NCBI GenBank assembly: GCA_964589775.1
Contig: CAZPUN010000023.1
Location: 2,135-66,134, forward strand
Direction of reading: 5' to 3'
DNA length: 64,000 bases
Origin: an uncultured archaeon
GTDB taxonomy: Archaea; Asgardarchaeota; Thorarchaeia; Thorarchaeales; CAZPUN01
In this document: positions 1 to 64,000 of the stretch, piece by piece
Layout of the letters: each line of letters opens with the position of its first letter
Position numbering within the stretch: position 1 is the first letter of the stretch
Position numbers and translations under genes: made by a program
The notes under the pieces: generated by a model
What the model saw: only the letters and a program-made list of their open reading frames with translations
The model's database searches: none
What the model was told of the DNA's origin: nothing

Positions 1-2
1 AT

Positions 3-221
3 GATCCCACATCACTTACGGATTCAAAAGGTCGTGTTCTTCCTGATGTTTATTTGGTAAAAAATGGAACAACAACGCGGGAATTTGCTGGGCTTATTCA
101 TACAGATCTAGCAAAAAGTTTTCTATATGCAATAGATGTACGAACTAAGATGCGATTAGGTGAAAAGCATGTTCTGAAAGATCGTGATGTTATTAAGATT
201 GTTTCTACTAAAGGCACGTAA
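3..221 (+). CDS. 3' end of DRG/Obg-like GTPase (C-terminal TGS domain); partial, continues upstream of the window
   Basis: Frame-3 translation ends ...REFAGLIHTDLAKSFLYAIDVRTKMRLGEKHVLKDRDVIKIVSTKGT*, which resembles the TGS domain of DRG-family GTPases. The ORF is open to the window edge. Confidence 0.5.
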   Translation, partial: DPTSLTDSKGRVLPDVYLVKNGTTTREFAGLIHTDLAKSFLYAIDVRTKMRLGEKHVLKDRDVIKIVSTKGT

Positions 222-236
222 CATCACGTCTTAATT

Positions 237-533
237 TTGTCTCTGGTGATTTCATTGCGTCAATTCTCCCAAAAGTTAGAAACAATATTTGCAAGTAAGG
301 CACATGTTCGCGTAATCGAATTTTTTTTGTTAAATTCTGGTGAGATAATCAATCTGTCATCAATTGCACGCCTTACTAAACTATCTACGTCTACTGTTCA
401 CAGAGTTGTTTCTAAATTAGTTGATCTTGGCATTTTAAAAGAAATACGAATCGGAACACAAGTTAGAGCATTTTATTTGAATAGTGGAAGCAAAATAGTA
501 AAAGCGCTCAAAGAATTTTATGACCAAATTTAG
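237..533 (+). CDS. small winged-helix (ArsR/MarR-like) transcriptional regulator
   Basis: 98 aa with TTG start; HTH-like segment INLSSIARLTKLSTSTVHRVVSKLVDLGIL. Confidence 0.45.
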   Translation: MSLVISLRQFSQKLETIFASKAHVRVIEFFLLNSGEIINLSSIARLTKLSTSTVHRVVSKLVDLGILKEIRIGTQVRAFYLNSGSKIVKALKEFYDQI

Positions 534-648
534 TGGTGCGGAGGGCGAGATTTGAACTCGCGAACGCCTACGCGAGCAGATCTTGAGTCTGCCACCTATA
601 GTCGACCCCATTAATTAGGCGTCCTTGACCGGGCTTGGTTACCTCCGC
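534..648 (-). tRNA. tRNA-Leu (anticodon CAA) with a ~27-nt intron at a non-canonical position (D-arm region), CCA encoded
   Basis: Reverse complement reads GCGGAGG...CAGACTCAAGATCTG (anticodon loop CUCAAGA)...long variable arm CGCGTAGGCG...T-arm GCGAGTTCAAATCTCGC...CCTCCGCACCA. An extra ~27 nt (around ...CGCCTAATTAATGGGGTCGACTATA) lies between the D-loop and the anticodon stem (D-stem not cleanly folded by hand). Confidence 0.6.
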
Positions 649-702
649 ATTGTTTTAATGTTTTATTTTTTCAAATATAAAATTAATGGGAATGGCATAT
701 GT

Positions 703-1386
703 TTATGCATGTATGATTGTACCAATTTTTTCTCCATTTATTATTTTCAATATATTATCCGGATACTTTCCATCAAATATGATCGTTTTTATATGTGACC
801 GTCTAATGATTTCTACGGCGACCATATCAAATAGTTCATAGCTCCCAGCTTTTGAGCCTGAGTGTTCCATTAGTTTTTGAAATTCTTCTCCGGATATTTC
901 TTCTAATTTTCTGGCGCCGTTTTCATCAGGGGGTCTATCATAAACGCCATCTACATTTGTTGCATTAATCAATAAGTCTGCTTTTAATGTTTCTGCCATG
1001 ATTGCAGCAACGGCGTTTGTTGAATGCCCTGGAGTTAATCCACCCATTAAAACAATTTTTCCAGATGCAGCAAACTGCTCAAGTTCTTCGACAGTAGTTG
1101 CGATTTTTGGGTATGCAAGTTCACCCAGTGCTTCAGCTAATATCTTTGCGTTAAGGCGCGCTGCCTGAATGCCAAACTCATCGCAAATTGATTCAGGAGC
1201 CCCTAATGTTCTAGCTGCTTTTATGAACATACGTGCCGTTTTTCCGCCGCCTACGACAATTCCAATTCTATTACCTGTATCTATGATTTTTTTTATTACA
1301 TTAACGTATGTCTGAATTATTTCTGTGGAAATCGAGCCGTCATCATTATATAAAATCGAGCCTCCAATCTTAAGTACAATTCTCAT
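703..1386 (-). CDS. pyrH: uridylate (UMP) kinase
   Basis: 227 aa; KIGGS...VVGGG motifs and amino-acid kinase fold signature of archaeal UMP kinases. Confidence 0.85.
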   Translation of the reverse strand: MRIVLKIGGSILYNDDGSISTEIIQTYVNVIKKIIDTGNRIGIVVGGGKTARMFIKAARTLGAPESICDEFGIQAARLNAKILAEALGELAYPKIATTVEELEQFAASGKIVLMGGLTPGHSTNAVAAIMAETLKADLLINATNVDGVYDRPPDENGARKLEEISGEEFQKLMEHSGSKAGSYELFDMVAVEIIRRSHIKTIIFDGKYPDNILKIINGEKIGTIIHA

Positions 1387-1418
1387 AATTGTTCTACCTT
1401 GTAAAATCTTTGAAGGAA

Positions 1419-1515
1419 TGGTGGACCGTCCGGGGTTTGAACCCGGGGCTTACGGTCATTTTTGAAATGATCTCCGCCTTGCGAAGGCGGCGTGATGCCA
1501 CTTCACCAACGGCCC
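1419..1515 (-). tRNA. tRNA-Ala (anticodon CGC) with a ~21-nt intron in the variable-loop region, CCA encoded
   Basis: Reverse complement GGGCCGT..GTGAAGTGGCATCAC..CCGCCTTCGCAAGGCGG..[ATCATTTCAAAAATGACCGTA]..CCGGGTTCAAACCCCGG ACGGTCC ACCA. The G3:U70 alanine identity pair is present. The extra 21 nt sit between the anticodon stem and the T-stem. Confidence 0.6.
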
Positions 1516-1597
1516 ACTGATATTATCTGGTATCTAAAAAGTATTAAAAATTTTGTGAAGCGCCTTATTTTAAAAAAATGGAAGGGGACGTTGGAAC

Positions 1598-1972
1598 TTA
1601 AATTATTCCATATCTCCATTTTCTAATGGATACGAGTGCATAGGCAAGTCCCAAGGTTACAATTCCTAAGAATCCGCCTACAATTGCTAAAACGCCGAAA
1701 TCAAGTCTGTATTGAAAGACCATCCATGAGCCCAAGAAAAGAGTAATGACATCCATTATAGCAAAAAGGATTGCGTAAATGTAATATTGATAATCAAATT
1801 GTATATGTGATGTGCCTATCGGGACTTCTCCACATTCGTATGTATCATATTTTGCTTCAGATGGGACTCCTTTTGCTCTAGTGAGCTTAGAAGCTGTAAG
1901 CATAAGAATAGCAAATAAGGTTCCTGAACCCAACAATAGAATTACAGGCAGGAATTGTTCAAATAATGTCAT
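1598..1972 (-). CDS. nuoA: NADH-quinone oxidoreductase subunit A (NuoA/ND3-like), divergent from the rest of the operon
   Basis: KYDTYECGEVPIG...FDYQYYIYAILF matches the NuoA signature. ATG at 1972; the ORF extends to a TTG at 1990. Confidence 0.75.
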   Translation of the reverse strand: MTLFEQFLPVILLLGSGTLFAILMLTASKLTRAKGVPSEAKYDTYECGEVPIGTSHIQFDYQYYIYAILFAIMDVITLFLGSWMVFQYRLDFGVLAIVGGFLGIVTLGLAYALVSIRKWRYGII

Positions 1973-2152
1973 TGCTATCACTATCCACAATAAAATATAC
2001 TTTCAATTTTAAATATTTTGTCTGATACATTTCCATAAAAATACATATTTTTAAGTCTTTAGTTTCATTTTTGTAAATTACATGTGGTAATGTTTATAAG
2101 ATTGATAACAAATTTTCTAGCACGCTACTAAAGATAATTTAGGTGAGAAATT

Positions 2153-2683
2153 ATGGCTTGGTCCTTGGAATTCATCGAATTCATTATTTTAGCAGGACTA
2201 GCTATTGCTTCTGCTATACTTACATTAGAAACCCGCGAAATTATCTATGGTCTATTCTATTTTGGAATTTTCACGATCGCTGTTGGCGGTCTTTACATAT
2301 TGCTTAACGCGGGTTATCTAGCTATGTTTCAAATGGCTATTTATGCAGGGGCAGTGGTTGTTCTTGTTTTCTTCGCAATTATGCTAGTCCGAAGAAAAGA
2401 AGGAGTTCCAATGTGTTCATATCCCAGTATAAAAACAAAAGTTGGTAGTGCAATACTTAGTATTCTTCTAATTGTATTTGTGCTTTACTTTGTATTGCAA
2501 TATCCATGGGTACAAGCAGTAACACTACCTGTTGTAGATCCCGGTGATATATTCTATGTTCTAATGAGTAATCAACTTCTATCCTTTGAACTAATAGCTG
2601 TATTATCTACAGCTACAATCATTGGTGGTGTTGCTTTGGTACGAAATGATATCGAAATTGAAGAATCTGAGGAGGGTCAATAA
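2153..2683 (+). CDS. nuoJ: NADH-quinone oxidoreductase subunit J (ND6-like)
   Basis: 176-aa polytopic membrane protein; motif MAIYAGAVVVLVFFAIML typical of NuoJ; RBS aggtga upstream. Confidence 0.7.
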   Translation: MAWSLEFIEFIILAGLAIASAILTLETREIIYGLFYFGIFTIAVGGLYILLNAGYLAMFQMAIYAGAVVVLVFFAIMLVRRKEGVPMCSYPSIKTKVGSAILSILLIVFVLYFVLQYPWVQAVTLPVVDPGDIFYVLMSNQLLSFELIAVLSTATIIGGVALVRNDIEIEESEEGQ

Positions 2684-2994
2684 TGGACATACCTCTTGAT
2701 TATTTCATTATGCTGTCGGTAATGCTCTTTGGTGTTGGTGTATACGGAGTCCTAACCAGACGAAGTATCATCCGTATGCTTATGGGCGTTGAAATTATGA
2801 TGAATGCAGCTAATATCAACTTGATTGCGTTTTCAATTTACTCATCGCCATTCAATTTGAGCGGTCAGGTACTAGCTTTATTCTCAATAGCAATTGCGGC
2901 TGCTGAAGTTGCAGTAGGTCTTGCAATACTGATTCTTGTATATCGCAATCATTCGACAATTGATGTTAGCGAGTTAAAATCTCTTAATGGGTGA
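2683..2994 (+). CDS. nuoK: NADH-quinone oxidoreductase subunit K (ND4L-like)
   Basis: 103 aa; GVEIMMNAANINLIAFS and the conserved Glu residues of NuoK/MrpC. Confidence 0.85.
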   Translation: MDIPLDYFIMLSVMLFGVGVYGVLTRRSIIRMLMGVEIMMNAANINLIAFSIYSSPFNLSGQVLALFSIAIAAAEVAVGLAILILVYRNHSTIDVSELKSLNG

Positions 2995-3449
2995 TTACTA
3001 TGGGATTAAAAAGTTGGGCAAGAAAATCATCATTATGGCCAGTCCGTTTTTGTATAGCTTGTTGTTCTACTGAAATGGCCGCTGCAATGGCATCTAGGTT
3101 TGATATGGAGCGATTCGGAGTTATGCCAATTTGGGGACCGCGCCAAGGAGATTTCCTTATGATTGCAGGATATGTCTCTAAAAAGATGGCAAAAAGATTA
3201 GTCCAAATTTATGAACAAATGCCCGAACCTCGATATGTTTTGGCACTTGGCGATTGTACGATGTCTGGTGGTCCTTATTGGGACAGTTACAATGTAATCG
3301 AAAATGTTGGTGATTTAGTCCCCATTGATGTATTTGTACCTGGATGTCCACCTAGGCCTGAAGCAATCCTGAAGGGCATTGAACTAATTCAACAAATGAT
3401 CGAAAAGGGCGAACGACCTAAAGATAAAAAGCCCGTTGTTGTTCAATAG
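2991..3449 (+). CDS. nuoB: NADH-quinone oxidoreductase subunit B (PSST, N2 cluster)
   Basis: CIACCSTEM ... GDC ... PGCPP cysteine pattern of NuoB. Confidence 0.9.
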   Translation: MITMGLKSWARKSSLWPVRFCIACCSTEMAAAMASRFDMERFGVMPIWGPRQGDFLMIAGYVSKKMAKRLVQIYEQMPEPRYVLALGDCTMSGGPYWDSYNVIENVGDLVPIDVFVPGCPPRPEAILKGIELIQQMIEKGERPKDKKPVVVQ

Positions 3450-3460
3450 GAGGGTTATCA

Positions 3461-3919
3461 GTGGCAACAAATGACGAAATTGTTCAGGTCTTAAAGGATA
3501 AATTTGGAGATAACATAAAAGAAGTTGTAACTGATGATTTCAAACATACTTATGTTACAATTTCGAGAGATATTCTAAAGGATGCTGCAAAAACAATTGC
3601 AGAAAACATGGAGAAGCCCCTTGCGGAAATGGTTGCTGTTTCTGATTTTGCGGAAAAACAAGAGTTCGAGCTTGTATATACCTTCTGGGATTATGTAGGC
3701 AAAAATCTAATTCACTTGAAGGTATATGTTCCATATTCAGATCCAGTTGTTCCATCTCTTGCATTAGACTTTCCTGCTTTAGATTGGTATGAGCGTGAAG
3801 GGCACGAGATGTTCGGTGTAAACTTTGAAGGTCATCCAAATCTTGCGCCATTATTACTTGAGGGCTTCGAAGGTGAATATCCGATGCGAAAGAGCTTTAA
3901 GTTAGAACGAAACAGGTAG
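3461..3919 (+). CDS. nuoC: NADH-quinone oxidoreductase subunit C (30 kDa)
   Basis: YEREGHEMFGVNFEGHPNLAPLLL NuoC signature. Confidence 0.85.
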   Translation: MATNDEIVQVLKDKFGDNIKEVVTDDFKHTYVTISRDILKDAAKTIAENMEKPLAEMVAVSDFAEKQEFELVYTFWDYVGKNLIHLKVYVPYSDPVVPSLALDFPALDWYEREGHEMFGVNFEGHPNLAPLLLEGFEGEYPMRKSFKLERNR

Positions 3920-3927
3920 GTGAAAAT

Positions 3928-5016
3928 ATGAAACAGCAAGTCGAAGTTTATTATGGTCCTCAGCATCCTGGAACGCATCCGTTTTCAATTCTTCTCAAGC
4001 TTGATGGTGATATCATAATTGATGCAGAGCCCAAAATAGGCTATGTTCATCGTGCTATAGAAAAATTAGCCGAGTATCGCGATTTCTATCAGAACATCCC
4101 CATTATGGAACGTGCATGTTTTCTCGAAGATCTGATTCATGAACATGGATATATGATCGCTGCAGAGAAGCTTCTGGGTGTTGAAATTCCAGAGCGCGCA
4201 GAATATTTGCGTGTTATTACTGCCGAACTAAGCCGTATTATTAGTCTTTTAATGTGGTTCAGTATGTTCGGTGGTGAAACAGGTCTTAGCACGACATTCA
4301 TGTGGGGCTTTACAGACAGAGAAAAATTACTTGATATTATGACTGAAATTACAGGTGCGCGTGTTGCATTTGCATACTTCCTACCTGGTGGTGTGCGATG
4401 GGACTTTCCTGAAGGTATTGAGGATAAGCTTAGAAAATATCTTGACTATCAAGAAGAACAACTAGATGTCTATAAAGGACTATTAATGGATAATTCAATC
4501 TTTATAGACCGTACCAAGGGTGTGGGCGTTGCAGATCCAGATACGCTCATAAAGCTTGGAGCATCCGGTCCCGTTCTTCGTGCAAGTGGATTCAAATACG
4601 ATCTTCGTGTTGATGCACCCTATGGTGTATATGATCATTTCAAGATCGATACCCCTGTTCTTCATAATGGCGACTCATATGACCGTACTATGATTCGTCT
4701 TATGGATATTAAAACAAGTATTGACATTGTCCGCCAAGCGTTAGACCAATTACCTTCAGGAGATGTACGTGTTAAAGTGCGTTCCAAGAAGAAAGCTGCA
4801 CCTGGCGCAGTATATTCTCGCGTAGAATCTGCAAGAGGTATTTTGGGCTACTATATAATTTCTAATGGAACAAACAAGCCATATCGAATTAAGATTCGTG
4901 GGCCTTCGTTCTCTCATATGTATGTATTTCCACACTTAATTCGCGGTCTTCATCTGGCTGATGTTCCTATGGTATTGGGCACATTAGACGTATGCCCTGC
5001 AGATCTGGATAGGTGA
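3928..5016 (+). CDS. nuoD: NADH-quinone oxidoreductase subunit D (49 kDa), no NiFe-binding Cys pairs
   Basis: N-terminus YGPQHPGTHP, C-terminus LGTLDVCPADLDR. The RxCGxC / DPCxxC hydrogenase motifs are absent, so this is a Nuo/Fpo-type subunit, not a hydrogenase large subunit. Confidence 0.9.
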   Translation: MKQQVEVYYGPQHPGTHPFSILLKLDGDIIIDAEPKIGYVHRAIEKLAEYRDFYQNIPIMERACFLEDLIHEHGYMIAAEKLLGVEIPERAEYLRVITAELSRIISLLMWFSMFGGETGLSTTFMWGFTDREKLLDIMTEITGARVAFAYFLPGGVRWDFPEGIEDKLRKYLDYQEEQLDVYKGLLMDNSIFIDRTKGVGVADPDTLIKLGASGPVLRASGFKYDLRVDAPYGVYDHFKIDTPVLHNGDSYDRTMIRLMDIKTSIDIVRQALDQLPSGDVRVKVRSKKKAAPGAVYSRVESARGILGYYIISNGTNKPYRIKIRGPSFSHMYVFPHLIRGLHLADVPMVLGTLDVCPADLDR

Positions 5017-5996
5017 TAGCTATGGATTTCCTGATGACATTTATCCAACTGTTCCTGTTTCCAGGCTTTACATTTGTATTGATCTCCGCATTAATGCTTA
5101 TGTACCTGGAGCGTAAAATCATTGCAAGAATGCACATGAGACGTGGTCCCTACTACGTTGGAAAGGCTGGTATCTTGCAGACACTTGCAGACTTATTGAA
5201 ATTACTCTATAAAGAAGTAATTGTTCCTAAGACTGCATCAAAATGGGTGCTGTTGGGTGTTCCAACATTAATGTTAATTCTATCATGGGCACCTCTGGCT
5301 GTAATCCCATATGATAGCTGGTATTACTTGTCCAGATTCAATGTAAGTCTCCTATTCGTATTTGCAGCATTATCAGTGTTTCCATTCTTAGGCATGTTAT
5401 TGGGTTGGGGCTCTGGAAGTAAATATTCATTAATCGGTGGTTATCGTGGAGCGTCACAGCAAATCGCTTATGAATTGCCATTGTTCCTGTCTGCATTAAT
5501 TCCTGCATTCTTCGCTGGCAGTTTAGATCTATGGGAGATTGCAGCAGCTCAATCGAAAATCTGGTTTGGCTTCCTGCATCCAATTGCAATGATCTTGTTC
5601 TTCATATCAATGTTAGCTGAACTTGAAAGAATACCATTCGATATTCCTGAGGCTGAAAGCGAACTTGTTTTCGGTTGGAAGACTGACCTTAGTGGTATTT
5701 ACTTCGGGTTCTCAATATTTGCAGGTTATACTTTATTGTTTGCAGAATCTGCATTCTTTGTCACACTATTCTTAGGCGGATGGAATGGGCCATTCTTACC
5801 CGGTTGGCTATGGTTCTTCATTAAGACATTCATTGTACTATACATAATGTTCTGGATTCGAGCTGCACAGCCCCGATACCGAATGGACCAATTACTATCA
5901 ATTAGTTGGAAGAAATTTGTACCGATTGCAATATTCAACATAATCTTGGGAGTCTTCATAATGCTATACATAGTTCCCATAATTGGAGGAATATAA
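5013..5996 (+). CDS. nuoH: NADH-quinone oxidoreductase subunit H (ND1)
   Basis: LERKIIARMHMRRGP and ELERIPFD motifs. Confidence 0.9.
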   Translation: MIAMDFLMTFIQLFLFPGFTFVLISALMLMYLERKIIARMHMRRGPYYVGKAGILQTLADLLKLLYKEVIVPKTASKWVLLGVPTLMLILSWAPLAVIPYDSWYYLSRFNVSLLFVFAALSVFPFLGMLLGWGSGSKYSLIGGYRGASQQIAYELPLFLSALIPAFFAGSLDLWEIAAAQSKIWFGFLHPIAMILFFISMLAELERIPFDIPEAESELVFGWKTDLSGIYFGFSIFAGYTLLFAESAFFVTLFLGGWNGPFLPGWLWFFIKTFIVLYIMFWIRAAQPRYRMDQLLSISWKKFVPIAIFNIILGVFIMLYIVPIIGGI

Positions 5997-6435
5997 AATG
6001 GGCAGACTTGGATTTCTAAAAAGTATGTATCTGACATTTAAGCAGTTTTTCAGAAAGCCAGTCACAGTGTTATATCCTGAAGAGCGAATTCCCGATTTCT
6101 CACGATACCGTGGAATTCACTTATTAAATATGCAAAAATGCAAGGGTTGTAACCTATGTGGTATGGCTTGTCCTAACTTTGCCATTAAAATGGTTGAGCG
6201 ACTAAATCCAAAAACTGGTAAAATGTCCAAATATCCCGAGATCAATATGGCACGTTGTATGTTCTGTGGATTATGCGAAGATGCATGTCCATTAGATTGT
6301 TTGAAGCTCGGGGGAATATATGACTTTGCAACTGATTCATTTGAAGAATTAATATTTCCCCCTGAAAAACTAGCGGAGTTATGGGAACAAAGATTCGGTA
6401 CTCCCGCATTATTAGAATCAAAATCAAATGAGTAA
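5983..6435 (+). CDS. nuoI: NADH-quinone oxidoreductase subunit I (2x[4Fe-4S] ferredoxin, TYKY)
   Basis: CKGCNLCGMACP and CMFCGLCEDACP motifs. Confidence 0.9.
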   Translation: MEEYKMGRLGFLKSMYLTFKQFFRKPVTVLYPEERIPDFSRYRGIHLLNMQKCKGCNLCGMACPNFAIKMVERLNPKTGKMSKYPEINMARCMFCGLCEDACPLDCLKLGGIYDFATDSFEELIFPPEKLAELWEQRFGTPALLESKSNE

Positions 6436-7939
6436 ACGAGGGATGATCAAAGTGATTGCATATTCATTAACACTTGCATTGGTAATACCTGCAGTATTTG
6501 CTTTAGTGATATTTGCAGGTCGTGGAAAATTAGGTAAAGCAAGTGGGATTTTAGCATCAATTTCATTATTATTCTCGGCATTTCTAATCCTTTCAAACTA
6601 TTTTGAAATTGCAAGTGCAGGAGTAGTTCAAGAGTCCTACGTCTGGTCAGACTATCTAGGGCTTACTATGGGCCTATTATTGGATTCACTAAGCTTCCCA
6701 TTAACTTCTATGATCGCCATACTTGGACTAGTAGTTTCAATTTATAGCGTTGAATACATGAAGGATGACAGTAAGAAAGAATCTTTCTTTGGTCACTTTC
6801 TGTTCTTCTACATTGGCATGTTAGGTGTTACCCTAGCAACAAACTTGTTTGAGTTCTACTTCTTCTGGGAACTCATGTTAATTCCATCATACTTCTTAAT
6901 TACAATCTGGGGAACACCTGAGCGTGCAAGAAAAATTGGTGTGAAATACTTCCTATTCACTCATGTTGGAGCACTTGCAATGCTTATTGGTATTGCATTT
7001 ACTTATGCACATGCTGGCACTTTCGATATTGCTGCGATTCCTGCAGCTCTAGCTGGTTTGGATGTCTCAATTACATTACCTATATTTGTATTGTTTGTAA
7101 TTGGGTTCGCTGTTAAAATGGCAATATTTCCGTTCCACACATGGTTGCCAGATGCACATGGTGAAGCACCCACACCAATCAGCGTTTTGCTTAGTGGTGT
7201 CATGATCGAAACAGCTGGATATGCACTTTTGCGAATTGCAGCAGCTTTCTATCCCAATGCATATCAACTTAGCTCATTCTGGTTAATGACATTCTCCGTG
7301 ATCACAATGATTTACGGCGGAATGATGGCACTTGTTCAAACAGATATCAAAAGATTGCTTGCATATAGCAGTGTTAGCCAGATGGGCTATGTAATGTTTG
7401 GCTTATCTTCTGCAACATTACTTGGTGTCATTGGTGGTATGTTCCATATAGTTGTACATGCACTAGGAAAGGGTATACTCTTTATGACTGCAGGAGTTGT
7501 AATGCATCAAGCTCATCACTTACGAGACTTGACAAAAATGGGTGGTCTGGGTAGAAAAATGCCAAAGACTGCTGTTATTGCATTCATCGCTGCATTAAGT
7601 TTAGCAGGAACTCCTCCACTTGGTGGATTTGTAAGTGAATTCTTCATATTCTCAGGTGGTTTGACCTCTGTTATTGCTTACGGTACAACTCTGGCATATG
7701 TGATCGGTGCATTTGCATTATTGAGCTCCATACTCTCTGCAGCTTATATGCTTAGATTACTATGGAAAGTATTTCTAGGTCCAACTCCAGAGCACTTGAA
7801 TGATGTGAAAGACCCCTCAATATTAATGTGGGGCTCCATGGCAGTATTGGCTATTCTAACCGTGGGCTTTGGTTTATTCCCAGGCTTAATGGTAGATATC
7901 ATCAGCCATTCTGCGCATGCGCTCTTAAACATTCCATAG
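6428..7939 (+). CDS. additional NuoM/NuoN(MrpD)-family antiporter-like subunit
   Basis: 503-aa polytopic protein with the WLPDAHGEAPTP motif of the NuoM/N/MrpD family. It sits between nuoI and nuoL. Confidence 0.75.
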   Translation: MSKRGMIKVIAYSLTLALVIPAVFALVIFAGRGKLGKASGILASISLLFSAFLILSNYFEIASAGVVQESYVWSDYLGLTMGLLLDSLSFPLTSMIAILGLVVSIYSVEYMKDDSKKESFFGHFLFFYIGMLGVTLATNLFEFYFFWELMLIPSYFLITIWGTPERARKIGVKYFLFTHVGALAMLIGIAFTYAHAGTFDIAAIPAALAGLDVSITLPIFVLFVIGFAVKMAIFPFHTWLPDAHGEAPTPISVLLSGVMIETAGYALLRIAAAFYPNAYQLSSFWLMTFSVITMIYGGMMALVQTDIKRLLAYSSVSQMGYVMFGLSSATLLGVIGGMFHIVVHALGKGILFMTAGVVMHQAHHLRDLTKMGGLGRKMPKTAVIAFIAALSLAGTPPLGGFVSEFFIFSGGLTSVIAYGTTLAYVIGAFALLSSILSAAYMLRLLWKVFLGPTPEHLNDVKDPSILMWGSMAVLAILTVGFGLFPGLMVDIISHSAHALLNIP

Positions 7940-7952
7940 GTGGTGGTACAGA

Positions 7953-10025
7953 ATGATCTTGGATTACTCTCCTATCCTGATATTCATGGTACCTTTAGTA
8001 GGTGCATTATTGGTACCTTTAGTTGGAAAATTACCAAGAAAAATCCTTGAAGGATATGCTATTACTGTAGCATTGATTTCTGCATTTCTTGGAGTCTATA
8101 TGTTACCATGGGCCATTGGTATGCAGCATCCCATTGTCATTCGGTTCGACTGGTTACCTGAATTTGGAATCAGTTTGGGCGTATACGCAGATCAACTTAG
8201 TCTATTCATGGCTGCAATGGTCTCATTTGTAAGCTCATTAATTGTAATTTACAGCAAGGACTACATGGCTGGAGACGAAGCATATGTCCGATATTACTTC
8301 TTCATATTGTTCTTCATTGGAAATATGCTCGGTCTAATTATGGCTGAAAACTTAGTATTGCTCTTCATGTTCTGGGAAGGCGTAGGTCTTTGCAGTTATG
8401 GACTCATTGGTTTCTGGAATAAAGATAATGAGAATGTACGCAGTGGTACTAAAGCATTCATAGTCACCCGTGCAGGTGATGTAGGTCTTCTTGCTGGAAT
8501 TATCATTATCTATCTACAAACTCATACACTTAGCTTTGTAGAGATGGAAGAAAATATTGGTGCTTTTGCCCAAGCACTTGGTGGCTCTATTACTTTGGTA
8601 GGGCTATTGTTATTCGCCGGTGCTGTTGGTAAATCCGCACAGTTTCCATTGAATATCTGGCTTCCTGAGGCTATGGCTGGTCCTACAACGGTATCTGCAT
8701 TAATTCATGCTGCTACAATGGTAAAAGCTGGTGTATATCTAATTGCCCGATTCTTGCCGATCTTCTTTGAAATAAAGGAGATTCTTATTGGCGGAATTGC
8801 TGCCTATGCATTGCAAGTAGAAAATATGTTTACTGTAATCGCTTGGGTTGGTGTATTCACCGCATTTATGGCAGGCTCTATGGGCATGGCTGCACGTGAG
8901 CTCAAGAAGGTTCTTGCATTCTCAACAGTCAGCCAACTTGGATACATGATGATGGGACTCGGCGTAGCTGGATTAATGATGGAAAGCACCGAAGGATATT
9001 TCGCATCTGTATTTCATATGACTGCCCACATGCTATTCAAGGCACTCTTATTCTTATCTGCGGGTGCCGTCATTCACGCAGTGCATACAAAAGATATGTT
9101 TGAAATGGGTGGTCTAAAGGATAAGATGCCCCTAACATACAAAGTGATGCTTATTGGTGCGTTATCTCTATCTGGTATTCCTCCGCTTGCCGGTTTCTTC
9201 AGCAAAGAGACACTATTTGATGTTGTCTGGATTTATGCTGGTGAAGTTGGAACCATGGGTCTCATAATGTTCATCATTGCTGTAGTTGCTGCAATATTCA
9301 CATTCTTCTACAGCTTGAGAATGATTGGCGTTGTCTTCTTTGGAAAACCAAGTGAAATTGTTGAAGAGCACCATGCACATGATCCTCATATCTACATGAA
9401 ATTCTCCTTAGTTGTACTTGCTGCATTAACTTTAATCAGTGGATTCTTTGGACCATGGATCGAAGCCTACTTAATTCCAAGTGTTCATATGCCCGGTGTT
9501 ATTGATGGCCTTATGATGCTGTTTGGTAAAGTATTTACACCAATCAGTATGATGGTCTTGGGTACAATCTTAGTTGTAGGCGGTGTTCCGGGATACTTCA
9601 TATATATCAAGCGTAGTTGGAACGCAGAAAAGATTGGTAAATCAAAGCTTCACACCTTCCTATACAACCGCTGGTATTGGAATACAATTCTCGTCAAAAT
9701 ATTTGTCAATGGATTCCATGCCTTATCTCGTGGTATCTTTAATACCTTTGAAAAGGCTCTAGATAAACTAAATGATGCCATTGTCAGTGGTAACATAAAG
9801 TTATCTCATGGTATGGAGAAATTTGATAGAAAAGGCGTGGATGGTGTGGTCAATGGCATTGTATCTGCAAGTGTTGCAGGTTCAAAAGCTGTTGATAAGA
9901 CACAGACCGGTAACGCACAAACCTACCTGCAGGTTGGCTTAATCGGTCTTGTAATACTGTTAATAACATTGTCGTTGATACTTAACGACCAAATTACATT
10001 CTTAATTCAATGGCTGGTGAGCTAA
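7953..10025 (+). CDS. nuoL: NADH-quinone oxidoreductase subunit L (ND5/MrpA-like)
   Basis: 690 aa; WLPEAMAGPTTVSALIHAATMV motif and the long C-terminal extension typical of NuoL. Confidence 0.85.
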   Translation: MILDYSPILIFMVPLVGALLVPLVGKLPRKILEGYAITVALISAFLGVYMLPWAIGMQHPIVIRFDWLPEFGISLGVYADQLSLFMAAMVSFVSSLIVIYSKDYMAGDEAYVRYYFFILFFIGNMLGLIMAENLVLLFMFWEGVGLCSYGLIGFWNKDNENVRSGTKAFIVTRAGDVGLLAGIIIIYLQTHTLSFVEMEENIGAFAQALGGSITLVGLLLFAGAVGKSAQFPLNIWLPEAMAGPTTVSALIHAATMVKAGVYLIARFLPIFFEIKEILIGGIAAYALQVENMFTVIAWVGVFTAFMAGSMGMAARELKKVLAFSTVSQLGYMMMGLGVAGLMMESTEGYFASVFHMTAHMLFKALLFLSAGAVIHAVHTKDMFEMGGLKDKMPLTYKVMLIGALSLSGIPPLAGFFSKETLFDVVWIYAGEVGTMGLIMFIIAVVAAIFTFFYSLRMIGVVFFGKPSEIVEEHHAHDPHIYMKFSLVVLAALTLISGFFGPWIEAYLIPSVHMPGVIDGLMMLFGKVFTPISMMVLGTILVVGGVPGYFIYIKRSWNAEKIGKSKLHTFLYNRWYWNTILVKIFVNGFHALSRGIFNTFEKALDKLNDAIVSGNIKLSHGMEKFDRKGVDGVVNGIVSASVAGSKAVDKTQTGNAQTYLQVGLIGLVILLITLSLILNDQITFLIQWLVS

Positions 10026-11477
10026 ATGGAGCTAGGACTAATATCAATACTCTTACTAATTCCCTTGATTGCCGCCGTAATTGACTATGCTGGCGGTGTG
10101 AAGTCTCCCAAATTTGCCAAGTACTTTGCAATACTCACCACGACAGTAGTATTCATCTATAGCATGTATTTCCTTATGGTGTTTGATCCTACTAATGGTG
10201 GTATGCAGCTAATAGAAAGTTATGAATGGATGCCTGCATTTGGATTAACATTCTCTGTTGGTCTTGATGGCATAAGTCTTCCATTACTATTGTTGGGTAC
10301 CTTCATGACTATGATTGCAACAGCTGCATCACCTTGGATGATTCACCATCATGAAGCAGAATATTATGGATTGATGCTATTATTTGAAGTAGGACTGTTA
10401 GGTGTCTTTGTCAGCACAAATCTAGTATTGTTCTATGTGTTCTGGGAGCTAGTCCTAGTTCCCATGTTCTTCATGATTGCAATTTGGGGAGGCCCTACAA
10501 GAAAATATGCTGCAATGAAATTCTTCATCTTTACGCATGTAGGTAGTGTGTTGATGCTTGTCAGTATCATGGGCTTTTACTTCTTCTCAAGTCCTCATAC
10601 TTTCAACATTCTACAATTATCCAATGTATTTCCAGCTGATTTGCAGTTCTGGCTTGCATTGGGTATATTCTTCGGTGCTGCATTCAAGCTACCTGCAGTC
10701 CCCTTCCATACATGGTTACCCGACGCACATGTGCAAGCCCCCAGTCCTGCAAGTGTACTACTTGCCGGTGTTCTGCTTAAGATGGGTGGTTATGCATTCA
10801 TTCGTCTTGGTATCGGCTTAGTTCCTCAAGGTATGCTACAACTTGCACCATTCCTTGCGATCATGGGTGTGATCGGTGTATTCTATGCTGCTTATGCGGC
10901 AATGGGTCAAAAGGACATGAAGAAATTAATTGCATTTTCAAGTATTAACCACATGAGCTTTGTACTACTTGGTGTTGCTGCCGGTACTGTAATGGGTATA
11001 GTTGGTGCAGTATTCCAAATGGTCAGCCATGGTGTAATCATCGGTATGCTCTTCCTTATTGCTGGAATAATTCAGCATCATGCGGGTACTCGTGATATTC
11101 CAGTGCTTAAGGGACTTGGCAATTCACTACCAAAGCTTAGTCTTCTATTAATATTTGCATCATTTGCATCATTTGCTGCTCCACCGTTAAGCGGTTTCAT
11201 TGCTGAATTAACTGTATTAATTGCAGCGTTAGTTGTATTCCCACAAATTTGGATTACTGTATTTGGTGCTGCAGTTACCACTGGTCTTTTCCTGTGGCTG
11301 ATTATTAGAACCATTTACAGTGAGCCTGATGAGCATACTGTGAAAGTATCTCCTATTAGCAAATGGGAGTTACTTCCTGTTGCAATCTTAGTAATACCAA
11401 TTGTCCTGCTGGGTCTATTCCCAGGGCTCTTGTTCGAATTGATCAAGGCTACTGCAGGACTGTTAGCGTTTAGGTAA
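10026..11477 (+). CDS. nuoM: NADH-quinone oxidoreductase subunit M (ND4)
   Basis: 483 aa; WLPDAHVQAPSPASVLLAGVLLKMGGY motif. Confidence 0.8.
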   Translation: MELGLISILLLIPLIAAVIDYAGGVKSPKFAKYFAILTTTVVFIYSMYFLMVFDPTNGGMQLIESYEWMPAFGLTFSVGLDGISLPLLLLGTFMTMIATAASPWMIHHHEAEYYGLMLLFEVGLLGVFVSTNLVLFYVFWELVLVPMFFMIAIWGGPTRKYAAMKFFIFTHVGSVLMLVSIMGFYFFSSPHTFNILQLSNVFPADLQFWLALGIFFGAAFKLPAVPFHTWLPDAHVQAPSPASVLLAGVLLKMGGYAFIRLGIGLVPQGMLQLAPFLAIMGVIGVFYAAYAAMGQKDMKKLIAFSSINHMSFVLLGVAAGTVMGIVGAVFQMVSHGVIIGMLFLIAGIIQHHAGTRDIPVLKGLGNSLPKLSLLLIFASFASFAAPPLSGFIAELTVLIAALVVFPQIWITVFGAAVTTGLFLWLIIRTIYSEPDEHTVKVSPISKWELLPVAILVIPIVLLGLFPGLLFELIKATAGLLAFR

Positions 11478-11480
11478 GAG

Positions 11481-12908
11481 GTGACGATAATGGCTGCAGA
11501 ATATCTATCTCTTATGCCGTTTATCACATTGTTCGGATTTGCATTAGTTTCACTTATATTCGGTGGTATCAGGAAATGTAAGATTGCTATCGGCTGGTCT
11601 GCAGTAGGTGTAATCTTAGCATTCTGGCAAACATTATTTGGTGGGTACTTTAATGGTGCCCATCTATTCGATGATACAATAGTAATGGATGCTTTCTCCC
11701 AATTCTTTGTACTACTCTTCCTTGGTGTTGCATTTTTGATCTTAGTAGCTGCACCATACGAAATGAAAGCACGACCTGAGTTTGCTGCTTTAGTCTTGAT
11801 TGCAACGATCGGTATGTCTATGGTTGCACTTGCAAACGATTTATTGGTGCTATTTGTATCATGGGAACTAATGAGCATATCAACATACGCTTTGGCTGCT
11901 CTTGGAAAAGACAAAAAGTCCACTGAAGGTGGTATCAAATACTACCTTTACGGTATCGTTGCATCTGGTTTCATTTTGTACGCTATCTCATTGCTATATG
12001 GTATCACCGGTACTACAAATCTTACTGCAATTGTTAATTTCGTTGCAGCAAATGGTAATTTAGCTTTACCTGTCGTAGGTCTCAGTGCATTCATATTCAT
12101 ATTGGGCTTTGGATACAAGATGGGTGTTGTTCCCTTCCATATGTGGATTCCAGATGCATATGAAGGCGCGCCGTCTGTAATTGCAGGTCTGCTAGCTGGT
12201 GGCTCAAAGAAAGCAAGCATCGCTGCTATGTTCAGAATAATCGTTGCTGCATTACTTGTAATTAACTTTGGCTGGACATTTACGATTGCAATAATCGCTA
12301 CAATCACCATGACCTTTGGAAACTTCTTAGCTTTGAGTGAACCAAAAGTTTCCAGAATGCTTGCATATTCCTCAATCACACAAGTTGGATACATATTAAT
12401 TGGTCTTGCAATTGCAACTACAATTGGAGTAGCAGGTGCACTATTCCAAGCTCTCACACATGCCGTCATGAAAAGTGCTGCCTTTATTGCTGCCGGAGTT
12501 GTTATTTACAAACTATCCTTAAAAACAGTGGATGACTATAATGGTTTAGTAAAGCGCATGAAGTTTGTATCCTTTGCATTGGCTATAATGTTGTTATCTC
12601 TCGCTGGTGTTCCACCGCTCGCTGGATTTATCAGTAAGTTCATTCTTTTCTCGGCAGCAGTTGATGCCGGACTTGTTTGGCTGGCCGTTGTCGGAGTGCT
12701 TAACAGTGCATTCTCCTTAGGTTATTATCTGCGTTTGATCAAAAACATGTTCGTAGAAGATGCACCTGAGGATGCTACGCCTGTCAAGGTTCCCTATGGA
12801 GTCACTATTTCATTAGCTCTTGCAGTAATTGTAATCATAGTTATGGGAATCTATCCCGCACCATTCTATGACTACATAATTCGTGCTGCACAAAGTATAA
12901 TTCCGTAA
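11481..12908 (+). CDS. nuoN: NADH-quinone oxidoreductase subunit N (ND2)
   Basis: 475 aa; WIPDAYEGAPSVIAGLLAGGSK motif; last gene, followed by a T-rich terminator. Confidence 0.8.
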   Translation: MTIMAAEYLSLMPFITLFGFALVSLIFGGIRKCKIAIGWSAVGVILAFWQTLFGGYFNGAHLFDDTIVMDAFSQFFVLLFLGVAFLILVAAPYEMKARPEFAALVLIATIGMSMVALANDLLVLFVSWELMSISTYALAALGKDKKSTEGGIKYYLYGIVASGFILYAISLLYGITGTTNLTAIVNFVAANGNLALPVVGLSAFIFILGFGYKMGVVPFHMWIPDAYEGAPSVIAGLLAGGSKKASIAAMFRIIVAALLVINFGWTFTIAIIATITMTFGNFLALSEPKVSRMLAYSSITQVGYILIGLAIATTIGVAGALFQALTHAVMKSAAFIAAGVVIYKLSLKTVDDYNGLVKRMKFVSFALAIMLLSLAGVPPLAGFISKFILFSAAVDAGLVWLAVVGVLNSAFSLGYYLRLIKNMFVEDAPEDATPVKVPYGVTISLALAVIVIIVMGIYPAPFYDYIIRAAQSIIP

Positions 12909-12940
12909 AAGTACTCTGTACTTTTTCTTTTTTATTTCTA
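12909..12940 (+). terminator. T-rich archaeal terminator after nuoN (short hairpin agtactctgtact plus oligo-T)
   Basis: Sequence aagtactctgtactttttcttttttatttc. Confidence 0.35.
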
Positions 12941-12971
12941 AATAATATTAAAAAAAGGAAGAAATTGTGTT

Positions 12972-13244
12972 TTATGAGTTGGTTTCGCCTCTAACGACTG
13001 TTAGAATTATACTTGTTGTTGTTTTTAAAATCCACTGTTGAGATCGCATTTCTTCGATTGTTTTTGATAGCTCGCTTAATGAGTCAAATTCTGCAATTGC
13101 AAAAAAGTCGTAGTCTCCTGTAACCTCATAGACTTCTTTAGCGGCTTCAAATTTTGATAGGAATTCCTTAGCAATGTTTGACTTCTCCGGTACGACATGT
13201 ATTGTAATAATTACTTTAATTTTTTCACGAACTGATTTACTCAT
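12972..13244 (-). CDS. stand-alone Lrp/AsnC C-terminal (RAM) domain protein
   Basis: VTGDYDFFAIAEFDSLSELSKTIEEMRS is the RAM-domain signature. No HTH half. Start chosen at MSKSVREK. Confidence 0.5.
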   Translation of the reverse strand: MSKSVREKIKVIITIHVVPEKSNIAKEFLSKFEAAKEVYEVTGDYDFFAIAEFDSLSELSKTIEEMRSQQWILKTTTSIILTVVRGETNS

Positions 13245-13263
13245 TTTTACGCACCTTTCCAAA

Positions 13264-14664
13264 TTATACATATAATCCAAAGATTGGCCAATATAAAAGA
13301 ACAACTGCCATTATTACTAATATGGAAACTATTGTTATAATTGTTCCATGTATTGCCATTGTTCTGAATTTCAAGCACCCTCTCTCATAGACTAATAGAT
13401 TTGGTAATGTTTCGATTGGAGTTATAAATGATATATTTGCTGAAATTGCCACGGCCCATAAAAATGGCATTGGATTGAGTCCCAAATCCATGACTGTGCT
13501 GTATGTTAATGGAATCATTAATGCAGTCGTTGCCATGTTATTATTGATGAATTTATTGAGAATTATTGAAAATGTATAGAAGAACAACAATATCCCTAGT
13601 GGTGAATTTATTTGTTTTACAAACGGAATTATCTGCATGGCAATCCAATCAATTGCATGTGTTTTTATGAGTGCAGTCGCTGCGGACATAGTAGCTGCAA
13701 GTAAAAATATAATTCCCCAATTCATCTGCTTTGAATCTGTTTCCCATTTCAAAACGCCAATTCCTGGGAATAATAAGAGTGCAGCAGAAATCAAACACAC
13801 AATTGTTACTGAAATTCCATGAATAAAGTCAGTAGCCCATAAAATTATTGTAAATATGAAGATCACAGTGACTCGTTTTTGTTCAGGAGTCCAGGGTTTT
13901 TTCTCTAGCATTATGTTAAAGAAATCCTTGCCGATCTCTTGATCAAGTCCGCCTTTGAATGTTAATCTGAGGTATATTACTATAAAGATACTAATAATTA
14001 GTGCAAATGGCATCCCCAAAGACATCCATTCAAAATATGTTACAGTATGTCCCGTTACTTCTGTAATTAATCCCGCGCCTAAAGGATTCATCGCACTACC
14101 CGTTAGAAGTCCTGAACCTATTGAAGAGGGTAGGAATGCTGTTTCTAATAAGATCGCTTGTGCAAACTTACTTTCACTTGGAATTCCTAATACACGAATA
14201 AGCATTACAGAAATCGGTAGCAGTATTGCAGTTCTTGCCGTAGTAGATGGTATGAAGAATGCGAAAATGAGATTCATAAGAAATACTGCCATCATTGCAC
14301 CAAAGGGTCCTTTCACACCTGTATGCACTAAAACATACCGAATGATTTTTTTATCAAGTTCGACCTTTGATATTGCCATACCTAATATTAGACCACCAGC
14401 AATTAGCCATGTTGAAGATGCCGAGAATCCACTTAGCGCCGTATGGGTGTCCACAACTTTTAATGCTGCCAGCAAACCCATAACGATCAATGATGAAACT
14501 ACTAAATTAACAGGTTTTGCAATCCATAATATTAAACCAAATGCTATAATTGCGATTGCAAGTTGTCCTTGGTATGTTAAACCTGATGGCGTTGGCATTA
14601 AAGCTATTATTGCAAATATAGCTACAGCTGCAATCATTGAGATTGTATTTTTATTAATCGCCAA
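13264..14664 (-). CDS. ArsB/NhaD (DASS/SLC13-like) anion permease superfamily transporter
   Basis: 466-aa polytopic protein with the duplicated hairpin-motif architecture of DASS transporters. Confidence 0.55.
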   Translation of the reverse strand: MAINKNTISMIAAVAIFAIIALMPTPSGLTYQGQLAIAIIAFGLILWIAKPVNLVVSSLIVMGLLAALKVVDTHTALSGFSASSTWLIAGGLILGMAISKVELDKKIIRYVLVHTGVKGPFGAMMAVFLMNLIFAFFIPSTTARTAILLPISVMLIRVLGIPSESKFAQAILLETAFLPSSIGSGLLTGSAMNPLGAGLITEVTGHTVTYFEWMSLGMPFALIISIFIVIYLRLTFKGGLDQEIGKDFFNIMLEKKPWTPEQKRVTVIFIFTIILWATDFIHGISVTIVCLISAALLLFPGIGVLKWETDSKQMNWGIIFLLAATMSAATALIKTHAIDWIAMQIIPFVKQINSPLGILLFFYTFSIILNKFINNNMATTALMIPLTYSTVMDLGLNPMPFLWAVAISANISFITPIETLPNLLVYERGCLKFRTMAIHGTIITIVSILVIMAVVLLYWPIFGLYV

Positions 14665-14855
14665 AGCTTGTCACCAAATTCCATTTTTGAAATTGAATTA
14701 ACCGCTGCACCATAAGTTTTAAATTTGATGAATTGTTATATTTTGCTGGAGATTGAAATGAGGAATTGTGTTCTATTATTACTATTTTTATAGTTACTCC
14801 TTATTAAGACATATTCTTATCAATTATAAAAGAAACTTTATTCTCGGTGGTTATC

Positions 14856-17747
14856 ATGTATGATTTTCAATCAATAGAAGAAAAATGGCAAAAACGCTGG
14901 GAAGAATCCAAAATATTTGAAGTTGAACATATAAAGAATCGAAAAAAGTGGTTCATTACGGTACCATATCCTTATACTAATGCTCCGCTTCATATTGGGC
15001 ATGGTCGTACTTATACAATTGGAGACATCGCTGCACGTTTTCGTCGTATGCAAGGATATCACGTATTATTTCCAATGGCGTTTCACATGACAGGTACGCC
15101 AGTCCTTGGAGTAAGTAGCCGAATAAAAGAAGGTGACAAAGAGACTATTTCCCTGTATAAGCGATATGTGCGTCAGTATATAACGGATGAAAAAGAGATC
15201 GAAAAAATAGTAAAGTCATTTGAGGATCCCTGGACCACTGCGAAATTCTTTGCTGACCATATTTCTGCTGACTTTAAGTCATTAGGTTATAGTATTGACT
15301 GGCGGCGTCGCTTTACAACTGGTGATAAAATTTACAATCAATTTGTAACATGGCAGTTTCTAAAAATGAATGAGCGCGGCTACATAGTTAATGGAACATA
15401 TCCAATTCTATACTGTCCGCATTGTAAGAATGCTGTTGGTGAAGATGACTTATTAGAGGGTGAAGATGCTTCTGTTCGTGCATTTACAACGATTAAATTT
15501 CCTTTTGATGATAAATTCCTGGTAGCCGCAACCCTTCGGCCTGAAACTATATTTGGTGCAACAAATCTTTGGATAAATCCTGATGTGGAATATGCTGAAG
15601 TGGATGTAAATGGTGAGATTTGGATTATTTCAAAGCGTGCGTATGAAAAATTAACATATCAAAAGAAGGGTATTAAGCTTCTTCGTACCTTTAAAGGTAA
15701 TGAACTTATTGGAAAATCTTGCAAGTCTCCTATATCTGATATCAATTTACCAATATTACCTGCATCATTTGTAGATCCGGATAATGCCACAGGTGTTGTA
15801 TATTCTGTACCTGCACATGCACCTTATGATTATATTGCTCTTAGAGACTTGTGGGAAAATGAGAGTGAAAAAGCGAAGATTGGCAAAGAAATAGTAGATT
15901 CAATTAAGTTGATATCGATTATTTCGATAGAGGGCTATGGTGAGTACCCCGCGAAAGAAATTGTTGAAAAGATGAAAATCAAAAATCAGAATGAGCATAA
16001 GAAATTAGAAGAAGCCACACAAACAATCTACAAAGCAGAATTCTATCATGGAGTAATGAAAGATAATTGTGGCCCATTTAAAGGCAAATTAATTCGAGAC
16101 GTTAAAGAAGACGTTATCGACTGGCTTAAAAAAGATAATATCTCTGATGACTTTTATGAGCCTGACAAAAAGCCAGTTACTTGTCGATGTGGCACTCCCG
16201 TATTAGTTGCAGTTTTAGCAAATCAATGGTTCATAGATTATAATGCGAAAGGTTGGAAGGATCTTGCATATAAAGAACTGCATGAAATGGAAATTGTCCC
16301 ATCTGTATATCGTACATTGTTTGAAAACACATTTGAATGGCTAGATCGTCGTCCATGTGCTCGTAGACGTGGTATTGGAACGAAACTTCCATTTGACAAG
16401 GATTGGATAATTGAATCGCTCTCAGATTCTACGATCTATATGGCGTTTTATACAATTGCCCATATTATTCATCGAAACAATATTCCTCCTGAAAAACTAA
16501 CTCCAGAATTATTCGATTATGTATTTCTAGGTCGTGGATCATCATCAAAATTGTCAAAGAGTCTTGACTTGCCTAAACAAGTAATTGAAGAAATGCGACA
16601 AGAATTTGACTATTGGTACCCATTGGATCAACGTCATACAGCAATCAGTCATATTACAAACCATCTGAGCTTCTTCATTTTCCATCATGTAGCGATATTT
16701 CCAGAAGAAAAATGGCCACGCGCAATTACACTTAATGAGCATGTAATTCGTGAAGGTCGCAAAATGAGTAAAAGTAAAGGTAATGTCATTCCACTTGTGG
16801 ATATTCCAAAGAAATATGGGGTTGATCTATATCGCCTTTATGTTGCAGTATTTGCGGATCTTGCAACAATTATCGATTGGAAAGAGAAAGACGTTCCATC
16901 TGTCCGAAGCAAACTTACACAGTTCTGGAATTTATCTAATCAAATTCTTGAAATGAATCACGACGGAAATCTAACGACGAACTACACACCTACAAAATGG
17001 TTACTCTCTACAATTAATACGATTATTAAAGAAGCAACCAATGACCTTGAGCGCTACAGATTTCGAGACTATGCACTAAAAGTCGCTTATGAAATGCCAA
17101 AAATTATTTCAAAATACCTTAAGCGAACTGAGGTTGATATATCTGAAAAAGGTAATGCGCTGTGGTATACATTAGATCGCTGGGTCCGATTGATGGCTCC
17201 AATAACGCCTCATATATGTGAAGAAATCTGGGAGAAGATGGGTAACTCTGAGTTTGTATCTTTAGCAAAATGGCCTACTCCTGATGAATCACTAATTGAT
17301 AAAAATGCAGAACTCGGGCAGATTATAGTCGACAACTTAGTCAATGATATTCGTGAGATCCTTAAGCTAATTAAGGATAAAGCACCTAAAAAGGCGCACA
17401 TCTATATAGCGCCGGAATGGAAATACGATGTGCTTAGACGCCTATCCCAGTATGATGGACCACTTACAATAAAAGAAATGATGCCATATCTTCTTAAAAA
17501 TGCGGAATTGAAGAGATATAGTAAGCAATTATCGCCAATAGTGCAGAAAATAGCAAAAGAAAACAGTATATGGACATTCTTGCCTTCTGCAGATGAAGAG
17601 TATAAAGTATTTCTCGGTGCAAAAGATTACATTAGCGCCGAAACTGGCATGGAAATTGAAGTTTACTCCCCAGAAAATATTTCGTATGATCCCGCAAAGA
17701 AGTCTAAGCATGCATTACCTGGGCGCCCCTCCATATTACTTGAATAG
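14856..17747 (+). CDS. leuS: leucyl-tRNA synthetase, archaeal type
   Basis: PYPYTNAPLHIGHGRTYTIGD (HIGH) and KMSKSKGN motifs. ATG at 14856 preceded by ggtgg. Confidence 0.9.
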   Translation: MYDFQSIEEKWQKRWEESKIFEVEHIKNRKKWFITVPYPYTNAPLHIGHGRTYTIGDIAARFRRMQGYHVLFPMAFHMTGTPVLGVSSRIKEGDKETISLYKRYVRQYITDEKEIEKIVKSFEDPWTTAKFFADHISADFKSLGYSIDWRRRFTTGDKIYNQFVTWQFLKMNERGYIVNGTYPILYCPHCKNAVGEDDLLEGEDASVRAFTTIKFPFDDKFLVAATLRPETIFGATNLWINPDVEYAEVDVNGEIWIISKRAYEKLTYQKKGIKLLRTFKGNELIGKSCKSPISDINLPILPASFVDPDNATGVVYSVPAHAPYDYIALRDLWENESEKAKIGKEIVDSIKLISIISIEGYGEYPAKEIVEKMKIKNQNEHKKLEEATQTIYKAEFYHGVMKDNCGPFKGKLIRDVKEDVIDWLKKDNISDDFYEPDKKPVTCRCGTPVLVAVLANQWFIDYNAKGWKDLAYKELHEMEIVPSVYRTLFENTFEWLDRRPCARRRGIGTKLPFDKDWIIESLSDSTIYMAFYTIAHIIHRNNIPPEKLTPELFDYVFLGRGSSSKLSKSLDLPKQVIEEMRQEFDYWYPLDQRHTAISHITNHLSFFIFHHVAIFPEEKWPRAITLNEHVIREGRKMSKSKGNVIPLVDIPKKYGVDLYRLYVAVFADLATIIDWKEKDVPSVRSKLTQFWNLSNQILEMNHDGNLTTNYTPTKWLLSTINTIIKEATNDLERYRFRDYALKVAYEMPKIISKYLKRTEVDISEKGNALWYTLDRWVRLMAPITPHICEEIWEKMGNSEFVSLAKWPTPDESLIDKNAELGQIIVDNLVNDIREILKLIKDKAPKKAHIYIAPEWKYDVLRRLSQYDGPLTIKEMMPYLLKNAELKRYSKQLSPIVQKIAKENSIWTFLPSADEEYKVFLGAKDYISAETGMEIEVYSPENISYDPAKKSKHALPGRPSILLE

Positions 17748-17949
17748 TGCGCCCTTTATCCTATTTTTCTTAAAATATATTACTTTTACAAATACCAAGT
17801 TCTTAATTGACGAACTCTTCGATTTTTATTGAATTTTATAATATTTATTTTACAAACATCGCTCTAATGTGCCCTTCAAACAGTCTGCGTTCATTAAAAA
17901 GCGCCTATCATATCAATTGGCATATTTTGCCAAAAAATTATTTCTGTCA

Positions 17950-17975
17950 TTACAGAAAGGTTTTTATTATAACTG
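17950..17975 (+). promoter_or_regulatory. candidate TATA/BRE promoter of the 16S rRNA transcription unit
   Basis: tttttattataa box about 450 nt upstream of the mature 16S 5' end. Base composition shifts to GC-rich immediately downstream, consistent with a long transcribed leader. Confidence 0.3.
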
Positions 17976-18417
17976 TAATTGATGATAATTGCTTATTATC
18001 CGTGGCGGCGGATAAATGCGCTAAGTGTGCAGGCGCAAAGAGCACGAAACGAAGAGTTTAAGTGCAAATGTTGTGCCTGTTCTGTATGCAAATTATGTCC
18101 GCTTCGGATATGTATATGCAAATATAATGAAAACGCCACGAGTTCGGCAAGATGTGCCGAATACGTAGGTCCGGACGTGGGCTGCATAGCCTGGGATGAT
18201 GGACTGAATTCCAAGCGTGGCGATAATAGATGCGGACTCAAGAAAACGGGTATGAAAAATACTCGGAACCTTGAGATCTAAGATACGCTCAAAGATGTAC
18301 ATTGAAGGGTCAATGTGCCCGTCAATTCCCTAAATTGACATGAAAGGGCCAGTACTTCAAGTAAACATCCTGTGCAGGTGCTGCACGATATCCTCCCTTG
18401 CCAGGAGCGTGCAGCGA

Positions 18418-19919
<1,502 letters not shown>

Positions 19920-19984
19920 TTGAGTATTGATGAGGAGTAAATCTCCTCAGCCCTAATGTCAGGGCACAAACCCTTGTACATCTT

Positions 19985-20020
19985 TGAGCGGCCTGATTTA
20001 CTTTTTGATTTTTATGAAAT
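19985..20020 (+). terminator. T-rich tract downstream of the 16S rRNA
   Basis: Sequence gatttactttttgatttttatg. Confidence 0.3.
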
Positions 20021-20148
20021 TTGGACTTAATGTGATGACTATGTTCTTGAGTAGATTTCGCTATTTTTGTTGTATTACACTAGTTTATTTCATAAAGTGT
20101 ACATGTTAATAATGTCAATCAGTCAGTAGTAGATTAAGGTGAATATCT

Positions 20149-21078
20149 TTGGTCAAGGCAAAAGTACATGAGATTGAGATTGATATACGAAGTAATACAT
20201 TGATCGGAATGTATCAATATGGTGAGACGCCCTCGCGATTACTCATAATTAGTGGGTTACGCGGTGATGAGGGTAGTAGCATATTTGCGTCCTATCACTT
20301 GATGAAGTTACTTGATGCTGTTGATACATTAAATGGAACTGTTTCGATTATACCTGTTGCAAATCCTTTGGCGTTTCGTCTAGGTCTTCCTGCATCACCT
20401 ATAGATCATCTATTATTGGACAAAGAGTTTCCCGGACGGAAAGATGGAAGTATTACGGAACGATTAGCATGGGAATTATGGAATATTGCAAAAGAATACG
20501 ATTATGTTATTACATTACATTCAAGTTTGAGTAATAGCGTTTTGTTTGGCAGGTGCATGTATGAAGATAATCCATCTATGCGTGATATTTTTGCAAGCAT
20601 GAACCTACCATATATTGTACATGATGCTGGTGAGCCGGGCAAACTATTTGTTGAGGTTTCTCGATATGGTATTCCTGCAATTGATATTGTGATACCCGGC
20701 AATGGCTCAATAATTGATCCTCGTGCATCAATGAAAGTCGTTGATATATTACTTGAATTTTTAAGTACTAATGGCTGGTTGACAAAATCCGAAGTCACAT
20801 ATTCTCCCTCATTTCTAGGGCGTACTACTAAAATTATTGCTCCTGCTGAGGGCTTTTTCTTACCTGCAAAAGAGCCTGGCGAAAAGATATTAAAAGGTGA
20901 ATCCATTGGTGCCATTGAAGGTGCAGGAGAACTTACAGTGCCAATATCTGGCCTGATATTATCTGTAAATTACAGCCGATATGTATTCAAAGGAGATTTC
21001 ATCGCAGAGATTGCAATGCATGATTCGCAACAACCTGCCGTAAGACGACAACCAATTCGCATTAAGGAAGGTTTGTAG
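20149..21078 (+). CDS. succinylglutamate desuccinylase/aspartoacylase (AstE/AspA) family protein, N-terminal metal motif degenerate
   Basis: M14-like fold signals (ITLHSS second His region). The usual HGNE motif is replaced by RGDE. TTG start. Confidence 0.5.
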   Translation: MVKAKVHEIEIDIRSNTLIGMYQYGETPSRLLIISGLRGDEGSSIFASYHLMKLLDAVDTLNGTVSIIPVANPLAFRLGLPASPIDHLLLDKEFPGRKDGSITERLAWELWNIAKEYDYVITLHSSLSNSVLFGRCMYEDNPSMRDIFASMNLPYIVHDAGEPGKLFVEVSRYGIPAIDIVIPGNGSIIDPRASMKVVDILLEFLSTNGWLTKSEVTYSPSFLGRTTKIIAPAEGFFLPAKEPGEKILKGESIGAIEGAGELTVPISGLILSVNYSRYVFKGDFIAEIAMHDSQQPAVRRQPIRIKEGL

Positions 21079-21079
21079 T

Positions 21080-21505
21080 ATGGTCGGCAAATATGATCTT
21101 ATGCGTTCGAACGTAGGTAATCGTGAAGCCAGAAAGAAAAAAGGAGTCATCGTCTATGGGAGTTGTGTTCCTACACAATTTCCTGATTTGTTTAATGAAG
21201 TCTTTGAGCAATACAAATATCCAGCATTTGATGTATGTTTAGAAACTGTACATATGAATATGGCGGGCTACAAGCTAGCTTCGCTCATCTCATATTCTCA
21301 TGTAGAAAATGTAATTGTTTTAACTGTTGATGGGTCTCCACATTGTATTCAATTGCACTATTTAGTTGAAGACATAAAGAAGCATTTTCTACATAATATC
21401 AACACAAAACATCTAGTAATTGAAAAAGGTGTATTGTATGAAGTCTCTGAACGCGCAGTAAGAAAATCCAGACATCTTAAGGCACTTGAAAAAATGGATT
21501 CATAA
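21080..21505 (+). CDS. hypothetical protein (141 aa, Cys-containing)
   Basis: ORF tightly coupled to the upstream gene (1-nt spacing); no recognisable family. Confidence 0.3.
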   Translation: MVGKYDLMRSNVGNREARKKKGVIVYGSCVPTQFPDLFNEVFEQYKYPAFDVCLETVHMNMAGYKLASLISYSHVENVIVLTVDGSPHCIQLHYLVEDIKKHFLHNINTKHLVIEKGVLYEVSERAVRKSRHLKALEKMDS

Positions 21506-21507
21506 AA

Positions 21508-22446
21508 TTATGGTTTTATTGTTATATTTAATTTTGTCGCGAGATCCTTGTACCTATTTCGTACGGTCACTTCAGTCACATGAGCTGCTTCTGCAATTTC
21601 ACGTTGTGTTCTGCGTTCATACTGAATTATTCCCGCAATATATATTGATGCGGCAGCTAGTCCTCCCGGATCTTTTCCCGCAGTAATGCCTTTCTGTTTT
21701 GCTTGTTTTATTATATCAATTGCTGTGTATATAGTTTTTCCACTGAGTCCTAATGAATTTCCAATTTTAGGTATATAATCCATGGCGGAAGGAACTGGTG
21801 GGTGTATATCTATTTCTTTTAAAATAAGGCGTACACTCTGACCTAATTCTTTTCTATTCGTCCTTGCCTGAATGACGATTTCGTCTAAAGGTCGCGGAAT
21901 TTTGTGAATTCTACATGCTAAATATAGTGATGCAGCAACAATCCCCTCAATGCTTCGGCCTCTCACTAATCGTTTATTTAATGTCTTTCGATATATTAAT
22001 GCTGCAGTTTCTTTTGCCTCTTTTGGAATACCTAATTGTGAAGATAATCTTTCGAGTTCGCTCATAGCAATAGTTAGATTTCTGCTCTGGGCACTATATA
22101 CAATTGACCGAATTTGCCATTTTCTCATTCTATATAATTCCGCACGTTTTCTAACGCTGATTTCTTTTCCGTTCGCATCTTGATTTTTCCAATCTATTGT
22201 GGTTGAAAGCCCCTTATCATGTATTGTTAGACTAAGTGGACTACCTGTTCGTGCGCGATTATTATTTTCCTCAGAATTAAATGCTCGCCATTCTGGACCT
22301 TTATCTATTAGTTTTTCATCAATAATTAGACCACATGTGCCGCAGATTAATTCTCCCCTATTTAGGTCTTGAAAAACATTTGTTGAGCCACATTCGGGGC
22401 AGCGATATAAAATTTTTGTTTCCTTTTTTGAGGGAGTTGTTGTCAT
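21508..22446 (-). CDS. tfb: transcription initiation factor IIB (TFB)
   Basis: N-terminal zinc ribbon CPECGS...CGTCG plus two cyclin-fold repeats. Confidence 0.9.
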   Translation of the reverse strand: MTTTPSKKETKILYRCPECGSTNVFQDLNRGELICGTCGLIIDEKLIDKGPEWRAFNSEENNNRARTGSPLSLTIHDKGLSTTIDWKNQDANGKEISVRKRAELYRMRKWQIRSIVYSAQSRNLTIAMSELERLSSQLGIPKEAKETAALIYRKTLNKRLVRGRSIEGIVAASLYLACRIHKIPRPLDEIVIQARTNRKELGQSVRLILKEIDIHPPVPSAMDYIPKIGNSLGLSGKTIYTAIDIIKQAKQKGITAGKDPGGLAAASIYIAGIIQYERRTQREIAEAAHVTEVTVRNRYKDLATKLNITIKP

Positions 22447-22539
22447 TATTGAACCACCTAGTAGGCTCTTACATTTTGTAACTTCTCGGACTGGTTGTTT
22501 TTTAAGGTTTTTTATATATTGAAAAAGAAAAAGCAGATG

Positions 22540-23172
22540 CTATGCAGTTTTTAATTCATCAATTATTTTACTTGCTTCTTTTTTCCATTGCTTGCTTTTT
22601 ACCATAAGATCCTTTAAGTACTGTTCTGGGATTTCTGAATTCAAATACTCGCGAAGTTTCGTTAACCACCCGCTGATTTCTAAAGTTATTGGATGAAATG
22701 TTGTCACTGATTTAATCATCATTTCTCTTGCATGTGCTAAGTTATATTGTAGATTTGTTAAATTCTCATTTTTTATGACATCTGATATTAATTTATCTAA
22801 TGCAATTTCGCCAATTATCGCCATTCTGATCCTATTTGATTTATCTTCATCATAGGTTTTGTAATCCTCAATACTTTCGGCTATTTGTTGTGCTATATTA
22901 TCTTCAATATCTTTTATTCTCTGTTCATTTTCGCCTTTTAGTTTTAAAATGAGTTTATCTTCTCCAGTTTCAAGAGACATTATTATTTTCTTGTCTCCAT
23001 CTATTAATACAAAAATTGCATGTCTATTTAACGAATGTTCATCGGAGTATTTTCCCAAATAACTATGTTCAATGTTTGTAAGAATATGCCATGCGAGTCT
23101 AAATGCAATGTCTAAGTCGATATTTTCGATTGGGATCTCCTTCATATATACGTTTTCTGAATCTCCGGACAT
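22540..23172 (-). CDS. hypothetical protein
   Basis: ORF with ggagg RBS before MSGDSENV; no recognisable domain. Confidence 0.35.
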   Translation of the reverse strand: MSGDSENVYMKEIPIENIDLDIAFRLAWHILTNIEHSYLGKYSDEHSLNRHAIFVLIDGDKKIIMSLETGEDKLILKLKGENEQRIKDIEDNIAQQIAESIEDYKTYDEDKSNRIRMAIIGEIALDKLISDVIKNENLTNLQYNLAHAREMMIKSVTTFHPITLEISGWLTKLREYLNSEIPEQYLKDLMVKSKQWKKEASKIIDELKTA

Positions 23173-23275
23173 TAATGTTCCTCCAAATGTATGACTTAAT
23201 CTCATTTTTCTATGTATTTTTATTATTAAATAGTTTTTTGCGTTCTATTTATAGGTAAAAATTATTATAAAATAT

Positions 23276-23686
23276 TTGGAGATTAAAATGCCAAGTCAAT
23301 CAATTGAAAAAATGTTTATTCTTGTTCTATCATTAACCATGGTCTCTATAATTGTCGTTCCTACAATTGGGCAAACAATTCAATATTTATTGATCGGTGA
23401 TAAATTAGCAACCCTCGACTCTATTACCGGTTCTCTAAACACATATCTTGCAAAAGTTGAAAATAATCAGAGTGTTGAAGATATAGTAATTAATATTCCT
23501 CAAAATTATACAATCACTGCAGAATCAAATATTATATATATCAAATTATTAACCTACAATGCAACCCGTAAAATTATTCTTGATCATAGTGTTAATATAT
23601 ATGGTTTTAATGGATATGGTGATTATCGTATTCATGCTTTGATTGAAGATAGTATATTAAAAGTATATTTTAACAAAATAAGATAA
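23276..23686 (+). CDS. hypothetical membrane-anchored/secreted small protein
   Basis: N-terminal hydrophobic segment MFILVLSLTMVSIIVVP followed by a beta-rich soluble region. Confidence 0.3.
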   Translation: MEIKMPSQSIEKMFILVLSLTMVSIIVVPTIGQTIQYLLIGDKLATLDSITGSLNTYLAKVENNQSVEDIVINIPQNYTITAESNIIYIKLLTYNATRKIILDHSVNIYGFNGYGDYRIHALIEDSILKVYFNKIR

Positions 23687-23693
23687 AAGAGAC

Positions 23694-24887
23694 TTATAGT
23701 ATTAAGTCTCGTTGTAATTTCTCAGAAAGTACTTCTATTTTATTTTTATCGACGTAGACATCGTCTTCTGTTCGTACTCCACCATACTTACGAAGGTATA
23801 TTCCCGGCTCGATTGCCATTGTTACGTGTGCTGGTAGAATTCTATCATATTCTCGTAGCGATGGATATTCATGTATATCCAATCCTATTCCATGCCCTAA
23901 GGTGTGTATGAAACCTTCTTTTGCATCTGGATCGCTTTTAATTGTTTGAAATCCTGCTTGCTCAATTACTTTGCATGCTTTATCTACAAAAATCCCGATT
24001 GGCTCTCCAGCTTTTATCGAATCAATTGCGGATTCTATCGCTAAATTTACGGTTTCATACATTTTTCTCACATCTTTATTTGGTGTTCCTTTGATTATTG
24101 TTCGTGTAATATCTGCATAATATCTGTTGAATTTATGGCGCGGGAAAATATCTACTATGATCGGTTCGTGTGCTCGAATGATATCTTCTGGACTCCCAAG
24201 GTAGTGGAAATCATATCCTGCTTGTCCAGAAACAACGATTGATTCTTCAGTATTTTCAGAATCATTATCTAAAAGCGTATGTTCTATAACGCGCTTTATA
24301 TATCCTACGGTGAGTTTCTTATTTTCGTAGTACAATATATTATTATCGCCAATTTCTGAATTATTTATAATGTCAATGACTTTTTCAAATGTCTTAATGT
24401 CTGCATCTACGGCTTCACGTATTTTATTTATCTCATCTATTGATTTTGTTTCTCTCAATATATTGAAAAAGTTTGGGACTGCTTTTACATTATATCCAAA
24501 CTTTTGAAGAATCAACAATTTCGTTGCTGGGAAATCGTCAGGGACTCCTATGGTTGAACCTTCGGGAATTTCTTTGGGTACCCAGCTCTTTAGTATCATC
24601 TCTATATTCTCGCGGATATTTATGCCCTCAGACATCATTTTTACATAAATCTCAGTAATATCCTTAACATTCTTGATTTCTGTTTGCTTTTTAACGCGCT
24701 CACAGGTATTGAATGCTGTAACCACCATTGGTTCTGAATCCTTATGCTTTACATATGTGATTTCATCTGGTGATAAAAATCCAGTAAGATAGTAGATTGT
24801 TGGGCTAATGAAACCACTGCCCGAATGTAAAATTACATCTAAATCAAATAGATCCATTAATTTATCAATGTCTTGTTTCATATCCAA
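23694..24887 (-). CDS. M24 family Xaa-Pro aminopeptidase/dipeptidase
   Basis: HTLGHGIGLDIHE and metal-ligand pattern of the pita-bread fold. Confidence 0.8.
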   Translation of the reverse strand: MDMKQDIDKLMDLFDLDVILHSGSGFISPTIYYLTGFLSPDEITYVKHKDSEPMVVTAFNTCERVKKQTEIKNVKDITEIYVKMMSEGINIRENIEMILKSWVPKEIPEGSTIGVPDDFPATKLLILQKFGYNVKAVPNFFNILRETKSIDEINKIREAVDADIKTFEKVIDIINNSEIGDNNILYYENKKLTVGYIKRVIEHTLLDNDSENTEESIVVSGQAGYDFHYLGSPEDIIRAHEPIIVDIFPRHKFNRYYADITRTIIKGTPNKDVRKMYETVNLAIESAIDSIKAGEPIGIFVDKACKVIEQAGFQTIKSDPDAKEGFIHTLGHGIGLDIHEYPSLREYDRILPAHVTMAIEPGIYLRKYGGVRTEDDVYVDKNKIEVLSEKLQRDLIL

Positions 24888-24890
24888 CCC

Positions 24891-25814
24891 TCATATTTCT
24901 GAAGCCTTACTTGTATTTATCCATTTGCCTGTTTGCATTCGTTTTTTTACGCTTTTTCTAGACGGGAATCCTGTAGGCCCCTTTGTTTCTATATTATATG
25001 ATGCTACTGCTGAAGCAAAATGTCCTGCTTTTTTAATACTTTTTGTTTTTAAGAATTCGACGATAAATCCCATCATATATGTATCTCCTGCACCTGTTGT
25101 ATCTACGATTTTCTCAGGCAAATATGCTGGAATCTTATATTCTTTATTGTTAGTAAATATTATAGAACCTCGTTCAGAGCGAGTTACAATTACAACTCTT
25201 GTTCCCAAATCTATGATGGCTTTAGCAGCTGTTCCTATATCCTCAGTACCTGTTAATTCTACAATTTCACGTTCATCACATTTTAAAAGAAAAATTCTCT
25301 CAAGTACTCTATTTGCATCTTTCCATTTTTGTGGAACTATTCTGCCATCATTTAATCGTTTTCTTAAAAAGCCTTGAGGATCTATCGAAATTGTAAATCC
25401 GTTTCTTTCAAGTTGTAATATTGTTTTAGTATCTATTTCGTTCAAAATTGGACCTATATGAATCCATTTTGCATTTTGATATTCCTCGGGTATGTCTTGA
25501 AGCTCTATCTTCTGAGCAACGTGTTCCACAATTTGTATTCTGTTTCCTTCTTTATCGTATATGTTTGTAAATGACGTACTATGTTCACCTTTAACATGTA
25601 TTCCTCTTAGATCTATGCCAGATGCTCTCAAGCTCTTCCAGAACGCATCTGGGAAATCTGTACCCACAATTGATACAACACCAACAGTTTCACCGAGTTT
25701 TGGTATGACTTGTGAATATGCAGGTACGCCTCCTAATGCCTGCCATTTCTCGTTATCAATGATAATCGTGTCTATACTAAAATGTCCAATTATGACAATA
25801 TTTACCATTTTCAT
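24891..25814 (-). CDS. PfkB-family carbohydrate/nucleoside kinase (ribokinase-like)
   Basis: GG dipeptide and DTTGAGD anion-hole motif. Confidence 0.8.
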   Translation of the reverse strand: MKMVNIVIIGHFSIDTIIIDNEKWQALGGVPAYSQVIPKLGETVGVVSIVGTDFPDAFWKSLRASGIDLRGIHVKGEHSTSFTNIYDKEGNRIQIVEHVAQKIELQDIPEEYQNAKWIHIGPILNEIDTKTILQLERNGFTISIDPQGFLRKRLNDGRIVPQKWKDANRVLERIFLLKCDEREIVELTGTEDIGTAAKAIIDLGTRVVIVTRSERGSIIFTNNKEYKIPAYLPEKIVDTTGAGDTYMMGFIVEFLKTKSIKKAGHFASAVASYNIETKGPTGFPSRKSVKKRMQTGKWINTSKASEI

Positions 25815-26093
25815 CTACAAGTCCTATTGATTTTTGTACCCATTTAAATTGCTGACTATTACGATTATATTAGAATTTTGAATGTTATTCTCAAATTTGA
25901 AGTTTTATACCAAATAGCCATGTTCAGAATCAATCTTTTTTGATATTGATTAATCATAGTTTGCGCTTTCTATGTCAAATATTGAAAATTTATGTGCTCA
26001 ATAACTAAACATTTAAGTTTCTTATTCCACTTAATTTAAATAGGAATAAATTTGATTAAACACTGGAATATATCGCGAATGGGTGGCTAGGCA

Positions 26094-26426
26094 ATGATGG
26101 AATTAAGTATGTTACTGCAGGTAAATATTATAATACTTGCAGCACTATGTTTCATTGGGGTATTATACTTACTAGCGCGTAAAATGGCGCCTCCACCAAG
26201 AACTTCTGGTGCTGCAGTTGAGCCGTATGGCTCAGGTGAAAAAGTAAAAATTGGAAAGCTAAAGTTCAGGGCACAAATGCTGAATTTTGTATTCATGTTT
26301 ATTGTATTTGAGTCGTTGATATTATCAATTCTTGCATGGCAAGTAAATCCACTTGCTGTTAGTGTATATCTAATTGTGACCCTGTTCGCATTGCTTGCTA
26401 CAAAGCAATGTACTACAGTTTGTTAG
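26094..26426 (+). CDS. NuoA-like small membrane subunit (second complex-I-like module)
   Basis: VEPYGSGE...FIVFESLILSILAW follows the NuoA pattern (PYECG..FDxE..FLFPWA) in divergent form. Confidence 0.55.
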   Translation: MMELSMLLQVNIIILAALCFIGVLYLLARKMAPPPRTSGAAVEPYGSGEKVKIGKLKFRAQMLNFVFMFIVFESLILSILAWQVNPLAVSVYLIVTLFALLATKQCTTVC

Positions 26427-26429
26427 GAG

Positions 26430-26882
26430 TTGATATTAGTGGTTCTTGCAAAAATTGCAAAATGGGCTAGGTTAAAGTCACCTTGGGTTATCCACATGAA
26501 TAGTGGTAGCTGTAATGGGTGTGATATTGAAATAGTAGCGGCATTGACTCCTCGTTATGATCTTGAACGCTTTGGTGTCAAATTAATGGGTAGTCCTAGG
26601 CACGCAGATATTATGCTTCTTACTGGTACTATGACTGCACAGGCTAGAGAACGAGCAATTCGTGTTTATGAGCAGATGGCCGAGCCAAAGTTTGTTGTTG
26701 CAATTGGAAGTTGCGCTTTAAGTGGCGGTGTTTTTGCAGGTAGTTACAATACATTAAAAGGAGCCGATAAAGCTTTACCAATTGCTGCGTATGTGCCTGG
26801 TTGTCCACCTAAGCCTGAAGCAATTATTCAAGCCGTAGCAGCCCTATTAGAAAAGCTCGAAAAAGGTGAAAGCAATGAGTGA
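26430..26882 (+). CDS. NuoB-like / group-4 [NiFe]-hydrogenase-type small subunit
   Basis: GSCNGCDIEI ... GSC ... PGCPPKPE. The four proximal-cluster Cys ligands are arranged as in Mbh/Ech/Hyc small subunits rather than the CCxxE arrangement of NuoB. Confidence 0.8.
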   Translation: MILVVLAKIAKWARLKSPWVIHMNSGSCNGCDIEIVAALTPRYDLERFGVKLMGSPRHADIMLLTGTMTAQARERAIRVYEQMAEPKFVVAIGSCALSGGVFAGSYNTLKGADKALPIAAYVPGCPPKPEAIIQAVAALLEKLEKGESNE

Positions 26883-27354
26883 TCAAAATTTAGCAGCTGA
26901 AAATGAAATAGTATCCATGCTGAAGAAATATTTGGGTGACGACTTAAAGGACATTAATATTCAGCGTCGCCATAGAGTGTGGGCTGAGATTCCCGTTTCA
27001 AAACTAAGAGATACACTCCAATTCTTAATTGATAATCGCAACTTGTACTATTTATCCACGATAAGTGGAGTTGACATGAAAGATCATTTTGAAATGCTAT
27101 ATCATTTGTTCTTGCATGAAGATAAGATTGAGTTGACCCTTACAGTAAAATTACCCCATGATAACCCTTCAGTCCCCACGATTATTGATCTATTCCCTGG
27201 TGCTGATATGGCTGAACGTGAAGCACATGAAATGTTTGGTATTAATATTGAGGGTCGTGATGAAGAACTAAAGCATGTGGAACTTCCAGATACGTGGCCC
27301 GAAGGTCAATATCCACTCAGAAAGGATTGGAGTGGAAATAATGAGGAAGCCTGA
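26866..27354 (+). CDS. NuoC-like (30 kDa) subunit
   Basis: AEREAHEMFGINIEG...LPDTWPEGQYPLRKDW. Confidence 0.75.
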   Translation: MKAMSDQNLAAENEIVSMLKKYLGDDLKDINIQRRHRVWAEIPVSKLRDTLQFLIDNRNLYYLSTISGVDMKDHFEMLYHLFLHEDKIELTLTVKLPHDNPSVPTIIDLFPGADMAEREAHEMFGINIEGRDEELKHVELPDTWPEGQYPLRKDWSGNNEEA

Positions 27355-27364
27355 GGTGAAGTAA

Positions 27365-28417
27365 ATGGAGATTATTATGGAATCCCTTATGTTTTTCTTG
27401 CAAGTATTGATATTTCCCGGAATATTCTTCCTGACATTTGTTGCTCTATTGTGGGAATGGGTAGACCGTAAATTTTACGCTAAATTACAGAATAGAGTAG
27501 GGCCTTATTTCACAGGTAAGAAAGGGTTCCTACAGCCTCTTGCCGATTTCTTAAAATTATTGTCTAAGGAAGATCTAACTCCTGAACAGAGTAACAAGCG
27601 TGGGTTCAAAGCAGCTCCAATTGTAATCGCAATTACAATTCTATTCTTATTGATGTTTATACCCATCACTGGTGCAAAAGGAATTATTTCATTTGAAGGC
27701 GACCTTCTATTTGTTTTGTTTGGGTCTTCATTGATCATGGCTGTAATTATGCTTTCTGGATGGTTTTCATCAAGTCCTTTTGCTATTGCGGGTGGTACTC
27801 GTACCGGATTGCTTATGATTGCTTATGAATTGCCATTAATTATTTCCTTACTAACTCCTGCAGTTATCGTCGGCAGTCTAAATATATCCACAATTATCAC
27901 GTATCAACTAACTCACGGCTTACCATTTATTGCAATATTTCCAATAATGTTTGGATTTATAATTTATGTCATCGCATTAGAAGCAGAACTAGAACGAGTG
28001 CCATTCGATGTTTCACATGCTGAAACTGAAATTGTTGCAGGTTGGAAAGTAGAATATTCTGGTAAAAAACTGGCATTGCTCTCGATGGTTTCAGATCTCG
28101 AACTAGTGTTTGGCGCAGGTATTGCAACAGCTATATTCTTAGGCGGCCCCTTCTTGTTTGAATTTATTCCACTTGATTGGGCTCAGTCTATTGCTACTCT
28201 TGCGGCTACCACATACTTTGGATTACTGTATTATCCTCTAGTATTCCTGTTCAAGTCTTTCTTGATAATATTAATACTAAGCTTGTTTAGAGCTCTAATG
28301 GCTCGTCTAAGAATTGACCAAATTATAAATGCGTCATGGAAAATTTTACTTCCTCTGGCAATTTTGGTGCTATTACTAGTACATTTGCCGAGTGTATTAG
28401 CATTATGGGGGCTATAA
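27365..28417 (+). CDS. NuoH-like membrane subunit
   Basis: VGPYFTGKKGFLQPLADFLKLL and AELERVPFD motifs. It directly follows the NuoC-like gene, with no NuoD-like gene between. Confidence 0.8.
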   Translation: MEIIMESLMFFLQVLIFPGIFFLTFVALLWEWVDRKFYAKLQNRVGPYFTGKKGFLQPLADFLKLLSKEDLTPEQSNKRGFKAAPIVIAITILFLLMFIPITGAKGIISFEGDLLFVLFGSSLIMAVIMLSGWFSSSPFAIAGGTRTGLLMIAYELPLIISLLTPAVIVGSLNISTIITYQLTHGLPFIAIFPIMFGFIIYVIALEAELERVPFDVSHAETEIVAGWKVEYSGKKLALLSMVSDLELVFGAGIATAIFLGGPFLFEFIPLDWAQSIATLAATTYFGLLYYPLVFLFKSFLIILILSLFRALMARLRIDQIINASWKILLPLAILVLLLVHLPSVLALWGL

Positions 28418-28418
28418 T

Positions 28419-28787
28419 ATGTGTCCAGTTCCTGGTAAGATGATTGGTGAATTGCTAAGGCATGCTTTCAAGAAGAGCGCAACAACTTCATATCCTTTGT
28501 CAAAGGATGAAGTCAATATTCCCCAAGATTTACGTGGCAAATGGGAATTGTATTTGGACAAATGTATTGGATGTAGTCTGTGTGAGCGCGTATGTCCATC
28601 ATTTGCCATAGTCATGGTTGAATGCCGTGAGGGTGAAACTACAAAGACAGGAAAGCGTCCAATTTGCCACATTGATAAATGTGTATTTTGCGCTCAATGT
28701 GAAGAGACATGTCCAACAAAAGCAATAAAATTAACACAAAACTTTGAGCTCGCGTTATTCAATCGTGAGAATGGCGTAATTGAGTAA
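28419..28787 (+). CDS. NuoI-like 2x[4Fe-4S] ferredoxin subunit
   Basis: CIGCSLCERVCP and CVFCAQCEETCP. Confidence 0.8.
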   Translation: MCPVPGKMIGELLRHAFKKSATTSYPLSKDEVNIPQDLRGKWELYLDKCIGCSLCERVCPSFAIVMVECREGETTKTGKRPICHIDKCVFCAQCEETCPTKAIKLTQNFELALFNRENGVIE

Positions 28788-28832
28788 TAATCTTCTTTTT
28801 ATTCTTTTTTTACATTTTTTAAAAATATCTGT
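28788..28832 (+). terminator. oligo-T terminator after the second Nuo-like module
   Basis: Sequence tcttctttttattctttttttacatttttt. Confidence 0.35.
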
Positions 28833-28978
28833 TATTTTTATTTCAAATTTTGTAGATTATTCATTCTTTTTACACGCGCTGTTTATATAGGTGTATTTCT
28901 CTAAATAAATAAAAAGACTTTAATTGTACCTATGCTCATTAAAATCAAAATTACTAATAATGATGAAGGTATGTGACT

Positions 28979-29737
28979 ATGGGTAAGGTTTGGAACTATA
29001 TCACGGAAAAGCTCGAAAAAGACAAAGTATTACACTTTACATTATTAGATCCGGATCCTCTAGATAGATCAATTGAAGATACAGTAAAAATGGCAGTACT
29101 TGCAGAAAAAGCCGGTACTGATGCGATCATGATCGGTGGTAGTACAGCTTTTGGTATAATTAATCAGTCAGTTAAAGCAATAACTGAATCTGTAGATGTT
29201 CCGACCATATTGTTTCCTGGAAATATAACTGGAATATCTCCTTATGCTGATGCGATTTTCTTTATGAGCTTATTGAATTCATCAAATCCATATTGGATCA
29301 TCGGTGCCCAAGCATTAGCTTCGGTTCCTGTAAAGCAGTCCGGTATTGAGCCTATATCACTTGCATACTTACTTATTGAACCCGGAAAAACCGCAGGATG
29401 GGTTGGAGAAGCTCGTCTGTTTCCACGCGATAAACCTAAACTTGTATTAGCATATTCATTGGCTGCAGAATTACTTGGTTTTAAGATGGTTTATCTTGAA
29501 GCTGGAAGTGGCTCGGATATAGGTGGTGTTCCTCCTGCAATCATAAAGGCGGTTTCATCGTATACCTCAATCCCTATAGTTGTAGGTGGTGGCTTAACTA
29601 CAAAAGAAGATTTGATCACTGCAGCCAAGAGTGGCGCAAGTATTGTTGTGCAAGGAACCTTTGTTGAGCGGACTGTACTAAAAGATGGCGGAAAGGCGCT
29701 AAAAGAGCAAATTTCTGCACTAAAGAGTTCAATTTAA
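28979..29737 (+). CDS. geranylgeranylglyceryl phosphate synthase (PcrB/GGGPS family)
   Basis: TIM-barrel PcrB signature: MIGGS...YLEAGSG...IPIVVGGGL. Confidence 0.8.
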   Translation: MGKVWNYITEKLEKDKVLHFTLLDPDPLDRSIEDTVKMAVLAEKAGTDAIMIGGSTAFGIINQSVKAITESVDVPTILFPGNITGISPYADAIFFMSLLNSSNPYWIIGAQALASVPVKQSGIEPISLAYLLIEPGKTAGWVGEARLFPRDKPKLVLAYSLAAELLGFKMVYLEAGSGSDIGGVPPAIIKAVSSYTSIPIVVGGGLTTKEDLITAAKSGASIVVQGTFVERTVLKDGGKALKEQISALKSSI

Positions 29738-29812
29738 ATCATAGAATGTAATGAAAAAATTAAATAGGTGTTATGCACTAAATTACTTTAATAATAAACT
29801 GGTGATTGGCTA

Positions 29813-30190
29813 TTGTCAACGAGAAATGAAATACTCTTAAATATACTCAAGGAACTTGAAAAAAGCTCACGTGGTCAAGTTGAAGCAAGTGCTATTATAT
29901 CCACACAAGGACTTCCTATTAGTTCTGCAAATCTAGATAATGTAGATGAAGGTGTAGTTGCAGCTATGGCTGCTGCAATTCTTGCAGTATCAGAGCGCGC
30001 TACAGCAGAGTTAAATCGCGGGCAGTTCAATAGAGTCCTTGTAGAAGGCGAGAATGGTTACATAATTATTGCTGGTGCGGGTTCTGAAGCAATTCTTGTA
30101 GTTTTGGCAAATAAAAAAGCCAATCTCGGATATATCTTCTTAATTATGACTCGATTAAGTACCGAAATTGAAAAAACCTTAAGAGAATAA
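29813..30190 (+). CDS. Roadblock/LC7 (MglB-like) domain protein
   Basis: 125 aa; pattern GLPISS...VAAMAAAIL...VLVEGENGYIIIAGAG typical of the roadblock family. Confidence 0.6.
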   Translation: MSTRNEILLNILKELEKSSRGQVEASAIISTQGLPISSANLDNVDEGVVAAMAAAILAVSERATAELNRGQFNRVLVEGENGYIIIAGAGSEAILVVLANKKANLGYIFLIMTRLSTEIEKTLRE

Positions 30191-30250
30191 CTTTTAAGAG
30201 GTATTTGGAACAATTAATAATAAAAAGTTAGTAAAGGAGCAATATGCTGA

Positions 30251-30568
30251 GTGACAGATGACGAAATTTGTCCGGTTTGTGGATTACCCAAAGATCTCTG
30301 CGTATGTGGCGAGATCTCAAAGGGTGAGCAGAAGATCAAAGTTTTTGTTGAGAAGCGTAAATGGGGTAGACTCATGACCATCGTTGATGGGGTCGATGAA
30401 AAAGAAGTTGACCTCAATGCATTAGCTACTCGTTTGAAGACAAAGTGTGCATGTGGTGGTACTGCAAAAGATGGTCATATTGAATTACAAGGCGATCATC
30501 GTGATAAATTAAAGGGAATTCTAGTTCAAGAAGGATTTCCCGAGGAAAATATTGATATTATATGGTAA
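30251..30568 (+). CDS. translation initiation factor aSUI1 (eIF1 homologue)
   Basis: [15 protein letters not shown] zinc knuckle plus [26 protein letters not shown]1 core. Confidence 0.8.
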
Positions 30569-30607
30569 AATTAGTTTTGGAGCATATATGCTCCATTTCC
30601 TTTACCT

Positions 30608-31555
30608 TTACATTGTTGTTGGGCGTGCCCCACCGCTCTCAATAATAACTGTATGCTCACTTTGAGTTACAATGCTATTCTTTTTGTCTGCTAAGACTGG
30701 ATAACTGTGTAATGCGCCTGTTTGTTGTAATTCTCTTATTGCCAGATGCATTGAGGCCTTTTTCATTCTTTTTGCAACCCAACGTTCTGCAAATGGTAGT
30801 GTACTATATTCTTTTCTTGCAAATCCCAAAAATTGTCTAGTTCCCTTGAAACGAACTGGGACTCTTATTGGTAATAGCATAAATATATATGTCTGTGGTA
30901 AGTCATGTACTGAGCCCGAACCATTTGTAGCAAAGGTTTCCACCGCGTATGCTTCGCCTTCTTCCACCACATCATCTTTTTCAACACCAATCAAAGGTAT
31001 TGATTTTTCTCCATGGAGCTCATATTCTCCTAATTGATGTCCTGATAGGTTTTTAATTGGCAGGAACCCAAAAGATTTGATTGTATCTTCGATAGATGCA
31101 CCTATTTTTCCAAGATTTGCTCCTGGCTTTAATAGATCTATGGCTGTTTTTGTAGCTTCGATTGATGCTTTTACTAAGCTATCATATTCCGGATTTAAAC
31201 TGATAGTAATCGCAGTATCAGCTATGTATCCATCTATATGAACTCCAACATCTACTTTTACAACGTCTCCATCTTTAATTACTGTTTTATCATCTAGTGG
31301 TGGAGAATAATGTGCTGCGTGATTGTTAATTGAAATATTTGCAGGAAATGCCCATTTTCCACCTTTATCTAAAATGAATTGTTCTAATTGTTCGGCAATA
31401 TCAACGACTTTCGCTTCTGGTTTTACTAATGTTTTTGCAAGTTCTAATGTTTCTTTTGCTATTTTTCCAGCTCGAATATATTTCTCTAATGGTGTTTCTT
31501 CTTTTTCTTCATTCTCTTCTTTTTCTTCGATTTGTTGCTTTTCTTCTTCGCTCAT
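30608..31555 (-). CDS. map: methionine aminopeptidase, type 2, with acidic Glu/Lys-rich N-terminal extension
   Basis: Pita-bread motifs DGDVVKVDVGVHIDGYIADTA, HQLG..; low-complexity EEKEENEEKEE N-terminus. Confidence 0.85.
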   Translation of the reverse strand: MSEEEKQQIEEKEENEEKEETPLEKYIRAGKIAKETLELAKTLVKPEAKVVDIAEQLEQFILDKGGKWAFPANISINNHAAHYSPPLDDKTVIKDGDVVKVDVGVHIDGYIADTAITISLNPEYDSLVKASIEATKTAIDLLKPGANLGKIGASIEDTIKSFGFLPIKNLSGHQLGEYELHGEKSIPLIGVEKDDVVEEGEAYAVETFATNGSGSVHDLPQTYIFMLLPIRVPVRFKGTRQFLGFARKEYSTLPFAERWVAKRMKKASMHLAIRELQQTGALHSYPVLADKKNSIVTQSEHTVIIESGGARPTTM

Positions 31556-31665
31556 ATTTATTACCTACCTACTTTACTAAATATGTTCTCAACGCAAATC
31601 ATATTTATATTATATGTTATTTACTCTTTAATCGTATTTAACAATGATTCTGGTATTGATGTAAT

Positions 31666-33252
31666 ATGCAAAAAGTCGATGTTCTAATAGTTGACGCATT
31701 GGGCACTGGTTCAGGGCGGCGTCGCTTTTCTAGAAATTCTATTGGTTCTGGTCCTCGTGCCATTGCGGGTGTTTTAGAACGACTTGATTATACAGTTAAA
31801 ATAATGACTGGCGAATTTGCGCTATTACACCCTCGAAAATTGTTTTCTGCAACAAATTTAGCGATTAGCGGTATGACTATGGATATGCCTGCAATTTTCA
31901 AGATAGTAAAAAAATGGTACAAGCGTAGGGATCGTCGAGTCTTAATAGGCGGACCAGTTACAAGTGATCCCTCACATATTTTGTCTAAAGATAAAAGATC
32001 TATTTTAGTAATTGGTGAAGGCGAACGGACCGTATTTGAATTAGCAAAATCTGGATTTTTCGAGGGCAAACGATTAGATCTCTATAATCAAAAAGGAATT
32101 GCATTTTTTGATAATAAAGTGATAGAAACACAATCTCAAGAACTATTATCACAAGATGAATATGATAATTTTATACCCAGTACACAGCGTATTGTCGATT
32201 ATCCTTATTATCGTGCGAGTAAAATTTATGTTAATGTACTACGTGGTTGTAGCAATTTTTATCGAACAACACTAACTCTTGCTAATGGAAAGAAATGTAT
32301 TGATTGTAAATTATGCTTTTCTGGACCTTTAGAATTACGTATGAAATGCCCGGTTGATATTCCTCCCGGTTGTGGTTTTTGTAGTGTTCCGAATGTTTGG
32401 GGCGCTCCTAGAAGTCGATCTAAATGGTCGATAATTAAGGAAATCGAAGAACTTGTAGAATTGGGTGTTTCACGAATATTACTTGAAGCTCCTGACTTTT
32501 TGGATTGGCAAAGACTTCATGGGAGACCTATGACTGATCCATGTGAACCAAAGGCAAATGTGGAGGCTATTGAGGACCTTTTAATTGAAATTACAAATAT
32601 TATAAAATCAAAAGGGAAGCAAACTGACGTAACAATTGAGAATATTAAGGCATGTCTCCTCGACGAAGAAGTCGCAAAAGTTATTGCAAAATATCTTCCT
32701 AATTCATCTTTAAATATTGGATGTGAGACTGGAGACACTTCTCACTATCTATCGATAGGTAAACCTGGTTCGCCACAAGTTGTTTTAAATGCTGTGCGTA
32801 CTGCAGTATCATATGGCTTATCTCCTTTTGTTTATTTCATACACGGGCTTCCTGGTCAAACAAAAAAGACAGTTCTTAAAACTGAACAATTTATGTGGAA
32901 AATCTATAATATGGGCGCATCTCGTATAATTCTTTATGGATTTCGCTCATTGCCTCGTAGTGCATTTTATGGAATGCCCGAGGAATCTTCCAATTTATCT
33001 TCTGAAAGTATGATATTAGTTCGTGCTGCTGAAAAAATCAATGCAGAAATTAAGAAAAAATACATTGGAAAAATTATTGATGTTGTAGCTGCAGAACCTT
33101 TAAAGAATCCCCGTGGTTATACTATTACATATCCAATCGGGCCTGAGCCTGTAGTTTCTGTAAAAGGAGATTTTTCTTCCGGAACTTTTTTGAGAGTAAA
33201 GATCATACGTGTTATTTCCGACCGATTATTGGAAGGACGTGTTGTCCAATGA
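31666..33252 (+). CDS. radical-SAM-like protein with MTTase-N-like N-terminal domain and C-terminal TRAM domain; non-canonical Cys motif
   Basis: Central GCSNFYRTTLTLANGKKCIDCKLC gives Cx15Cx2C instead of CxxxCxxC; additional CPVDIPPGCGFC. C-terminal IGKIIDVV...GTFLRVKIIRV TRAM-like beta barrel. Confidence 0.5.
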   Translation: MQKVDVLIVDALGTGSGRRRFSRNSIGSGPRAIAGVLERLDYTVKIMTGEFALLHPRKLFSATNLAISGMTMDMPAIFKIVKKWYKRRDRRVLIGGPVTSDPSHILSKDKRSILVIGEGERTVFELAKSGFFEGKRLDLYNQKGIAFFDNKVIETQSQELLSQDEYDNFIPSTQRIVDYPYYRASKIYVNVLRGCSNFYRTTLTLANGKKCIDCKLCFSGPLELRMKCPVDIPPGCGFCSVPNVWGAPRSRSKWSIIKEIEELVELGVSRILLEAPDFLDWQRLHGRPMTDPCEPKANVEAIEDLLIEITNIIKSKGKQTDVTIENIKACLLDEEVAKVIAKYLPNSSLNIGCETGDTSHYLSIGKPGSPQVVLNAVRTAVSYGLSPFVYFIHGLPGQTKKTVLKTEQFMWKIYNMGASRIILYGFRSLPRSAFYGMPEESSNLSSESMILVRAAEKINAEIKKKYIGKIIDVVAAEPLKNPRGYTITYPIGPEPVVSVKGDFSSGTFLRVKIIRVISDRLLEGRVVQ

Positions 33253-33326
33253 ATGAATACATTCAAACCATAAACTTCAAAAGAAAAAAATATTTTTATT
33301 CTAACAATATAAAGAGGTGATTTTGT

Positions 33327-33470
33327 TTGCCCTATATTTGTATGAAATGTAAACAAGAAGTCTCTATTGAAGATCTTGGGCAATTACCCGGTGTCAAGTG
33401 TCCCCACTGTGGTGAGCGAATCCTTTACAAAACTCGTCCGCCAGTAGTTAAACCGGTGAAGGCAATTTAA
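33327..33470 (+). CDS. rpoP: small C4 zinc-ribbon protein, RpoP (RNA polymerase subunit P/Rpb12)-like; not in the ORF track
   Basis: TTG start after agaggtga RBS. Translation MPYICMKCKQEVSIEDLGQLPGVKCPHCGERILYKTRPPVVKPVKAI has two CxxC knuckles and a basic tail like RpoP. Confidence 0.55.
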   Translation: MPYICMKCKQEVSIEDLGQLPGVKCPHCGERILYKTRPPVVKPVKAI

Positions 33471-33619
33471 GCCTTCAATCCGGATAGAATAGGAACCAAA
33501 CGCCAGCTATTATCGAGACTATGAAAAGCATTAACAAGCCAATAGTCATTAATTTTCGCTTCATATCTCTTTTCATTTTTCATCATCATTTTATTTTATT
33601 ATAGTCCATTAATAAACTA

Positions 33620-34579
33620 CTACATATTTTCACCCATAAGTATTTTTGCGACCTCTCTCAGTTTATCTAATCCTCTCACTTCTTCTGGAAATAATGGCAC
33701 TTGAATTATCTCGAAATCACTATATAATTCCAATATGTCCTTTAGGTTTCTCTGCTGCATATTATATCGTGCGGTACAAAATGGGCATGATGGATTTTCT
33801 GGGTATACCATATTTATTACAATGTGATTTGCTGGAATCATGTATTCATTTAGTGCAGAAATGAGGCGATCTGTTTCAAAAACAGACATTGCTTCCGGAA
33901 TCATCACTATTACAAATGATGTTGTTTTTGGGTCTGTTAGTTCCGCACGTGCAATTGTAATTCGTCGTTTCATTTCTTGAAGCATTTCTAATGAATTATC
34001 TTCTTGGTCATCATACGAACCGAACATTCGCTTGATTGCTGAAAATGCGGATGAAAGTCTCATTCTAAATGTAATTAATTTTCCAACCCAACTATCTAAC
34101 ATCTCGGGTAATGAGAGCAATCTCAATGTATGGCCCGTAGGTGCGGTATCAAAAACAATTCTATCAAATTGTGGATTTTCTATGAATTCTAGAACTTTTG
34201 CAAAAGCCATAGCTTCATCAGAGCCCGGTGGGGTTAATGATGTTAAATCTTCAAAACCTGGAAGTTGAATTTGATTATCCATTTGCATTGAAAGATAACT
34301 TCGAGTTTCCTCTAATGCTTTTTCTGTATTTAATTCAAGTCCATATAGATTTGGTACTCCTTCTACCGGAATTATTTCGCCACCGGACAAATCTTGATCT
34401 AAGCTATCACTTAAGCTATGTGCCGGATCTGTACTAAGGACTAAAGTCCTAAATCCTAATTCTGCGGATCGTATCGCAATTGCTGATGCCGTGGATGTTT
34501 TTCCAACGCCGCCTTTACCACCTGCGAAAATAAATCGAATATTTTCATTTGTTATAATGTCTGCTAAAGTCATCATCAT
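33620..34579 (-). CDS. ArsA/Get3-family anion-transporting ATPase homologue
   Basis: FAGGKGGVGKTSTASA deviant Walker A (P-loop), DTAPTGHTLRLL switch II, and a CPFC pair. Confidence 0.85.
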   Translation of the reverse strand: MMMTLADIITNENIRFIFAGGKGGVGKTSTASAIAIRSAELGFRTLVLSTDPAHSLSDSLDQDLSGGEIIPVEGVPNLYGLELNTEKALEETRSYLSMQMDNQIQLPGFEDLTSLTPPGSDEAMAFAKVLEFIENPQFDRIVFDTAPTGHTLRLLSLPEMLDSWVGKLITFRMRLSSAFSAIKRMFGSYDDQEDNSLEMLQEMKRRITIARAELTDPKTTSFVIVMIPEAMSVFETDRLISALNEYMIPANHIVINMVYPENPSCPFCTARYNMQQRNLKDILELYSDFEIIQVPLFPEEVRGLDKLREVAKILMGENM

Positions 34580-35511
34580 TCGCCTCGTATCATTTCGATT
34601 ATTTTTTGATATGCAATAACTTTTTCTTTATGTCTTCCAATTGGCGAAGTGCTTTTGAACTGTTCAAAAATTTCATTAGACACACTAACTTCTCTTATAA
34701 TGCCTTCACCTAAAATCACTTGTTGTGTTTCCTTTTCTAATTTTGTAAAATATCTTTCGATGTTCTCGCGTCTTATTCTATCATGTAAATCTGGAGAACT
34801 TAGCAAATCTAATGATGCCCAATTTGCAACGATTAATATATCTGCATCTGTAATATAATCGTTAGTCTCCTGAATAAAGCCACCATTTCGTTTTGCAATA
34901 TCTTTTGCAGCATGCTTTAATTTTCGTTCAATTCTAAATTGTTTTGGAGACGAAATTGTCAATTGAGCACCTAAATGTGCTAATGCTAAAACATAACTAT
35001 GTACAAATCCAATTTCATTATGTGTTCCAAATACCCATGTTAATGCAACAGTCTTATTCTCTAGATCTATGTTTTGTGTAATATATCTGGCCAGAGATAT
35101 TCCTTCGGATGGTTTGACCGAATCAGAACCCATATTTATAATTGGGCAGTCTATTATCTTTGACATTGCACGTATAGTATTGTATCCTGACCCTCGTGCA
35201 GTTCCTATTTGTGGATAATATATTGACAGAATATCTGTTGATATTTCATATGCTTTTATAATGTCTATAAATGATTCAACAGGTCCGCGTGGTATCAATT
35301 TCAAATCAATGTCTGTGTTCTGAATGTTTTTCAAAAATAATGCTCTATGTAATGCGATTTTTTCAATTCCTGCAAGATATGAGTCCTTAGGTGTAATTGT
35401 GATGTTTTGGGCGTTTTCTTTCTCCTTGATGGGCGCTTTTAATAAATTCATAAACTCATCTGTTGATATATCCATAAGCGAAATTAGATTTGTCATGTCT
35501 TTTTGCCTCAT
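34576..35511 (-). CDS. carbamoyltransferase-fold (OTC/ATC-like) protein lacking STRTR and HCLP catalytic motifs
   Basis: C-terminal half KTVALTWVFGTHNEIGFVHSYVLALAHLGAQLTISSP...ILIVANWASL resembles the OTC/ATC Rossmann-like domain, and YYPQ sits where HPxQ would be. No STRTR or HCLP. The stop/start region overlaps the ArsA-like gene by 4 nt. Confidence 0.35.
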   Translation of the reverse strand: MRQKDMTNLISLMDISTDEFMNLLKAPIKEKENAQNITITPKDSYLAGIEKIALHRALFLKNIQNTDIDLKLIPRGPVESFIDIIKAYEISTDILSIYYPQIGTARGSGYNTIRAMSKIIDCPIINMGSDSVKPSEGISLARYITQNIDLENKTVALTWVFGTHNEIGFVHSYVLALAHLGAQLTISSPKQFRIERKLKHAAKDIAKRNGGFIQETNDYITDADILIVANWASLDLLSSPDLHDRIRRENIERYFTKLEKETQQVILGEGIIREVSVSNEIFEQFKSTSPIGRHKEKVIAYQKIIEMIRGE

Positions 35512-35560
35512 ATATCACTCATTACTAGAACTTAATAAAGCATTATGATTTATTCCTTTT

Positions 35561-36322
35561 GTGGTGGCAAGTTTGAGTACGACCGCAATAGAAACTGAAA
35601 ATCTAACTAAAATTTTTCGCAAAGGAAAGAAGAATGAGACTATTGCCATTCAAGATATTAATTTGAAGATAGCTGCGGGTCAAGTCTTTGGTCTATTAGG
35701 TCCTAATGGGGCAGGGAAAACCACATTAATTCGAGTCTTAACTGGATTATTGAAACCAACATCGGGTAGTGCAAAAGTTTTGGGTTATGACATCTTATAT
35801 GAAATTGAAAAAATTCGGCCTCGAATTGCATTACTGCCCCAAGAATCTGGAGTATACGAATATCTTACTGCACGTGAGAATTTAATTTATTTTGGTGGTC
35901 TTTATGGAATACCTACTGACGTACTTGAAGAAAGAGCTGATAAATTATTAAAGCAAGTAGGTTTAGAGGATCGGGCTGATGATATTACAAAATCATTTTC
36001 TGGAGGCATGAAGCGAAAAGTATTAGTGGCTCGTGCATTAATTACAGATCCTGATATTATTTTTCTTGATGAGCCCACGACTGGTATAGACACCATTGGT
36101 GCTAAGACAATTCGAGAATTATTAAAAGAACTTAGTGCAAATCATAATCGTACTATAATTTTGACAACTCATGATCTACATGAAGTTTCTGAATTATGTC
36201 GTGAAGTGGCAATTTTGAATAAAGGACGTATTGTTGGAATTGGGACACCTGATGACCTGGAAGAGCAATTTAAAGCTAAAAATCTAGAGGAAGTTTTTGT
36301 ATCTCTTGTGAGAGGTGAATGA
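35561..36322 (+). CDS. ABC transporter ATP-binding protein (ABC-2 type)
   Basis: Walker A GPNGAGKTT, signature FSGGMKRK, Walker B IIFLDEPTTG. Confidence 0.85.
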   Translation: MVASLSTTAIETENLTKIFRKGKKNETIAIQDINLKIAAGQVFGLLGPNGAGKTTLIRVLTGLLKPTSGSAKVLGYDILYEIEKIRPRIALLPQESGVYEYLTARENLIYFGGLYGIPTDVLEERADKLLKQVGLEDRADDITKSFSGGMKRKVLVARALITDPDIIFLDEPTTGIDTIGAKTIRELLKELSANHNRTIILTTHDLHEVSELCREVAILNKGRIVGIGTPDDLEEQFKAKNLEEVFVSLVRGE

Positions 36323-37488
36323 TCTTGAAACCATTATTTTGGTTGTTTAAAAAGGAGTTAAAATCTGCGTATAGGTCCAAGTGGTTGATGTTTGGGTTTA
36401 TTGTCGGTCCGTTGATCGCATGGGGTTTTCAGGGTGTATTTCTAGCGTACATGTTTGGTCAGGCTACAAGTGGCGGTCAAACGGTTTATTATACAAACGA
36501 TGATGTGGGACCAATCGGTGGTGAACTAATCAATGCCATTGAAGGCAACGCAACATATCTTGGAATTGGCGAATTAATTGAGATAAATGCTACGTATGGT
36601 CAAAAACTTGTAGCCGATGGTAGTGTTGGGATCTGGATATATATACCAGCTAATTTTACGCAAATGCTAGTATCTTACAATACTACGGTTCTAAAAATCT
36701 ATGTTGATACAGCGTCAACAAAAGCAACATCTGTGGCAAAAGCCATTGAATATTTCTCAAAAAATTATATTGATATTGTAATACGTGAATTGAAAGTTGA
36801 GGAAATTCCAGTTAGTAAAGAAGCAACTTATGGATTTCAATTAGCAATCTTCTTAGTTATGTTAATGTCTGTGGTTGCACCTGCACCTTATGTTTCTCAA
36901 TCTTTTGCAGGCGAACGCGAACGTAGAACACTTGAGGCGCTGTTAGTTGTACCTATGAGCCGCTTGAAAATACTAACCGGAAAGGTTCTTGCGGGACTTG
37001 TACTTACAGGGGTTTATGCAATCTTCACAATTGTTGGTATTGAACTCTATAACGGTATGATATACCTTGCGTTAGGCGATTTAGGCTCCTATGCATCATA
37101 CTTTACCGTAAGTGAATCAATTATGCCATTGATTGCATTCAGTCAAATGCTAGTTGCACTATGCGCACTTGGGATTGGTGTTGTAATTTCATGCCTTGCT
37201 AAAGATCAAGCTTCCGCTGAATCTATCAATAATTTAGCCCTAATGATCCCTACAATGGCTATTGGAATTCTCTCATTCACGGGAAGCATTGAAAGTATCG
37301 GGGGCATCTTTGGTTTTATGATAGCGGCTATTCCATTTACACATGCGGTATTGTTCCTAAATGGTGTATTATTGCACACAGCATCTGTTTATCAGTTATT
37401 ATTTAATATTGCATATCTTGTAGTTTCAACTCTTGTGTTTTTAGTAATTGGTGCGAAAATCTTCGAGCGTGAAGGAATCGTTTCTTAA
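36319..37488 (+). CDS. ABC-2 family transporter permease
   Basis: 389 aa. One N-terminal TM, a large extracytoplasmic loop, then a 5-TM cluster. Translationally coupled to the ATPase. Confidence 0.7.
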   Translation: MILKPLFWLFKKELKSAYRSKWLMFGFIVGPLIAWGFQGVFLAYMFGQATSGGQTVYYTNDDVGPIGGELINAIEGNATYLGIGELIEINATYGQKLVADGSVGIWIYIPANFTQMLVSYNTTVLKIYVDTASTKATSVAKAIEYFSKNYIDIVIRELKVEEIPVSKEATYGFQLAIFLVMLMSVVAPAPYVSQSFAGERERRTLEALLVVPMSRLKILTGKVLAGLVLTGVYAIFTIVGIELYNGMIYLALGDLGSYASYFTVSESIMPLIAFSQMLVALCALGIGVVISCLAKDQASAESINNLALMIPTMAIGILSFTGSIESIGGIFGFMIAAIPFTHAVLFLNGVLLHTASVYQLLFNIAYLVVSTLVFLVIGAKIFEREGIVS

Positions 37489-37678
37489 ATTGATTCCTTC
37501 TTTTTTTGGCAATATTTTTATTTGTAAATGTAAGTTCAATAATTAATCCATTATAATAATATATTTAACTGAAAAGTCAACACGAATGCTTGTGTCTTAA
37601 AGTATCATATGAGCACAATGTTTTTAACATTGTTCGTATGAAAACTTGCAGAGCGCAACCCATTGGACGTGAGAAACT

Positions 37679-38674
37679 ATGAGCAAGACTCAGACTGAAA
37701 AGGAAACAAAAGAGAAACCTCAAAAGAATATACTCCGAAGAATATTCAATTTAATGACGTTAAGGCATGTTGTACAGATTTTCTTCTTGCTTATAATTAA
37801 TGGTTATTATATCATTCAAATTTATGGTCATAACATGCTTATTGACTTCTTTGAACAAATTAGACAAGTCATGCCGATTCTTCCAATTTTAAGTAGTCCT
37901 CATGCACCCTATGCAATGTTTGCAGGTATTTTTGATGTAATTGAATGGGAATTGACAAGTCCTGCAGCTCCCTTCCTTGCATTAGGTATATTATTGTTAG
38001 TTGTTACATTCTTAGGTCGAACAGGCTGTGGCTGGATTTGTCCATTTGGTGCAATTCAGGATTTTGCGGGTTATCTGAAGCGTGACAAAATACGCCCATC
38101 GAAGCGAACAGAAGAAGGATATCGCGAAATTAAGATCTATATCCTTATGGTTGTGCTCATTCTTGCTGCATGGGTGGGCATTGCCAAAGCAACTGGAATT
38201 AGTGAAGGTATTATTCCTGCCTTAGGTCCATTTGCAAATGCACCTTTTGATCCCGTAAATCCTGCAACTATACTATTCGTATACATTCCTGACATGATCT
38301 CTCGTGGATTATTCCCAACAAGTTTAGATACACTTAATGTAATATTTGATTGGACAACCCTATTCTGGCTTCAAATGTTTATTCTAGTATTCATACTACT
38401 TATTTCCGTATTTATTGACCGACCATTCTGTCGCTATTTATGTCCTGCAGGCGCCCTTATGGGAATGGTAAGCAAGCACAGTTTCTTAGCAATTGCCAGA
38501 AATCCTGCAAAATGCACACCTTCAGTATGTAACCTATGTGAGCAAGCATGTCCTATGGGCGTGAAGATACTTGAATATCCATTTGAACGTGTAAATGATA
38601 GTGAATGCATTTTATGTATGAAATGCAAGCACGTATGCCCCAATGACGCAATAGAACTAAAATTGATTTTATAG
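37679..38674 (+). CDS. NapH/MauN-like membrane-bound polyferredoxin (4Fe-4S binding)
   Basis: TM segments with GCGWICPFGA and CRYLCPAGAL cysteine boxes, plus C-terminal CNLCEQACP...CILCMKCKHVCP ferredoxin domain. Confidence 0.6.
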   Translation: MSKTQTEKETKEKPQKNILRRIFNLMTLRHVVQIFFLLIINGYYIIQIYGHNMLIDFFEQIRQVMPILPILSSPHAPYAMFAGIFDVIEWELTSPAAPFLALGILLLVVTFLGRTGCGWICPFGAIQDFAGYLKRDKIRPSKRTEEGYREIKIYILMVVLILAAWVGIAKATGISEGIIPALGPFANAPFDPVNPATILFVYIPDMISRGLFPTSLDTLNVIFDWTTLFWLQMFILVFILLISVFIDRPFCRYLCPAGALMGMVSKHSFLAIARNPAKCTPSVCNLCEQACPMGVKILEYPFERVNDSECILCMKCKHVCPNDAIELKLIL

Positions 38675-38732
38675 CCTTTTTTGGCTTTTCTTTTTTTAAT
38701 TAAATAAAAAAGAAAAATTAAAGATTAAATCT

Positions 38733-38945
38733 TTACATATATCGCATTCTTTCAGTTTTATTTTCTTTCTTCCAATACTTTTTGACTGCTTTCCAGTGTT
38801 TTTTGCAAAAGTGTGCCTTCTTATCTTTGGAACTTTTTAATTTTAATCCTGCTTCAATGACAGATTTGTTGATGCGTTCTCTTGACATCGTTTTGTATGA
38901 TTCTTCCTCACAGCCAACGACACTGCATATCTTTTTGGTTTGCAA
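38733..38945 (-). CDS. small basic zinc-finger-like protein (70 aa)
   Basis: CSVVGC ... HFCKKH gives a C2-HC pattern; very Lys-rich. Confidence 0.3.
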   Translation of the reverse strand: MQTKKICSVVGCEEESYKTMSRERINKSVIEAGLKLKSSKDKKAHFCKKHWKAVKKYWKKENKTERMRYM

Positions 38946-39143
38946 TTAAAAATCACCCTCGTTTAGTGATTCATTAATGATAGTATATGCGCTATTTGGT
39001 TTAATACTAATCCGATACTTAGTAATGATAGCCCAATCATTATGGTAACCAATGCTCTTGCTCTTGGTCTTAATTCCATTGTATTTCAACTCTTTTTGTT
39101 TTTAATATTGAATCGGTTTGTTAATTTTTAACATTGTTGGTGT

Positions 39144-39476
39144 TTAATCAATTAGGTCATCAAGATTTTTACCAAAGCGCTTTTTTATGAGCTTATTGCT
39201 AATTTTTACATCTGGTTTCCAATCGAGGATCATATCATCCTCTGGTCTTGGCTTTTTCTTTTTCTTTGTTAGAAGACACTTTCCATCGGGTGTCATCTTT
39301 TGAATTGAACATGAAGCAAATTTGCAATCAGGTCCAACGCACCAATCATTGGCCCATGTACACCAAATGATGCGTTTTTGTCCTTTTTTCTTAATTGTAA
39401 GTGCACTTGGTCTTTTCTCACATCTGAAGTACTTGCATGTTGGAGTGCATTTTTTATAGCCTGACATTATTTTCAA
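39144..39476 (-). CDS. cysteine-rich (8 Cys) basic small protein
   Basis: CTPTCKYFRCEKR...WCTWANDWCVGPDCKFASC followed by a poly-Lys tract. Confidence 0.35.
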   Translation of the reverse strand: MKIMSGYKKCTPTCKYFRCEKRPSALTIKKKGQKRIIWCTWANDWCVGPDCKFASCSIQKMTPDGKCLLTKKKKKPRPEDDMILDWKPDVKISNKLIKKRFGKNLDDLID

Positions 39477-39484
39477 GCTCCATA

Positions 39485-40201
39485 CTAATCTGCTTTTTCA
39501 ATCATGTCTTGAAGAATTTTTATAGCTAATTCCATTTTAGAAATTTTAAAAGATAATTCAGTCTTTCTTACATTATATTCGGATTCATCAATATTTCCAA
39601 GTTTATAACTCGCAACTAATCTTTCATAGTTCCTTTTTAGATCAATTAGTTCTTTATTGAAATCTTTGAGTGTTTTTTTAGCTTCTTTTACTTCTTCTTT
39701 GAGGTCTTTCTCGACTTTTTCATATTGTGTTTCTAGTTCTTTTTTCATTTCTTTATAGACGACTTTATCCATTGTTTTTTTCATTTTGTTAAGTTCATCG
39801 AGTTTTGCAGCAAGTTCTTCTTTCTGTTTGATAAGCTGTTCTAATAAAATAGATTCTTCATGATGTGTTAACTTCTGCTTTTGTTCTTTTAGTGTTCTTA
39901 ACCGGTTTTTTAAATAAGAAATTTGTTTGAGTACTTTTGACTTCTCTGTTACATTAAGTTCTAATACATGTTTGACTGCATCTATTTGTCGTAGAATTTC
40001 TTCTAGTTCTTTATTAATAGTTTCAAATTCTGCACGTTCCATGAGTATTTCTTTAATTAAAGTCTTAAACTCTGATGGTGTTGGTGGTTCTTCTTTTTTC
40101 ATTGTAGTAGTTTCCTTTATTGGTTCTCCACAAAAAACACAATATTCCCAATTCGGATCTATTTCAAGACCACAGTTTGGACATTTTATTTTCTCAGTCA
40201 A
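39485..40201 (-). CDS. zinc-ribbon plus long coiled-coil protein
   Basis: N-terminal CPNCG...CVFCG; remainder heptad-like and Glu/Lys-rich. Confidence 0.4.
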   Translation of the reverse strand: MTEKIKCPNCGLEIDPNWEYCVFCGEPIKETTTMKKEEPPTPSEFKTLIKEILMERAEFETINKELEEILRQIDAVKHVLELNVTEKSKVLKQISYLKNRLRTLKEQKQKLTHHEESILLEQLIKQKEELAAKLDELNKMKKTMDKVVYKEMKKELETQYEKVEKDLKEEVKEAKKTLKDFNKELIDLKRNYERLVASYKLGNIDESEYNVRKTELSFKISKMELAIKILQDMIEKAD

Positions 40202-40491
40202 GTCGATTCCCCTTGTACTTTAAGAAATCCTAACTGAATCATATTCTCGATAAAGCTTATCAAATTATCTATATCTTTCTGAATGTATGTAATCATTTTT
40301 ATTATATGTTGTAATGGATGTCCCTTTGAGATCATGTCTATAGCTCTTGATGCTTGTTTGTTCATCTTTGCTACTATTTTGTCATCTTTAAGGAACATAC
40401 CTATATCATGTTCAATGCGAAAGGTATACTTTCTCGAAATATTGAACCTTGTTCTTGTATTAAAAAGCGGGTGTGTGAATCTCATCGTCAT
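40198..40491 (-). CDS. hypothetical protein (97 aa), first gene of a minus-strand gene string
   Basis: ORF with 4-nt overlap to the downstream coiled-coil gene. Confidence 0.3.
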   Translation of the reverse strand: MTMRFTHPLFNTRTRFNISRKYTFRIEHDIGMFLKDDKIVAKMNKQASRAIDMISKGHPLQHIIKMITYIQKDIDNLISFIENMIQLGFLKVQGEST

Positions 40492-40549
40492 GTTTGTTTA
40501 TGCCCCGAGATATAATTAAAAAGAAGAAAAATTATTGCGTCTCATGTTT

Positions 40550-40882
40550 TTATACATACTCTTTAAGTCTAGCAACTGCTTGATCGAATTCTCCTTTGGA
40601 AGTTACTATTGGGACCTCTCCATAGTTTGGCATACCTTTTGTAATTTCCTCTATTAGATATTCTAATGCAAGTTTTGTGTCGAGTTCCCGTGTCTCTAAT
40701 GTGAGGTCTGGAAATGTCAAGGAAGCTTCAGTCCATTTTTCTCTCTTTTCATCAGTTGGGAATAATGCATATAGATAGTCTTCAGTACTAATAATTACAC
40801 TCGGTGTGTTTTCCCACGCTTTCGCCATAAGAGCTGCCATATCTTTAGCATTTTGTGCTTTATCCGCCATAAGTGTCACCAT
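40550..40882 (-). CDS. hypothetical protein (110 aa)
   Basis: ORF only; no recognisable family. Confidence 0.3.
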   Translation of the reverse strand: MVTLMADKAQNAKDMAALMAKAWENTPSVIISTEDYLYALFPTDEKREKWTEASLTFPDLTLETRELDTKLALEYLIEEITKGMPNYGEVPIVTSKGEFDQAVARLKEYV

Positions 40883-40937
40883 TGGAATTATTATTTCAAT
40901 ATTTTTTAAGGAAATTGTGTGTTAAAAGCTCTTCGGT

Positions 40938-41498
40938 TTATGGTTTATACCACTGGAATGCATAATATGCGACTTCACCGTTTTCTTTTACAGTTGCTAC
41001 AACGAATCTTTTTCTTACTGTAGTTGCAAGACGTCCTGCTCTAACGATATCAATTGGTTGAACTCCGATCGCTTTTGGATGTACATGTACCATAAATGGT
41101 GCATGATCTATTCCCGGTCCGTACTCGTAGATGGCGAAGTCGGTTCCAAATTTAAGTCCCGGTCTTACTACGTATCCTGCTTTTCTGAGATCTTTATATA
41201 CAATATATCGCTCTTCAAAATGAGGCACATTTTCTTCTGCTATTTTTTTTAGTGTATCTATATCCACAATTTTTGAATTTTCGCTATCATATACTTCAAT
41301 TCTGTTTTCTTCTATAAGATAGCATGCTTCTATTAATGATAATTCGAGAGGTCTTTGAAAATCGAAATTTTTGGGCTTTCTAATACCTACTGGTAATCCA
41401 TAAAATCCACTAGCATAGAGTGTCGATGCGTCTTCAATGTTCCACACTATTATTCTAGTACCTATTAGTTCCGCTCTTATTTTTTTATTATCGCTCAT
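40938..41498 (-). CDS. endA: tRNA-splicing endonuclease (EndA), short ~186-aa catalytic-subunit type
   Basis: Catalytic-domain motif LRKAGYVVRPGLKFGTDFAIYEYGPGIDHAPFMVHVHPK with the conserved Tyr/His/Lys. gaggaac RBS before MSDNKK. Confidence 0.8.
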   Translation of the reverse strand: MSDNKKIRAELIGTRIIVWNIEDASTLYASGFYGLPVGIRKPKNFDFQRPLELSLIEACYLIEENRIEVYDSENSKIVDIDTLKKIAEENVPHFEERYIVYKDLRKAGYVVRPGLKFGTDFAIYEYGPGIDHAPFMVHVHPKAIGVQPIDIVRAGRLATTVRKRFVVATVKENGEVAYYAFQWYKP

Positions 41499-41511
41499 CT
41501 GTGGGTTCCTC

Positions 41512-42171
41512 TTATGCCATATATGCAAGAGCAAGTATTAATACATTTTCAGCGGAGTCTTCTGCATAGTTTGCAATCTCTTCCATCGCATTTATGAAAT
41601 CTTTGAATTGCATCAAGACTTTTAATGGAATATCCATTTTGTATATATCATGGAGAATTTCTCGTTGCATGTTATCTAGTTGTTTTTCAATATCTCTTAC
41701 GACATCAGAAATTTCTATCGCTTTATTGTTATTTGTTGTGAGCATAATTGTTGATTCTCTCAGCTTTGCAACTTCTTTTTGGAGAAGATCTCCGTACGTT
41801 AATATTTTTTCTGCAAAATCTCCTGTTGGGGTCCACATATCTAGTAGCAATGAAAGATTGTATCCTGCGATTTCGGCGCCGTCTATTAATTTATCGTTGT
41901 TTAAAACGCCTCTCATGAAATCTTCTCTAAGTATTAGTCCTGTGGCTTTTGATAAATCTACAAGTATTTGTTTTTTAAGACGATTTCCTTTTTCTTCTAG
42001 ATCTGTTAGTTTCTTAAGGTGTTCTTCGATTTTCTTACCATTGTGTATCCATTCATCGATTATTTGTATGAGTTCATTTACGGCTTGAGTACTATATCTT
42101 GAATGTTCTTTAATTAGTTCCATTATTCTTGTGTTTTCTGAAGAGCGATATTTTGATTCGTCATACGCCAC
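41512..42171 (-). CDS. DUF47/PhoU-like (TIGR00153) family protein
   Basis: All-helical 219 aa with the PhoU-like repeat pattern ...ELIKEHSRYSTQAVNELIQIIDEW... Confidence 0.5.
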   Translation of the reverse strand: MAYDESKYRSSENTRIMELIKEHSRYSTQAVNELIQIIDEWIHNGKKIEEHLKKLTDLEEKGNRLKKQILVDLSKATGLILREDFMRGVLNNDKLIDGAEIAGYNLSLLLDMWTPTGDFAEKILTYGDLLQKEVAKLRESTIMLTTNNNKAIEISDVVRDIEKQLDNMQREILHDIYKMDIPLKVLMQFKDFINAMEEIANYAEDSAENVLILALAYMA

Positions 42172-42269
42172 TTTTGTAATCTCCTATTATGTGGTATGCC
42201 AATAGATTATAGCGAATCTTAAAAGTTATTTGATTTATTTACACAACGACTTATGTATCATAAAATACT

Positions 42270-43067
42270 ATGAAGGTTACGAACATGGATCCTATTGAGT
42301 ATATTATTATTGCACTTTTACAAGGTCTAGCTGAATGGTTACCTATCAGCAGTGAAGGGCAACTAATGTTATTTCTAAATTTTGCATCATCTATCAATCC
42401 CTATGAAGCTTTTGTTCTTGTGATTTGGCTGCATGTTGGTACGGCTGCTTCAGTAGTTGCGCGATATCCCAAAGAGATACTAAATATTCTTACTCTTAAT
42501 AATAGGCTTGATTTCAAATTGCTTTTGATTGCAACTATTGCTACTGCAATTAGTGGTATTCCAATGTATTTGTTCTTTGAGTCTTTTATAAATAATGCAC
42601 AAGGCGAATTCTTGAATTTATTAATTGGTGTTTTGTTAATTATCACTGGTATTATCTTGGCTATTTCATCAAAAAGAATGTTCGAAAATAAATCTGTAGA
42701 TAGTAAAATTATGTTCATAACAGGACTTATGCAAGGATTTGCAATTCTTCCCGGAATTAGTCGTTCGGGTGTAACTGTTGCTACATTATTGCTTCAAAAA
42801 ATCGAGAAAGAGACAGCTCTCAAATATAGCTTTCTAATGAGTATCCCCGCAATTTTAGGTGCGTTCTTTTTTGAAAATCTGAAATCTGGTTTTGTACTTC
42901 CTGGAGAGCCTGTGTTTTTAGGAATTGCAGAACTTGTAGCCTTTATTGTTGGATTCATTACTATGACTGCGCTTTTGCGTATCGCTAAAACTATTGATTT
43001 CTCAAAATTCTGTATCTTTATGGGACTGATCGCAGTTCTTATCTATCCCCTCAGTATTATTTTTTAA
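42270..43067 (+). CDS. uppP: undecaprenyl-diphosphatase (BacA/UppP)
   Basis: GLAEWLPISSEGQL and PGISRSG motifs. Confidence 0.85.
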   Translation: MKVTNMDPIEYIIIALLQGLAEWLPISSEGQLMLFLNFASSINPYEAFVLVIWLHVGTAASVVARYPKEILNILTLNNRLDFKLLLIATIATAISGIPMYLFFESFINNAQGEFLNLLIGVLLIITGIILAISSKRMFENKSVDSKIMFITGLMQGFAILPGISRSGVTVATLLLQKIEKETALKYSFLMSIPAILGAFFFENLKSGFVLPGEPVFLGIAELVAFIVGFITMTALLRIAKTIDFSKFCIFMGLIAVLIYPLSIIF

Positions 43068-43076
43068 GTCCCATTT

Positions 43077-43796
43077 TTATTTCTTTTTAAATAAAATCGC
43101 TACTGGAGCATTTGCTTTTCGCCATTCAGCAAGTTTTCCTTCATACTGCATAGGCAATTCATGTCTTCCATGATTTCCTATAATTATGAACAACGTATTT
43201 GATTCTGCTTGTCTATATAGTATTTTCACCCAATTGTCTGTACGTGTAATTAATTTTTGGATTAATTTTTCAGGCGGCGTTTGGCGTGCATATTGTGCAT
43301 ATAGAAATTCAAAATCAAGAAAATGGATAAAGACAAGATCTTGTCTATTTATGACCTTTGTTGCTTGAACATAAGCTGTCATATCATCTCTGCATTCAAT
43401 AGATTTGACTTCTGGAGGTACAAATGTCGCGATGTCTTCTTTTCTTCCAATAAATGTAGTATTTTTCCCATCTATATATACACGTCTTAATAGATTATCA
43501 TTTGTTTGTTGTTGTGCTCCGTAGATTATTTCTGATAGTAATGGTATTGCATAAGGATTGTTTGTTTCCAATAATGCTATTAATTCGAGATTTTTGATCA
43601 AAGTTTCTGGCTTATAGACGACTGTTTCAAAAAGTCCAAAATTATCTATTATGATAATGACTACTTTATTTGCACTTATTAGTGATTCATCTATGTTATA
43701 TTCTGGTTGTAAATTATTGGGTATTCCTAATGATTTTAGTATCAATTCTCTAAAATATACTGCCGGAATCTTTATGGACTTGAAGCTTGGAGGCAA
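43077..43796 (-). CDS. alkaline-phosphatase-superfamily-like (type I phosphodiesterase/nucleotide pyrophosphatase-like) protein
   Basis: VIIIIDNFG and IIIGNHGRHEL resemble the metal-ligand motifs of the AP superfamily; tentative. Confidence 0.35.
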   Translation of the reverse strand: MPPSFKSIKIPAVYFRELILKSLGIPNNLQPEYNIDESLISANKVVIIIIDNFGLFETVVYKPETLIKNLELIALLETNNPYAIPLLSEIIYGAQQQTNDNLLRRVYIDGKNTTFIGRKEDIATFVPPEVKSIECRDDMTAYVQATKVINRQDLVFIHFLDFEFLYAQYARQTPPEKLIQKLITRTDNWVKILYRQAESNTLFIIIGNHGRHELPMQYEGKLAEWRKANAPVAILFKKK

Positions 43797-43811
43797 TTTT
43801 TAATCCTCCTG

Positions 43812-44471
43812 TTAAAATCCTCCGAAATCATCATCCGCAGAGATAATTTTTTCTTCTTCCTCCGGTGGTACTGGAATTACCTTCTCTTTCTCTAACTTTT
43901 CTGCGAATCTGTCAGCAATCTTTTGAATTCTTTTTTCTACAATCAAATAGATTGTTTTTGTTAAATCGTATAGTACTACTAAAGTCAAGGAAAGTATTAT
44001 CCCCATTGGGATCCAGTATATTATAGGCGCATCGATTTCAAATGGGACTAAATATGGATATGCAATTGCGCCAATAACAAGTAGTAATATTATATATACG
44101 ATGTCTAAAGGTATCCTTCTAGCGGTACCCTTTGAACTTGCTTTCTGTCGTGGCAATCGTGAAACTATCATTACCATGACCTTATCTAATAGTATTCCAA
44201 AGTCTACAGCGGTTTTTGCGCAGAATAAGAATATTAGAATCAAATTACCAATATTAAACAAATCAAATATACTGATATTTGTACCAGGTATAATTTGTGT
44301 TAGGAATCCTAATTTTAATGTTACATAGAAATAGAACAGACTAGATATTACTACCATCAGAATTCCGAGTGCGACGCTTGCTGATTTCTCTCTAACTACT
44401 TTTGCAAGTTCTTTTCTTTCCATAGCTTTTGCTTCTTCTTCTTTCAAAAAGGGTACCTCCATTATATACAT
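43812..44471 (-). CDS. hypothetical polytopic membrane protein
   Basis: Four predicted TM segments; acidic C-terminus. Confidence 0.35.
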   Translation of the reverse strand: MYIMEVPFLKEEEAKAMERKELAKVVREKSASVALGILMVVISSLFYFYVTLKLGFLTQIIPGTNISIFDLFNIGNLILIFLFCAKTAVDFGILLDKVMVMIVSRLPRQKASSKGTARRIPLDIVYIILLLVIGAIAYPYLVPFEIDAPIIYWIPMGIILSLTLVVLYDLTKTIYLIVEKRIQKIADRFAEKLEKEKVIPVPPEEEEKIISADDDFGGF

Positions 44472-44583
44472 GCATTGATTTATTACTTAATATTTTTTTC
44501 TAATTACTTTTTTCATAATTTCGATTTATTTTATTATGTATTATCCTCTAAATTTATTTAGCTTTATTATATGTATCTTAACT

Positions 44584-45222
44584 ATGAATTCTGAAACATT
44601 AGATGCATTATGGAAGTTTGCAGAAGAAAAGCTTGGTTCTAATGACCTGACCCATGATTTAGGACACACGCGACGTGTATATAATCTTGCAATTAAACTA
44701 TCAAAGCAAGTGGGCGCAGATTTAGATATAATCATGGCAGCTGCAATTCTTCATGATACCGGACGACCTGAAGAGAAAAGTAGTGGAATTTCACATGCAA
44801 AGATCTCTGCAGATTATGCACGAAAACTTTTAGAATCACTTGATTTTCCGACTGAAAAAATCCCTGCTGTATGTGATGCAATTCGTACGCATCGTTTCAG
44901 TGAAGGTTTAACTCCAAACTCATTAGAAGGCAAAGTACTTTCCGATGCCGATAAATTAGATGCAATGGGGGCTATCGGCTTATATCGTACTATTGCAAAT
45001 AATGTACGTAAGGGGTATGGATTACTAAGTGTCTTAAAACATTTGAATGATAAATTATTAAAGTTAAAAGATTTAATTTATCTTGAACCAGCAAAAGTAC
45101 TTGCTCAAAAACGACACAAATTATTACTTGATTTTGTATGCCAAATAGTTCGCGAATATTTAGAGACCGAAACAGATCTACCTGAACTAATTATTCATTT
45201 TAAAAAAATGTGTGATATTTAA
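44584..45222 (+). CDS. HD-domain phosphohydrolase
   Basis: HDLGHTRRV...ILHDTGR...DADKLDAMGAIG HD motifs. Confidence 0.75.
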   Translation: MNSETLDALWKFAEEKLGSNDLTHDLGHTRRVYNLAIKLSKQVGADLDIIMAAAILHDTGRPEEKSSGISHAKISADYARKLLESLDFPTEKIPAVCDAIRTHRFSEGLTPNSLEGKVLSDADKLDAMGAIGLYRTIANNVRKGYGLLSVLKHLNDKLLKLKDLIYLEPAKVLAQKRHKLLLDFVCQIVREYLETETDLPELIIHFKKMCDI

Positions 45223-45755
45223 GATTCTAAAATTAATTCCAAGTATGATTTTCTAATATAATCTTCTTTCTTTATTCCTATTTTTGAACCAAGGTCAAAT
45301 ATATATTTTAATGCATCATCGATTTCTGCATTATTCTTAACTATTATCTCAAGTTCGACAAAATCTCCGAGTTTATATACGTGATCTAATGTTAGTGTAA
45401 TATTATTGAGCTCAAACACACTTCTAAATTTATTCACTTCTCCAACCGGTGTAAATCCCAAAGCTTCTATAATTTCTGTAATTTTTTCAAGTTCACTTAC
45501 ATTTACATTTATTTCACGACGAGTTTTTGACACTTTATTTAACTTAGGCCCTTTATATGTTATCAAAACTATTTTCTCTTTACTTATTTCTCTTATTCGT
45601 AAGGCTTCGTCTGTTTTAGTAAAATCTCGACAAGGATGTTGATAATATACATCGTGTTCTTCTAGTTTTTCTATAAATCGAGCGCCTAAATCTACTATTT
45701 TTTTCTCAATTTGGCTTAAATTTGATACGCGTGCTTTAATCTCAACTTCAATCAT
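45219..45755 (-). CDS. CYTH-domain (triphosphate tunnel metalloenzyme / class IV adenylyl cyclase-like) protein
   Basis: N-terminal EVEIKARV (ExExK) signature. Confidence 0.75.
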   Translation of the reverse strand: MIEVEIKARVSNLSQIEKKIVDLGARFIEKLEEHDVYYQHPCRDFTKTDEALRIREISKEKIVLITYKGPKLNKVSKTRREINVNVSELEKITEIIEALGFTPVGEVNKFRSVFELNNITLTLDHVYKLGDFVELEIIVKNNAEIDDALKYIFDLGSKIGIKKEDYIRKSYLELILES

Positions 45756-45803
45756 TATTATCCCGATGGATATATTGATAAATACCATTTATCTTTTTCT
45801 AGT

Positions 45804-46793
45804 TTGCAGTATGAGGTGCGTTCCGTGACTGATGATGAAATTAAAATTGCATCTGACTTGGCTCAAGAATATGGATATAAAAAATATATGATTGCACGTT
45901 ATCTGAAGCTCTGGGGTATTTCTGAAACCAAGCAATTATTAGAATCAAATGAACGGCAGGTCACACCGACTATTCGCTATAACTCTTTGCGTATTGACCG
46001 CGAAACATTTGAAGCCCAACTTGAGAAAAGAAATATAGATCTAGAACAAATTGATTGGCTTCCTGACGCCTATTTTGTAAAAGAATCGCAAGTACCAATA
46101 GGTGCTACAATAGAGCATCTTCTTGGCTGGTATTATATTCAAGCGATTCCATCTATTGTTGCAGCTTATGTGCTTAATCCTTCTGAGAATGATATTGTGT
46201 TTGATATTGCGGCAGCACCGGGTGGAAAGACTACATATCTTGCACAGCTTATGAATAACTCCGGTTTAATTGTTGCAATGGATCCAGACCGATTGAGGCT
46301 ACGTGCCCTTAAAAGTAATATATCGCGATGTGGTGTTCGTAATACAATCGTAATGCGATTTGACGGTAAAAATCTTAATAGGCTGCCCTTTGTTCCAGAT
46401 AAGATTTTACTTGATGCACCTTGTACTGGGGAAGGACTGATTGTAAAAGATCCTAGTAGAAAGACAAGTAAAACACAAGCGGATATAATGTATTGTTCAA
46501 CACTACAAAAGGATCTTCTATCTGTTGCGCTCAAGGTATTAAAGCCGGGTGGTGAACTTGTATATTCTACATGTTCCATAGGTCCAGAAGAAAATGAGAT
46601 GGTTATTGATTTTGTGTTACAATCATTTCCCGAAGTTTCAATTATTCCAATGAGCATTAAGGTTGGTGAACCCGGTATTGTTGAGCCATTTGGTGTAAAG
46701 TTACGTGCCGACCTGATCAATGCACGTAGATTTTATCCACACAAGCATGGTACTGAAGGTTTCTTTATAATTAAGTTAAAAAAAGGTGAATAA
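45804..46793 (+). CDS. NOL1/NOP2/Sun family RNA (cytosine-C5)-methyltransferase
   Basis: DIAAAPGGKT SAM motif; DAPCTGEG and TCS catalytic Cys motifs. Confidence 0.85.
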   Translation: MQYEVRSVTDDEIKIASDLAQEYGYKKYMIARYLKLWGISETKQLLESNERQVTPTIRYNSLRIDRETFEAQLEKRNIDLEQIDWLPDAYFVKESQVPIGATIEHLLGWYYIQAIPSIVAAYVLNPSENDIVFDIAAAPGGKTTYLAQLMNNSGLIVAMDPDRLRLRALKSNISRCGVRNTIVMRFDGKNLNRLPFVPDKILLDAPCTGEGLIVKDPSRKTSKTQADIMYCSTLQKDLLSVALKVLKPGGELVYSTCSIGPEENEMVIDFVLQSFPEVSIIPMSIKVGEPGIVEPFGVKLRADLINARRFYPHKHGTEGFFIIKLKKGE

Positions 46794-47349
46794 TATGAGT
46801 GATTTTTACAAAGCATCGAATTCATTTGTGAAACGGGTACGAGCACGATCTGCCGATTGGTTTGGGCGTGATTACTTTGGGGAAATATTTCAAGATACTG
46901 TTTTTGTGATCAAGGAACGCAAGAAATCTTTAAGCTTATATGCTATTTCTTCTTTATTATGGGAAAAATTACAAGATCTATTGAATGTACAAGGACTAAA
47001 GATTGAATCTGTGGGTGTTTGGGTTGGTGAAGTTAAAGAGGAGAACTTTAATCCAAGTCTTGAATTGATGCAGCTCATTGCTCCACATATTCGTGGAAGA
47101 ACAATGTATTTGACAGAACGTGGTTCTCAAATATTTGTTTATGGGCACAATGTTCTTGCGCAATCAGTTAAAAAAGTCACTCGTGATGTCTCTAAAAACG
47201 ATATTGTTTTAGTGAGATCATTTGAAGGGTTACCTATCGGTATGGCTAAGATTTTGGAAAATCCAAAGAAAATTAGAAAAATGAATGACGATGAAGTTTT
47301 TGCGAAGAATCTTCTCGATGTTGGATGGTATATTAGGAGTGGTGGGTAG
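46786..47349 (+). CDS. Nip7-like PUA-domain protein
   Basis: C-terminal PUA-like NDIVLVRSFEGLPIGMAKI...LLDVGWYIR. Overlaps the Nop2/Sun gene by 8 nt. Confidence 0.55.
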   Translation: MNNMSDFYKASNSFVKRVRARSADWFGRDYFGEIFQDTVFVIKERKKSLSLYAISSLLWEKLQDLLNVQGLKIESVGVWVGEVKEENFNPSLELMQLIAPHIRGRTMYLTERGSQIFVYGHNVLAQSVKKVTRDVSKNDIVLVRSFEGLPIGMAKILENPKKIRKMNDDEVFAKNLLDVGWYIRSGG

Positions 47350-47367
47350 TGCCACTCCATGAATGAA

Positions 47368-48105
47368 CTAAACGTACATGTTTGAAGGTCTTTCGCCACC
47401 ATCATAATGACGTTTCATCTTTTCGATTTTTTCGATTTCTTTTGATTCATCCAATAGCTGAGTAACGTCTACATTCATGTCAAACATTTCATTTAATTTT
47501 TCAAGTGTTGTAGCTGCCGCCCGTGGATCTGGGCGTCCTCTTTGTGCATATGATAATAATCCGATAGCAGACATATTTCGAATTTCTAAATGTGCGAGTA
47601 GAAGTGCTAGAGGACCTGCAACAAAGAGTCCTTCTTCCAATAATTGTATGTTCCATTTCTCTAATTTGTCTTTAGCGGCGCTTGTTGGTATTCCTCTCAT
47701 AGTGTCTTCTTCATTTTCTCTAAAGTTAACGTCTAGTCCTCCAATGAGAATATTTTCACGGAATCCTTTAGCATGAAGCCAATCTGCTAATTCATCTATA
47801 AAGTTCCATTGTTCGGCTTGATGTGGTTGGAATCTTGGTACCAAAAATACAAAATTTTTGTACTTAAACAGTTCAAATGGTAGACTAATATGCCCATTTT
47901 CCACAGAAACAAATAATGGCATTACATCCGATTTGATAAATCCAATTCTTTCAGCTTCGAGGGTTCGTATTAAATGTGCAACTGATAAATATCCTACTTC
48001 TCCTAATCCATGAAATCCTGTAATGAATATCGAATCAGGTTCTATATCTTTTCCTTCCTTTATTATTATTTTAAAATTGGAAGGCTTTGTACTTACAAAT
48101 GACAT
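47368..48105 (-). CDS. PAC2-family (PbaA/PbaB-like) proteasome assembly chaperone
   Basis: ITGFHGLGEVGYLSVAHLIRTL N-terminal signature of PF09754. Confidence 0.6.
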   Translation of the reverse strand: MSFVSTKPSNFKIIIKEGKDIEPDSIFITGFHGLGEVGYLSVAHLIRTLEAERIGFIKSDVMPLFVSVENGHISLPFELFKYKNFVFLVPRFQPHQAEQWNFIDELADWLHAKGFRENILIGGLDVNFRENEEDTMRGIPTSAAKDKLEKWNIQLLEEGLFVAGPLALLLAHLEIRNMSAIGLLSYAQRGRPDPRAAATTLEKLNEMFDMNVDVTQLLDESKEIEKIEKMKRHYDGGERPSNMYV

Positions 48106-48253
48106 TATATGACGCCCCAAATATATTGTATGTTATGTATCTAACACATCTATTTTTTTGTTTTGCATGATTTATTTGAATTCCTTTATTAAGAATTCTA
48201 TAACTACAACAACCGAATAGTTTTTCATTTTTCAGTTTTATGTATTTATTGAA

Positions 48254-49342
48254 ATGATATGGCGAAAAGATTATATTTGGTCAAATGAGGACCTTAAGAA
48301 TCGATTGAAGCGATATTATGGGCTCATAAATGGACTATACTATGCAAAATACCTAATTGCAAAAACAATCCCTGCTGAAATTTCTTTAGATTCTCCATTA
48401 GATTCTCTATGGGCTGAACATGATAGATTGTCTGCAATTTTTCAAAAGGAATTTGATATGTTTGATAACAAAAATAAGCGTAGTCTTCATTTTGTTTCCC
48501 CTTCTTATCTAGATTTAAAAATTGAAATTGCAAATAGATCCTTGGAAAGTTGTGAATTTTGTGAGCATCGTTGTAAAGTAAATAGATTCCAAACAGATCA
48601 TGGTGTATGCCGTCTTAATTCAAAGTCCCGTGTATCATCTGCTTTTTTGCATCCAGGCGAGGAAGATCCATTAGTACCAAGTGGTACAATTTTCTTTTCA
48701 TCTTGTATGTTCAAATGTGTATTTTGCCAAAATTTCGATATCTCAACAAATCCGCACTCTGGACATATTGTTTCCCCAAAAGAACTTGCGAAACTTGCAA
48801 ATTCATTATCAAAAGAAGGTGCTCTTAATATTAATTATGTCGGTGGTGATCCAATTCCTAATACCCACACGATTTTAACCTCTTTAAAATACCAAACAGA
48901 AAATATTACACAACTTTGGAATTCTAACTTGTACTGTACTGAAAACACTATGAAGCTTCTTTTTGATGTCATTGACCTTTGGCTTCCAGATTTCAAGTAT
49001 GGTAATAATGAGTGTGGCTTGAAATATTCTCGGATACCTCGATATTATGATGTAATTTCCCGAAATTTGAAAATGATTGCTGAACATGGTGATGAGATAA
49101 TTATTCGACATCTTGTATTGCCAAATCATATACATTGTTGTACATTTCCTATATTAGAGTTCATTCATGATAATTTACCTAATGCATTAGTTAATATTAT
49201 GGGGCAATACCGCCCCGAATATTTAGTACGTTCTCAGCCTTCGCGTTTTCCTGAAATTGCTCGACGACCTACAAGAGATGAAATGCATTCTGCATTTGAG
49301 TATGCAGATCAACTTGGAATCGTTTGGCGACCTGTGTCTTGA
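48254..49342 (+). CDS. radical SAM protein, PflX-like (COG1313)
   Basis: SCMFKCVFCQN (CxxxCxxC), NYVGGDP glycine-rich SAM site, and an N-terminal extra Cys cluster CEFCEHRC. Confidence 0.7.
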   Translation: MIWRKDYIWSNEDLKNRLKRYYGLINGLYYAKYLIAKTIPAEISLDSPLDSLWAEHDRLSAIFQKEFDMFDNKNKRSLHFVSPSYLDLKIEIANRSLESCEFCEHRCKVNRFQTDHGVCRLNSKSRVSSAFLHPGEEDPLVPSGTIFFSSCMFKCVFCQNFDISTNPHSGHIVSPKELAKLANSLSKEGALNINYVGGDPIPNTHTILTSLKYQTENITQLWNSNLYCTENTMKLLFDVIDLWLPDFKYGNNECGLKYSRIPRYYDVISRNLKMIAEHGDEIIIRHLVLPNHIHCCTFPILEFIHDNLPNALVNIMGQYRPEYLVRSQPSRFPEIARRPTRDEMHSAFEYADQLGIVWRPVS

Positions 49343-49392
49343 TGCAAAATCTTTAATTATAACTATCTGAATTCTATAAATAGGTGACTAAT

Positions 49393-49617
49393 TTGTGCTT
49401 AGCAGTACCTGGTGAAGTTGTGTCTATTGACGGAGATCGTGCCGAAGTAGACTTCGGTGGTGTTAAAAAAACAGTGATTGTAAGTCTAATTGATGACTTA
49501 AAGGTTGGAGATTATGTGATTGTCCATACTGGTTATGCTATTGAAAAGTTGCGAAAGGAAGAAGCGTTAAAAACTTTAAAACTATGGGACGCTATTGATG
49601 AAATAGTAAATCAATAG
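49393..49617 (+). CDS. hypC: [NiFe]-hydrogenase maturation chaperone HypC/HybG-like
   Basis: TTG start after aggtga RBS gives MCLAVPGEVVSIDGDRAEVDFGGVKKTVIVSLIDDLKVGDYVIVHTGYAIEKL. This is the invariant MC N-terminus and OB-fold core of HypC. Confidence 0.75.
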   Translation: MCLAVPGEVVSIDGDRAEVDFGGVKKTVIVSLIDDLKVGDYVIVHTGYAIEKLRKEEALKTLKLWDAIDEIVNQ

Positions 49618-49627
49618 GTGTAATTTC

Positions 49628-50494
49628 ATGAGTAATCTAATTGAAAAATACATGCAAGAATTTGGTCAAAAGATTAATACTTCCCCCGAATTGTCCGATG
49701 TTTCTCAAGATGCAATTTCAAAAAAGTTATCTGATCTTTTCGTTGTATTACTTGCAGGTGGGAAAGGCGAACGTATTCGTAGCGTAACACATAATGAAGA
49801 TATTAATAAAGTTATGATACGCCCATTGGAAAAAGAAAGTCTAATTGAATTGGCAATTAAAATGTATGCAAATGTGGGTGTAAGGAATTTTGTTGTTCTA
49901 ACTGGATTTCTTGCGGATAAAGTCATGGAACATCTAGGTAATGGTAGTAAATATGGAGTTTCGATTAGATATTCTCCAGACCCTGATAGATTAGTTGGTA
50001 GTGGTGGTGCAGTCTTAAATGCGATTGTGAATGGCGTTCTACCTGAGGATAAAATGATTATTATTCACAATCCTGATGATTTAATAATTCTTGATGATGG
50101 AAAATCATTTCCGGTAGAGTTAGTGCGGCATCACATCTTTGGATTATTACATGGTACATTGGCTACCGTTGTTGCTGTTCCATATACCTCGTATGCCTAT
50201 TCTGGAATGGTAATTGATAAGGGGCTAGTACGATCAATTCAGAAATATCCCAAGATATATGTTCCTGCGCACACTGGAGTTACAGCATTTGAACCACAAG
50301 CTTTACAATTATTTAAAACGTACATAGATCTTAATAAGAAGACCTCATTTGAAGATATTATTTTACCAATACTAAGTAATGAAGGAAAACTCTTTTCATA
50401 TGTCATACCTGCCGATTCGTGGATTCCCGTAAATGATTTGAAAGGTCTAAATGCAGCACGGAGACGGCTGCAGTCTATGGGGCTTCCAAAATAG
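49628..50494 (+). CDS. sugar-phosphate nucleotidyltransferase (NTP_transferase family)
   Basis: LLAGGKGERI signature (GxGxR) and Rossmann-like GT-A N-terminal domain. Confidence 0.7.
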   Translation: MSNLIEKYMQEFGQKINTSPELSDVSQDAISKKLSDLFVVLLAGGKGERIRSVTHNEDINKVMIRPLEKESLIELAIKMYANVGVRNFVVLTGFLADKVMEHLGNGSKYGVSIRYSPDPDRLVGSGGAVLNAIVNGVLPEDKMIIIHNPDDLIILDDGKSFPVELVRHHIFGLLHGTLATVVAVPYTSYAYSGMVIDKGLVRSIQKYPKIYVPAHTGVTAFEPQALQLFKTYIDLNKKTSFEDIILPILSNEGKLFSYVIPADSWIPVNDLKGLNAARRRLQSMGLPK

Positions 50495-51590
50495 ACTCAT
50501 AGACTTTTTCAATTCTATCAACTATTTTTTCCCAATCTAAATATTTCTTCACGAATTCGAGTCGTTCTCTTTTTCTATTATCTTTAGCTTGTATTTCACT
50601 TAATATTGCTCTCGCAAAATCTTCTTCATTTAATGGTGATATTCGTACAAAATCCTTGAATATAGTTCTCACTGATGGCAAGTCTGAAGAAACGATCTTC
50701 TTACCATAAGCCAAAGCCTCAATTATTACTGTGGGTAATCCCTCGGACCTAGATGGTAAAACAAAAATTTCTGCAACATTATACAAGTATTTTAACTTAT
50801 CTTGAGAAACTCTACCCAAAAAATGTATGCGATCACTATATGGCGAACTATCTGCCAGCCGTTTTATTTTTAATGCATCTTCCCCGTTTCCTACAATATA
50901 TAAATGTGCTTTATCATCACGTTCTGCTACTATATCAAACGCACGAATTAATACGTCAACACCTTTTCGAATGATTAACGCACCCACAAATAAAATATTA
51001 TGATTTTTGGGACTTATATTGTATTGTGTATTGGTTATCTCCGTTAAATTAAGAAAATCTAAATCTATCCCGTTTGGTATTTGTACTACTTTGCTTTTTT
51101 TAACTCCAAGGTTAATTAGTCGCCATTTTTCATCAGGTGTTAACGCGATGACGACTCGTGCTTTATTTAAAACATATTGTCCAATCGTATGTGTATAAAT
51201 GGTTTCTAAAAGATCTGGAATTCTCTTACCAAATCGTAATTTTCCATGTACTGTGGTGACAATAGGTGTACTTCTAATAACTGAACCTGCCAGCATGGAA
51301 ATCATTGAATGTTCGTTATGCGTATGGACTATATCTGCCCATTTTGCCATTTGTTTAATTAATGAAATAACTCCAACTATATTTTTATATATTGGGTTCC
51401 TAAAAGGTCGCATGAACACTGGAATTTTATAGATTCCCTTTTGGGTATAATCCGCCTTCGTTGGATAATCGGATGTCAAGACTAAGACTGAATGTCCCCG
51501 TTTTCTTAAACTCTCTACAAGTCGTTTTACATAGTACTCTTGACCGCCCTGATATGGTGGATAATATGGTGCTACTTGTAATATTCTCAT
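50475..51590 (-). CDS. glycosyltransferase family 4 (GT-B)
   Basis: MRILQVAPYYPPYQGGQEYYV N-terminus and E...E C-terminal GT4 motif region. Confidence 0.8.
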   Translation of the reverse strand: MRILQVAPYYPPYQGGQEYYVKRLVESLRKRGHSVLVLTSDYPTKADYTQKGIYKIPVFMRPFRNPIYKNIVGVISLIKQMAKWADIVHTHNEHSMISMLAGSVIRSTPIVTTVHGKLRFGKRIPDLLETIYTHTIGQYVLNKARVVIALTPDEKWRLINLGVKKSKVVQIPNGIDLDFLNLTEITNTQYNISPKNHNILFVGALIIRKGVDVLIRAFDIVAERDDKAHLYIVGNGEDALKIKRLADSSPYSDRIHFLGRVSQDKLKYLYNVAEIFVLPSRSEGLPTVIIEALAYGKKIVSSDLPSVRTIFKDFVRISPLNEEDFARAILSEIQAKDNRKRERLEFVKKYLDWEKIVDRIEKVYESILEAP

Positions 51591-51604
51591 TAACTCTTAC
51601 TCCT

Positions 51605-52735
51605 TTATAGTTCCATATATAATTCAATAATTTTTCTGGCGATTTGGCTCCAGCTAAATTTCAAATCCACAATGCGCCTTGATTCATTTCCTAATTCTTG
51701 GATATTCTTATTCATGATTGTTTTTATTGCTTTCTTTAGTGCAGATATATCGTTTGGTGGTATTATGATACCATTCTTATCGCATATTGCGTCTCTTATT
51801 CCTGAAATATCTGTTGCTATTATTGGTAATCCGCTTGCCATTGCTTCAAGAACCACCAATGGTAATCCTTCTCCCAGTGAGGGCAATACAAAAATTGTTG
51901 CGCGTGCGTATATTTTTGGTAGTTCTTCCCGTTCTACTGCATTTAGAAAAATAACGTTCTTTTCTATATTTAATTTTTTTGCCAAATATTTTAATTTGTT
52001 TTCTTCAGGTCCGCCACCAACGATTACTAATGGGATATTGAGCCCTTTCATACTTTGTAATAATATATGTACACCTTTTCTATAATCTAAACGTCCGACA
52101 AATAGTATATATTCATCTGGTAGGTTTAACTTGGTTTTAGATGTTTTCTTTTTTGGATTGAAAAAATTAGTATCTACTCCATTTGGGATAAATTCTATTT
52201 TATCCTTTGGAACACTATATTCTTTTACTAATTCCTTTTTTAATGAACTACTTACTACAATTGTTTTATTTGCTCGATTGACTACTGGTATGTCTAATGC
52301 TTTTGTTGATAATTCTCTAATAAGTTGGATCAATGGATTTTTATATTTGAATACGCTGGGTAACGGATTATGTAGTGTATATACCCATTTTGTCTTATTT
52401 TTTATCGAAAAGAGTCTAGCAGATAACTTTTCATGAATGTGAGTTACATCATAATCTTGAGCTAGCTGTTGTGCAATTTCTGCAGTTCTAATTGCCGCTT
52501 TTACATTGCGTATGCCCATTTTAAAATAATCTTGTTGAAATGATATTTCTGCAGTTCCTACGGGATATACTTGAATTTTTTTAATATCAAATTTTGAGGT
52601 TACATCAGTAATGTATCCTACTGTATGCCCTAGTTTTACAAATTCTCGTGCTAAGTTATATGTGTGATTCTCAATTGCGCCTCCCTTTGGAGGTGGTACT
52701 GGAATTATACCTGTATTGACAAGTAGGATCTTCAT
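51605..52735 (-). CDS. glycosyltransferase family 4
   Basis: MKILLVNTGIIPVPPPKGGAIENHTYNLA; GT-B fold. Confidence 0.8.
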   Translation of the reverse strand: MKILLVNTGIIPVPPPKGGAIENHTYNLAREFVKLGHTVGYITDVTSKFDIKKIQVYPVGTAEISFQQDYFKMGIRNVKAAIRTAEIAQQLAQDYDVTHIHEKLSARLFSIKNKTKWVYTLHNPLPSVFKYKNPLIQLIRELSTKALDIPVVNRANKTIVVSSSLKKELVKEYSVPKDKIEFIPNGVDTNFFNPKKKTSKTKLNLPDEYILFVGRLDYRKGVHILLQSMKGLNIPLVIVGGGPEENKLKYLAKKLNIEKNVIFLNAVEREELPKIYARATIFVLPSLGEGLPLVVLEAMASGLPIIATDISGIRDAICDKNGIIIPPNDISALKKAIKTIMNKNIQELGNESRRIVDLKFSWSQIARKIIELYMEL

Positions 52736-52830
52736 TATTTTTACCTCAATATATAAACATCCATATCTCAAAAATTATTATATATGTGTTTTTTTATTTG
52801 CTTATATCTATCCATTAATTGGTGAGTGCC

Positions 52831-53964
52831 ATGCGAATCCTTTATATTTCTCAGTATTATCCTCCAGCAACTCATGGTGGAGCTGTCTGTGTAAATCATA
52901 TATTACATGAACTTTCTAAATCAAATGAAATATTGCATTTTACAGCAGAACCTTCAGGTCCCATTTTTAAGAATGTAACTACGTTATTTGGGCATGATGT
53001 TCCCGCTATTTTCCAACATAATTTATCATATTTGTTGAATATCCGGAAAATTATACAATATGCCAGAAAATTTAGACCACACGTGATACTTGCGCAGCAT
53101 CAGGTAGATCATTTGGCATCTCTAACTGCAATGGGCCTAGGGAAGTTATTGAAAATCCCTGTTGTCATACGTGCTGAAGATATTGTAAATGGAGACTTAC
53201 CTTTATCGCAATTACCTATTTTTGTGTATTGTGAATTCCTTAATGATTTAACTCTGCATTTTGCGAAAAAAGCATCTAAATTCCTTGTAGCGACAAGTGA
53301 AATAGTTGATTATTTACACATAAAGCGCGGCTTTTTGAAAAGAAAGTTAGGAGTTAGTCCAAATGGTGTATCCCTTGAAATGTTCAAAAATGTGGAGAAC
53401 CCCTATGAATATGATGGTGATCCTGTTTTTGTATTAATGGGTTCAATGGCACCTGCAGATAATGTCTTACTATTAGTGAGATCTGCTCCTGCGATACTCG
53501 AAGAATATCCAAAATCAAAGTTTGTGTTTATCGGTGAAGGTCCTGAAATTGAAAAGGCACATAATTTATCGAGAGCTCTAAATGTGGAAAAGCATTTTCT
53601 CTTTCTAGGTAAAGTTCCACATGAGCATGTTCCCCGATATTTGATTTCTGCTGATATTGGAATTGGTCCATTGAGACCTACAAATGAAAACCGTATGACT
53701 GTGCCTCTTAAGATATTGGAATATATGGCTGCCAAACTTCCAGTAATAAGTGTTCAAATATCCAAGGATGTATTGCGCAATAACGATACTGGCATAGTAA
53801 TAAATACTGCGAGTGTTGAAGAATTCACAAAGAGAATCCTATATTTATTGGATAATAAAAAAATACAAGAAAATCTTAGTACCCGCGCCTATCAGAATAT
53901 TACAAAATATGATTGGAGAAATATTGTAAAAGATTTAGAAAAAGAATTAATGAATGTATCATGA
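52831..53964 (+). CDS. glycosyltransferase family 4
   Basis: MRILYISQYYPPATHGGAV N-terminus. Confidence 0.75.
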   Translation: MRILYISQYYPPATHGGAVCVNHILHELSKSNEILHFTAEPSGPIFKNVTTLFGHDVPAIFQHNLSYLLNIRKIIQYARKFRPHVILAQHQVDHLASLTAMGLGKLLKIPVVIRAEDIVNGDLPLSQLPIFVYCEFLNDLTLHFAKKASKFLVATSEIVDYLHIKRGFLKRKLGVSPNGVSLEMFKNVENPYEYDGDPVFVLMGSMAPADNVLLLVRSAPAILEEYPKSKFVFIGEGPEIEKAHNLSRALNVEKHFLFLGKVPHEHVPRYLISADIGIGPLRPTNENRMTVPLKILEYMAAKLPVISVQISKDVLRNNDTGIVINTASVEEFTKRILYLLDNKKIQENLSTRAYQNITKYDWRNIVKDLEKELMNVS

Positions 53965-54921
53965 GTCATTGTTTTCTTTTTCAGTATTCTTATTATTTGG
54001 TTCAGTTAGCCCATCGACAAAACCAACTACTGATGCAATATCTATAATTAATGAAATTCCCATTGCCATTAGTATGGGTTTTGGCTTCAGCATTTGTGGT
54101 GGCATTTTTGGTACTGTTCTTACAAGCAAGTATAATGGGAATCCCATTGCTAAGAAGAACCATGCAACTGGATCATTAAAGCCCGCAATTGCTAGTGCTA
54201 AACCACTCAAGAATACTGCTATTTGTTTCAAGTGTATGTGTAATAGGGTTCTTGCACGAGCATTTCCAACAGCATATCCGTAGAATTGTTTGTATAACTC
54301 TTTTGTATTTTTACGTACCTGCCAGAAAACAATTGCATCTGGTGCAAAGACAAATTTCATATTGGCTTTCTTTAACCTTATGTCAAATAAAGTATCTTCT
54401 CCAGTCGCTAAATATTCTGGATACCCGCCAACTTGCTCCCATGCGGATTTTTTAAATGCAATTGATCTGCTTGATGGCAAATATTCTTCCGGGTTAATTC
54501 TTTCTAATTTTGGATATGTTAGATTAGCTACAGTTTCTTGAAATAGGTTGGTTGCAGCTTCTTTATAAAATCCTGCCACAACATCAACTGTGGGGTCTTC
54601 ATAAAATGGTTTTGTTATATTTTCTAACCAGTGTGGATCTAACCAACAACCGCCATCAGTAACTGCAATGATTTCATTTTTCGCTTCTTTAATTGCAATG
54701 TTTCTACCCTGAGCTATGTTTGTTCCTTTTCTGACCAATAATTTAATGTATGGATATTTTTCTGTATATTTTTTGATTTTTTCAACTGTTCGGTCTCTTG
54801 AACCACCATCTACAATAATAACTTCATCAGGCTTTTTTGTCTGAGCTAGTATTGACTCTATTGTTTTTTCGATGGTGTCTTCTTCGTTTAATATTGTCAT
54901 CACTAGACTTACATCTGACAT
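53959..54921 (-). CDS. glycosyltransferase family 2 (GT-A) with C-terminal TM segments
   Basis: SLVMTILNEEDTIEKTIESILAQT...VIIVDGGSRD DxD-type GT2 signature. Confidence 0.8.
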   Translation of the reverse strand: MSDVSLVMTILNEEDTIEKTIESILAQTKKPDEVIIVDGGSRDRTVEKIKKYTEKYPYIKLLVRKGTNIAQGRNIAIKEAKNEIIAVTDGGCWLDPHWLENITKPFYEDPTVDVVAGFYKEAATNLFQETVANLTYPKLERINPEEYLPSSRSIAFKKSAWEQVGGYPEYLATGEDTLFDIRLKKANMKFVFAPDAIVFWQVRKNTKELYKQFYGYAVGNARARTLLHIHLKQIAVFLSGLALAIAGFNDPVAWFFLAMGFPLYLLVRTVPKMPPQMLKPKPILMAMGISLIIDIASVVGFVDGLTEPNNKNTEKENNDS

Positions 54922-55420
54922 TCTAAGGTCGCTCCTTGTTCCTTTTGATTTAAATAGAAGAAACATCTATTAACAGTGTTTATATTTTGCTTATAAATTT
55001 TCACGTTAATATATCATTTTTTATATCTTTATATCTATTTTTTAGATTTATTCGGTAAATATTTTATACTTTTGTGATGATTACAATGTTTAGTGGGCTT
55101 TTTATGTTATGTTTGTAAGATTAATTACGTGATTTTTAATTTATACTTTTTATAATAGCGCCAAAAATCATTTTTAATAAATTTTTGATTACAAAATGTA
55201 TCTTATTATTTTATTATCTGCTATTTTATTTTTTAATTTTCTTTATATTGTATATATTTATTCAATGCTTACTATCTGCATATTATTTCGTTCTAAAACT
55301 GACATTTTATTAATGAATGCGAACGCCAAAACGAAAGATTTAATGATATGAACAACAATCTTTTAACTAAAAAGAAACACAATTTGATTGTGTAATAAAA
55401 AAACACGGGGAACGCGGACT

Positions 55421-55690
55421 ATGGAAATATTGGAACTCATACAAATTGGGTTCATGGTACTTACAGTAGTGTTCGTCATAGTTGCCCTTGAATATAAAGA
55501 CATAATATATTCGTTAGTTGCCTTTGCAGCGGCTAATGCCTCACTGGGTATATTGTTCTTATTCCTGGGTGTTGTATTTGTAGCATTAATTCAATTCAGT
55601 GTGTTTGCAGTTGCAATCGTTGTACTTGCTTTGGCAACATTAGGTATGATCGGAAATCATGACGAACGATTTGATGAACCCAGAAAATAA
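55421..55690 (+). CDS. small membrane subunit, NuoJ N-terminal-half/MbhD-like (Mrp-type module)
   Basis: Three TM helices; IQFSVFAVAIVVL resembles the NuoJ core. First gene after a ~450-bp AT-rich spacer. Confidence 0.4.
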   Translation: MEILELIQIGFMVLTVVFVIVALEYKDIIYSLVAFAAANASLGILFLFLGVVFVALIQFSVFAVAIVVLALATLGMIGNHDERFDEPRK

Positions 55691-55705
55691 GAGGTGACTA
55701 GGCTA

Positions 55706-55990
55706 ATGAAATATAAAATTGTGTCTGCCATATTATGTATTTTGATCCTAATACTGATATTGCCAGTTATACTTAATTTTCCGCTTTTTCAATTAGGATC
55801 GCCAGTAACGACCATACCTGTAGAAAATTTTGGTCAAATTGGTCATTTACTGGGTGAGTATCTTTGGACATATCGCGCTCCAGATGTGATTGCACAAGCT
55901 TTTATTATATTTGCAGCATCATGGGGCATTTCTGCACTATTTAGAGGTTCTGAGGAGGATTCAACATGTCAATGTTCAACTTCTACTTAA
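55706..55990 (+). CDS. small membrane subunit, MbhE/MrpB-like
   Basis: gaggtga RBS then MKYKIVS...; two TM segments plus a soluble tail; position equivalent to the second NuoJ-like piece in Mbh clusters. Confidence 0.35.
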   Translation: MKYKIVSAILCILILILILPVILNFPLFQLGSPVTTIPVENFGQIGHLLGEYLWTYRAPDVIAQAFIIFAASWGISALFRGSEEDSTCQCSTST

Positions 55991-56289
55991 TTACTGCAGC
56001 TGTTTTGTACTTTCTAGGTTTCTATGGTCTAGCGAGTACAAAAAACATGATAAAAATTGTAATATCTCTGGAAGTACTCGTTATGGCTGTAAATCTGAAT
56101 TTCATAACATTTGCAGCATTTGCTAATGGTGGTGTTGTTGGACTTGTGGATCCATTTGTACAGACCTTCGTTGTGATCTCTATTTTCATCGGTGGTGCAA
56201 TAGCTGCAATAGCATTATCTCTGATTTGGAACGCTTACAAGCATTATGGCACACTAGATGTTAGAGAGTTGAGCAGATTGAAAGAATAG
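55966..56289 (+). CDS. NuoK/MrpC-like subunit
   Basis: 107 aa; three TM helices; LEVLVMAVNLNFITFAAF pattern of the NuoK/MnhC family. Confidence 0.7.
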   Translation: MSMFNFYLITAAVLYFLGFYGLASTKNMIKIVISLEVLVMAVNLNFITFAAFANGGVVGLVDPFVQTFVVISIFIGGAIAAIALSLIWNAYKHYGTLDVRELSRLKE

Positions 56290-56301
56290 GGAGGCTAGGT
56301 T

Positions 56302-58248
56302 ATGATTGAAGGTGCACCATATTTAGTATTTGTAATTCCGTTACTTGGCGCGCTCATTACTCCCCTTACTGCAAAAATTCATCCCAAGGTACGAGACTTT
56401 ACTGCAGTTATTCTTGTATTTTTGTCTGGTGTAATGGCATTATCCATGCTTCCAGATGTACTTGCAGGATACACTGGCGAAATATCTGTACTTTGGATGC
56501 GAATATCCCCTACTGTAGTAATTGAAGCGGGAGTTATCGTTGATCCATTAAGCGTATTTCTAGCATTAATTGCAACATGCATCGGCGCGCTCATTATGCT
56601 TTACAGTTTAGGTTATATGAAGGGCGATAAATCCTTAACCCGTTATTGGTTCTGGATGCAATTGTTTATTGGTGGAATGGTTCTGCTTGTTATGGCCAAC
56701 AACTTCCTGCAGTTATTTGTAGGATGGGAAGTTGTAGGTATGTGTTCGTATGCGCTGATTGGATTTTGGTATGATAAGACCGAACCAAGTCCTGTTCCTG
56801 ATTATCAATTCGAAGGCCAATACAACTCATATTGCGGAATGAAAGCTTTTATCGTCACACGAATTGGTGATATTGGTCTTCTCAGTGCAATATTGATTAT
56901 CTTTGCAGTTAGCGGAACCTTCAATTTTCATCAATTGGAATCTAATGGATTCGGTTGGATGACCAACCTTGTACATCTTGGTATATTGCCGATTGTACTA
57001 GTATTATTGTTTGGTGGTGCTATCGGGAAGTCTGCACAATTTCCGCTTCATGTATGGTTACCTGAAGCAATGGCAGGTCCTACTACAGTATCTGCATTAA
57101 TTCATGCGGCAGCAATGGTAAAGGCTGGTGTTTACTTAGTCGCTAGAGTTGTACCAATCTTTATGGCCGCCGCAGAAGCTGGTGTGATTGGAGTAGATGT
57201 TTTCTTTACAACAGTAGCTTGGATTGGTGCATTTACTGCATTTCTAGCAGCATCTATGGCACTTGTACAGACAGAAATTAAGAAAGTTCTAGCATACTCG
57301 ACTGTATCTCAACTAGGATACATGTTTCTTGCACTTGGAGTATCCGGATTAATTGCAGAAAGTACGGTTGCATACTTTGCGGGGTTATTCCACCTACTTA
57401 GTCACGCATTGTTCAAGGCACTCTTGTTCCTTGGTGCTGGTGCAGTTTTGCACTCAGTTCATTCTAAAGATATGCGTGATATGGGTGGTCTTCGTAAAGA
57501 AATGAAGATTACATTTGCCACATTTCTTGTAGGTGCCTTCTCTCTCAGTGGAATTCCTCCATTTATGGGATTCTTCAGTAAGGAATTGATCCTTGATGCA
57601 CTATGGGAAAGTGGTCACACAATATTATTCTTGATCGCTGTAATCACTGCATTGTTTACAGTATTCTATTCATTCAGGATGGTCGGTCTTACATTCTTTG
57701 GTGAAAAGAGTGAACATATCAAGAAAATGGAAGCTGAAGGCAAGCATATACACGAAGCTCCTGCTGTAATGTGGATCCCCCTTGTAATTCTTGCCGGTTT
57801 CAGTGTGATTGGTGGATTCTTACAACCCAATATTGTACAGTATTTCCACCTTGAGCATGCCAGTGAAATTCCATTCCTACAAATTGGCATTCCTACATTG
57901 GCAACTGCATTGGTTGTGATCGGTGGTTTAGTTCCTGCATGGTGGCTGTACATTGCTAGAAAGAGTGATCCTGCAAAATTCACAATTAAACCAATTCAAA
58001 CATTCTTAGTCAACAGATGGTATATCGATGCATTCTACAAGAAAGTGTTTGTAGGTGGAACATTAAAGATCGCCTCTGGAATTAATTATCTTGAGAAGCA
58101 GTTTAACAGGCTCAATGTTGCTGTTGGAAATGGTATGAGCCGTGTATCTAGGGGCTTTGCAAAGACACAAACAGGAATCCTAAGCGTTAATATTCTTGGA
58201 ATGCTGCTTGGGATTGTTCTATTCCTGTTGTTCTTGCTGTATCTGTAG
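56302..58248 (+). CDS. NuoL/MrpA-like antiporter subunit
   Basis: WLPEAMAGPTTVSALIHAAAMVKAGVYL motif; 648 aa with C-terminal extension. Confidence 0.8.
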   Translation: MIEGAPYLVFVIPLLGALITPLTAKIHPKVRDFTAVILVFLSGVMALSMLPDVLAGYTGEISVLWMRISPTVVIEAGVIVDPLSVFLALIATCIGALIMLYSLGYMKGDKSLTRYWFWMQLFIGGMVLLVMANNFLQLFVGWEVVGMCSYALIGFWYDKTEPSPVPDYQFEGQYNSYCGMKAFIVTRIGDIGLLSAILIIFAVSGTFNFHQLESNGFGWMTNLVHLGILPIVLVLLFGGAIGKSAQFPLHVWLPEAMAGPTTVSALIHAAAMVKAGVYLVARVVPIFMAAAEAGVIGVDVFFTTVAWIGAFTAFLAASMALVQTEIKKVLAYSTVSQLGYMFLALGVSGLIAESTVAYFAGLFHLLSHALFKALLFLGAGAVLHSVHSKDMRDMGGLRKEMKITFATFLVGAFSLSGIPPFMGFFSKELILDALWESGHTILFLIAVITALFTVFYSFRMVGLTFFGEKSEHIKKMEAEGKHIHEAPAVMWIPLVILAGFSVIGGFLQPNIVQYFHLEHASEIPFLQIGIPTLATALVVIGGLVPAWWLYIARKSDPAKFTIKPIQTFLVNRWYIDAFYKKVFVGGTLKIASGINYLEKQFNRLNVAVGNGMSRVSRGFAKTQTGILSVNILGMLLGIVLFLLFLLYL

Positions 58249-58259
58249 GAGGTGCAGAG

Positions 58260-59774
58260 ATGGTTCTATTTAACATACCCATTATTTCACAATATCCTTT
58301 GATGATTACTATTGCGTTACTGGTACTCGGTGCCATTCTTGCTGCGGTAAGCGGACGGAAATCCTCAAAGAGTGCAGCATCGGTTTCAGCACTATTTATA
58401 CTATTTGCGTTAATTATCAATTTCATACTGTTATATGATATATTGCAAGACCCCCAGACCGGATTTCTTAGCGGCCCATATCCGTGGCTAAGTATTTTCG
58501 ATGTAAATCTTGGCTTCTGGGCTGATGGCTTAAGTTTGCCTATAGTGGTTATGATTCTTGGTCTTAGCTTTGTTGCAATACTTTACAGTCATATATTCAT
58601 GAAGGAAATGAAGCGTCCTCAGACTTATTATAGTTTGATGATGCTCTTCATTGCAGCAATGATCGGAACATTATACTCTACAAACTTGTTGCAATTTTTC
58701 GCATTCTATGAATTCATGCTCTTTCCAAGTACTGCAATATTGATCTGGTATGGTACATCCGAGAATTATGAAGAACGTAAAAAGAATGGTTTGAAGTTCT
58801 TTGTTTGGACCAATTTTGGTGCATTAGCCTTAATGGTTGGATTAGCTGCAATCATTCTTGTTACGGGTTCTACAGACTTACTTTCTATTGCATGGAGTCT
58901 CGGTACAGTTCCCGCAAATCTTATGGGTCTTGTACAAATTGGAGCATTACTAATTGTTCTCGGATTTGGTGTAAAGATGGCAATATTCCCACTCCATATG
59001 TGGGCACCCACAACGTACAAAGAAGCACCATTACCGTTACTATTGCTTCTAAGTGCTGCAATGACAAAAACTGCAGCTTATGGAATTGCACGTATTGCTA
59101 TTCCATTATTTGCACCAAACTTGGTATCATATACTAATGGATTACTTGTAGTTTCATTAATTACAATGTATTATGGTGCTCTGGCAGCATTAGCGCAAAA
59201 GGACCTCAAAATGATGTTGGCTTACTCATCAATTTCTCAACTTGGGTATCTAATGTACGGTTATGCTACATTGAATATCTATGGTGTTGAAGGTGGTGTA
59301 TTCCACATACTCAATCATGGTCTTTTGATGGGTATTATGTTTGTAGCTGCTGGAGTCATAAAAATGCAGACTGGAACACTTGAGTTTGATAAACTCGGTG
59401 GATTAGCAAAGAAAATGCCAGTTACTGCAGTAGCATTTGTAACTGCTGCATTAGCTTTAGCCGGAACTCCCCCATTAAACGCATTCGCAAGTGAGTGGCT
59501 TATCTTTGAAGGGAGTGCTGCAGCAGGACACTTCTGGCTAACAGTATTTGCTATTATCGCAACTGGTCTGACCGCTGGATATTATCTATGGGCTGTCCGC
59601 CGTATATTCTTTGGTGTAGTTCCAGATGAGCTATCTGATGTCACTGATGGTCCCAAGCCATTATTATACGCTATGTTAATACTGACAGCTGTGATTGTGC
59701 TGATCGGTATCTTTCCGAACAGCATATTACACTACATACAGCCGTTTCTAACGGCTATTGTCGGAGGAGGTTAA
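58260..59774 (+). CDS. NuoM/MrpD-like antiporter subunit
   Basis: 504-aa polytopic protein of the NuoM/N/MrpD family (PLHMWAPTTYKEAPLP). Confidence 0.8.
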   Translation: MVLFNIPIISQYPLMITIALLVLGAILAAVSGRKSSKSAASVSALFILFALIINFILLYDILQDPQTGFLSGPYPWLSIFDVNLGFWADGLSLPIVVMILGLSFVAILYSHIFMKEMKRPQTYYSLMMLFIAAMIGTLYSTNLLQFFAFYEFMLFPSTAILIWYGTSENYEERKKNGLKFFVWTNFGALALMVGLAAIILVTGSTDLLSIAWSLGTVPANLMGLVQIGALLIVLGFGVKMAIFPLHMWAPTTYKEAPLPLLLLLSAAMTKTAAYGIARIAIPLFAPNLVSYTNGLLVVSLITMYYGALAALAQKDLKMMLAYSSISQLGYLMYGYATLNIYGVEGGVFHILNHGLLMGIMFVAAGVIKMQTGTLEFDKLGGLAKKMPVTAVAFVTAALALAGTPPLNAFASEWLIFEGSAAAGHFWLTVFAIIATGLTAGYYLWAVRRIFFGVVPDELSDVTDGPKPLLYAMLILTAVIVLIGIFPNSILHYIQPFLTAIVGGG

Positions 59775-59778
59775 ATAA

Positions 59779-61308
59779 ATGTTCGAAGAATTATTCCCGG
59801 TTGAACTGCTCCCCGTACTTCCAATAATCATTCCATTAGTTGCAGCATTAATTGTAGCTCTTGTAGGGTCAATATCTCGCCGCTCATGTGTTGGTAATAT
59901 TAGAAATGCCTTAGCGGTCCTCGGCTTCATTGTTACATTATATTCTGCATATCTACTTGCAAAGCGTGTAATCGACTATGGAATACAGACCTATGTCTAT
60001 AATTCGAATGCGCCTCCTCTTGGAGTTGTATTTGTCGCAGATATGTTCTCTGTATTCCTTGTGGTTATCTTTTCACTTATGGGTACTATAGTTTCAATTT
60101 ATTCATTAGGCTATATGAAACATGATACCGGTCTAACACAATACTACACATTGCTCCTCGTACTTATTGGGGCTATGAATGGTGTTGTTCTTGTTGGAGA
60201 CTTATTCACACTATACGTATTCTATGAACTAATGTCAATTGCAAGTTACGTCTTAGTTGCCTTTAGAAAAGACAATTGGGAACCAATAGAAGCCGGATTC
60301 AAATATCTTGTAATGTCCTCTGCAGGTTCAACATTAGTGTTGCTTGCAATGAGCTACTTGTATGGTATGATGGGATCATTGAATCTTGGCTATCTTGCAA
60401 ATGCAATGCTTCACACGACACCACAACCAATCTTCTATGTGCTAATCGCTTTGATTATTGCAGGATTTGGCGTGAAAGCCGCTATTGTTCCGTTCCATTT
60501 CTGGTTGGCTGATGCTCATCCTGCAGCTCCCAGCGGTATAAGTGCATTACTTTCCGGTATTGTAATAAAAACTGGATTATACGGCATTATTCGTGTAGGT
60601 GTATTAGTATTTCCAATTGCACTTTACAACTGGCCATTATTGTTGTCAATATTTGCAGTAATTACAATAACTTCTGGAAACCTATACGCGTTAATGCAGA
60701 AAGATCTTAAGCGATTGTTAGCATTTTCAAGTGTTGCACAGATCGGTTGGATTATGTTGGCATTTGGTACTGGAACACAATTTGGTTTTGCAGCAGGTAT
60801 TTTCGGAATAGCAAATCACGCAATTGTCAAGGGACTTCTCTTCTTAAATGCTGGTGCAATTATCCATGCCATTGGTTCAAGAAAACTTGATGATATGGCC
60901 GGTCTTGGTAAGAAATCGCCCATTATTGGAGCCTTTGTTGCGATTGGATTCCTTTCACTAATGGGTGTTCCACCGATGACTGGTTTCTGGACTAAACTAT
61001 TGATGTTCTTATCTGTAGTTTCAGTAGGTGGCATATATCTAGTATTTGCAGTGATATTCCTTCTTAACGCTGCAGTGGTTGTAGTATATTATCTCAGAGT
61101 TCTATTCAAAATCTGGTTCAGTGAGCCTGCAGAAACCATGGAGATTGAAGAAGGTCCAACTAAGAGCATGATATTTGCATTGGCAGCTCTATCTCTTCTA
61201 ACAATTATTTTGGGTATCTATCCCGAGTTCCTATGGCACTTTGCAAATAGTGCAGCCAGTGCATTAACAAATCTTACCCAATACATTAATTTAGTAATGT
61301 CCCCATAA
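59779..61308 (+). CDS. NuoN/MrpD-like antiporter subunit
   Basis: 509 aa; FHFWLADAHPAAPSGISALLSG motif. Confidence 0.8.
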   Translation: MFEELFPVELLPVLPIIIPLVAALIVALVGSISRRSCVGNIRNALAVLGFIVTLYSAYLLAKRVIDYGIQTYVYNSNAPPLGVVFVADMFSVFLVVIFSLMGTIVSIYSLGYMKHDTGLTQYYTLLLVLIGAMNGVVLVGDLFTLYVFYELMSIASYVLVAFRKDNWEPIEAGFKYLVMSSAGSTLVLLAMSYLYGMMGSLNLGYLANAMLHTTPQPIFYVLIALIIAGFGVKAAIVPFHFWLADAHPAAPSGISALLSGIVIKTGLYGIIRVGVLVFPIALYNWPLLLSIFAVITITSGNLYALMQKDLKRLLAFSSVAQIGWIMLAFGTGTQFGFAAGIFGIANHAIVKGLLFLNAGAIIHAIGSRKLDDMAGLGKKSPIIGAFVAIGFLSLMGVPPMTGFWTKLLMFLSVVSVGGIYLVFAVIFLLNAAVVVVYYLRVLFKIWFSEPAETMEIEEGPTKSMIFALAALSLLTIILGIYPEFLWHFANSAASALTNLTQYINLVMSP

Positions 61309-61322
61309 CTGGGGAAAATTCT

Positions 61323-62357
61323 TTATTTTTTATTTTGTGTTTTATTGTACATATCCAGATACATTTCTATTATTTTCTTCCAAGTTTGTTGTTTTGCATA
61401 ATTAAAATTAGTCGTGCCGATCCTAAATCGCAGAGTAGGATCTTCTAATAATCTCTTGATCATTTTTGCAATTTCATTTGCATTGTTCAAAATAATGAGT
61501 TTCTCCATGGGCATTGAATATAGATAATCGCGTTTCAAATCTGAGTTATATGCTGCAATAATCGGTTTCTTTAACATTGAAGCTTCTAATATTGATAAGT
61601 ATCCATTTGCAAGAACTATTTTTCCTTTCGCCATTATTTTTTCTGGATTTGGTATTTTCCCATGTATTGTGATGGATAATTCATTTTTCTTTGCGAAGGA
61701 TTCTACAAAATGCCTTAATGTGCCATCACCAATTATATCCATTTGCACTTTGATGCTATATTTTTCTTTTAGTATCTTTAAACTTTGTAAATATAATTGT
61801 ATATCCATGTCGGGTTCTAGTCTGCCAATGAAGACTATGTCGATTTCTTCTGTAATATCTTCATTAATTGGTTCTACTGCTCCATAAGTTATATGATTAC
61901 ATCTTGTTCCATACCATTTCTGTATGTATTTACCAACACAAATGTGATCAGAGACTAGAGATTCAGTAATTTTTCGAAGTATGATTGCAGATTTTGGAAT
62001 AGGTATTCCATCAAATCCATGGAATGTTACAAAAACAGGTTTCTTAGGAAAAATAAATCTGAATGGAAAATACCAAAGTACAAAGGATGTGAAATCATGT
62101 ATTTGTATTACATCTGCCTGCCGTATTAAATTGATATTTTTCAATAAGAATAGAAATCGTGAAATCACACTTGGTCTTATTCTATATATCTTAATGCCTT
62201 TATATATCTCATAATTTTTAGCAGTTCTTTTTCTTTTTTCAGTTAAAATTGTAATTGAATGGCCTTCTTTGATAAGTTCCATTGAAATTTTTAATACATG
62301 GCGTTCGACGCCACCAATGTTTGGATAGAATGAAGGTGTAAGCATTAATATTCTCAT
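61323..62357 (-). CDS. glycosyltransferase family 4-like
   Basis: MRILMLTPSFYPNIGGVERHV N-terminus. Confidence 0.7.
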   Translation of the reverse strand: MRILMLTPSFYPNIGGVERHVLKISMELIKEGHSITILTEKRKRTAKNYEIYKGIKIYRIRPSVISRFLFLLKNINLIRQADVIQIHDFTSFVLWYFPFRFIFPKKPVFVTFHGFDGIPIPKSAIILRKITESLVSDHICVGKYIQKWYGTRCNHITYGAVEPINEDITEEIDIVFIGRLEPDMDIQLYLQSLKILKEKYSIKVQMDIIGDGTLRHFVESFAKKNELSITIHGKIPNPEKIMAKGKIVLANGYLSILEASMLKKPIIAAYNSDLKRDYLYSMPMEKLIILNNANEIAKMIKRLLEDPTLRFRIGTTNFNYAKQQTWKKIIEMYLDMYNKTQNKK

Positions 62358-62429
62358 TTTATATCACGATGATGTATAAGCATAGAATATATTAAGATAT
62401 TTATGTTCTATTGGTTCGTGGTGTTTGCT

Positions 62430-63971
62430 ATGAATTATGTTATGGCAATTGATGCGGGTACAACTGGAATTCGTACGTTGATTTTTGATGATACGGGTAA
62501 TATTCTTGGGCAAGGATACCGTGAATTTCCGAGTATCTTTCCTGAGCCATCATGGGTTGAACAGGATGCTGAATCATGGTGGCAAACGCTTGCGTATACT
62601 ACAAAAGAAGCTCTTAATAAGGCACAATTATCTCCCTCCAATATTTTAGCAATTAGTGTAACAAATCAAAGAGAAACAATTGTTCCATGTGATGAAACTG
62701 GCAAACCATTAAGAAACGCTATTGTATGGCAAGATCGGCGTACTGTTCCGCAATGTGATTGGATCAAAAAGAATATTGGAATGGATAAAATTTACTTTAC
62801 TACTGGATTGACTGTTGATCCATACTTTTCGGCTCCTAAAATTTTATGGATTAAAGAGAATGAGCCTGAAATTTATGAACGCACATACAAGTTTCTTTTA
62901 GTGCATGATTTTCTGGTTATGAAAATGAGCGGTAAATGGATAACCGACTATTCAAATGCTTCACGAACAATGTTATTCGATTTAGAAACCGGTGAATGGT
63001 CTGAAGATTTGTTAGACGCAATGGAGATACCTGCCGATAAACTTCCAACTCCAGTACCAAGTGGTGTTAAAATTGGTGAATTGACTGAAGATGCAGCAAA
63101 GCATCTTGGGCTCGTGCCTGGCATTACGATTGTCTCAGGCGGTGGAGACCAACAATGTGCAGCGTTAGGTGTTGGGGTATCTTCACCTGGAAAAGTCAAA
63201 GCTACAACTGGAACCGGAACTTTTGTTCTTGCATATCTTGATAGACCTGTACGCGATTCAAAGCTTCGTGTTCTTTGTAGTCGGCACGTGATTAAGGATA
63301 AATTTGTGATGGAAGCTAGTATATTTACTACAGGTTCTACACTTAAATGGTACCGTGATCAATTTGGTTTATCTGAAATTGAAGAAGCCAAGAAAAAGAA
63401 TGTTGATCCGTATGATATATTGACCCAAGAAGCGAGTGAAGTACCACCTGGTTCTGAAGGTGTTATTGTTTTGCCTCACTTTATGGGTGCAGGAGCACCA
63501 TATTGGAATCCTAAAGCACGTGGTGTTATCTCTGGATTGGCATTGGGGCATTCAAAGAAACACATTATTCGTGCAATACTTGAAAGTGTTGGATATGAAA
63601 TTAGAGCAAATATTGAGATTATGAAAGAGCGCGGAATAAATATCTCAGAGCTTCGTATTACTGGTGGGGCTTCTCGTTCAGATGTGTGGAATCAGATTCA
63701 AGCTGATATTGTTGGCACTAAAATCGTCAAAACAAAAGTTGAAGAAGCCACTGCTATGGGCGCAGCTATTCTTGCATTTATTGGTGCAGGTCGTTTCAGA
63801 GATGTAGAAGAAGCTACTGAACACATGATTTCTGTTGATAAACATTATATGCCTGATGAACATGCTCAGAAAATATATGATAATATGTTTCAGGCTTATA
63901 CAAAATTATACGAAGCACTATCTAATAGTGACTTTTATGAAATAATTTCCGAATATGATAAATATAATTGA
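62430..63971 (+). CDS. FGGY-family carbohydrate kinase, glycerol-kinase-like
   Basis: AIDAGTTGIR phosphate-1 motif; VWQDRRT; GGGDQQ; and C-terminal GGASRS motifs. Confidence 0.8.
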   Translation: MNYVMAIDAGTTGIRTLIFDDTGNILGQGYREFPSIFPEPSWVEQDAESWWQTLAYTTKEALNKAQLSPSNILAISVTNQRETIVPCDETGKPLRNAIVWQDRRTVPQCDWIKKNIGMDKIYFTTGLTVDPYFSAPKILWIKENEPEIYERTYKFLLVHDFLVMKMSGKWITDYSNASRTMLFDLETGEWSEDLLDAMEIPADKLPTPVPSGVKIGELTEDAAKHLGLVPGITIVSGGGDQQCAALGVGVSSPGKVKATTGTGTFVLAYLDRPVRDSKLRVLCSRHVIKDKFVMEASIFTTGSTLKWYRDQFGLSEIEEAKKKNVDPYDILTQEASEVPPGSEGVIVLPHFMGAGAPYWNPKARGVISGLALGHSKKHIIRAILESVGYEIRANIEIMKERGINISELRITGGASRSDVWNQIQADIVGTKIVKTKVEEATAMGAAILAFIGAGRFRDVEEATEHMISVDKHYMPDEHAQKIYDNMFQAYTKLYEALSNSDFYEIISEYDKYN

Positions 63972-64000
63972 GGAAGTCTTGTACTTCCTCTTATTTTGCG
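63972..64000 (+). terminator. hairpin plus T-tract terminator
   Basis: ggaagtcttgtacttcc followed by tcttattttg. Confidence 0.35.

Follow-up and report, generated by a model that had tools for sequence, protein, structure and literature searches.

The tRNA-splicing endonucleases (EndA) of archaea differ in architecture. The α4 enzyme of the Methanocaldococcus type is a homotetramer of a single subunit of ~170–180 aa that lacks a specificity loop. The α′2 enzyme of the Archaeoglobus/Thermoplasma type is a two-unit polypeptide of about 290–340 aa, and the ε2 enzyme of the ARMAN-2 type is a single three-unit polypeptide. Non-canonical tRNA introns with bulge-helix-bulge (BHB) motifs were reportedly described for Crenarchaeota and the TACK group by Marck and Grosjean in 2003 and by Sugahara et al. 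in 2008.

Position 45/46 and positions in the D-loop are among the known tRNA intron sites (PMC4090602). Cleavage of introns in the D-loop, away from the canonical site, and of relaxed introns is conferred by a loop of the endonuclease called CSL or L1 and by the lysine it carries (Hirata et al. 2011, PMC3241643). The enzyme of A. fulgidus hardly cut a strict BHB set in the D-loop, whereas CSL-bearing enzymes did (PMC3241643). M. kandleri, which has a heterotetrameric EndA without L1 that cuts relaxed motifs poorly, harbours an HBh′ intron at 20b/21 of tRNA-Glu (Kaneta et al. 2018). [quoted passage not shown] 2018, PMC5829648). The association of off-site introns with an L1-bearing (αβ)2 EndA is therefore already known from this group (Kaneta et al. 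2018).

The locus described here fits the published picture, in which loop insertions of EndA and the diversity of tRNA introns co-evolved at the root of the TACK and Asgard archaea, and it leaves the current understanding unchanged. What it adds are two well-defined and conserved off-site introns, at 21/22 and 45/46, and a matching L1-loop subunit, in an Asgard lineage represented by three assemblies. Both inserts are very likely BHB introns at non-canonical sites, cut most likely by an (αβ)2 endonuclease whose α subunit is the EndA encoded in the same window, that is, the whole 64-kb stretch of DNA that was analysed.

Two tRNA genes with off-site inserts

The tRNA-Leu(CAA) gene occupies positions 534–648 on the minus strand (read from 648 to 534) and comprises 115 nt, including an encoded CCA. 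A sequence-only reading of this DNA had already placed the gene there and credited it with about 27 extra nucleotides, a claim that can now be sharpened: the insert is a 27-nt intron (598–624, minus strand) between nucleotides 21 and 22 (A21/A22), at the boundary of D-loop and D-stem, and it separates exon 1 (625–648) from exon 2 (534–597). The junctions come from a BHB scan that searched the precursors of both tRNAs for a 4-bp helix with 3-nt bulges on opposite strands. Its top solution for tRNA-Leu is a strict hBHBh′ motif, with h of 2 bp, H of 4 bp and h′ of 3 + 2 bp. The central helix is GGUC/GACU, in which GGUC corresponds to G18-G19-U20-C20a of the D-loop. The bulges are AA/G and AU/A (the slash marks the predicted splice site), the intron helix is GAC.CC/GG.GUC, and a 2-bp helix lies on the exon side. 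Excision of the intron yields an 88-nt tRNA-Leu(CAA) with a perfect cloverleaf and a long variable arm, as folded by ARAGORN. By chance, a BHB formed at this junction in 0.2% of 200,000 trials with shuffled introns. Constrained folding of the precursor gave −42.1 kcal/mol for the BHB conformer and −46.2 kcal/mol for the predicted minimum free energy (MFE), and this distance of 4 kcal/mol was counted against the splicing explanation.

The tRNA-Ala(CGC) gene is found at 1419–1515, also on the minus strand (read from 1515 to 1419), and measures 97 nt with its encoded CCA. It had been said to carry about 21 extra nucleotides in the region of the variable loop, and the intron delimited here is in good agreement with that estimate. 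It is 22 nt long (1450–1471, minus strand), lies in the variable loop between nucleotides 45 and 46 (G45/G46), and separates exon 1 (1472–1515) from exon 2 (1419–1449). Among the top-scoring solutions of the BHB scan, the one whose excision restores the cloverleaf was chosen. Its central helix is formed by GCGG, nucleotides 40–43 of the anticodon stem, and CCGU; the bulges are AG/A and AA/G, and the intron hairpin h′ has 6 bp (UCAUUU/AAAUGA). Because the 3′ bulge is closed on the exon side by a single G-C pair, the motif is regarded as relaxed and HBh′-like. This exon-side helix of 1 bp and the requirement that the all-GC anticodon stem be opened were both counted against the splicing explanation. 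Once the intron is removed, ARAGORN recognises a 75-nt tRNA-Ala(CGC) with a perfect cloverleaf, a G3:U70 pair and a 5-nt variable loop, AGGCC. A BHB at this junction arose in 0.02% of 200,000 shuffled-intron trials. The constrained folding energies of the precursor were −40.1 kcal/mol for the BHB, −40.8 kcal/mol for the predicted MFE and −36.8 kcal/mol with the anticodon stem enforced. For the Ala and Leu precursors alike, the BHB conformers are thus predicted to be energetically accessible.

With sites at 21/22 and 45/46 in the BHB scan, neither intron is located at 37/38, which bears out the sequence-only reading. The further expectation that BHB motifs, and not merely long loops or arms, would be found at the junctions is supported by the scan, by the cloverleaves that ARAGORN recovers after excision and by the pairing in relatives discussed below. 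The two introns resemble the BHB introns of Crenarchaeota, other TACK archaea and Asgard archaea in being short (21–27 nt), in lying away from 37/38, in combining 3-nt bulges with a 4-bp helix, and in being either strict or HBh′. They differ from these known cases in being fresh instances from a rare and deep Asgard lineage.

Both genes are preceded on the minus strand by a promoter-like box that sequence comparison shows to be kept in two close relatives. The box CCCATTAATTTTATATTT (673–690) ends ~25 nt upstream of tRNA-Leu, and the box CTTCACAAAATTTTTAAT (1543–1560) is situated ~28 nt upstream of tRNA-Ala. These AT-rich elements, ~25–35 nt upstream of the tRNAs, resemble archaeal BRE/TATA promoters, which suggests that each tRNA may be its own transcription unit.

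The ease with which the two genes are recognised differs between tools. The Rfam tRNA model finds tRNA-Ala with 54 bits at 1422–1515 and treats 23 extra nucleotides after position 45 as an insertion. It finds tRNA-Leu with 46 bits at 537–648, with a 35-nt insertion in the D-loop, but only if the search is confined to 1.5 kb of sequence. When the whole window was scanned, tRNA-Leu was lost to the speed filters, and at the E-value threshold only a "tmRNA" of 16.7 bits appeared. A default ARAGORN run found tRNA-Ala and missed tRNA-Leu; with the intron option, the Leu gene was called a "tRNA-Ala(cgc) with 40-nt intron", which was rejected as an artefact. Standard finders thus miss or mis-call such genes, and the tRNA sets of metagenome-assembled genomes (MAGs) will look incomplete unless the tools are aware of BHB motifs. 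No further tRNA was detected in the 64-kb window by whole-window Rfam scans, a T-arm/acceptor scan or ARAGORN with introns allowed.

The splicing endonuclease

The endA gene (40938–41498, minus strand) encodes a protein of 186 aa with two Pfam domains, PF02778 and PF01974, and a match to TIGR00324. It had been taken for a catalytic-type subunit of about this size, which is upheld by both domains, by the Y-H-K triad and by its α-chain relatives. The best match in the PDB is the α chain of the (αβ)2 enzyme of A. pernix (3p1z_B, 5e-51), followed by the (αβ)2 α chains of S. tokodaii (2cv8, 3e-40) and P. aerophilum (2zyz_B, 3e-35); the α4 enzyme of M. jannaschii (1a79) is matched at 7e-22. The similarity to the A. 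pernix α subunit (PDB 3P1Z/3AJV; Hirata et al. 2011) extends from end to end and includes the length of 186 aa and the two-domain structure. Y124, H132 and K163 align with the catalytic residues Y125, H133 and K164, while R156 and W183 align with R157 and W183. The L1/CSL loop reads G38-I-R-K41-P-K43 (GIRKPK), and its K41-P-K43 aligns with K44-P-R46 of A. pernix, so that K41 takes the place of the loop lysine K44. The two proteins differ in that A. pernix has R46 where K43 is found here.

The Y-H-K triad, R156, W183 and the G-I-R-K-P-K loop are invariant in 40 Asgard homologs. The alignment with the M. kandleri unit shows a 10-residue gap exactly at the L1 loop. M. kandleri is similar in having a D-loop intron one position away from the Leu site and a heterotetramer, the architecture also predicted for the enzyme of the window, and dissimilar in that its EndA is without the L1 present in the window's α subunit (Kaneta et al. 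2018). The nearest named homologs of the protein belong to Hel-, Thor-, Loki- and Odinarchaeota, at ~55–61% identity, which identifies the organism as an Asgard archaeon. On its sequence features, the 186-aa EndA can be classified as an L1-bearing α subunit of the (αβ)2 kind of TACK and Asgard archaea.

Two other architectures were considered for this protein and rejected. An ε2 enzyme is incompatible with a single unit of 186 aa, compared with the 395-residue 4fz2 chain, to which the protein is a distant match (4fz2_A, 4e-14). The length of 186 aa also speaks against α′2, and the NCBIfam two-unit models match through the C-terminal unit only, far below their cut-offs.

That this is the only endA in the window, as previously stated, was confirmed with an α-family HMM and with Pfam. 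The HMM, applied to 376 six-frame ORFs, detected no second EndA-like ORF (best non-self E 0.34, a search that a divergent β subunit could escape), and a Pfam search of 10 unannotated ORFs of the window yielded no match. A PDB search with a C-terminal fragment as query returned no crenarchaeal β subunit. Crenarchaeal β subunits are very divergent, and weak β homologs could therefore be missed; even the β subunit of M. kandleri, which is α-like, matches that of A. pernix only at E = 0.19 in a PDB search. The affinity of the protein to α chains and its specificity loop fit a separate structural subunit elsewhere, in accordance with Kaneta et al. 2018. From the literature and these affinities, a structural β subunit would be expected to be encoded at another place in the genome. 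The second option raised by the sequence-only reading, an unusual enzyme, has found no support.

A small gene directly downstream of endA was considered as a candidate for the missing partner. This 110-aa ORF (40553–40882, minus strand) has no Pfam match. As a small β subunit it was rejected, since its HHalign probability against the α family is <1%, and its fold is not EndA-like either: the confident AlphaFold2 model (pLDDT 90) has an α-β4-α-α arrangement, and the folds it matches best, though weakly, are those of MRP1/2 and Pur-alpha, which bind nucleic acids, and not that of EndA. A word-index search for homologs returned the ORF's own cluster only, and an exhaustive HMMER search revealed a small family of ~100-aa proteins. 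The ORF is more conserved than its neighbour, with 95% identity in a relative compared with 89% for EndA. The order PhoU_div, EndA and ORF is kept in a further genome (L128), where the ORF homolog is 54% identical, and is lost in the more distant homologs examined. Elsewhere, homologs of the ORF sit near genes for Zn-ribbon/CdvA-like and Band_7 proteins.

These results bear on the possibility that the lineage has no canonical β subunit and uses either an α-only enzyme, an α4-like homotetramer equipped with L1, or an α subunit with a non-homologous partner. Such an enzyme would constitute a fifth EndA architecture handling relaxed, off-site introns. It is favoured by the single EndA-type gene in the 64-kb window and by the α subunit itself, which has the N-terminal as well as the C-terminal domain of a complete unit, and the size of the protein fits α4. 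Set against this are the L1 loop and the closest solved relatives, which are α chains of heterotetramers and not α4 subunits, as well as the occurrence of (αβ)2 in 4/4 Asgard genomes (Kaneta et al. 2018, PMC5829648). Also counted against it is that the neighbouring ORF (40553–40882) resembles EndA neither by profile nor by fold, and that its more distant homologs are no longer linked to endA. An enzyme without a canonical β subunit is accordingly considered to have only a slim chance of being correct.

The preferred explanation, splicing by an (αβ)2 enzyme, implies the following course of events. Each tRNA gene would be transcribed from its own promoter, and the precursor would fold locally so that the splice sites come to lie in 3-nt bulges with a 4-bp helix between them. 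This helix would be built on G18-G19-U20-C20a of the D-loop in tRNA-Leu, and in tRNA-Ala it would borrow nucleotides 40–43 of the anticodon stem. The splicing endonuclease would then cut each bulge between its second and third nucleotides, and the exons would be joined by an RtcB-type ligase, of which no gene was seen among the annotated ORFs of the window. The endonuclease is envisaged as an (αβ)2 heterotetramer assembled from the 186-aa EndA and a β subunit from elsewhere in the genome, and the lysine-bearing L1/CSL loop may enable it to accept off-site and relaxed motifs. The gene anatomy, the BHB geometry, their conservation in relatives and the features of the α subunit are observed directly, and the cleavage and ligation of the Leu and Ala precursors, the existence of a β subunit and the assembly of the heterotetramer are inferred.

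Conservation in close relatives

The pyrH gene, which encodes uridylate kinase, lies between both tRNA genes and was used as a guide to related genomes. Two close PyrH homologs, 81% and 78% identical, come from GCA_053940065.1 (L121) and an ENA scaffold (L124). Identity drops to ~57% in the next matches, and those that have a name carry the label Thorarchaeota. In the two close relatives the genes likewise follow the order tRNA-Ala, pyrH, tRNA-Leu and HTH gene; the L121 sequence reaches further upstream and also shows nuo genes ahead of tRNA-Ala. A PyrH protein search of a genome-contig collection yielded no relatives, and a scan of JGI metagenomes for orthologs of tRNA-Ala recovered no organism other than this one (L127, 99.96% identical). 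The lineage is a rare and deep branch of the Asgard archaea, with three genomes carrying these introns in the collections searched.

Both introns occur at the same sites in the two relatives as in the window. The Leu exons are identical at 88/88 positions in the three genomes, while the intron differs in ~10 of its 27 columns. Both relatives have the same Leu helices as the window, apart from a C.A mismatch in their central helix, which was counted against the splicing explanation.

This mismatch also touches on the question of whether a narrow-specificity endonuclease would suffice, with L1 irrelevant to both substrates. The strict hBHBh′ motif of the window's tRNA-Leu would be in keeping with such an enzyme. 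The Ala motif, which is without a real exon-side helix, and the relatives' tRNA-Leu, with its mismatch in the 4-bp helix, speak against it, and even a strict BHB in the D-loop was hardly cut by the A. fulgidus EndA, although CSL-bearing enzymes cut it (PMC3241643). A narrow enzyme therefore appears very improbable, and an L1-bearing (αβ)2 endonuclease remains the preferred reading.

In tRNA-Ala, the three genomes agree at 72/75 exon positions and differ at 3, while the intron measures 21, 22 or 26 nt. The intron-side strand of the central helix reads CCGU, CCGC or CUGU, and each of these pairs with GCGG. One compensatory change, from U-A to C-G, is found in the intron hairpin among the three genomes. 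Taken together, the pairing of the introns is kept despite sequence drift, through one compensatory pair and several one-sided changes that preserve pairs, in a sample of three sequences for which the statistics are weak.

It is extremely improbable that the inserts are retained, in pseudogenes or in tRNAs whose D-loop and variable region are aberrantly long, as the Rfam model might suggest by absorbing the extra bases as insertions, since the exons are strongly constrained (Leu 88/88, Ala 72/75) while the inserts diverge, the BHB lies exactly at the junctions that restore the cloverleaf, substitutions leave the pairing intact, the relatives keep the promoter-like boxes upstream, and tRNA-Ala is a class I tRNA, a class with a variable loop of 4–5 nt.

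The D-loop site in other archaea

A pattern search at the DNA level for insert-bearing tRNA-Leu genes across GTDB produced 119 matches, of which 36 with real inserts were used. The other 83 were removed as false positives; they were ordinary intronless thaumarchaeal tRNA-Leu genes, picked up because the last element of the pattern matched the variable arm. Five tRNA-Leu genes from Bathyarchaeota and Brockarchaeota (L022, L030, L032, L105 and L042) carry introns of 12–19 nt directly after GGUCAA, which is the site used in the window. Their central helix is GGUC/GACC in L022, L032, L042 and L105, and GGUC with GAUU in L030. Judged from these sequences, the D-loop site after GGUCAA looks like a recurrent hot spot of insertion.

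A tRNA-Leu(CAA) gene of Heimdallarchaeota bin6 (CP070695.1, L071; match at 1328–1410, minus strand) has a 3′ half nearly identical to that of the window's gene. Its insert of ~48 nt follows the D-arm and is not at 21/22, and no strict BHB solution was found for it. The 21/22 site is hence not fixed across Asgard archaea. Since the Bathyarchaeota and Brockarchaeota share the site and this Heimdallarchaeon differs, the site appears to be recurrent and intron positions labile within the Asgard archaea. The placement in Heimdallarchaeota bin6 suggests intron sliding or turnover within the Asgard archaea.

A contig labelled "Candidatus Dormiibacterota bacterium" (DASPWZ010000049.1) carries an archaeal-type tRNA-Leu(CAG) with a 36-nt insert flanked by a BHB. 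The contig is probably archaeal and was placed in the wrong bin.

Other features of the window

The 16S rRNA gene (18418–19919) has no adjoining 23S gene. Its flanks at 18286–18301 and 19975–19990 form a perfect 16-bp processing stem, beyond which follow a 5′ bulge of 3–4 nt, 5–6 bp, an internal loop and 6–7 bp. A scan found no strict BHB in this processing stem; some archaea without a 16S BHB are known (PMC12918454, 2026).

Membrane gene clusters that resemble respiratory complexes are apparently present three times, at 1598–12908, 26094–28787 and 55388–61308. The first, adjoining the tRNA genes, is a full nuo-like operon according to Pfam matches on the syntenic relative. The other two, assigned by eye from translations only, look like a smaller NuoA/B/C/H/I-like set and an Mrp/NuoL-M-N-like set. 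Further genes of the window encode a Roadblock/LC7 protein (29813–30190, plus strand), an ArsA/Get3-like ATPase (33620–34579, minus strand) and an RNA cytosine methyltransferase of the RsmB/F type (45804–46793, plus strand).

Follow-up and report, generated by a model that had tools for sequence, protein, structure and literature searches.

An A-B-C-H-I operon of Asgard complex-I-like [NiFe]-hydrogenase ancestry with no large-subunit gene between C and H

Gene content and junctions of the locus

The window, by which we mean the whole 64-kb stretch of DNA that was analysed, contains contiguous A-, B-, C-, H-, and I-like open reading frames at 26094-28787 (hereafter locus 2). Positions and gene order agree with those in a preliminary description of this DNA. 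The features of locus 2 and its borders are:

25815..26093, + strand: AT-rich intergenic region 5' of the operon, with a putative archaeal promoter and 5' UTR (direct reading)
26094..26426, + strand: A, small membrane subunit resembling NuoA, 110 aa (Pfam PF00507 and NCBIfam NuoA, both weak)
26439..26882, + strand: B, hydrogenase-type small subunit of the NuoB/MbhJ family, 147 aa (Pfam, NCBIfam, and PDB matches)
26875..27354, + strand: C, NuoC/MbhK-like subunit, 159 aa (Pfam and NCBIfam matches; reading frame open from 26866)
27355..27364, + strand: C-H junction, GGTGAAGTAA, 10 nt, with a Shine-Dalgarno-like GGTGA (direct reading)
27365..28417, + strand: H, NuoH/ND1-type membrane subunit, 350 aa (Pfam NADHdh, E = 6e-81)
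28419..28787, + strand: I, NuoI/MbhN-type 2x[4Fe-4S] ferredoxin-like subunit, 122 aa (NCBIfam NuoI; both motifs)
28788..28830, + strand: T-rich stretch 3' of I, TTTTTATTCTTTTTTT..., a likely archaeal oligo-T terminator (direct reading)

The region upstream of A contains a TTTAAATA box approximately 52 nt 5' of the A start codon, together with a GGGTGG Shine-Dalgarno-like element. The genes overlap or abut throughout; the start of C, for example, overlaps the stop of B (ATGAGTGA). The reading frame of B is open from a TTG at 26430, with 26439 as an alternative start. The database gene calls for B and H begin at other start codons, which is why exact look-ups of these two proteins returned nothing; the identical I protein is recorded in NCBI, JGI, Logan, and ENA.

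C stops at 27354 and H starts at 27365, and, as had been stated, no D gene lies in the 10 nt between them. In relatives with the order A-B-C-D-H-I, this junction is the site of a large-subunit gene of about 1.2 kb. At loci L001 and L088 the C-H spacing is likewise 10 nt. At least five assemblies, unbinned metagenome assemblies among them, contain the lineage, and the junction without D was seen in five independent assemblies; it is therefore not an artefact. Misassembly is ruled out by its recurrence in ENA, NCBI (two assemblies), and Logan contigs that differ in synonymous and spacer bases. A fusion of C with D or a hidden D remnant is ruled out as well: the 159-aa C is followed after 10 nt by H, and a profile signal for D is absent in every frame.

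The match of A to NuoA is weak (E = 6e-4, below the Pfam cutoff); a small open reading frame homologous to A precedes B in 33 related loci. B belongs to the Pfam family Oxidored_q6 (E = 1.8e-32) and contains the motif NSGSCNGCDIE and two further cysteines in AIGSCALSGG and VPGCPP, i.e., four cysteine ligands for one [4Fe-4S] cluster in the hydrogenase-type arrangement, in which the first pair is CxxC. The preliminary description had called this small subunit hydrogenase-type, and the assignment is borne out: B has CNGC where the NuoB of locus 1 has a tandem CC (CIACCSTE), and its identity to bona fide small subunits of [NiFe]-hydrogenases, which come from operons with a NiFe large subunit, is 70%, versus 38% to the locus-1 NuoB. 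Its best match among solved structures is MbhJ (6CFW_J, 181 bits, E = 1e-52). C belongs to the Pfam family Complex1_30kDa (E = 4e-28) and is best matched by MbhK of PDB 6CFW (E = 8e-16). H is closest to the ND1 type of complex I (PDB matches to NdhA with 151 bits, Nqo8 with 136 bits, and MbhM with 82 bits), and it scores 235 bits against NCBIfam NuoH, under the equivalog cutoff of 305. In I, assigned to NCBIfam NuoI (E = 6.5e-28), both CxxCxxCxxxCP motifs, and thus two 4Fe-4S motifs, are intact.

Membrane arm and search for the large subunit

Two further loci in the window encode complex-I-like subunits:

55388..61308, + strand: locus 3, J-K-L-M-N membrane arm, presumed partner of locus 2 (Pfam and NCBIfam matches)
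55388-55690 and 55694-55990, + strand: split NuoJ-like genes of locus 3
55966-56289, + strand: NuoK-like gene of locus 3
56302-58248, + strand: NuoL-like gene of locus 3, C-terminal part full-length
58260-59774, + strand: M-like gene of locus 3
59779-61308, + strand: N/MrpD-like gene of locus 3
3928..5016, + strand: NuoD of locus 1, the sole large-subunit homologue in the window (NCBIfam NF004739, 424 bits against a cutoff of 360)

Locus 1 is a separate Nuo-type operon and includes B, C, H, and I genes of its own. Locus 3, at a distance of 27 kb from locus 2, consists of J1, J2, K, L, M, and N only; genes resembling MrpE, MrpF, or MrpG are absent from this operon. The L, K, and N proteins of locus 3 are 44-53% identical to the products of J-K-L-M-N genes that adjoin A-B-C-D-H-I in loci of Baldr-, Odin-, Asgard-, and Heimdallarchaeia. 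The proposed link between loci 2 and 3 thus holds, in that homologues of the arm adjoin A-B-C-D-H-I elsewhere, and the products of the two loci probably associate physically. Together, loci 2 and 3 account for 10 of 11 subunits.

With the locus-1 NuoD as query, a tblastn search against the window returned only the self-match. A profile HMM built from 74 large subunits and run with filters off against all six-frame segments of the window found a large-subunit homologue only at 3928-5016. No large-subunit gene occurs in the 3.9 kb to the left of the window, in the 10 kb to its right, or in the 10-kb flanks of the relative L088. A large subunit with RxCGxCxxxH and DPCxxCxxH/R is accordingly absent from locus 2, the window, and the searched flanks, and at locus 2 there is no large-subunit homologue of any kind, including the Ehr type without NiFe cysteines.

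We also searched the database with the D sequence of the Thorarchaeota-type loci (Thor D), which gave 120 listed matches from 8000 word-sharing candidates. None of these 120 matches lies on the 205-kb or 319-kb contigs of the lineage, none shows a preference in identity for Thor over other sequences, and none forms a sister branch to the Thor D clade. In a calibration with 63 loci, the identity of an orthologous D to Thor D is expected to be about 58% (sd 3%), so that such a D was predicted to be visible among the matches listed; its absence among 120 of 8000 word-sharing candidates is nevertheless weak evidence. Equivalent searches immediately recovered B, H, and I of the lineage, unlike D. 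When metagenomes were scanned with an alignment of D, the JGI sample of the window (3300028908) was absent among the 600 matches listed.

Several candidates for a relocated D were rejected. Two singletons proved unrelated: P0360 (locus L091) is part of a D-then-H arrangement in another low-GC lineage, and P0353 (locus L092) has 52% GC. The source pattern of P0304-P0306 is suggestive, but these proteins do not have the composition of a low-GC archaeon and are placed in the sister clade that holds the bacterial-named matches. Amino-acid composition as a marker for a relocated D did not discriminate; B of locus 2 itself has a low FYMINK/GARP ratio. The window contains no homologue of the HycI-type maturation protease; an adjacent HycI is missing from most Asgard loci too.

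Ancestry, conservation, and selection

In neighbor-joining trees of B and H, the lineage of the window is the immediate sister of 18 Thorarchaeota-type loci. In all 18, D is immediately upstream of H, and the order is A-B-C-D-H-I wherever a contig end does not cut it; the D of these relatives has both NiFe motifs (RxCGxCxxxH and DPCxxCxxR). The closest H outside the lineage (P0132, 60% identity) is from locus L093, also A-B-C-D-H-I. Locus 2 descends from an A-B-C-D-H-I operon in which D was ancestrally present. What had been described as a second complex-I-like module of unknown type is instead a D-deleted derivative of the known Asgard group-4 [NiFe]-hydrogenase operon.

The statement that D occupies the C-H position in every known cluster was too strong. 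D is directly upstream of H in 71 of 80 related genome loci, and the other nine are without an adjacent D; at one of these (L079) the contig ends immediately 5' of H, which makes the locus uninformative. In one Thorarchaeota locus (L037), the order is A-B-H-I and the large subunit is encoded at a distance of 8 kb, loci of Hermod-, Atabey-, and Bathyarchaeia contain H-I or H alone, and the Thor-type loci have no adjacent J-N arm. Split operons occur in relatives, and the scattering of genes is normal in this family of Asgard complex-I-like hydrogenases.

All five genes of locus 2 are under strong purifying selection. Among the three lineages that share the D deletion, dN/dS is 0.02-0.06, with dS values (0.7 to >2) near saturation; the ranges for A and B are 0.03-0.05 and 0.02-0.04, respectively. 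Neighboring housekeeping genes have comparable values (SUI1, 0.015; MetAP, 0.03; PcrB, 0.03). Locus 2 is thus not pseudogenised.

B, C, H, and I of locus 2 show no rate acceleration. Identities to D-containing homologues outside Thor, given for locus 2 versus Thor, are 0.59 versus 0.58 for B, 0.34 versus 0.31 for C, 0.46 versus 0.44 for H, and 0.43 versus 0.41 for I. Of the residues that at least 90% of the D-containing loci have in common, locus 2 keeps 50 of 51 in B, 15 of 17 in C, 68 of 69 in H, and 19 of 19 in I (152 of 156 in total). D is the main structural partner of B and C in MBH and complex I; the lack of acceleration and the retention of these residues argue that assembly around a large-subunit-type partner persists. 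In C, a GHP motif is changed to GRD (H131R and P132D) in all three D-less lineages. HP is present at this near-invariant site in 55 of 59 D-containing loci, and the change hints at an altered contact.

Interpretation and comparison with known systems

We give roughly even odds (probability about 0.5) to the reading that the A-B-C-H-I genes of locus 2 form the operon of an Asgard complex-I-like group-4 membrane-bound [NiFe]-hydrogenase, that D was precisely excised from this operon, and that the partner is encoded outside the 64-kb window. The five genes would then be functional, their products assembling around this large-subunit-type partner. By analogy with MBH and ferredoxin-dependent complex I, the two [4Fe-4S] clusters of I may take electrons from reduced ferredoxin and pass them via the [4Fe-4S] cluster of B to the active site of the large subunit, where protons would be reduced to H2. 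By way of H, A, J, and K, the energy would reach the antiporter-like subunits L, M, and N, and these would export H+ or Na+.

The missing catalytic gene might also mark locus 2 as the decaying, non-functional remnant of a hydrogenase operon after the loss of D. This is very improbable: the reading frames are intact in five assemblies, dN/dS is comparable to that of the housekeeping neighbors with dS saturated, all cluster ligands are kept, and the family-conserved residues are retained. Locus 2, with locus 3, could instead borrow the single NuoD of locus 1, so that two complexes have one large subunit in common. The window contains no homologue besides that NuoD, which is located on the same contig, 22 kb upstream (as it is in the relative), and retains the first cysteine of each former NiFe pair; an additional M subunit of hydrogenase-complex type in locus 1 shows that modules were exchanged in the past. 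We nonetheless consider borrowing improbable. The locus-1 NuoD is only about 36% identical to hydrogenase large subunits, just as its NuoB is only 38% identical to B of locus 2; locus 1 is self-sufficient, and duplicating ten subunits while sharing one is unparsimonious. We also compared how often departures of locus-2 proteins from the hydrogenase consensus match the locus-1 residue with the mean for other lineages: the fractions were 0.15 versus 0.25 for B, 0.29 versus 0.33 for C, 0.20 versus 0.19 for H, and 0 versus 0.21 for I. The locus-2 subunits have not converged towards locus-1 residues, and the suggestion that they use the locus-1 NuoD finds no support here.

A further alternative, which we hold to be possible though rather unlikely, is that D is truly absent from the genome and that the products of A-B-C-H-I and J-K-L-M-N function together as a membrane complex without D. 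Such a variant could be an Fe-S-containing, Mrp-like ion-translocating module in which the cluster of B reacts directly with another acceptor or partner protein. This would agree with the lack of D at the locus in five independent assemblies, with the strong constraint on the remaining genes long after the deletion, with the lineage-specific GHP to GRD change in C, and with a window devoid of HycI. The lack of a sister to Thor D among the 120 matches listed, where a protein of about 58% identity should have been visible, points the same way, weak as it is given the 8000 word-sharing candidates. On the other side, such a complex would deprive B and C of their main interface, but both evolve without acceleration and retain 50 of 51 and 15 of 17 conserved residues, respectively; it would also lack a catalytic site and the cavity that B, D, and H build together. 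We know of no D-less member of the superfamily of complex I, MBH, Ech, and Ehr, and found none on searching, which also counts against this alternative.

The large subunit (NuoD or the [NiFe] subunit) holds the catalytic site and, with B and H, builds the coupling cavity; to our knowledge, it is the sole component kept by every characterised relative of complex I. This lineage has stably lost D from the operon while everything else was conserved. If D is located elsewhere, the locus is an instructive case of operon fragmentation in Asgard energy metabolism, and a warning about calling hydrogenases present or absent from large-subunit screens or local gene order alone. If D is truly gone, this would be the first D-less member of the superfamily, and would bear directly on the coupling of redox reactions to ion pumping and on the origin of complex I from hydrogenases in archaeal relatives of eukaryotes. 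In that less probable case, strong purifying selection would have preserved the small Fe-S subunit together with NuoC, NuoH, NuoI, and the complete antiporter arm in the absence of a large subunit, and the result would be a novel type of ion-translocating complex, linked to redox reactions or ferredoxin, that has no NiFe or quinone site.

Among known systems, Ehr (energy-converting hydrogenase-related) complexes (Marreiros et al. 2013) are similar in being hydrogenase-derived membrane complexes, and hydrogenase chemistry has perhaps been given up in locus 2 as well. They reportedly keep a large-subunit homologue without the NiFe cysteines, and their small subunit is said to be often without cluster ligands; in contrast, locus 2 has no large-subunit gene, and its B retains all four cysteines. 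Mrp-type cation/proton antiporters differ in that MrpE, MrpF, and MrpG are absent here and that locus 2 contributes the Fe-S subunits B and I. With complex I and the ferredoxin-dependent NDH-1, loci 2 and 3 have in common the 11-subunit-type layout (A, B, C, H, I, J, K, L, M, N), H and L of the complex I type, and the absence of NuoEFG, with ferredoxin input presumably at I; unlike complex I, locus 2 has CxxC in B, not the tandem CC of NuoB (CCxxE), and no NuoD. The MBH of Pyrococcus furiosus (PDB 6CFW) provides the best solved matches of B and C (MbhJ and MbhK), and its gene order B-C-[L]-M-N corresponds to B-C-[D]-H-I. However, the equivalent of MbhL is absent at locus 2, H is closer to NdhA (151 bits) than to MbhM (82 bits), and the membrane arm is Nuo-like (L, M, N), in an operon without MrpE/F/G-like genes.

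The closest counterparts are the Asgard complex-I-like group-4 [NiFe]-hydrogenases, with novel subclades 4j-q (Appler et al. bioRxiv 10.1101/2024.07.04.601786; Valentin-Alvarado et al. 2024, PMC11291895). Each of the five locus-2 subunits has an ortholog there, with the Thorarchaeota version as the sister clade; the small subunit is hydrogenase-type, H is NuoH-like and not MbhM-like, NuoL has a full-length C-terminal part, and antiporter-like M and N occur without a NuoEFG module. Locus 2 differs in having no [NiFe] D between C and H, where it is present in 18 of 18 Thor-type loci and in L093, and in having GRD in place of GHP in C. Thorarchaeota L037 (MAG BLK6-1.bin.124, JAWOEX010000024.1) resembles locus 2 in the absence of a large subunit between B and H (order A-B-H-I), and its operon adjoins a divergent J-K-N-L-M operon. 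Locus 2 retains C and has no D within the searched reach, whereas in L037 C is missing from the operon and the gene for a [NiFe] large subunit lies on the same strand, 8 kb upstream.

Gene layout of locus 2

Locus 2 comprises five open reading frames lying head to tail at 26094-28787:

A, + strand, 110 aa: weak NuoA match (Pfam, NCBIfam)
B, + strand, 147-150 aa: NuoB family (Pfam, NCBIfam)
C, 26875-27354, + strand, 159-162 aa: NuoC family (Pfam, NCBIfam)
H, + strand, 350 aa: NuoH family (Pfam, NCBIfam)
I, + strand, 122 aa: NuoI family (Pfam, NCBIfam)

The E-values for the assignments of B, C, H, and I range from 1e-28 to 1e-81 (Pfam and NCBIfam). The packing is operon-like: the stop codon of B and the start codon of C overlap (ATGAGTGA), the C-H spacer is 10 nt long and includes GGTGA, and the H-I gap is 1 nt. 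A T-rich tract lies 3' of I. The cysteines of B form a CxxC pattern (GSCNGC) with two more Cys, whereas the NuoB of locus 1, a separate Nuo operon, has a tandem CC. A tblastn search of the window using the locus-1 NuoD (3928-5016) as query returned only itself, and a profile of 74 large subunits, applied without filters to all six frames of the window, had its sole match at 3928-5016. The preliminary description had reported the five adjoining genes, hydrogenase-type cysteines in B, and no large subunit (D) between C and H; because the reading frames, the Cys motif, and the absence of a second large subunit were all verified in the window, these observations are confirmed.

The window belongs to an Asgard archaeon. 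Besides an archaeal 16S rRNA, it encodes an archaeal TFB, a Roadblock/LC7 protein, and a GGGP synthase, and the 205,129-nt metagenome contig of which it is a part (ENA ERZ27262694, k141_518116) has ESCRT-III (Snf7) genes shortly beyond the window's downstream edge. The complete 16S rRNA gene (18418-19919) is solitary, with neither a 23S nor a 5S match anywhere in the 64-kb window, which suggests unlinked rRNA genes. Next to nuoA of locus 1, a tRNA match (1422-1515, - strand) is 94 nt long, compared with 71 positions in the model; this tRNA probably contains an intron.

Independent assemblies and selection

The A-B-C-H-I order and the 10-nt C-H spacing recur in several independent assemblies, which rules out an assembly artefact:

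L001, ENA contig: B 93% and H 88% identical to the window
L088, NCBI GCA_053940065.1, 319,811-nt contig: H 94%, as for L090
L090, NCBI GCA_053985755.1: H 94%, as for L088
L089, Logan contig: A-B-C-H-I order

The genes around L088 show synteny with the window. When the window, L001, and L088 were compared in pairs (Nei-Gojobori), each of the five genes had a dN/dS of 0.02-0.06, within the range of neighboring housekeeping genes, and dS ran from 0.7 to more than 2. The deletion of D is therefore older than the split of these three lineages, and selection has maintained the genes left behind since then. Pseudogenization, raised in the preliminary description, is contradicted by these ratios, and a decaying remnant is very improbable. 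The missing D at locus 2 is real, lineage-specific, and evolutionarily stable.

A proposed large-subunit partner outside locus 2

In the most probable reading (probability about 0.5), B, C, H, and I would still form a complex with a partner of the large-subunit type whose gene lies elsewhere, and this complex would be a ferredoxin-oxidizing, H2-evolving ion pump. The evidence for and against a partner points in opposite directions. In the membrane-bound hydrogenase (MBH, PDB 6CFW) and complex I, the chief structural partner of B and C is D, whose long-term loss is expected to leave a mark. No acceleration was found in B, C, H, or I: their identity to D-containing homologues outside the Thorarchaeota-type (Thor) clade matches or slightly exceeds that of the Thor subunits. 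Where a residue is conserved in 90% or more of the D-containing loci, the window nearly always retains it (B 50/51, C 15/17, H 68/69, I 19/19). The only clear sequence signature accompanying D loss is a lineage-specific change in C: the near-invariant NuoC-family motif GHP, whose HP occurs in 55 of 59 D-containing loci, is replaced by GRD (residues 131-132) in all three D-less lineages. We consider a complex truly devoid of D unlikely, though by no means negligible. Scattered genes are also frequent in this family: in Thorarchaeota, locus L037 reads A-B-H-I with D 8 kb away, and H-I or a solitary H is found in loci of Hermod-, Atabey-, and Bathyarchaeia.

The searches weigh against a partner. 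D is absent from the window, from the adjoining 3.9 kb on the left and 10 kb on the right, and from the 10-kb flanks of L088, and no HycI was found in the window. Calibration on 63 loci gave an expected identity of about 58% (sd 3%) between an orthologous D and Thor D, and such a D should show among the best 120 of 8000 word-sharing candidates scored in the Thor D database search. Among the 120 matches listed, none was on the lineage's contigs, favored Thor above other clades, or branched beside the Thor D clade. Because 8000 candidates were scored and the best 120 listed, this is moderate evidence against a partner, not proof.

The preliminary description also suggested borrowing of the locus-1 NuoD. 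Sharing a D predicts drift of locus-2 subunits towards their locus-1 paralogues; in a crude test of the positions at which these subunits differ from the hydrogenase consensus, agreement with locus-1 residues was no more frequent than in other lineages. Borrowing thus found no support and is improbable. The locus-1 NuoD passes the NCBIfam NuoD equivalog model and shares about 36% identity with hydrogenase large subunits. Its two former NiFe motifs read ERACFLEDLIHEH and LDVCPADLDR, keeping the first Cys of each pair, and Phe stands at what we take to be the quinone-contacting Tyr position of canonical NuoD. Locus 1 contains two NuoM-like genes (6428-7939 and 10026-11477); NuoI and NuoL flank the extra one. 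The extra M is 44-51% identical to M of Asgard/Bathyarchaeia group-4 hydrogenase operons (locus-3 M, 37-41%), which suggests recruitment of a hydrogenase-type antiporter subunit into the Nuo operon.

Relatives and known systems

We scanned GTDB species genomes and annotated 80 related loci by BLAST against the window subunits. The large subunit lies directly upstream of H in 71 of these, including all 18 Thor-type loci; every D examined has both NiFe motifs (RxCGxCxxxH and DPCxxCxxR). In NJ trees of B and of H, the Thor clade is the immediate sister of the window lineage. B is about 70% identical to Chloroflexota small subunits from J-K-L-M-A-B-C-D-H-I-HycI operons with a genuine [NiFe] large subunit. 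Relatives of H are archaeal only, mostly Asgard and Bathyarchaeia; the closest are from Thorarchaeota (52-60% identity), and the nearest outside the lineage (P0132, 60%) is located in A-B-C-D-H-I.

Fragmented organization of the complex is widespread. NuoH-like genes, with or without NuoI, occur by themselves in Hermodarchaeota (L028, L030, L077), in L033 and L040, and in Bathyarchaeia (L043, L072): no B, C, or D was detected in flanks of up to 10 kb, the contigs of L028 and L033 being short. In the two loci from Bathyarchaeia, a J-K-L-M-N arm directly adjoins H. Among the seven is

L040, Atabeyarchaeum chromosome CP147780.1: NuoH-like gene

Six loci labeled Hodarchaeota, 'Promethearchaeota', or Odinarchaeota (L026, L027, L029, L054, L066, L078) lack a separate C reading frame, and their large-subunit frame of 577 aa is about 170 aa above the usual length, consistent with a C-D fusion (A-B-CD-H-I). 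L027, L029, L066, and L078 have a second group-4 cluster (D-H-I-B) 1-4 kb upstream. In the low-GC contig of L091 (NCBI GCA_012974985.1, JABAOH010061570.1), no B or C precedes the [NiFe] large subunit; a scaffold gap and part of an ATP-synthase c-subunit gene are upstream of it, and a NuoH-like gene comes next after a spacer of about 480 nt.

The presumed membrane arm is encoded separately:

Locus 3, 55388-61308: J1, J2, K, L, M, N

It is 44-53% identical to arm genes adjoining A-B-C-D-H-I in Baldr-, Odin-, Asgard-, and Heimdallarchaeia loci; Thor-type loci, as in the window, have no adjacent arm. Given the family of locus 2 and this homology, loci 2 and 3 therefore encode a known complex minus one gene.

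The nearest solved structures to B and C are MbhJ and MbhK of P. furiosus MBH, and those to H are NdhA/Nqo8 of complex I. Recent work on Asgard archaea describes a 'complex-I-like group 4 [NiFe]-hydrogenase' (bioRxiv 10.1101/2024.07.04.601786; PMC11291895). Locus 2 is a variant of this known hydrogenase, not a new class, and its mosaic of MBH-like B and C with a complex I-like H is exactly that of the described enzyme.

What the first reader, a model, noticed from the sequence alone, without database searches (positions are those of the whole stretch)
49393..49617. Orphan HypC-like [NiFe]-hydrogenase chaperone with no hydrogenase large subunit or other hyp genes nearby
A textbook HypC (MCLAVPGEVV..., OB-fold) is encoded with a TTG start that the ORF caller mis-starts at an upstream ATG. 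It lies between a PflX-like radical SAM gene and a nucleotidyltransferase, not in a hyp operon. Every NuoD-like gene in the window lacks NiFe-ligating cysteines. The one hydrogenase-like feature in the window is the small subunit of the D-less module. HypC-family proteins are chaperones of the large-subunit precursor, so their client here is unclear.
Basis: partly seen in the sequence, partly recalled or inferred. Interest (0 to 1): 0.55.

Follow-up and report, generated by a model that had tools for sequence, protein, structure and literature searches.

The report
Stand-alone hypC gene in Asgard archaeon
This is a normal, well-conserved HypC hydrogenase-assembly chaperone gene in an Asgard archaeon; sitting apart from the other hyp genes is the usual arrangement in Asgard archaea, so it does not show that the chaperone lacks a partner enzyme.

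Summary
Positions 49393-49617 (+) encode a 74-aa HypC (PF01455 97 bits; TIGR00074 84 bits against a cutoff of 48). The TTG start is real: a GGTGA ribosome-binding site lies 5 nt upstream. The miscalled upstream start is GTG, not ATG. Cys2, Pro6, His45 and the C-terminal helix are conserved, the model matches T. kodakarensis HypC (TM 0.90), and dN/dS is about 0.06.

No other hyp gene and no four-cysteine large subunit lies in the window or about 14 kb of flank.

The "orphan" reading is weak. The organism is an Asgard archaeon. In 58 Asgard hypC loci, hypD is never within 3 kb (0/39 testable). In other archaea it is adjacent in 21/22. The Asgard gene sits in a conserved block: radical-SAM upstream in 31/47 and sugar nucleotidyltransferase downstream in 35/39.

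About 50 of 65 radical-SAM orthologues have no hypC nearby, so the adjacency looks like inherited gene order, not a functional link.

Published surveys report [NiFe] hydrogenases in 67% of Asgard genomes. Most likely this is an ordinary dispersed hypC whose client is encoded elsewhere. I could not read the rest of the genome, so that step is inferred.

The parts
49393..49617 (+). hypC: 74-aa HypC/HybG/HupF-family chaperone, TTG start, N-terminal Met-Cys
   Evidence: PF01455 97.4 bits and TIGR00074 83.7 bits. PDB 2Z1C E=6e-21. AF2 pLDDT 87.8 and TM 0.90 to 2Z1C. dN/dS 0.056-0.065 against L001/L004.
49383..49387 (+). GGTGA Shine-Dalgarno-like motif 5 nt upstream of the TTG start. It contains the GTG (49384) that mechanical ORF calling takes as the start.
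   Evidence: Read directly from the sequence. The identical 'aggtgactaatTTG' occurs in relatives L001-L005.
48254..49342 (+). Radical SAM enzyme (PFL-activase-like, 'PflX'/COG1313 type), function unknown. Conserved upstream neighbour of hypC in the Thor-type Asgard lineages and in this lineage.
   Evidence: PF04055 and Fer4_12, with only weak NCBIfam and PDB hits. The CX3CX2C motif plus two further invariant Cys groups. Upstream of hypC in 31/47 Asgard loci. About 50/65 orthologues in metagenome contigs have no hypC nearby.
49628..50494 (+). Sugar-1-phosphate nucleotidyltransferase (NTP_transferase), 10 nt downstream of hypC and probably co-transcribed. First gene of a glycosylation cluster.
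   Evidence: PF00483 54 bits. Within 3 kb downstream of hypC in 35/39 Asgard loci and 0/22 non-Asgard loci.
50475..54966 (.). Glycosyltransferase cluster (three GT4 genes and one GT2 gene) following the nucleotidyltransferase
   Evidence: Pfam. Syntenic in L001/L004.
45804..48120 (.). RsmB/F-like rRNA methyltransferase, NIP7-like PUA protein and PAC2 proteasome-assembly chaperone. These housekeeping genes are also linked to hypC in Hermod/Odin-type Asgard loci.
   Evidence: Pfam. RsmB within 3 kb of hypC in 14/47 Asgard loci.
3928..5016 (+). The only large-subunit homologue in the window: a NuoD-like protein with a half-degenerate NiFe site (Cys-Glu / Cys-Asp)
   Evidence: PF00346 280 bits. 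Alignment with true group-4 large subunits. The C-[E/D]-C-D pattern is conserved in 11 homologue clusters.
26094..28787 (+). D-less complex-I/hydrogenase-like module (A, B, C, H, I). Its B subunit (26430-26882) is of the hydrogenase small-subunit type (GSCNGCDIE). No large-subunit gene lies between C and H (10-nt gap).
   Evidence: Pfam. Motifs. B is 69-72% identical to small subunits of Anaerolineae group-4 hydrogenase operons that do contain a large subunit and HycI. The same D-less order occurs in relative L095.

Best explanation
This is the canonical HypC of an Asgard archaeon. By homology with the characterised family, its N-terminal Cys (after Met removal) pairs with HypD to hold the iron on which HypE and HypF install two cyanides and an unidentified source installs CO. 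HypC then carries the Fe(CN)2CO unit to the apo large subunit of a [NiFe] hydrogenase.

In Asgard archaea the hyp genes are dispersed. hypC is kept as a single gene in an ancestral block of housekeeping and glycosylation genes, next to a radical SAM gene and a sugar nucleotidyltransferase gene. In this lineage it is probably translated from a TTG with its own ribosome-binding site and co-transcribed with the nucleotidyltransferase gene.

Its partners (hypD/E/F/A/B) and its client are inferred to lie elsewhere in the genome. The client is most likely a group 3 cytosolic hydrogenase, and/or a group 4 large subunit that would serve the D-less module.

Shown here: family membership, intact functional residues, the fold, purifying selection, and the Asgard-wide stand-alone arrangement. 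Inferred: that HypD and a hydrogenase exist in this particular genome.
For: Family, residues and fold:
- PF01455 and TIGR00074 score well above their cutoffs.
- Phmmer E=6e-21 over residues 1-70 against T. kodakarensis HypC, whose HypC-HypD and HypC-HypD-HypE complexes are solved; Foldseek alignments give 45-51% identity to the full-length 2Z1C chains.
- C2, L3, A4, P6, H45 and G47 are invariant in 39 relatives, and the C-terminal helix is conserved.
- The AF2 model is a five-strand barrel plus helix, TM 0.90 to 2Z1C.
- dN/dS is 0.056-0.065 with saturated dS.

Gene arrangement:
- hypD is within 3 kb in 0/39 Asgard loci, and no GPGCPVC ORF occurs in 831 kb of Asgard flanks. In other archaea it is within 3 kb in 21/22 loci.
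- Each of the 80 species genomes contributed a single hypC locus.
- The same block is found in loci labelled Thor-, Loki-, Hod- and Hermod-archaeota.

Literature on hydrogenases in Asgard archaea:
- [NiFe] hydrogenases occur in 67% of Asgard MAGs, across all 17 lineages (bioRxiv 10.1101/2024.07.04.601786).
- Hermodarchaeota have groups 3b, 3c and 4 (PMC8163825).
- Most Asgard members encode MvhADG-HdrABC and/or HydAD (bioRxiv 10.1101/726976).
- The complete Heimdallarchaeum genomes carry the same half-site NuoD-like cluster. They also encode a membrane-bound hydrogenase, two sulfhydrogenases and maturation factors (PMC8813620).
Against: No hypD/E/F/A/B, HycI or four-cysteine large subunit was seen in the about 78 kb of this contig that could be read. 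The two complex-I-like modules present either lack a large subunit or have only 2 of the 4 ligand cysteines. One third of Asgard MAGs are reported without a [NiFe] hydrogenase, so absence in this genome is possible. The presence of partner and client in this genome is inferred from relatives, not shown.
Confidence: 0.75

Rival explanations
1. True orphan. The genome has lost its four-cysteine [NiFe] large subunits, and hypC is retained for another client. The obvious candidate is the NuoD-like subunit with the conserved Cys-Glu/Cys-Asp half-site, possibly shared with the D-less module that has a hydrogenase-type small subunit. HypC would deliver an iron moiety to it.
For: No four-cysteine large subunit was found in about 78 kb. 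The half-site C-[E/D]-C-D is conserved across 11 homologue clusters at about 50% identity, so it is under selection. It keeps the first Cys of the N-terminal motif. From my own recollection of Magalon and Boeck (2000), not checked here, that is the residue HypC needs to dock on E. coli HycE. The D-less order is conserved in a relative. hypC is under strong purifying selection.
Against: Heimdallarchaeum has the same half-site NuoD-like cluster and also ordinary hydrogenases, so the half-site does not imply loss of clients. No precedent is known for HypC serving a two-cysteine site. Most of the genome was not seen.
Confidence: 0.1
2. Functional coupling with the upstream radical SAM enzyme. The conserved multi-cluster radical SAM protein would work with HypC in cofactor assembly, for example as the unknown anaerobic source of the CO ligand. 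This would be an addition to the canonical role, not a replacement.
For: The radical SAM gene is upstream of hypC on the same strand in 31/47 Asgard loci. The protein is very conserved (75% mean column identity) and has three invariant Cys groups. The anaerobic CO source is an acknowledged open question (PMC12134894). In [FeFe] hydrogenases, from my own knowledge, the CO and CN ligands are made by the radical SAM enzyme HydG.
Against: About 50 of 65 radical SAM orthologues in metagenome contigs have no hypC or any other hyp gene within 6 kb. Hermod/Odin-type and Borrarchaeum hypC loci lack the radical SAM gene. No non-Asgard hypCD(EF) locus has it (0/23). Unrelated genes (MazE, NYN) are often inserted between the two, and Thor-type hypC has its own promoter-like motif. 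The whole roughly 12-gene block is equally conserved, as expected for inherited synteny.
Confidence: 0.06
3. HypC has been recruited to the adjacent glycosylation pathway (nucleotidyltransferase, Dol-P-Man-type glycosyltransferases), for example as an OB-fold adaptor, independently of hydrogenases.
For: hypC followed by NTP_transferase is the most persistent adjacency (35/39 Asgard loci). The gap is 10 nt here, and the two genes overlap by 4 nt in L008.
Against: Every residue specific to the iron-carrier role (Cys2, His45) is invariant, which a glycosylation adaptor would not need. In Hermod-type loci a gene on the opposite strand separates the two. No biochemical precedent is known.
Confidence: 0.03
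4. Decaying or non-functional remnant of a lost hydrogenase system.
For: A TTG start and no hyp partners in view.
Against: dN/dS is about 0.06 at about 78% nucleotide identity. The ORF is intact with a conserved ribosome-binding site in five related contigs. All family-invariant residues are present.
Confidence: 0.02

Closest known systems
HypC of Thermococcus kodakarensis (PDB 2Z1C; HypC-HypD and HypC-HypD-HypE complexes 3VYR-3VYU)
   Same: Same length (74-75 aa) and the same MCLAVPG N-terminus. Same OB-fold barrel plus C-terminal helix (TM 0.90). Phmmer E=6e-21; Foldseek alignments give 45-51% identity to the full-length 2Z1C chains. Conserved His in the VIVHTGFAI motif.
   Different: In Thermococci hypC is immediately followed by hypD, usually with hypF and hypE. 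Here it stands alone between a radical SAM gene and a nucleotidyltransferase gene, and it uses a TTG start.
E. coli HypC / HybG (PDB 2OT2; NCBIfam NF007712, NF007721)
   Same: Same family and fold. The essential N-terminal Cys is present.
   Different: It scores only 39-44 bits against these equivalog models, whose cutoffs are 115-136 bits. It is therefore not an orthologue of either specialised bacterial paralogue. It is also shorter (74 aa against 82-90 aa).
Asgard archaeal HypC proteins annotated by NCBI as 'HypC/HybG/HupF family hydrogenase formation chaperone' (Thor-, Loki-, Hod-archaeota MAGs)
   Same: 60-70% identity and the same stand-alone position in the block OTCase-like, radical SAM, hypC, NTP_transferase, GT2, GT87, GT4.
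   Different: This lineage has RsmB, NIP7 and PAC2 directly upstream of the radical SAM gene. It has GT4 genes in place of GT2 and GT87 downstream. It uses TTG where the others use ATG.
Ehr-type complexes (energy-converting hydrogenase-related complexes lacking NiFe cysteines; Marreiros et al. 2013, cited in PMC11291895)
   Same: The window's NuoD-like subunit belongs to a complex-I/group-4-hydrogenase-like cluster without a full Cys quartet, so it is not an obvious HypC client.
   Different: It retains two of the four cysteines, with conserved acidic residues at the other two positions.

Membership tests
HypC/HybG/HupF family (PF01455 / TIGR00074) | Profile score above the curated cutoff over the full length | tested here: met
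   PF01455 97.4 bits (cutoff 28.5) over positions 1-65/65. TIGR00074 83.7 bits (cutoff 48) over positions 1-71/80.
HypC/HybG/HupF family (PF01455 / TIGR00074) | Cys as the first residue after the initiator Met (MCxxxPG motif) | tested here: met
   TTG-TGC gives M-C-L-A-V-P-G. C2 and P6 are invariant in 39 relatives. All 88 loci start at this codon.
HypC/HybG/HupF family (PF01455 / TIGR00074) | Conserved His in the beta-barrel (E. coli His51 equivalent) | tested here: met
   H45 in VIVHTGYAI is invariant and aligns with the His in T. kodakarensis HypC. The equivalence to E. coli His51 is from my own knowledge.
HypC/HybG/HupF family (PF01455 / TIGR00074) | OB-fold beta-barrel followed by a C-terminal alpha-helix | tested here: met
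   In the AF2 model (pLDDT 87.8) strands span residues 5-53 and a helix spans 55-73. Foldseek gives TM 0.90 and rmsd 1.5 A to 2Z1C.
HypC/HybG/HupF family (PF01455 / TIGR00074) | Forms a complex with HypD and carries Fe(CN)2CO to a [NiFe] large-subunit precursor | not testable with these tools
   This needs biochemistry. It also needs the rest of the genome to show that HypD and a large subunit exist.
hyp operon member (hypCD(EF) cluster as in Thermococci, Theionarchaea, DHVE2 and bacteria) | hypD (GPGCPVC motif) adjacent to hypC | tested here: not met
   No HypD homologue is in the window. 0/39 Asgard loci have one within 3 kb, against 21/22 non-Asgard loci.
HybG / HypC bacterial equivalogs (NF007721 / NF007712) | Score above the equivalog cutoff | tested here: not met
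   39.1 bits against 115 and 43.7 bits against 136.
HupF (long, two-domain HypC relatives of uptake-hydrogenase clusters) | C-terminal extension beyond the HypC core (about 100 aa in total) | tested here: not met
   The protein is 74 aa and ends 9 residues after the profile.
[NiFe] hydrogenase large subunit (candidate client in the window: NuoD-like 3928-5016) | Two CxxC pairs (RxCGxC and DPCxxC) ligating Ni and Fe | tested here: not met
   ERAC-FLE and DVCPAD: only the first Cys of each pair is present.

The most novel reading that the evidence does not exclude
The stand-alone Asgard hypC is more than displaced; it is a functional module with its conserved neighbours. In one version, the upstream three-cluster radical SAM enzyme supplies the still-unknown anaerobic CO ligand to the HypC-bound iron. 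In the other, in genomes like this one, HypC services the conserved Cys-Glu/Cys-Asp 'half-site' of the NuoD-like subunit, a possible intermediate between hydrogenase and complex I, together with the large-subunit-less module that has a hydrogenase-type small subunit.
Probability: 0.07. Interest if true: 0.85.

Novelty: new member of a known kind. Interest (0 to 1): 0.3.

Why it matters
As posed, it matters little. A dispersed hypC is expected in archaea, and the gene is a routine orthologue of proteins already annotated in Asgard MAGs.

Two by-products are of modest value.
- hypC in Asgard archaea is consistently uncoupled from hypD and embedded in an ancestral block of radical SAM and glycosylation genes. 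Annotators should not read local absence of hyp genes as absence of hydrogenase maturation.
- The window holds a NuoD-like subunit with a conserved two-cysteine, two-carboxylate site, and a module with a hydrogenase-type small subunit but no large subunit. These bear on the much-discussed transition from hydrogenase to complex I in the archaeal relatives of eukaryotes.

If the whole genome proved to lack four-cysteine large subunits while keeping a strongly selected hypC, that would be a real puzzle worth experiments.

Tried and rejected
1. Finding the window's own genome among GTDB species representatives through hypC. The best hit was 68% identical, so the species is not represented, and that used the single genome-contig scan.

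2. Walking along the source contig. The window maps to about positions 3917-67916 of ENA ERZ27262694 k141_518116 (205 kb). Look-ups are allowed only for window proteins, so I gained only 4 kb on the left and 10 kb on the right. Neither side has hyp genes.

3. An exact look-up of the 77-aa ORF-caller version of HypC (P0001) found nothing on record.

4. I considered a HypD or large-subunit homology search to locate the same-genome copy and rejected it. Only the best 120 hits are shown and I held no query from this lineage, so the target would not surface.

5. The hypothesis that the radical SAM gene is functionally tied to hypC was tested from the radical SAM side in JGI metagenomes and was not supported.

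6. The radical SAM protein could not be assigned to any named family. NCBIfam and PDB gave only weak PFL-activase-like hits, and no paper mentions PflX together with radical SAM.

7. The idea of a pseudogene or remnant was rejected by dN/dS.

8. The sigma-70 promoter scan was not used, because the organism is an archaeon.

Full report
**The gene.** Positions 49393-49617 (+) read TTG TGC TTA GCA GTA CCT GGT and translate to MCLAVPGEVVSIDGDRAEVDFGGVKKTVIVSLIDDLKVGDYVIVHTGYAIEKLRKEEALKTLKLWDAIDEIVNQ. The mechanical ORF list starts the frame three codons earlier, at the GTG at 49384. That GTG lies inside a GGTGA Shine-Dalgarno-like motif (49383-49387), 5 nt before the TTG. The string 'aggtgactaatTTGTGC' is identical in five related contigs. 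All 88 homologous loci I collected start at the codon directly before the Cys. The TTG start is therefore well supported.

**Family membership.**
- The protein matches PF01455 end to end (97.4 bits; cutoff 28.5) and TIGR00074 (83.7 bits; cutoff 48). It falls far below the E. coli HypC and HybG equivalog cutoffs.
- Its best solved relative is T. kodakarensis HypC (2Z1C, E=6e-21). That protein's complexes with HypD and with HypD plus HypE are also solved (3VYR-3VYU).
- In an alignment of 39 relatives, C2, L3, A4, P6, F21, H45, G47 and several C-terminal helix positions are invariant.
- An AlphaFold2 model (pLDDT 87.8) has five strands and a C-terminal helix. It superposes on 2Z1C with TM 0.90.
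- Against two orthologues at about 78% nucleotide identity, dN/dS is 0.056 and 0.065.
- Every sequence-level and fold-level criterion for HypC is met, and the gene is under strong purifying selection.

**The organism and the window.**
- The window is from an Asgard archaeon. The nearest HypC hits are labelled Thor-, Loki-, Hod- and Prometh-archaeota.
- The window also carries PcrB, PAC2, NIP7, Roadblock, TFIIB and a lone archaeal 16S rRNA gene. Two Snf7 genes lie just beyond its right edge.
- It corresponds to about positions 3917-67916 of a 205-kb ENA contig. The species is not among the GTDB representatives scanned.

**What else is in reach.** Pfam annotation of essentially all ORFs of 110 aa or more, plus tblastn with HypA, HypB, HypD, HypE, HypF, HycI and large-subunit queries, found no other hyp gene. 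The 4 kb to the left and 10 kb to the right of the window hold none either.

The only large-subunit homologue is the NuoD-like gene at 3928-5016. It keeps the first Cys of each ligand pair (ERAC-FLE and DVCPAD), with Glu and Asp replacing the second.

The second module (26094-28787) has A, B, C, H and I subunits, with only 10 nt between C and H. Its B subunit carries the hydrogenase-type GSCNGCDIE motif, whereas the first module's B has the NuoB-type CIACC motif.

**Is the placement unusual?** No.
- Close relatives (82-84% identical HypC) are fully syntenic.
- Distant Asgard genomes (60-70% identical HypC), whose wider context differs, keep the same core: an OTCase-like gene, the radical SAM gene, hypC, the NTP_transferase gene, then GT2, GT87 and GT4.
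- I scanned one genome per GTDB species with a HypC alignment and took 80 loci. I clustered their neighbours and counted.
- In Asgard-type loci the nucleotidyltransferase is within 3 kb downstream in 35/39, the radical SAM gene is within 3 kb upstream in 31/47, and RsmB is within 3 kb in 14/47.
- HypD is within 3 kb in 0/39 Asgard-type loci. No ORF with the HypD GPGCPVC motif occurs anywhere in 831 kb of Asgard flanks.
- In the 28 non-Asgard loci (27 archaeal: Thermococci, Theionarchaea, DHVE2, Bathyarchaeia, Altiarchaeota and Thermoplasmata; plus one labelled Ectothiorhodospiraceae bacterium, L076), HypD is adjacent in 21/22, often followed by HypF and HypE. The other two genes are never present.
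- A second Asgard pattern (Hermod/Odin type) places hypC after the ribosomal cluster SecE-Spt5-L11-L1-L10-L12 and after NIP7 and RsmB. A DPM2-like gene on the opposite strand lies between hypC and the nucleotidyltransferase.
- The window combines both patterns: RsmB, NIP7, PAC2, radical SAM, hypC, nucleotidyltransferase.
- Each genome contributed one hypC locus. The stand-alone gene thus appears to be the hypC of these organisms, not an extra paralogue.

**Does the neighbourhood imply function?** I tested the most interesting link, radical SAM to hypC, from the other side. A radical SAM alignment (75% mean column identity; invariant Cys groups at 100/103/107/119, 151/155/158 and 228/254/295/296) was scanned against JGI metagenome contigs. 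Of 65 loci with at least 1.5 kb downstream, only 15 have hypC within 1.5 kb. All 15 are of the Thor type linked to the OTCase-like gene. About 50 orthologues at 49-55% identity have no hypC or any other hyp gene within 6 kb.

Unrelated genes (MazE, NYN) are often inserted between the two genes. Thor-type hypC genes carry their own 'attctaaag' promoter-like motif about 30 nt upstream. The whole roughly 12-gene block is conserved to the same degree. This is what inherited synteny looks like, and it argues against an obligate functional pair.

The radical SAM family itself is large (274 representative clusters at E<=1e-30) and uncharacterised.

**Is there likely to be a client?** The lineages that share this arrangement are documented hydrogenase carriers.
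- 67% of Asgard MAGs across all 17 lineages encode [NiFe] hydrogenases (bioRxiv 10.1101/2024.07.04.601786).
- Hermodarchaeota have groups 3b, 3c and 4 (PMC8163825).
- Most Asgard members encode MvhADG-HdrABC and/or HydAD (bioRxiv 10.1101/726976).
- Atabeyarchaeia and Freyarchaeia have groups 3 and 4 (PMC11291895).
- The complete Heimdallarchaeum genomes carry the same half-site NuoD-like cluster as the window (P0395/P0513). They also encode a membrane-bound hydrogenase, two sulfhydrogenases and maturation factors (PMC8813620).

The half-site NuoD-like protein therefore coexists with ordinary HypC clients in at least one complete relative.

**Verdict.** The most probable reading (about 0.75) is an ordinary, functional HypC whose partners and client are encoded elsewhere. 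The local 'orphan' state is the Asgard norm. I could not verify this for the genome itself, because the rest of the contig and bin were out of reach.

**What remains open.** About 0.1 probability goes to a real orphan that serves something other than a four-cysteine large subunit. Smaller probabilities go to functional coupling with the radical SAM enzyme or with the glycosylation genes.

Two side observations are more unusual than the finding itself.
- The C-[E/D]-C-D pattern at the four NiFe-ligand positions is conserved in 11 NuoD-like homologue clusters at about 50% identity.
- The D-less module is conserved in a 93%-identical relative. Its small subunit is about 70% identical to those of Anaerolineae group-4 hydrogenase operons, which do contain a large subunit and HycI.

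Noticed in passing
window 3928-5016 (+): The NuoD-like subunit keeps the first Cys of each NiFe-ligand pair and has acidic residues at the second positions (ERAC-FLE; DVCPADLDR). The same C-[E/D]-C-D pattern recurs in 11 of the 120 best homologue clusters. These are labelled Asgardarchaeia or Heimdallarchaeaceae, include Heimdallarchaeum aukensis, and are 47-56% identical. True group-4 large subunits show C-C-C-C and most Nuo-type sequences show V-D-W-E. This may be a conserved non-NiFe metal site or an intermediate between hydrogenase and complex I.
   Followed up: partly
window 26094-28787 (+): A complex-I/hydrogenase-like module with A, B, C, H and I but no large-subunit gene (10-nt gap between C and H) and no HycI. 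Its B subunit has the hydrogenase-type GSCNGCDIE motif. Apart from one 93%-identical orthologue, its nearest relatives are 69-72% identical small subunits from Anaerolineae/Chloroflexota group-4 hydrogenase operons of order J-K-L-M-x-B-C-LSU-H-I-HycI. This suggests horizontal transfer or strong conservation. The D-less order is conserved in relative L095.
   Followed up: partly
window 55900-61308 (+), and L001 16023-20234: A third, separate set of membrane-arm genes: two small ORFs, a NuoK-like gene and three NuoL/M/N-like antiporter subunits. It lies about 27 kb from the D-less module and could be that module's membrane arm.
   Followed up: no
L006-L008, L011-L046, L096 (downstream of hypC); L048-L086 (Hermod type): The genes after hypC form a eukaryote-like mannosylation set: sugar nucleotidyltransferase, a GT2 (DPM1-like), GT87/PMT_2 and GT4. 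In Hermod-type loci a DPM2-like gene (PF07297) is also present.
   Followed up: partly
Thor-type loci L006-L046, about 25-35 nt upstream of the hypC ATG: A conserved 'attctaaag' or 'attataaag' motif sits upstream of hypC whatever the upstream gene is. It looks like an archaeal TATA-type promoter driving a leaderless or short-leader hypC transcript. In the window lineage the homologous 'attctataaata' lies only 11-22 nt from the TTG, and an SD motif is present instead.
   Followed up: partly
P0121, P0123, P0124, P0133, P0134, P0150, P0155, P0169 and others: Several homologues of the radical SAM protein are 600-880 aa long and match the query in two separated stretches, as expected for intein-containing versions.
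   Followed up: no
window 18418-19919 (+): A complete archaeal 16S rRNA gene stands alone. No 23S or 5S gene is in the window, so the rRNA operon is unlinked.
   Followed up: no
window 34576-37488: Homologues of genes that sit directly upstream of radical SAM and hypC in Thor-type genomes lie 11-14 kb away in the window: the OTCase-like protein, an ABC ATPase and an ABC-2 permease. This shows rearrangement of an ancestral block. The OTCase-like protein matches only the Asp/Orn-binding half of the carbamoyltransferase fold, and it is next to an ArsA/Get3-type ATPase.
   Followed up: partly
window 31666-33252 (+): A second, larger radical SAM protein (528 aa), unrelated to the hypC neighbour. 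Its function was not examined.
   Followed up: no

Follow-up and report, generated by a model that had tools for sequence, protein, structure and literature searches.

What does an operon of complex-I-type membrane genes do when it stands apart from any redox genes? In the window (i.e., the whole stretch of 64,000 nucleotides analysed here), six co-directional genes on the forward strand (J1, J2, K, L, M and N; 55421-61308) form one tight operon, hereafter locus 3, with intergenic gaps of 4-15 bp and a 25-bp overlap between J2 and K. A first-pass annotation of the same DNA had correctly placed six membrane genes at 55388-61308 and had taken them for the membrane arm of an A-B-C-H-I module 27 kb away (locus 2), a claim that the comparative evidence supports. 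[quoted passage not shown] Asgard enzymes of this kind, i.e., a hydrogenase module plus a proton-translocating membrane module, were described in 2024 (Valentin-Alvarado et al. 2024, PMC11291895; Appler et al. 2024, bioRxiv 10.1101/2024.07.04.601786), and both modules were modelled for Freyarchaeum CP147778.1 (PMC11291895).

Genomic context of the membrane operon

The start of J1 is probably ATG 55421 rather than TTG 55388, and that of J2 probably ATG 55706, downstream of a GAGGTGA motif; both agree with the gene calls in a 96%-identical relative. Glycosyltransferase genes lie on either side of locus 3 (Pfam scan), as had been described, but the terms "detached" and "inserted" used for it earlier do not denote an event of this genome, because separate operons are shared with Thorarchaeota. 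The divergent intergenic region (54967-55420) between a GT2 glycosyltransferase gene on the reverse strand and J1 is the probable site of the operon's promoter and leader. Its low GC content (21.6%), which the first-pass annotation had singled out, is real but ordinary for intergenic DNA of this genome, since GC is similarly low upstream of locus 2 (27%) and locus 1 (21%). It contains a palindrome (ACACAAT-TTG-ATTGTGT, 55377-55393), and its J1-proximal ~110 bp are nearly identical in a relative (L001), despite a dS of about 0.4-2.4 in the flanking genes. No upstream motif shared by loci 2 and 3 exceeded shuffled controls. In GC3, loci 2 and 3 resemble locus 1 and differ little from the remainder of the window, which argues against their recent import.

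Small membrane subunits

J1 (55421-55690, + strand, 89 aa) is MbhD/MbsD-like and corresponds to the N-terminal half (TM1-3) of NuoJ according to Pfam, PDB and alignment. It matches Pfam Oxidored_q3 (NuoJ) under the cut-off (E 1e-5), MbsD (6u8y_D, E 5e-4) and MbhD are the closest solved structures (PDB search), and it aligns with residues 1-90 of the locus 1 NuoJ, both the Glu of TM1 and the motif in TM3 being kept. J2 (55706-55990, + strand, 94 aa) gave no match in Pfam, NCBIfam or PDB as a single sequence; it is typed as a two-helix, MbhE/MbsE-like protein by position and by a profile of 5 ortholog sequences, which matches MbhE (6cfw_E, E 0.004) and MbsE (6u8y_E, E 0.011). Two hydrophobic segments are predicted, the motif W.YR..D...QA is conserved (YR..D being common to MbhE/MbsE), and the same gene position is occupied in Thor, Frey and Asgardarchaeia modules. 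Judged by these features, J2 is the equivalent of the NuoJ C-terminal half and of the MrpB N-terminus. K (55966-56289, + strand, 107 aa) is NuoK/MbhG/MrpC-like (Pfam Oxidored_q2, E 2e-22) with an MrpC-type model as best NCBIfam match; it has the TM2 Glu and, like all Asgard orthologs, lacks the TM3 Glu, which is present in the K of locus 1. The small subunits depart from complex I/NDH-1, both in a NuoJ represented by two Mbh-type genes and in a K without the second conserved Glu, and resemble Pyrococcus furiosus Mbh/Mbs (6cfw, 6u8y), with which the K of locus 3, of NuoK/MrpC type by family models, shares the lack of the TM3 Glu.

Antiporter-like subunits

L (56302-58248, + strand, 648 aa) is a full-length NuoL-type protein whose C-terminal part carries the lateral helix and ends in an anchor helix. 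It exceeds the cut-off of NCBIfam NuoL (NF005141, 579.5 bits versus 556), also matches TIGR01974, and aligns with NdhF (6hum_F, E 2e-109) over residues 7-644 and with E. coli NuoL over 11-647, whereas its PDB match to MrpA is weaker (5e-70) and confined to the N-terminal 513 residues. M (58260-59774, + strand, 504 aa) is of NuoM/NdhD type, above the cut-off of TIGR01972 NDH_I_M (294.5 bits versus 263.8), its best PDB matches being NdhD (6tjv_D, 8e-59) and Paracoccus NuoM. N (59779-61308, + strand, 509 aa; Proton_antipo_M) is of MbhH/MrpD/NuoN type; among solved structures MbhH is closest (6cfw_H, 3e-87, full length), followed by MbsH and MrpD, and N attains the cut-off of no NCBIfam model, NuoN included. 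The pump residues are present in all three, i.e., TM5 Glu, TM7 Lys and TM8 Lys, with TM12 Lys in L and N and a NuoM-like HG.. motif in TM12 of M.

N is probably the proximal pump adjoining J and K. The earlier label "Mrp/Mbh-type" holds for the proximal part, J1, J2 and N, for which MbhD/MbsD, MbhE/MbsE and MbhH are the closest solved relatives, but not for L and M, which are of complex-I grade: both exceed NuoL/NuoM cut-offs and align over their full length, lateral and anchor helix included. The overall row N-M-L is also that of complex I/NDH-1, although N here is MbhH-like and under the NuoN cut-off. Compared with Mbh/Mbs, with which it shares a ferredoxin-linked group 4 hydrogenase ancestry, locus 3 is without MbhA-C and MbhF (the MrpE/F/G/B-type Na+ unit), carries the lateral helix within the NuoL-type subunit instead of in a separate MbhI, and has two additional pumps, M and L.

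The redox module and its Asgard relatives

Locus 2 (26094-28787, + strand) encodes NuoA-, NuoB- (hydrogenase small subunit), NuoC-, NuoH- and NuoI-like proteins (Pfam) in the order A-B-C-H-I, and lies ~26.6-27 kb from locus 3. Its Fe-S ligands are retained, as in other Asgard group 4 complexes (four Cys in B, two CxxCxxCxxxCP motifs in I), and its redox subunits are hydrogenase-derived, with no NuoE/F/G or quinone-type D in the operon, unlike complex I/NDH-1. Between C and H, where D is missing, only 10 bp remain. Because locus 2 is A-B-C-H-I without D, the original count of 10 of 11 complex-I core subunits for loci 2 and 3 together, D alone lacking, is correct.

Locus 2 is orthologous to the A-B-C-D-H-I operons of Asgard archaea, and both modules have orthologs in Freyarchaeum, Baldrarchaeia, Asgardarchaeia and Thorarchaeia. 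The membrane-module genes and their order agree with the known Asgard complex (J1, J2, K and L with HL lateral helix, then further antiporter-like subunits), though only two antiporter-like subunits are visible in the Baldrarchaeia module versus three here. The modules, 26.6 kb apart in our window, are contiguous or neighbouring in some other lineages: an Asgardarchaeia contig (L018) has both in one operon, B-C-D-H-I-J1-J2-K-L-M-N-A, and in Freyarchaeum CP147778.1 (L017) and Baldrarchaeia (L006) they are 3.5-4 kb apart. Ten of the 11 genes with a match in the Asgardarchaeia operon are closest to the locus 2/3 copies or, for D, to the Thor D query; its M is closer to a 503-aa protein of locus 1 than to the locus 3 M (best match, NJ tree). 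In Thorarchaeota, the two modules are separate operons, as in this lineage; one thorarchaeote (L002) carries the same six-gene stand-alone module, and no antiporter genes were found in the examined flanks of A-B-C-D-H-I operons on Thor-type contigs (L012 and L013 alone have flanks that extend to 10 kb in both directions). The nearest homologs of L and those of the locus 2 H come from matching Asgard lineages that rank in broadly similar order, with Thor nearest (53-60%), then Odin, Baldr, Asgardarchaeia and Frey/Jord (about 41-52%). An NJ tree without support values places L, M and N with Thor module subunits, apart from their closest locus 1 counterparts; M is sister to the Thor M, and L and N group with further Asgard modules (L with Asgardarchaeia and Frey, N with Baldr and Asgardarchaeia).

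Compared with relatives at a dS of about 0.4-2.4, dN/dS is 0.01-0.12 in 10 of the 11 genes of loci 2 and 3, with M covered over 232 codons only and N outside the relative's contig, and resembles that of the housekeeping genes scanned alongside. Values are 0.06 for J1, 0.12 for J2, 0.01 for K and 0.02-0.05 for the locus 2 genes, and are approximate because dS is near saturation in several genes.

The missing large subunit

The NiFe large subunit gene, present in other Asgard group 4 complexes, is missing from the hydrogenase-module operon, and the sole D in the window is the non-NiFe D of locus 1; thus, the enzyme as encoded here is incomplete. The D-less locus 2 was found in three assemblies, and the loss is real and predates their separation (dS>1). 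It is specific to this lineage, since the nearest outgroup and all Thor loci retain a NiFe-type D (both CxxC motifs are found in every other lineage examined). No D showing the similarity to be expected could be assigned to this lineage. We see about an even chance that D is encoded elsewhere in the genome; it is unlikely that the locus 2/3 complex borrows the NuoD-like subunit of locus 1, and quite unlikely that this complex is truly without D.

Alternative explanations

Could locus 3 instead encode an Mrp-like cation/proton antiporter that stands alone and works without a redox module? Here and in Thor, the operon is a physically separate unit, it shares with Mrp (Mnh/Pha/Sha) the A-/D-type antiporter-like fold and a C-type small subunit, N is closest to MbhH and MrpD, K to an MrpC-type model, and J1 and J2 are equivalent to the MrpA C-terminus and MrpB. 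However, no MrpE/F/G or MbhA-C genes occur in the neighbouring ORFs scanned, so that the classical Mrp operon with MrpE/F/G nearby, which the first-pass annotation had set against its own reading, is not what surrounds locus 3. A fused MrpA C-terminal domain is also lacking, and no locus 3 protein attains an Mrp family cut-off (NCBIfam), L falling far under every MrpA cut-off while matching NuoL/NdhF end to end. An independent antiporter would moreover leave locus 2 without a membrane arm despite strong purifying selection, and it does not fit the single operon of the Asgardarchaeia orthologs. By its gene content and the NuoL/NuoM scores of L and M, locus 3 is not an Mrp operon, and we regard this reading as very unlikely.

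Cyanobacterial NDH-1 exchanges NdhD and NdhF paralogs, and the locus 1 complex might analogously take up locus 3 as an alternative arm; cyanobacterial NdhF and NdhD are indeed the closest solved structures to L and M, and the only D in the window sits in locus 1. We find this highly improbable. Locus 1 is self-sufficient and does not need locus 3, because it encodes a J, a K and four antiporter-like subunits itself, and its NuoL lateral helix is 26 aa longer, fitted to four subunits. Locus 3 has a J and a K of its own, i.e., parts of the core junction with NuoH rather than exchangeable distal subunits; its proteins are just 25-44% identical to their locus 1 paralogs, and Thor and other Asgard genomes pair the module with an A-B-C-D-H-I operon.

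The D-less operon in three assemblies and the failure to tie a D to this lineage could suggest that loci 2 and 3 are what remains, without function, after the loss of the large subunit. This is hardly credible, as all genes are intact, the ten that could be compared (M over 232 codons only) are constrained, Fe-S ligands and pump residues are retained, and the NuoC-like gene is also conserved (dN/dS 0.02), D binding being the only known role of NuoC.

A probable complex-I-like enzyme encoded by two operons

In the favoured reading, a hydrogenase-derived complex built from loci 2 and 3, homology with the Mbh, Mbs and complex I structures suggests that NuoH and NuoA dock on J1, J2 and K, beyond which would follow the MbhH-like N, the NuoM-like subunit and the distal NuoL, whose lateral helix would clamp the three-pump row. 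Electrons, most likely donated by reduced ferredoxin, would run along a chain of [4Fe-4S] clusters, first the two in the NuoI-like subunit and then that of the NuoB-like one, and turnover at a site beside NuoH would power the translocation of ions, probably H+ given the lack of an MrpE/F/G-type Na+ unit, via the three antiporter-like subunits. The membrane module is ordinary for the known Asgard enzyme; what is new is the pair of operons without D.

Lineage of the window and its complex-I-related loci

The nearest homologs of the proteins studied here belong to Asgard archaea, with Thorarchaeota closest (53-60% identity), and closer relatives (88-96% identity) are present in recent MAGs; we accordingly take the window to come from an uncultured Asgard archaeon. 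An exact look-up of the window L and H proteins returned no identical record. The archaeal 16S rRNA gene (18418-19919, GC 53-57% vs. ~37% for the window) is not accompanied by a 23S rRNA gene, none being present in the window. The tRNA-Ala(CGC) gene (1419-1515) is 97 nt long, which suggests an intron, and a tRNA-splicing endonuclease gene lies at 40938-41534.

Three loci encode complex-I-related subunits (designated here by their Nuo-type letters, with D being the hydrogenase/complex-I large subunit). Locus 1 (1598-12908) comprises A on the minus strand, followed by J-K-B-C-D-H-I and four antiporter-like genes (encoding 503, 690, 483, and 475 aa), and is a complete complex-I-like set, albeit in an unusual gene order. 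Compared with the L of locus 3, its NuoL has 26 aa inserted in the lateral helix, which fits the four pump subunits of this locus, i.e., the presence of a fourth pump; a "2M-type" complex I with a fourth pump subunit was reportedly described by Chadwick et al. in 2018. The locus 1 D has no NiFe cysteines (ERACFLED and DVCPADLDR occupy those positions) and, in our own reading of the alignment, has Phe at the position equivalent to Tyr87 of quinone-type NuoD. Locus 2 (26094-28787, plus strand) consists of A-B-C-H-I, with only 10 bp between C and H and no D. It is adjoined by a gene for a Roadblock/LC7-domain protein (29813-30190), the most constrained gene measured, whose amino acids are 100% identical to those of a relative at a dS of 0.86.

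A membrane module of mixed type

Locus 3, 26.6 kb away from locus 2, holds six genes in one direction (55388-61308, plus strand), spaced by 4-15 bp except for J2 and K, which overlap by 25 bp, and with Shine-Dalgarno-like motifs upstream of J2 and of L. Both the gene content and the family assignments bear out the six-gene module described by the first-pass annotation. J1 and J2 likely start at ATG codons (55421 and 55706), in agreement with the gene calls in a 96%-identical relative; the TTG start originally proposed (55388) falls within a palindrome at 55377-55393.

J1 (55421-55690) is a weak NuoJ match (Pfam Oxidored_q3, E 1e-5), its nearest solved structures being MbsD (5e-4) and MbhD. J2 (55706-55990) had no match in a single-sequence PDB search, in Pfam at E up to 10, or in NCBIfam (default cut-off, E 0.001), but a profile built from five orthologs matched MbhE (0.004) and MbsE (0.011) by way of a conserved YR..D motif. 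J is, in other words, encoded as two proteins, one MbhD-like (89 aa) and one MbhE-like (94 aa), with no single five-helix NuoJ. K (55966-56289) is NuoK-like (2e-22, NuoK/MrpC type) and has the TM2 Glu and no TM3 Glu, as in its Asgard orthologs; the locus 1 K has both. L (56302-58248, 648 aa) passes the NuoL cut-offs (NF005141, 579.5 vs. 556; TIGR01974, 559.5 vs. 407.5) and aligns with NdhF and NuoL from residue 7 to 647, lateral helix and terminal anchor TM included, while MrpA structures align only with residues 1-535 and at a lower score. M (58260-59774, 504 aa) passes the NuoM cut-off (TIGR01972, 294.5 vs. 263.8), with NdhD as best solved relative. N (59779-61308, 509 aa) is closest to MbhH (3e-87), then to MbsH and MrpD, and reaches no curated family cut-off (NuoN model TIGR01770, 246.8 vs. 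332.6). The TM5 Glu, TM7 Lys, and TM8 Lys are retained in all three pump subunits, the TM12 Lys in L and N; M has a NuoM-type HG.. motif in TM12. Judged by these assignments, locus 3 is a mosaic, in which the proximal part (J1, J2, K, and N) is of Mbh type and the distal part (M, L, and the lateral helix) of complex-I type. The initial label, a Mrp/Mbh-type antiporter module, fits the proximal part only, and we correct it to the membrane arm of an Asgard complex-I-like, hydrogenase-derived complex.

Among known systems, the closest is the Asgard complex-I-like group 4 [NiFe]-hydrogenase, for which a "proton-translocating membrane module" has been described (PMC11291895; bioRxiv 10.1101/2024.07.04.601786); by its predicted proteins, locus 3 is that module. 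The two agree in an L with the HL lateral helix accompanied by further antiporter-like subunits (here M and N, with pump residues), in a [4Fe-4S] small subunit accompanied by a NuoI-like 2x[4Fe-4S] ferredoxin subunit, and in the orthology and genomic linkage of both modules in Asgard genomes. They differ in the large subunit with N-terminal RxCGxC and C-terminal DPCxxC motifs, which is found neither within the window nor between C and H in two relatives (L003 and L004). The Thermococcales Mbh/Mbs complexes offer MbhD/E/G/H-type proximal subunits, matched by J1, J2, and N (K being of NuoK/MrpC type), but their Na+ unit (MbhA-C plus MbhF) is absent from the locus 3 operon and its neighbours, and their lateral helix is a separate subunit, MbhI, whereas here it forms the C-terminus of the NuoL-type subunit. 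Respiratory complex I shares the NuoL and NuoM equivalogs, both matched by L and M; its NuoN equivalog and single five-helix NuoJ are missing from locus 3, and in place of its quinone-type D the orthologous Asgard operons carry a NiFe-type D. A classical Mrp operon is rejected, given that MrpE, MrpF, and MrpG, which there accompany A-D, were found neither in the locus 3 flanks nor in the other window ORFs scanned, and that L is only 648 aa, in contrast to the ~800 aa of MrpA with its fused C-terminal NuoJ/MrpB-like domain, scoring 260-340 bits with MrpA models against cut-offs of 920-1117.

Genomic surroundings of the module

The operon lies among glycosyltransferase genes on both sides, as had been noted at first pass, and a sugar kinase gene is also among its neighbours. 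The low-GC spacer remarked upon there is present upstream (454 bp, GC 21.6%), yet values are similar upstream of loci 1 and 2 (21% and 27%), which makes it ordinary intergenic DNA of this genome; we therefore reject it as an insertion scar. A recent horizontal import of locus 3 is rejected as well, since its GC3 resembles that of loci 1 and 2. The ~110-bp leader contains a perfect palindrome (ACACAAT-TTG-ATTGTGT, 55377-55393), a possible operator or leader hairpin, and is nearly unchanged in the relative even though the synonymous sites of the flanking genes are heavily changed (dS about 0.4-2.4). No upstream motif shared by loci 2 and 3 rose above shuffled controls.

Counterparts in other Asgard archaea

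An Asgardarchaeia locus (L018) unites the two modules, which are separate in the window, in one operon, B-C-D-H-I-J1-J2-K-L-M-N-A, in which 10 of the 11 genes with a match (all but M) are closest to the locus 2/3 copy of the window or, for D, to the Thorarchaeota D (hereafter Thor D). A distance of 3.5-4 kb separates the J1-J2-K-L... module from A-B-C-D-H-I in Freyarchaeum deiterrae (L017) and in a Baldrarchaeon (L006); genes for a lipoate-protein ligase (LplA) and a glycine-cleavage H-protein sit between the two modules (L017, 5615-7190; L006, 5758-7310), a linkage kept across two classes. In a Thorarchaeote (L002), the same six-gene set stands alone, and no antiporter genes flank the Thor-type A-B-C-D-H-I loci in the available flanks (10 kb on both sides for L012 and L013 only). 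An Odinarchaeia locus (L007) has two adjacent group 4 hydrogenase-type clusters (1147-6681 and 7453-11461), each with a fused C-D of 583-588 aa.

In a neighbour-joining tree, the locus 3 L, M, and N cluster with their Thor module equivalents, and two of them (L and N) with other Asgard modules as well; the closest locus 1 counterparts are not part of those groups, and sequence identity between the locus 3 subunits and their locus 1 paralogs is only 25-44%. This comparative series, the tree, and the completeness of locus 1 on its own support a role of locus 3 as the membrane arm of locus 2. The first-pass suggestion that this module complements the D-less locus 2 is thereby strengthened, and two of the checks it named, phylogeny and synteny, turned out in its favour, as did the search for MrpE/F/G genes nearby, which found none. 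Its proposal of a local insertion did not hold, as the comparison indicates that the separation into two operons is common to Thorarchaeota. Taken by itself, the membrane module is ordinary, a new member of the family described in 2024.

A large-subunit gene missing from locus 2

Between C and H, Thor, Baldr, and Odin loci encode a D with both NiFe-binding motifs (RICGICS and DPCFSCTDR or close variants), and hence a true hydrogenase large subunit. All nine Thor-type A-B-C-D-H-I loci, i.e., L019, the nearest outgroup, whose H is 60% identical, and eight from a genome scan, have a D of ~406-410 aa; the check for NiFe motifs covered the Thor, Baldr, and Odin D. In locus 2, D is cleanly absent between C and H, with a 10-bp gap in its place, as seen in the window (26866-28417), L003 (9514-11053), and L004 (466-2005). 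This D-less arrangement occurs in three assemblies (that of the window, GCA_053940065.1, and a contig of SRR32938001) and, among the lineages examined, only in that of the window. Searching the window and the loci of close relatives by tblastn with Thor D and the locus 1 D recovered the locus 1 D only, the sole D in the 64-kb window and 35% identical to Thor D, with no remnant of another.

Could D be encoded elsewhere? In nine of ten calibrating pairs, D was 8-20 identity points more conserved than H, from which a vertically inherited D would be expected at ~65-72% identity to Thor D. Thor D retrieved 28 Thor-type clusters at 69-100% identity from the protein database, followed by a drop to 59%, and neither composition nor clustering of the matches singled out a candidate. 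Within a large protein database, only two proteins in the expected range had no obvious Thor-type partner (P0265 and P0267, 69-70% identical to Thor D and 88% to each other). Of other proteins met during the search, P0272 was rejected as a candidate D, belonging to an unrelated B-C-D-I-HycI operon, and P0230, an H protein 43-45% identical to Thor H and the locus 2 H whose longest contig equals that of P0265 in length (11,688 bp), was rejected as an ortholog of the locus 1 H. Two metagenome scans, one using P0267 and the other a D alignment, yielded nothing of use. GTDB genomes queried with a C+D+H chimera yielded Thor-type A-B-C-D-H-I loci only, and the lineage of the window was not among the genomes found.

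A gene for a HypC/HupF-type [NiFe]-hydrogenase maturation chaperone (..CLAVPGEVV..) is located at 49384-49617, 6 kb upstream of locus 3, after a radical-SAM gene, and is conserved in the relative carrying locus 3 (L001). Such a gene implies a NiFe large subunit encoded somewhere in the genome. The locus 2 NuoC is strongly conserved and, to our knowledge, its sole role is to bind D. Together, chaperone gene and conserved NuoC argue that a D-like partner still exists in this lineage. We consider it unlikely that the complex operates without a large subunit of its own, either borrowing the non-NiFe NuoD-like protein of locus 1 or working entirely without D, as an Fe-S-to-membrane machine whose acceptor site is new; we know of no relative of complex-I-type enzymes in which the large subunit does not form the catalytic pocket. 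The element that we provisionally regard as new is a D-less operon pair under purifying selection.

Selection and a proposed mechanism

All eleven genes of loci 2 and 3 are intact. Compared with relatives 76-81% identical in DNA and 84-96% in protein (L003 and L004 for locus 2; L001, which ends inside M and so stops short of N, for locus 3), 10 of the 11 genes gave dN/dS values of 0.01-0.12 at a dS of about 0.4-2.4, the same range as neighbouring housekeeping genes, these ratios being approximate as dS nears saturation for several genes. The four cysteines of the NuoB-like subunit of locus 2 are kept (SGSCNGCD, GSCALSGG, VPGCPP), as are both CxxCxxCxxxCP motifs of its NuoI-like subunit (CIGCSLCERVCP and CVFCAQCEETCP). 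Low dN/dS, kept cluster cysteines, and a GC3 in both loci resembling that of locus 1 point to loci 2 and 3 encoding a working machine.

By homology, we postulate that a low-potential donor, probably ferredoxin, would pass electrons through NuoI and then NuoB, and that turnover beside NuoH would drive three antiporter-like pumps, tied to one another by the lateral helix of NuoL. The ion would be H+ rather than Na+, based on the lack of MrpE/F/G- or MbhA-C-type genes. Donor, ion, and the assembly of the products of both loci into one complex are predictions by homology.

Significance

Appler et al. reported "shorter membrane arms" in Asgard complexes, together with their own warning of possibly missing ORFs (bioRxiv 10.1101/2024.07.04.601786). 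In several Asgard lineages the membrane arm occupies a separate operon, 3.5-4 kb away in Freyarchaeum and Baldrarchaeia, more than 10 kb in Thorarchaeota, and 26.6 kb here, and surveys modelling only contiguous clusters can consequently undercount pump subunits. The pump count bears on the ion/electron stoichiometry used in arguments on bioenergetics in the archaeal ancestor of eukaryotes.

Locus 2 also represents a natural deletion of the catalytic-subunit gene from an operon whose eleven partner genes (with those of locus 3) remain intact, ten of them comparable and under strong purifying selection. If D is merely relocated, the locus would be an ordinary representative of a family that was described recently. 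If D is absent or shared, the complex I/group 4 hydrogenase superfamily would have a new state: a borrowed locus 1 D would mean subunit sharing between two complex-I-like enzymes, and the lack of any D of its own would make this a natural complex-I-type enzyme that dispenses with its catalytic-pocket subunit.
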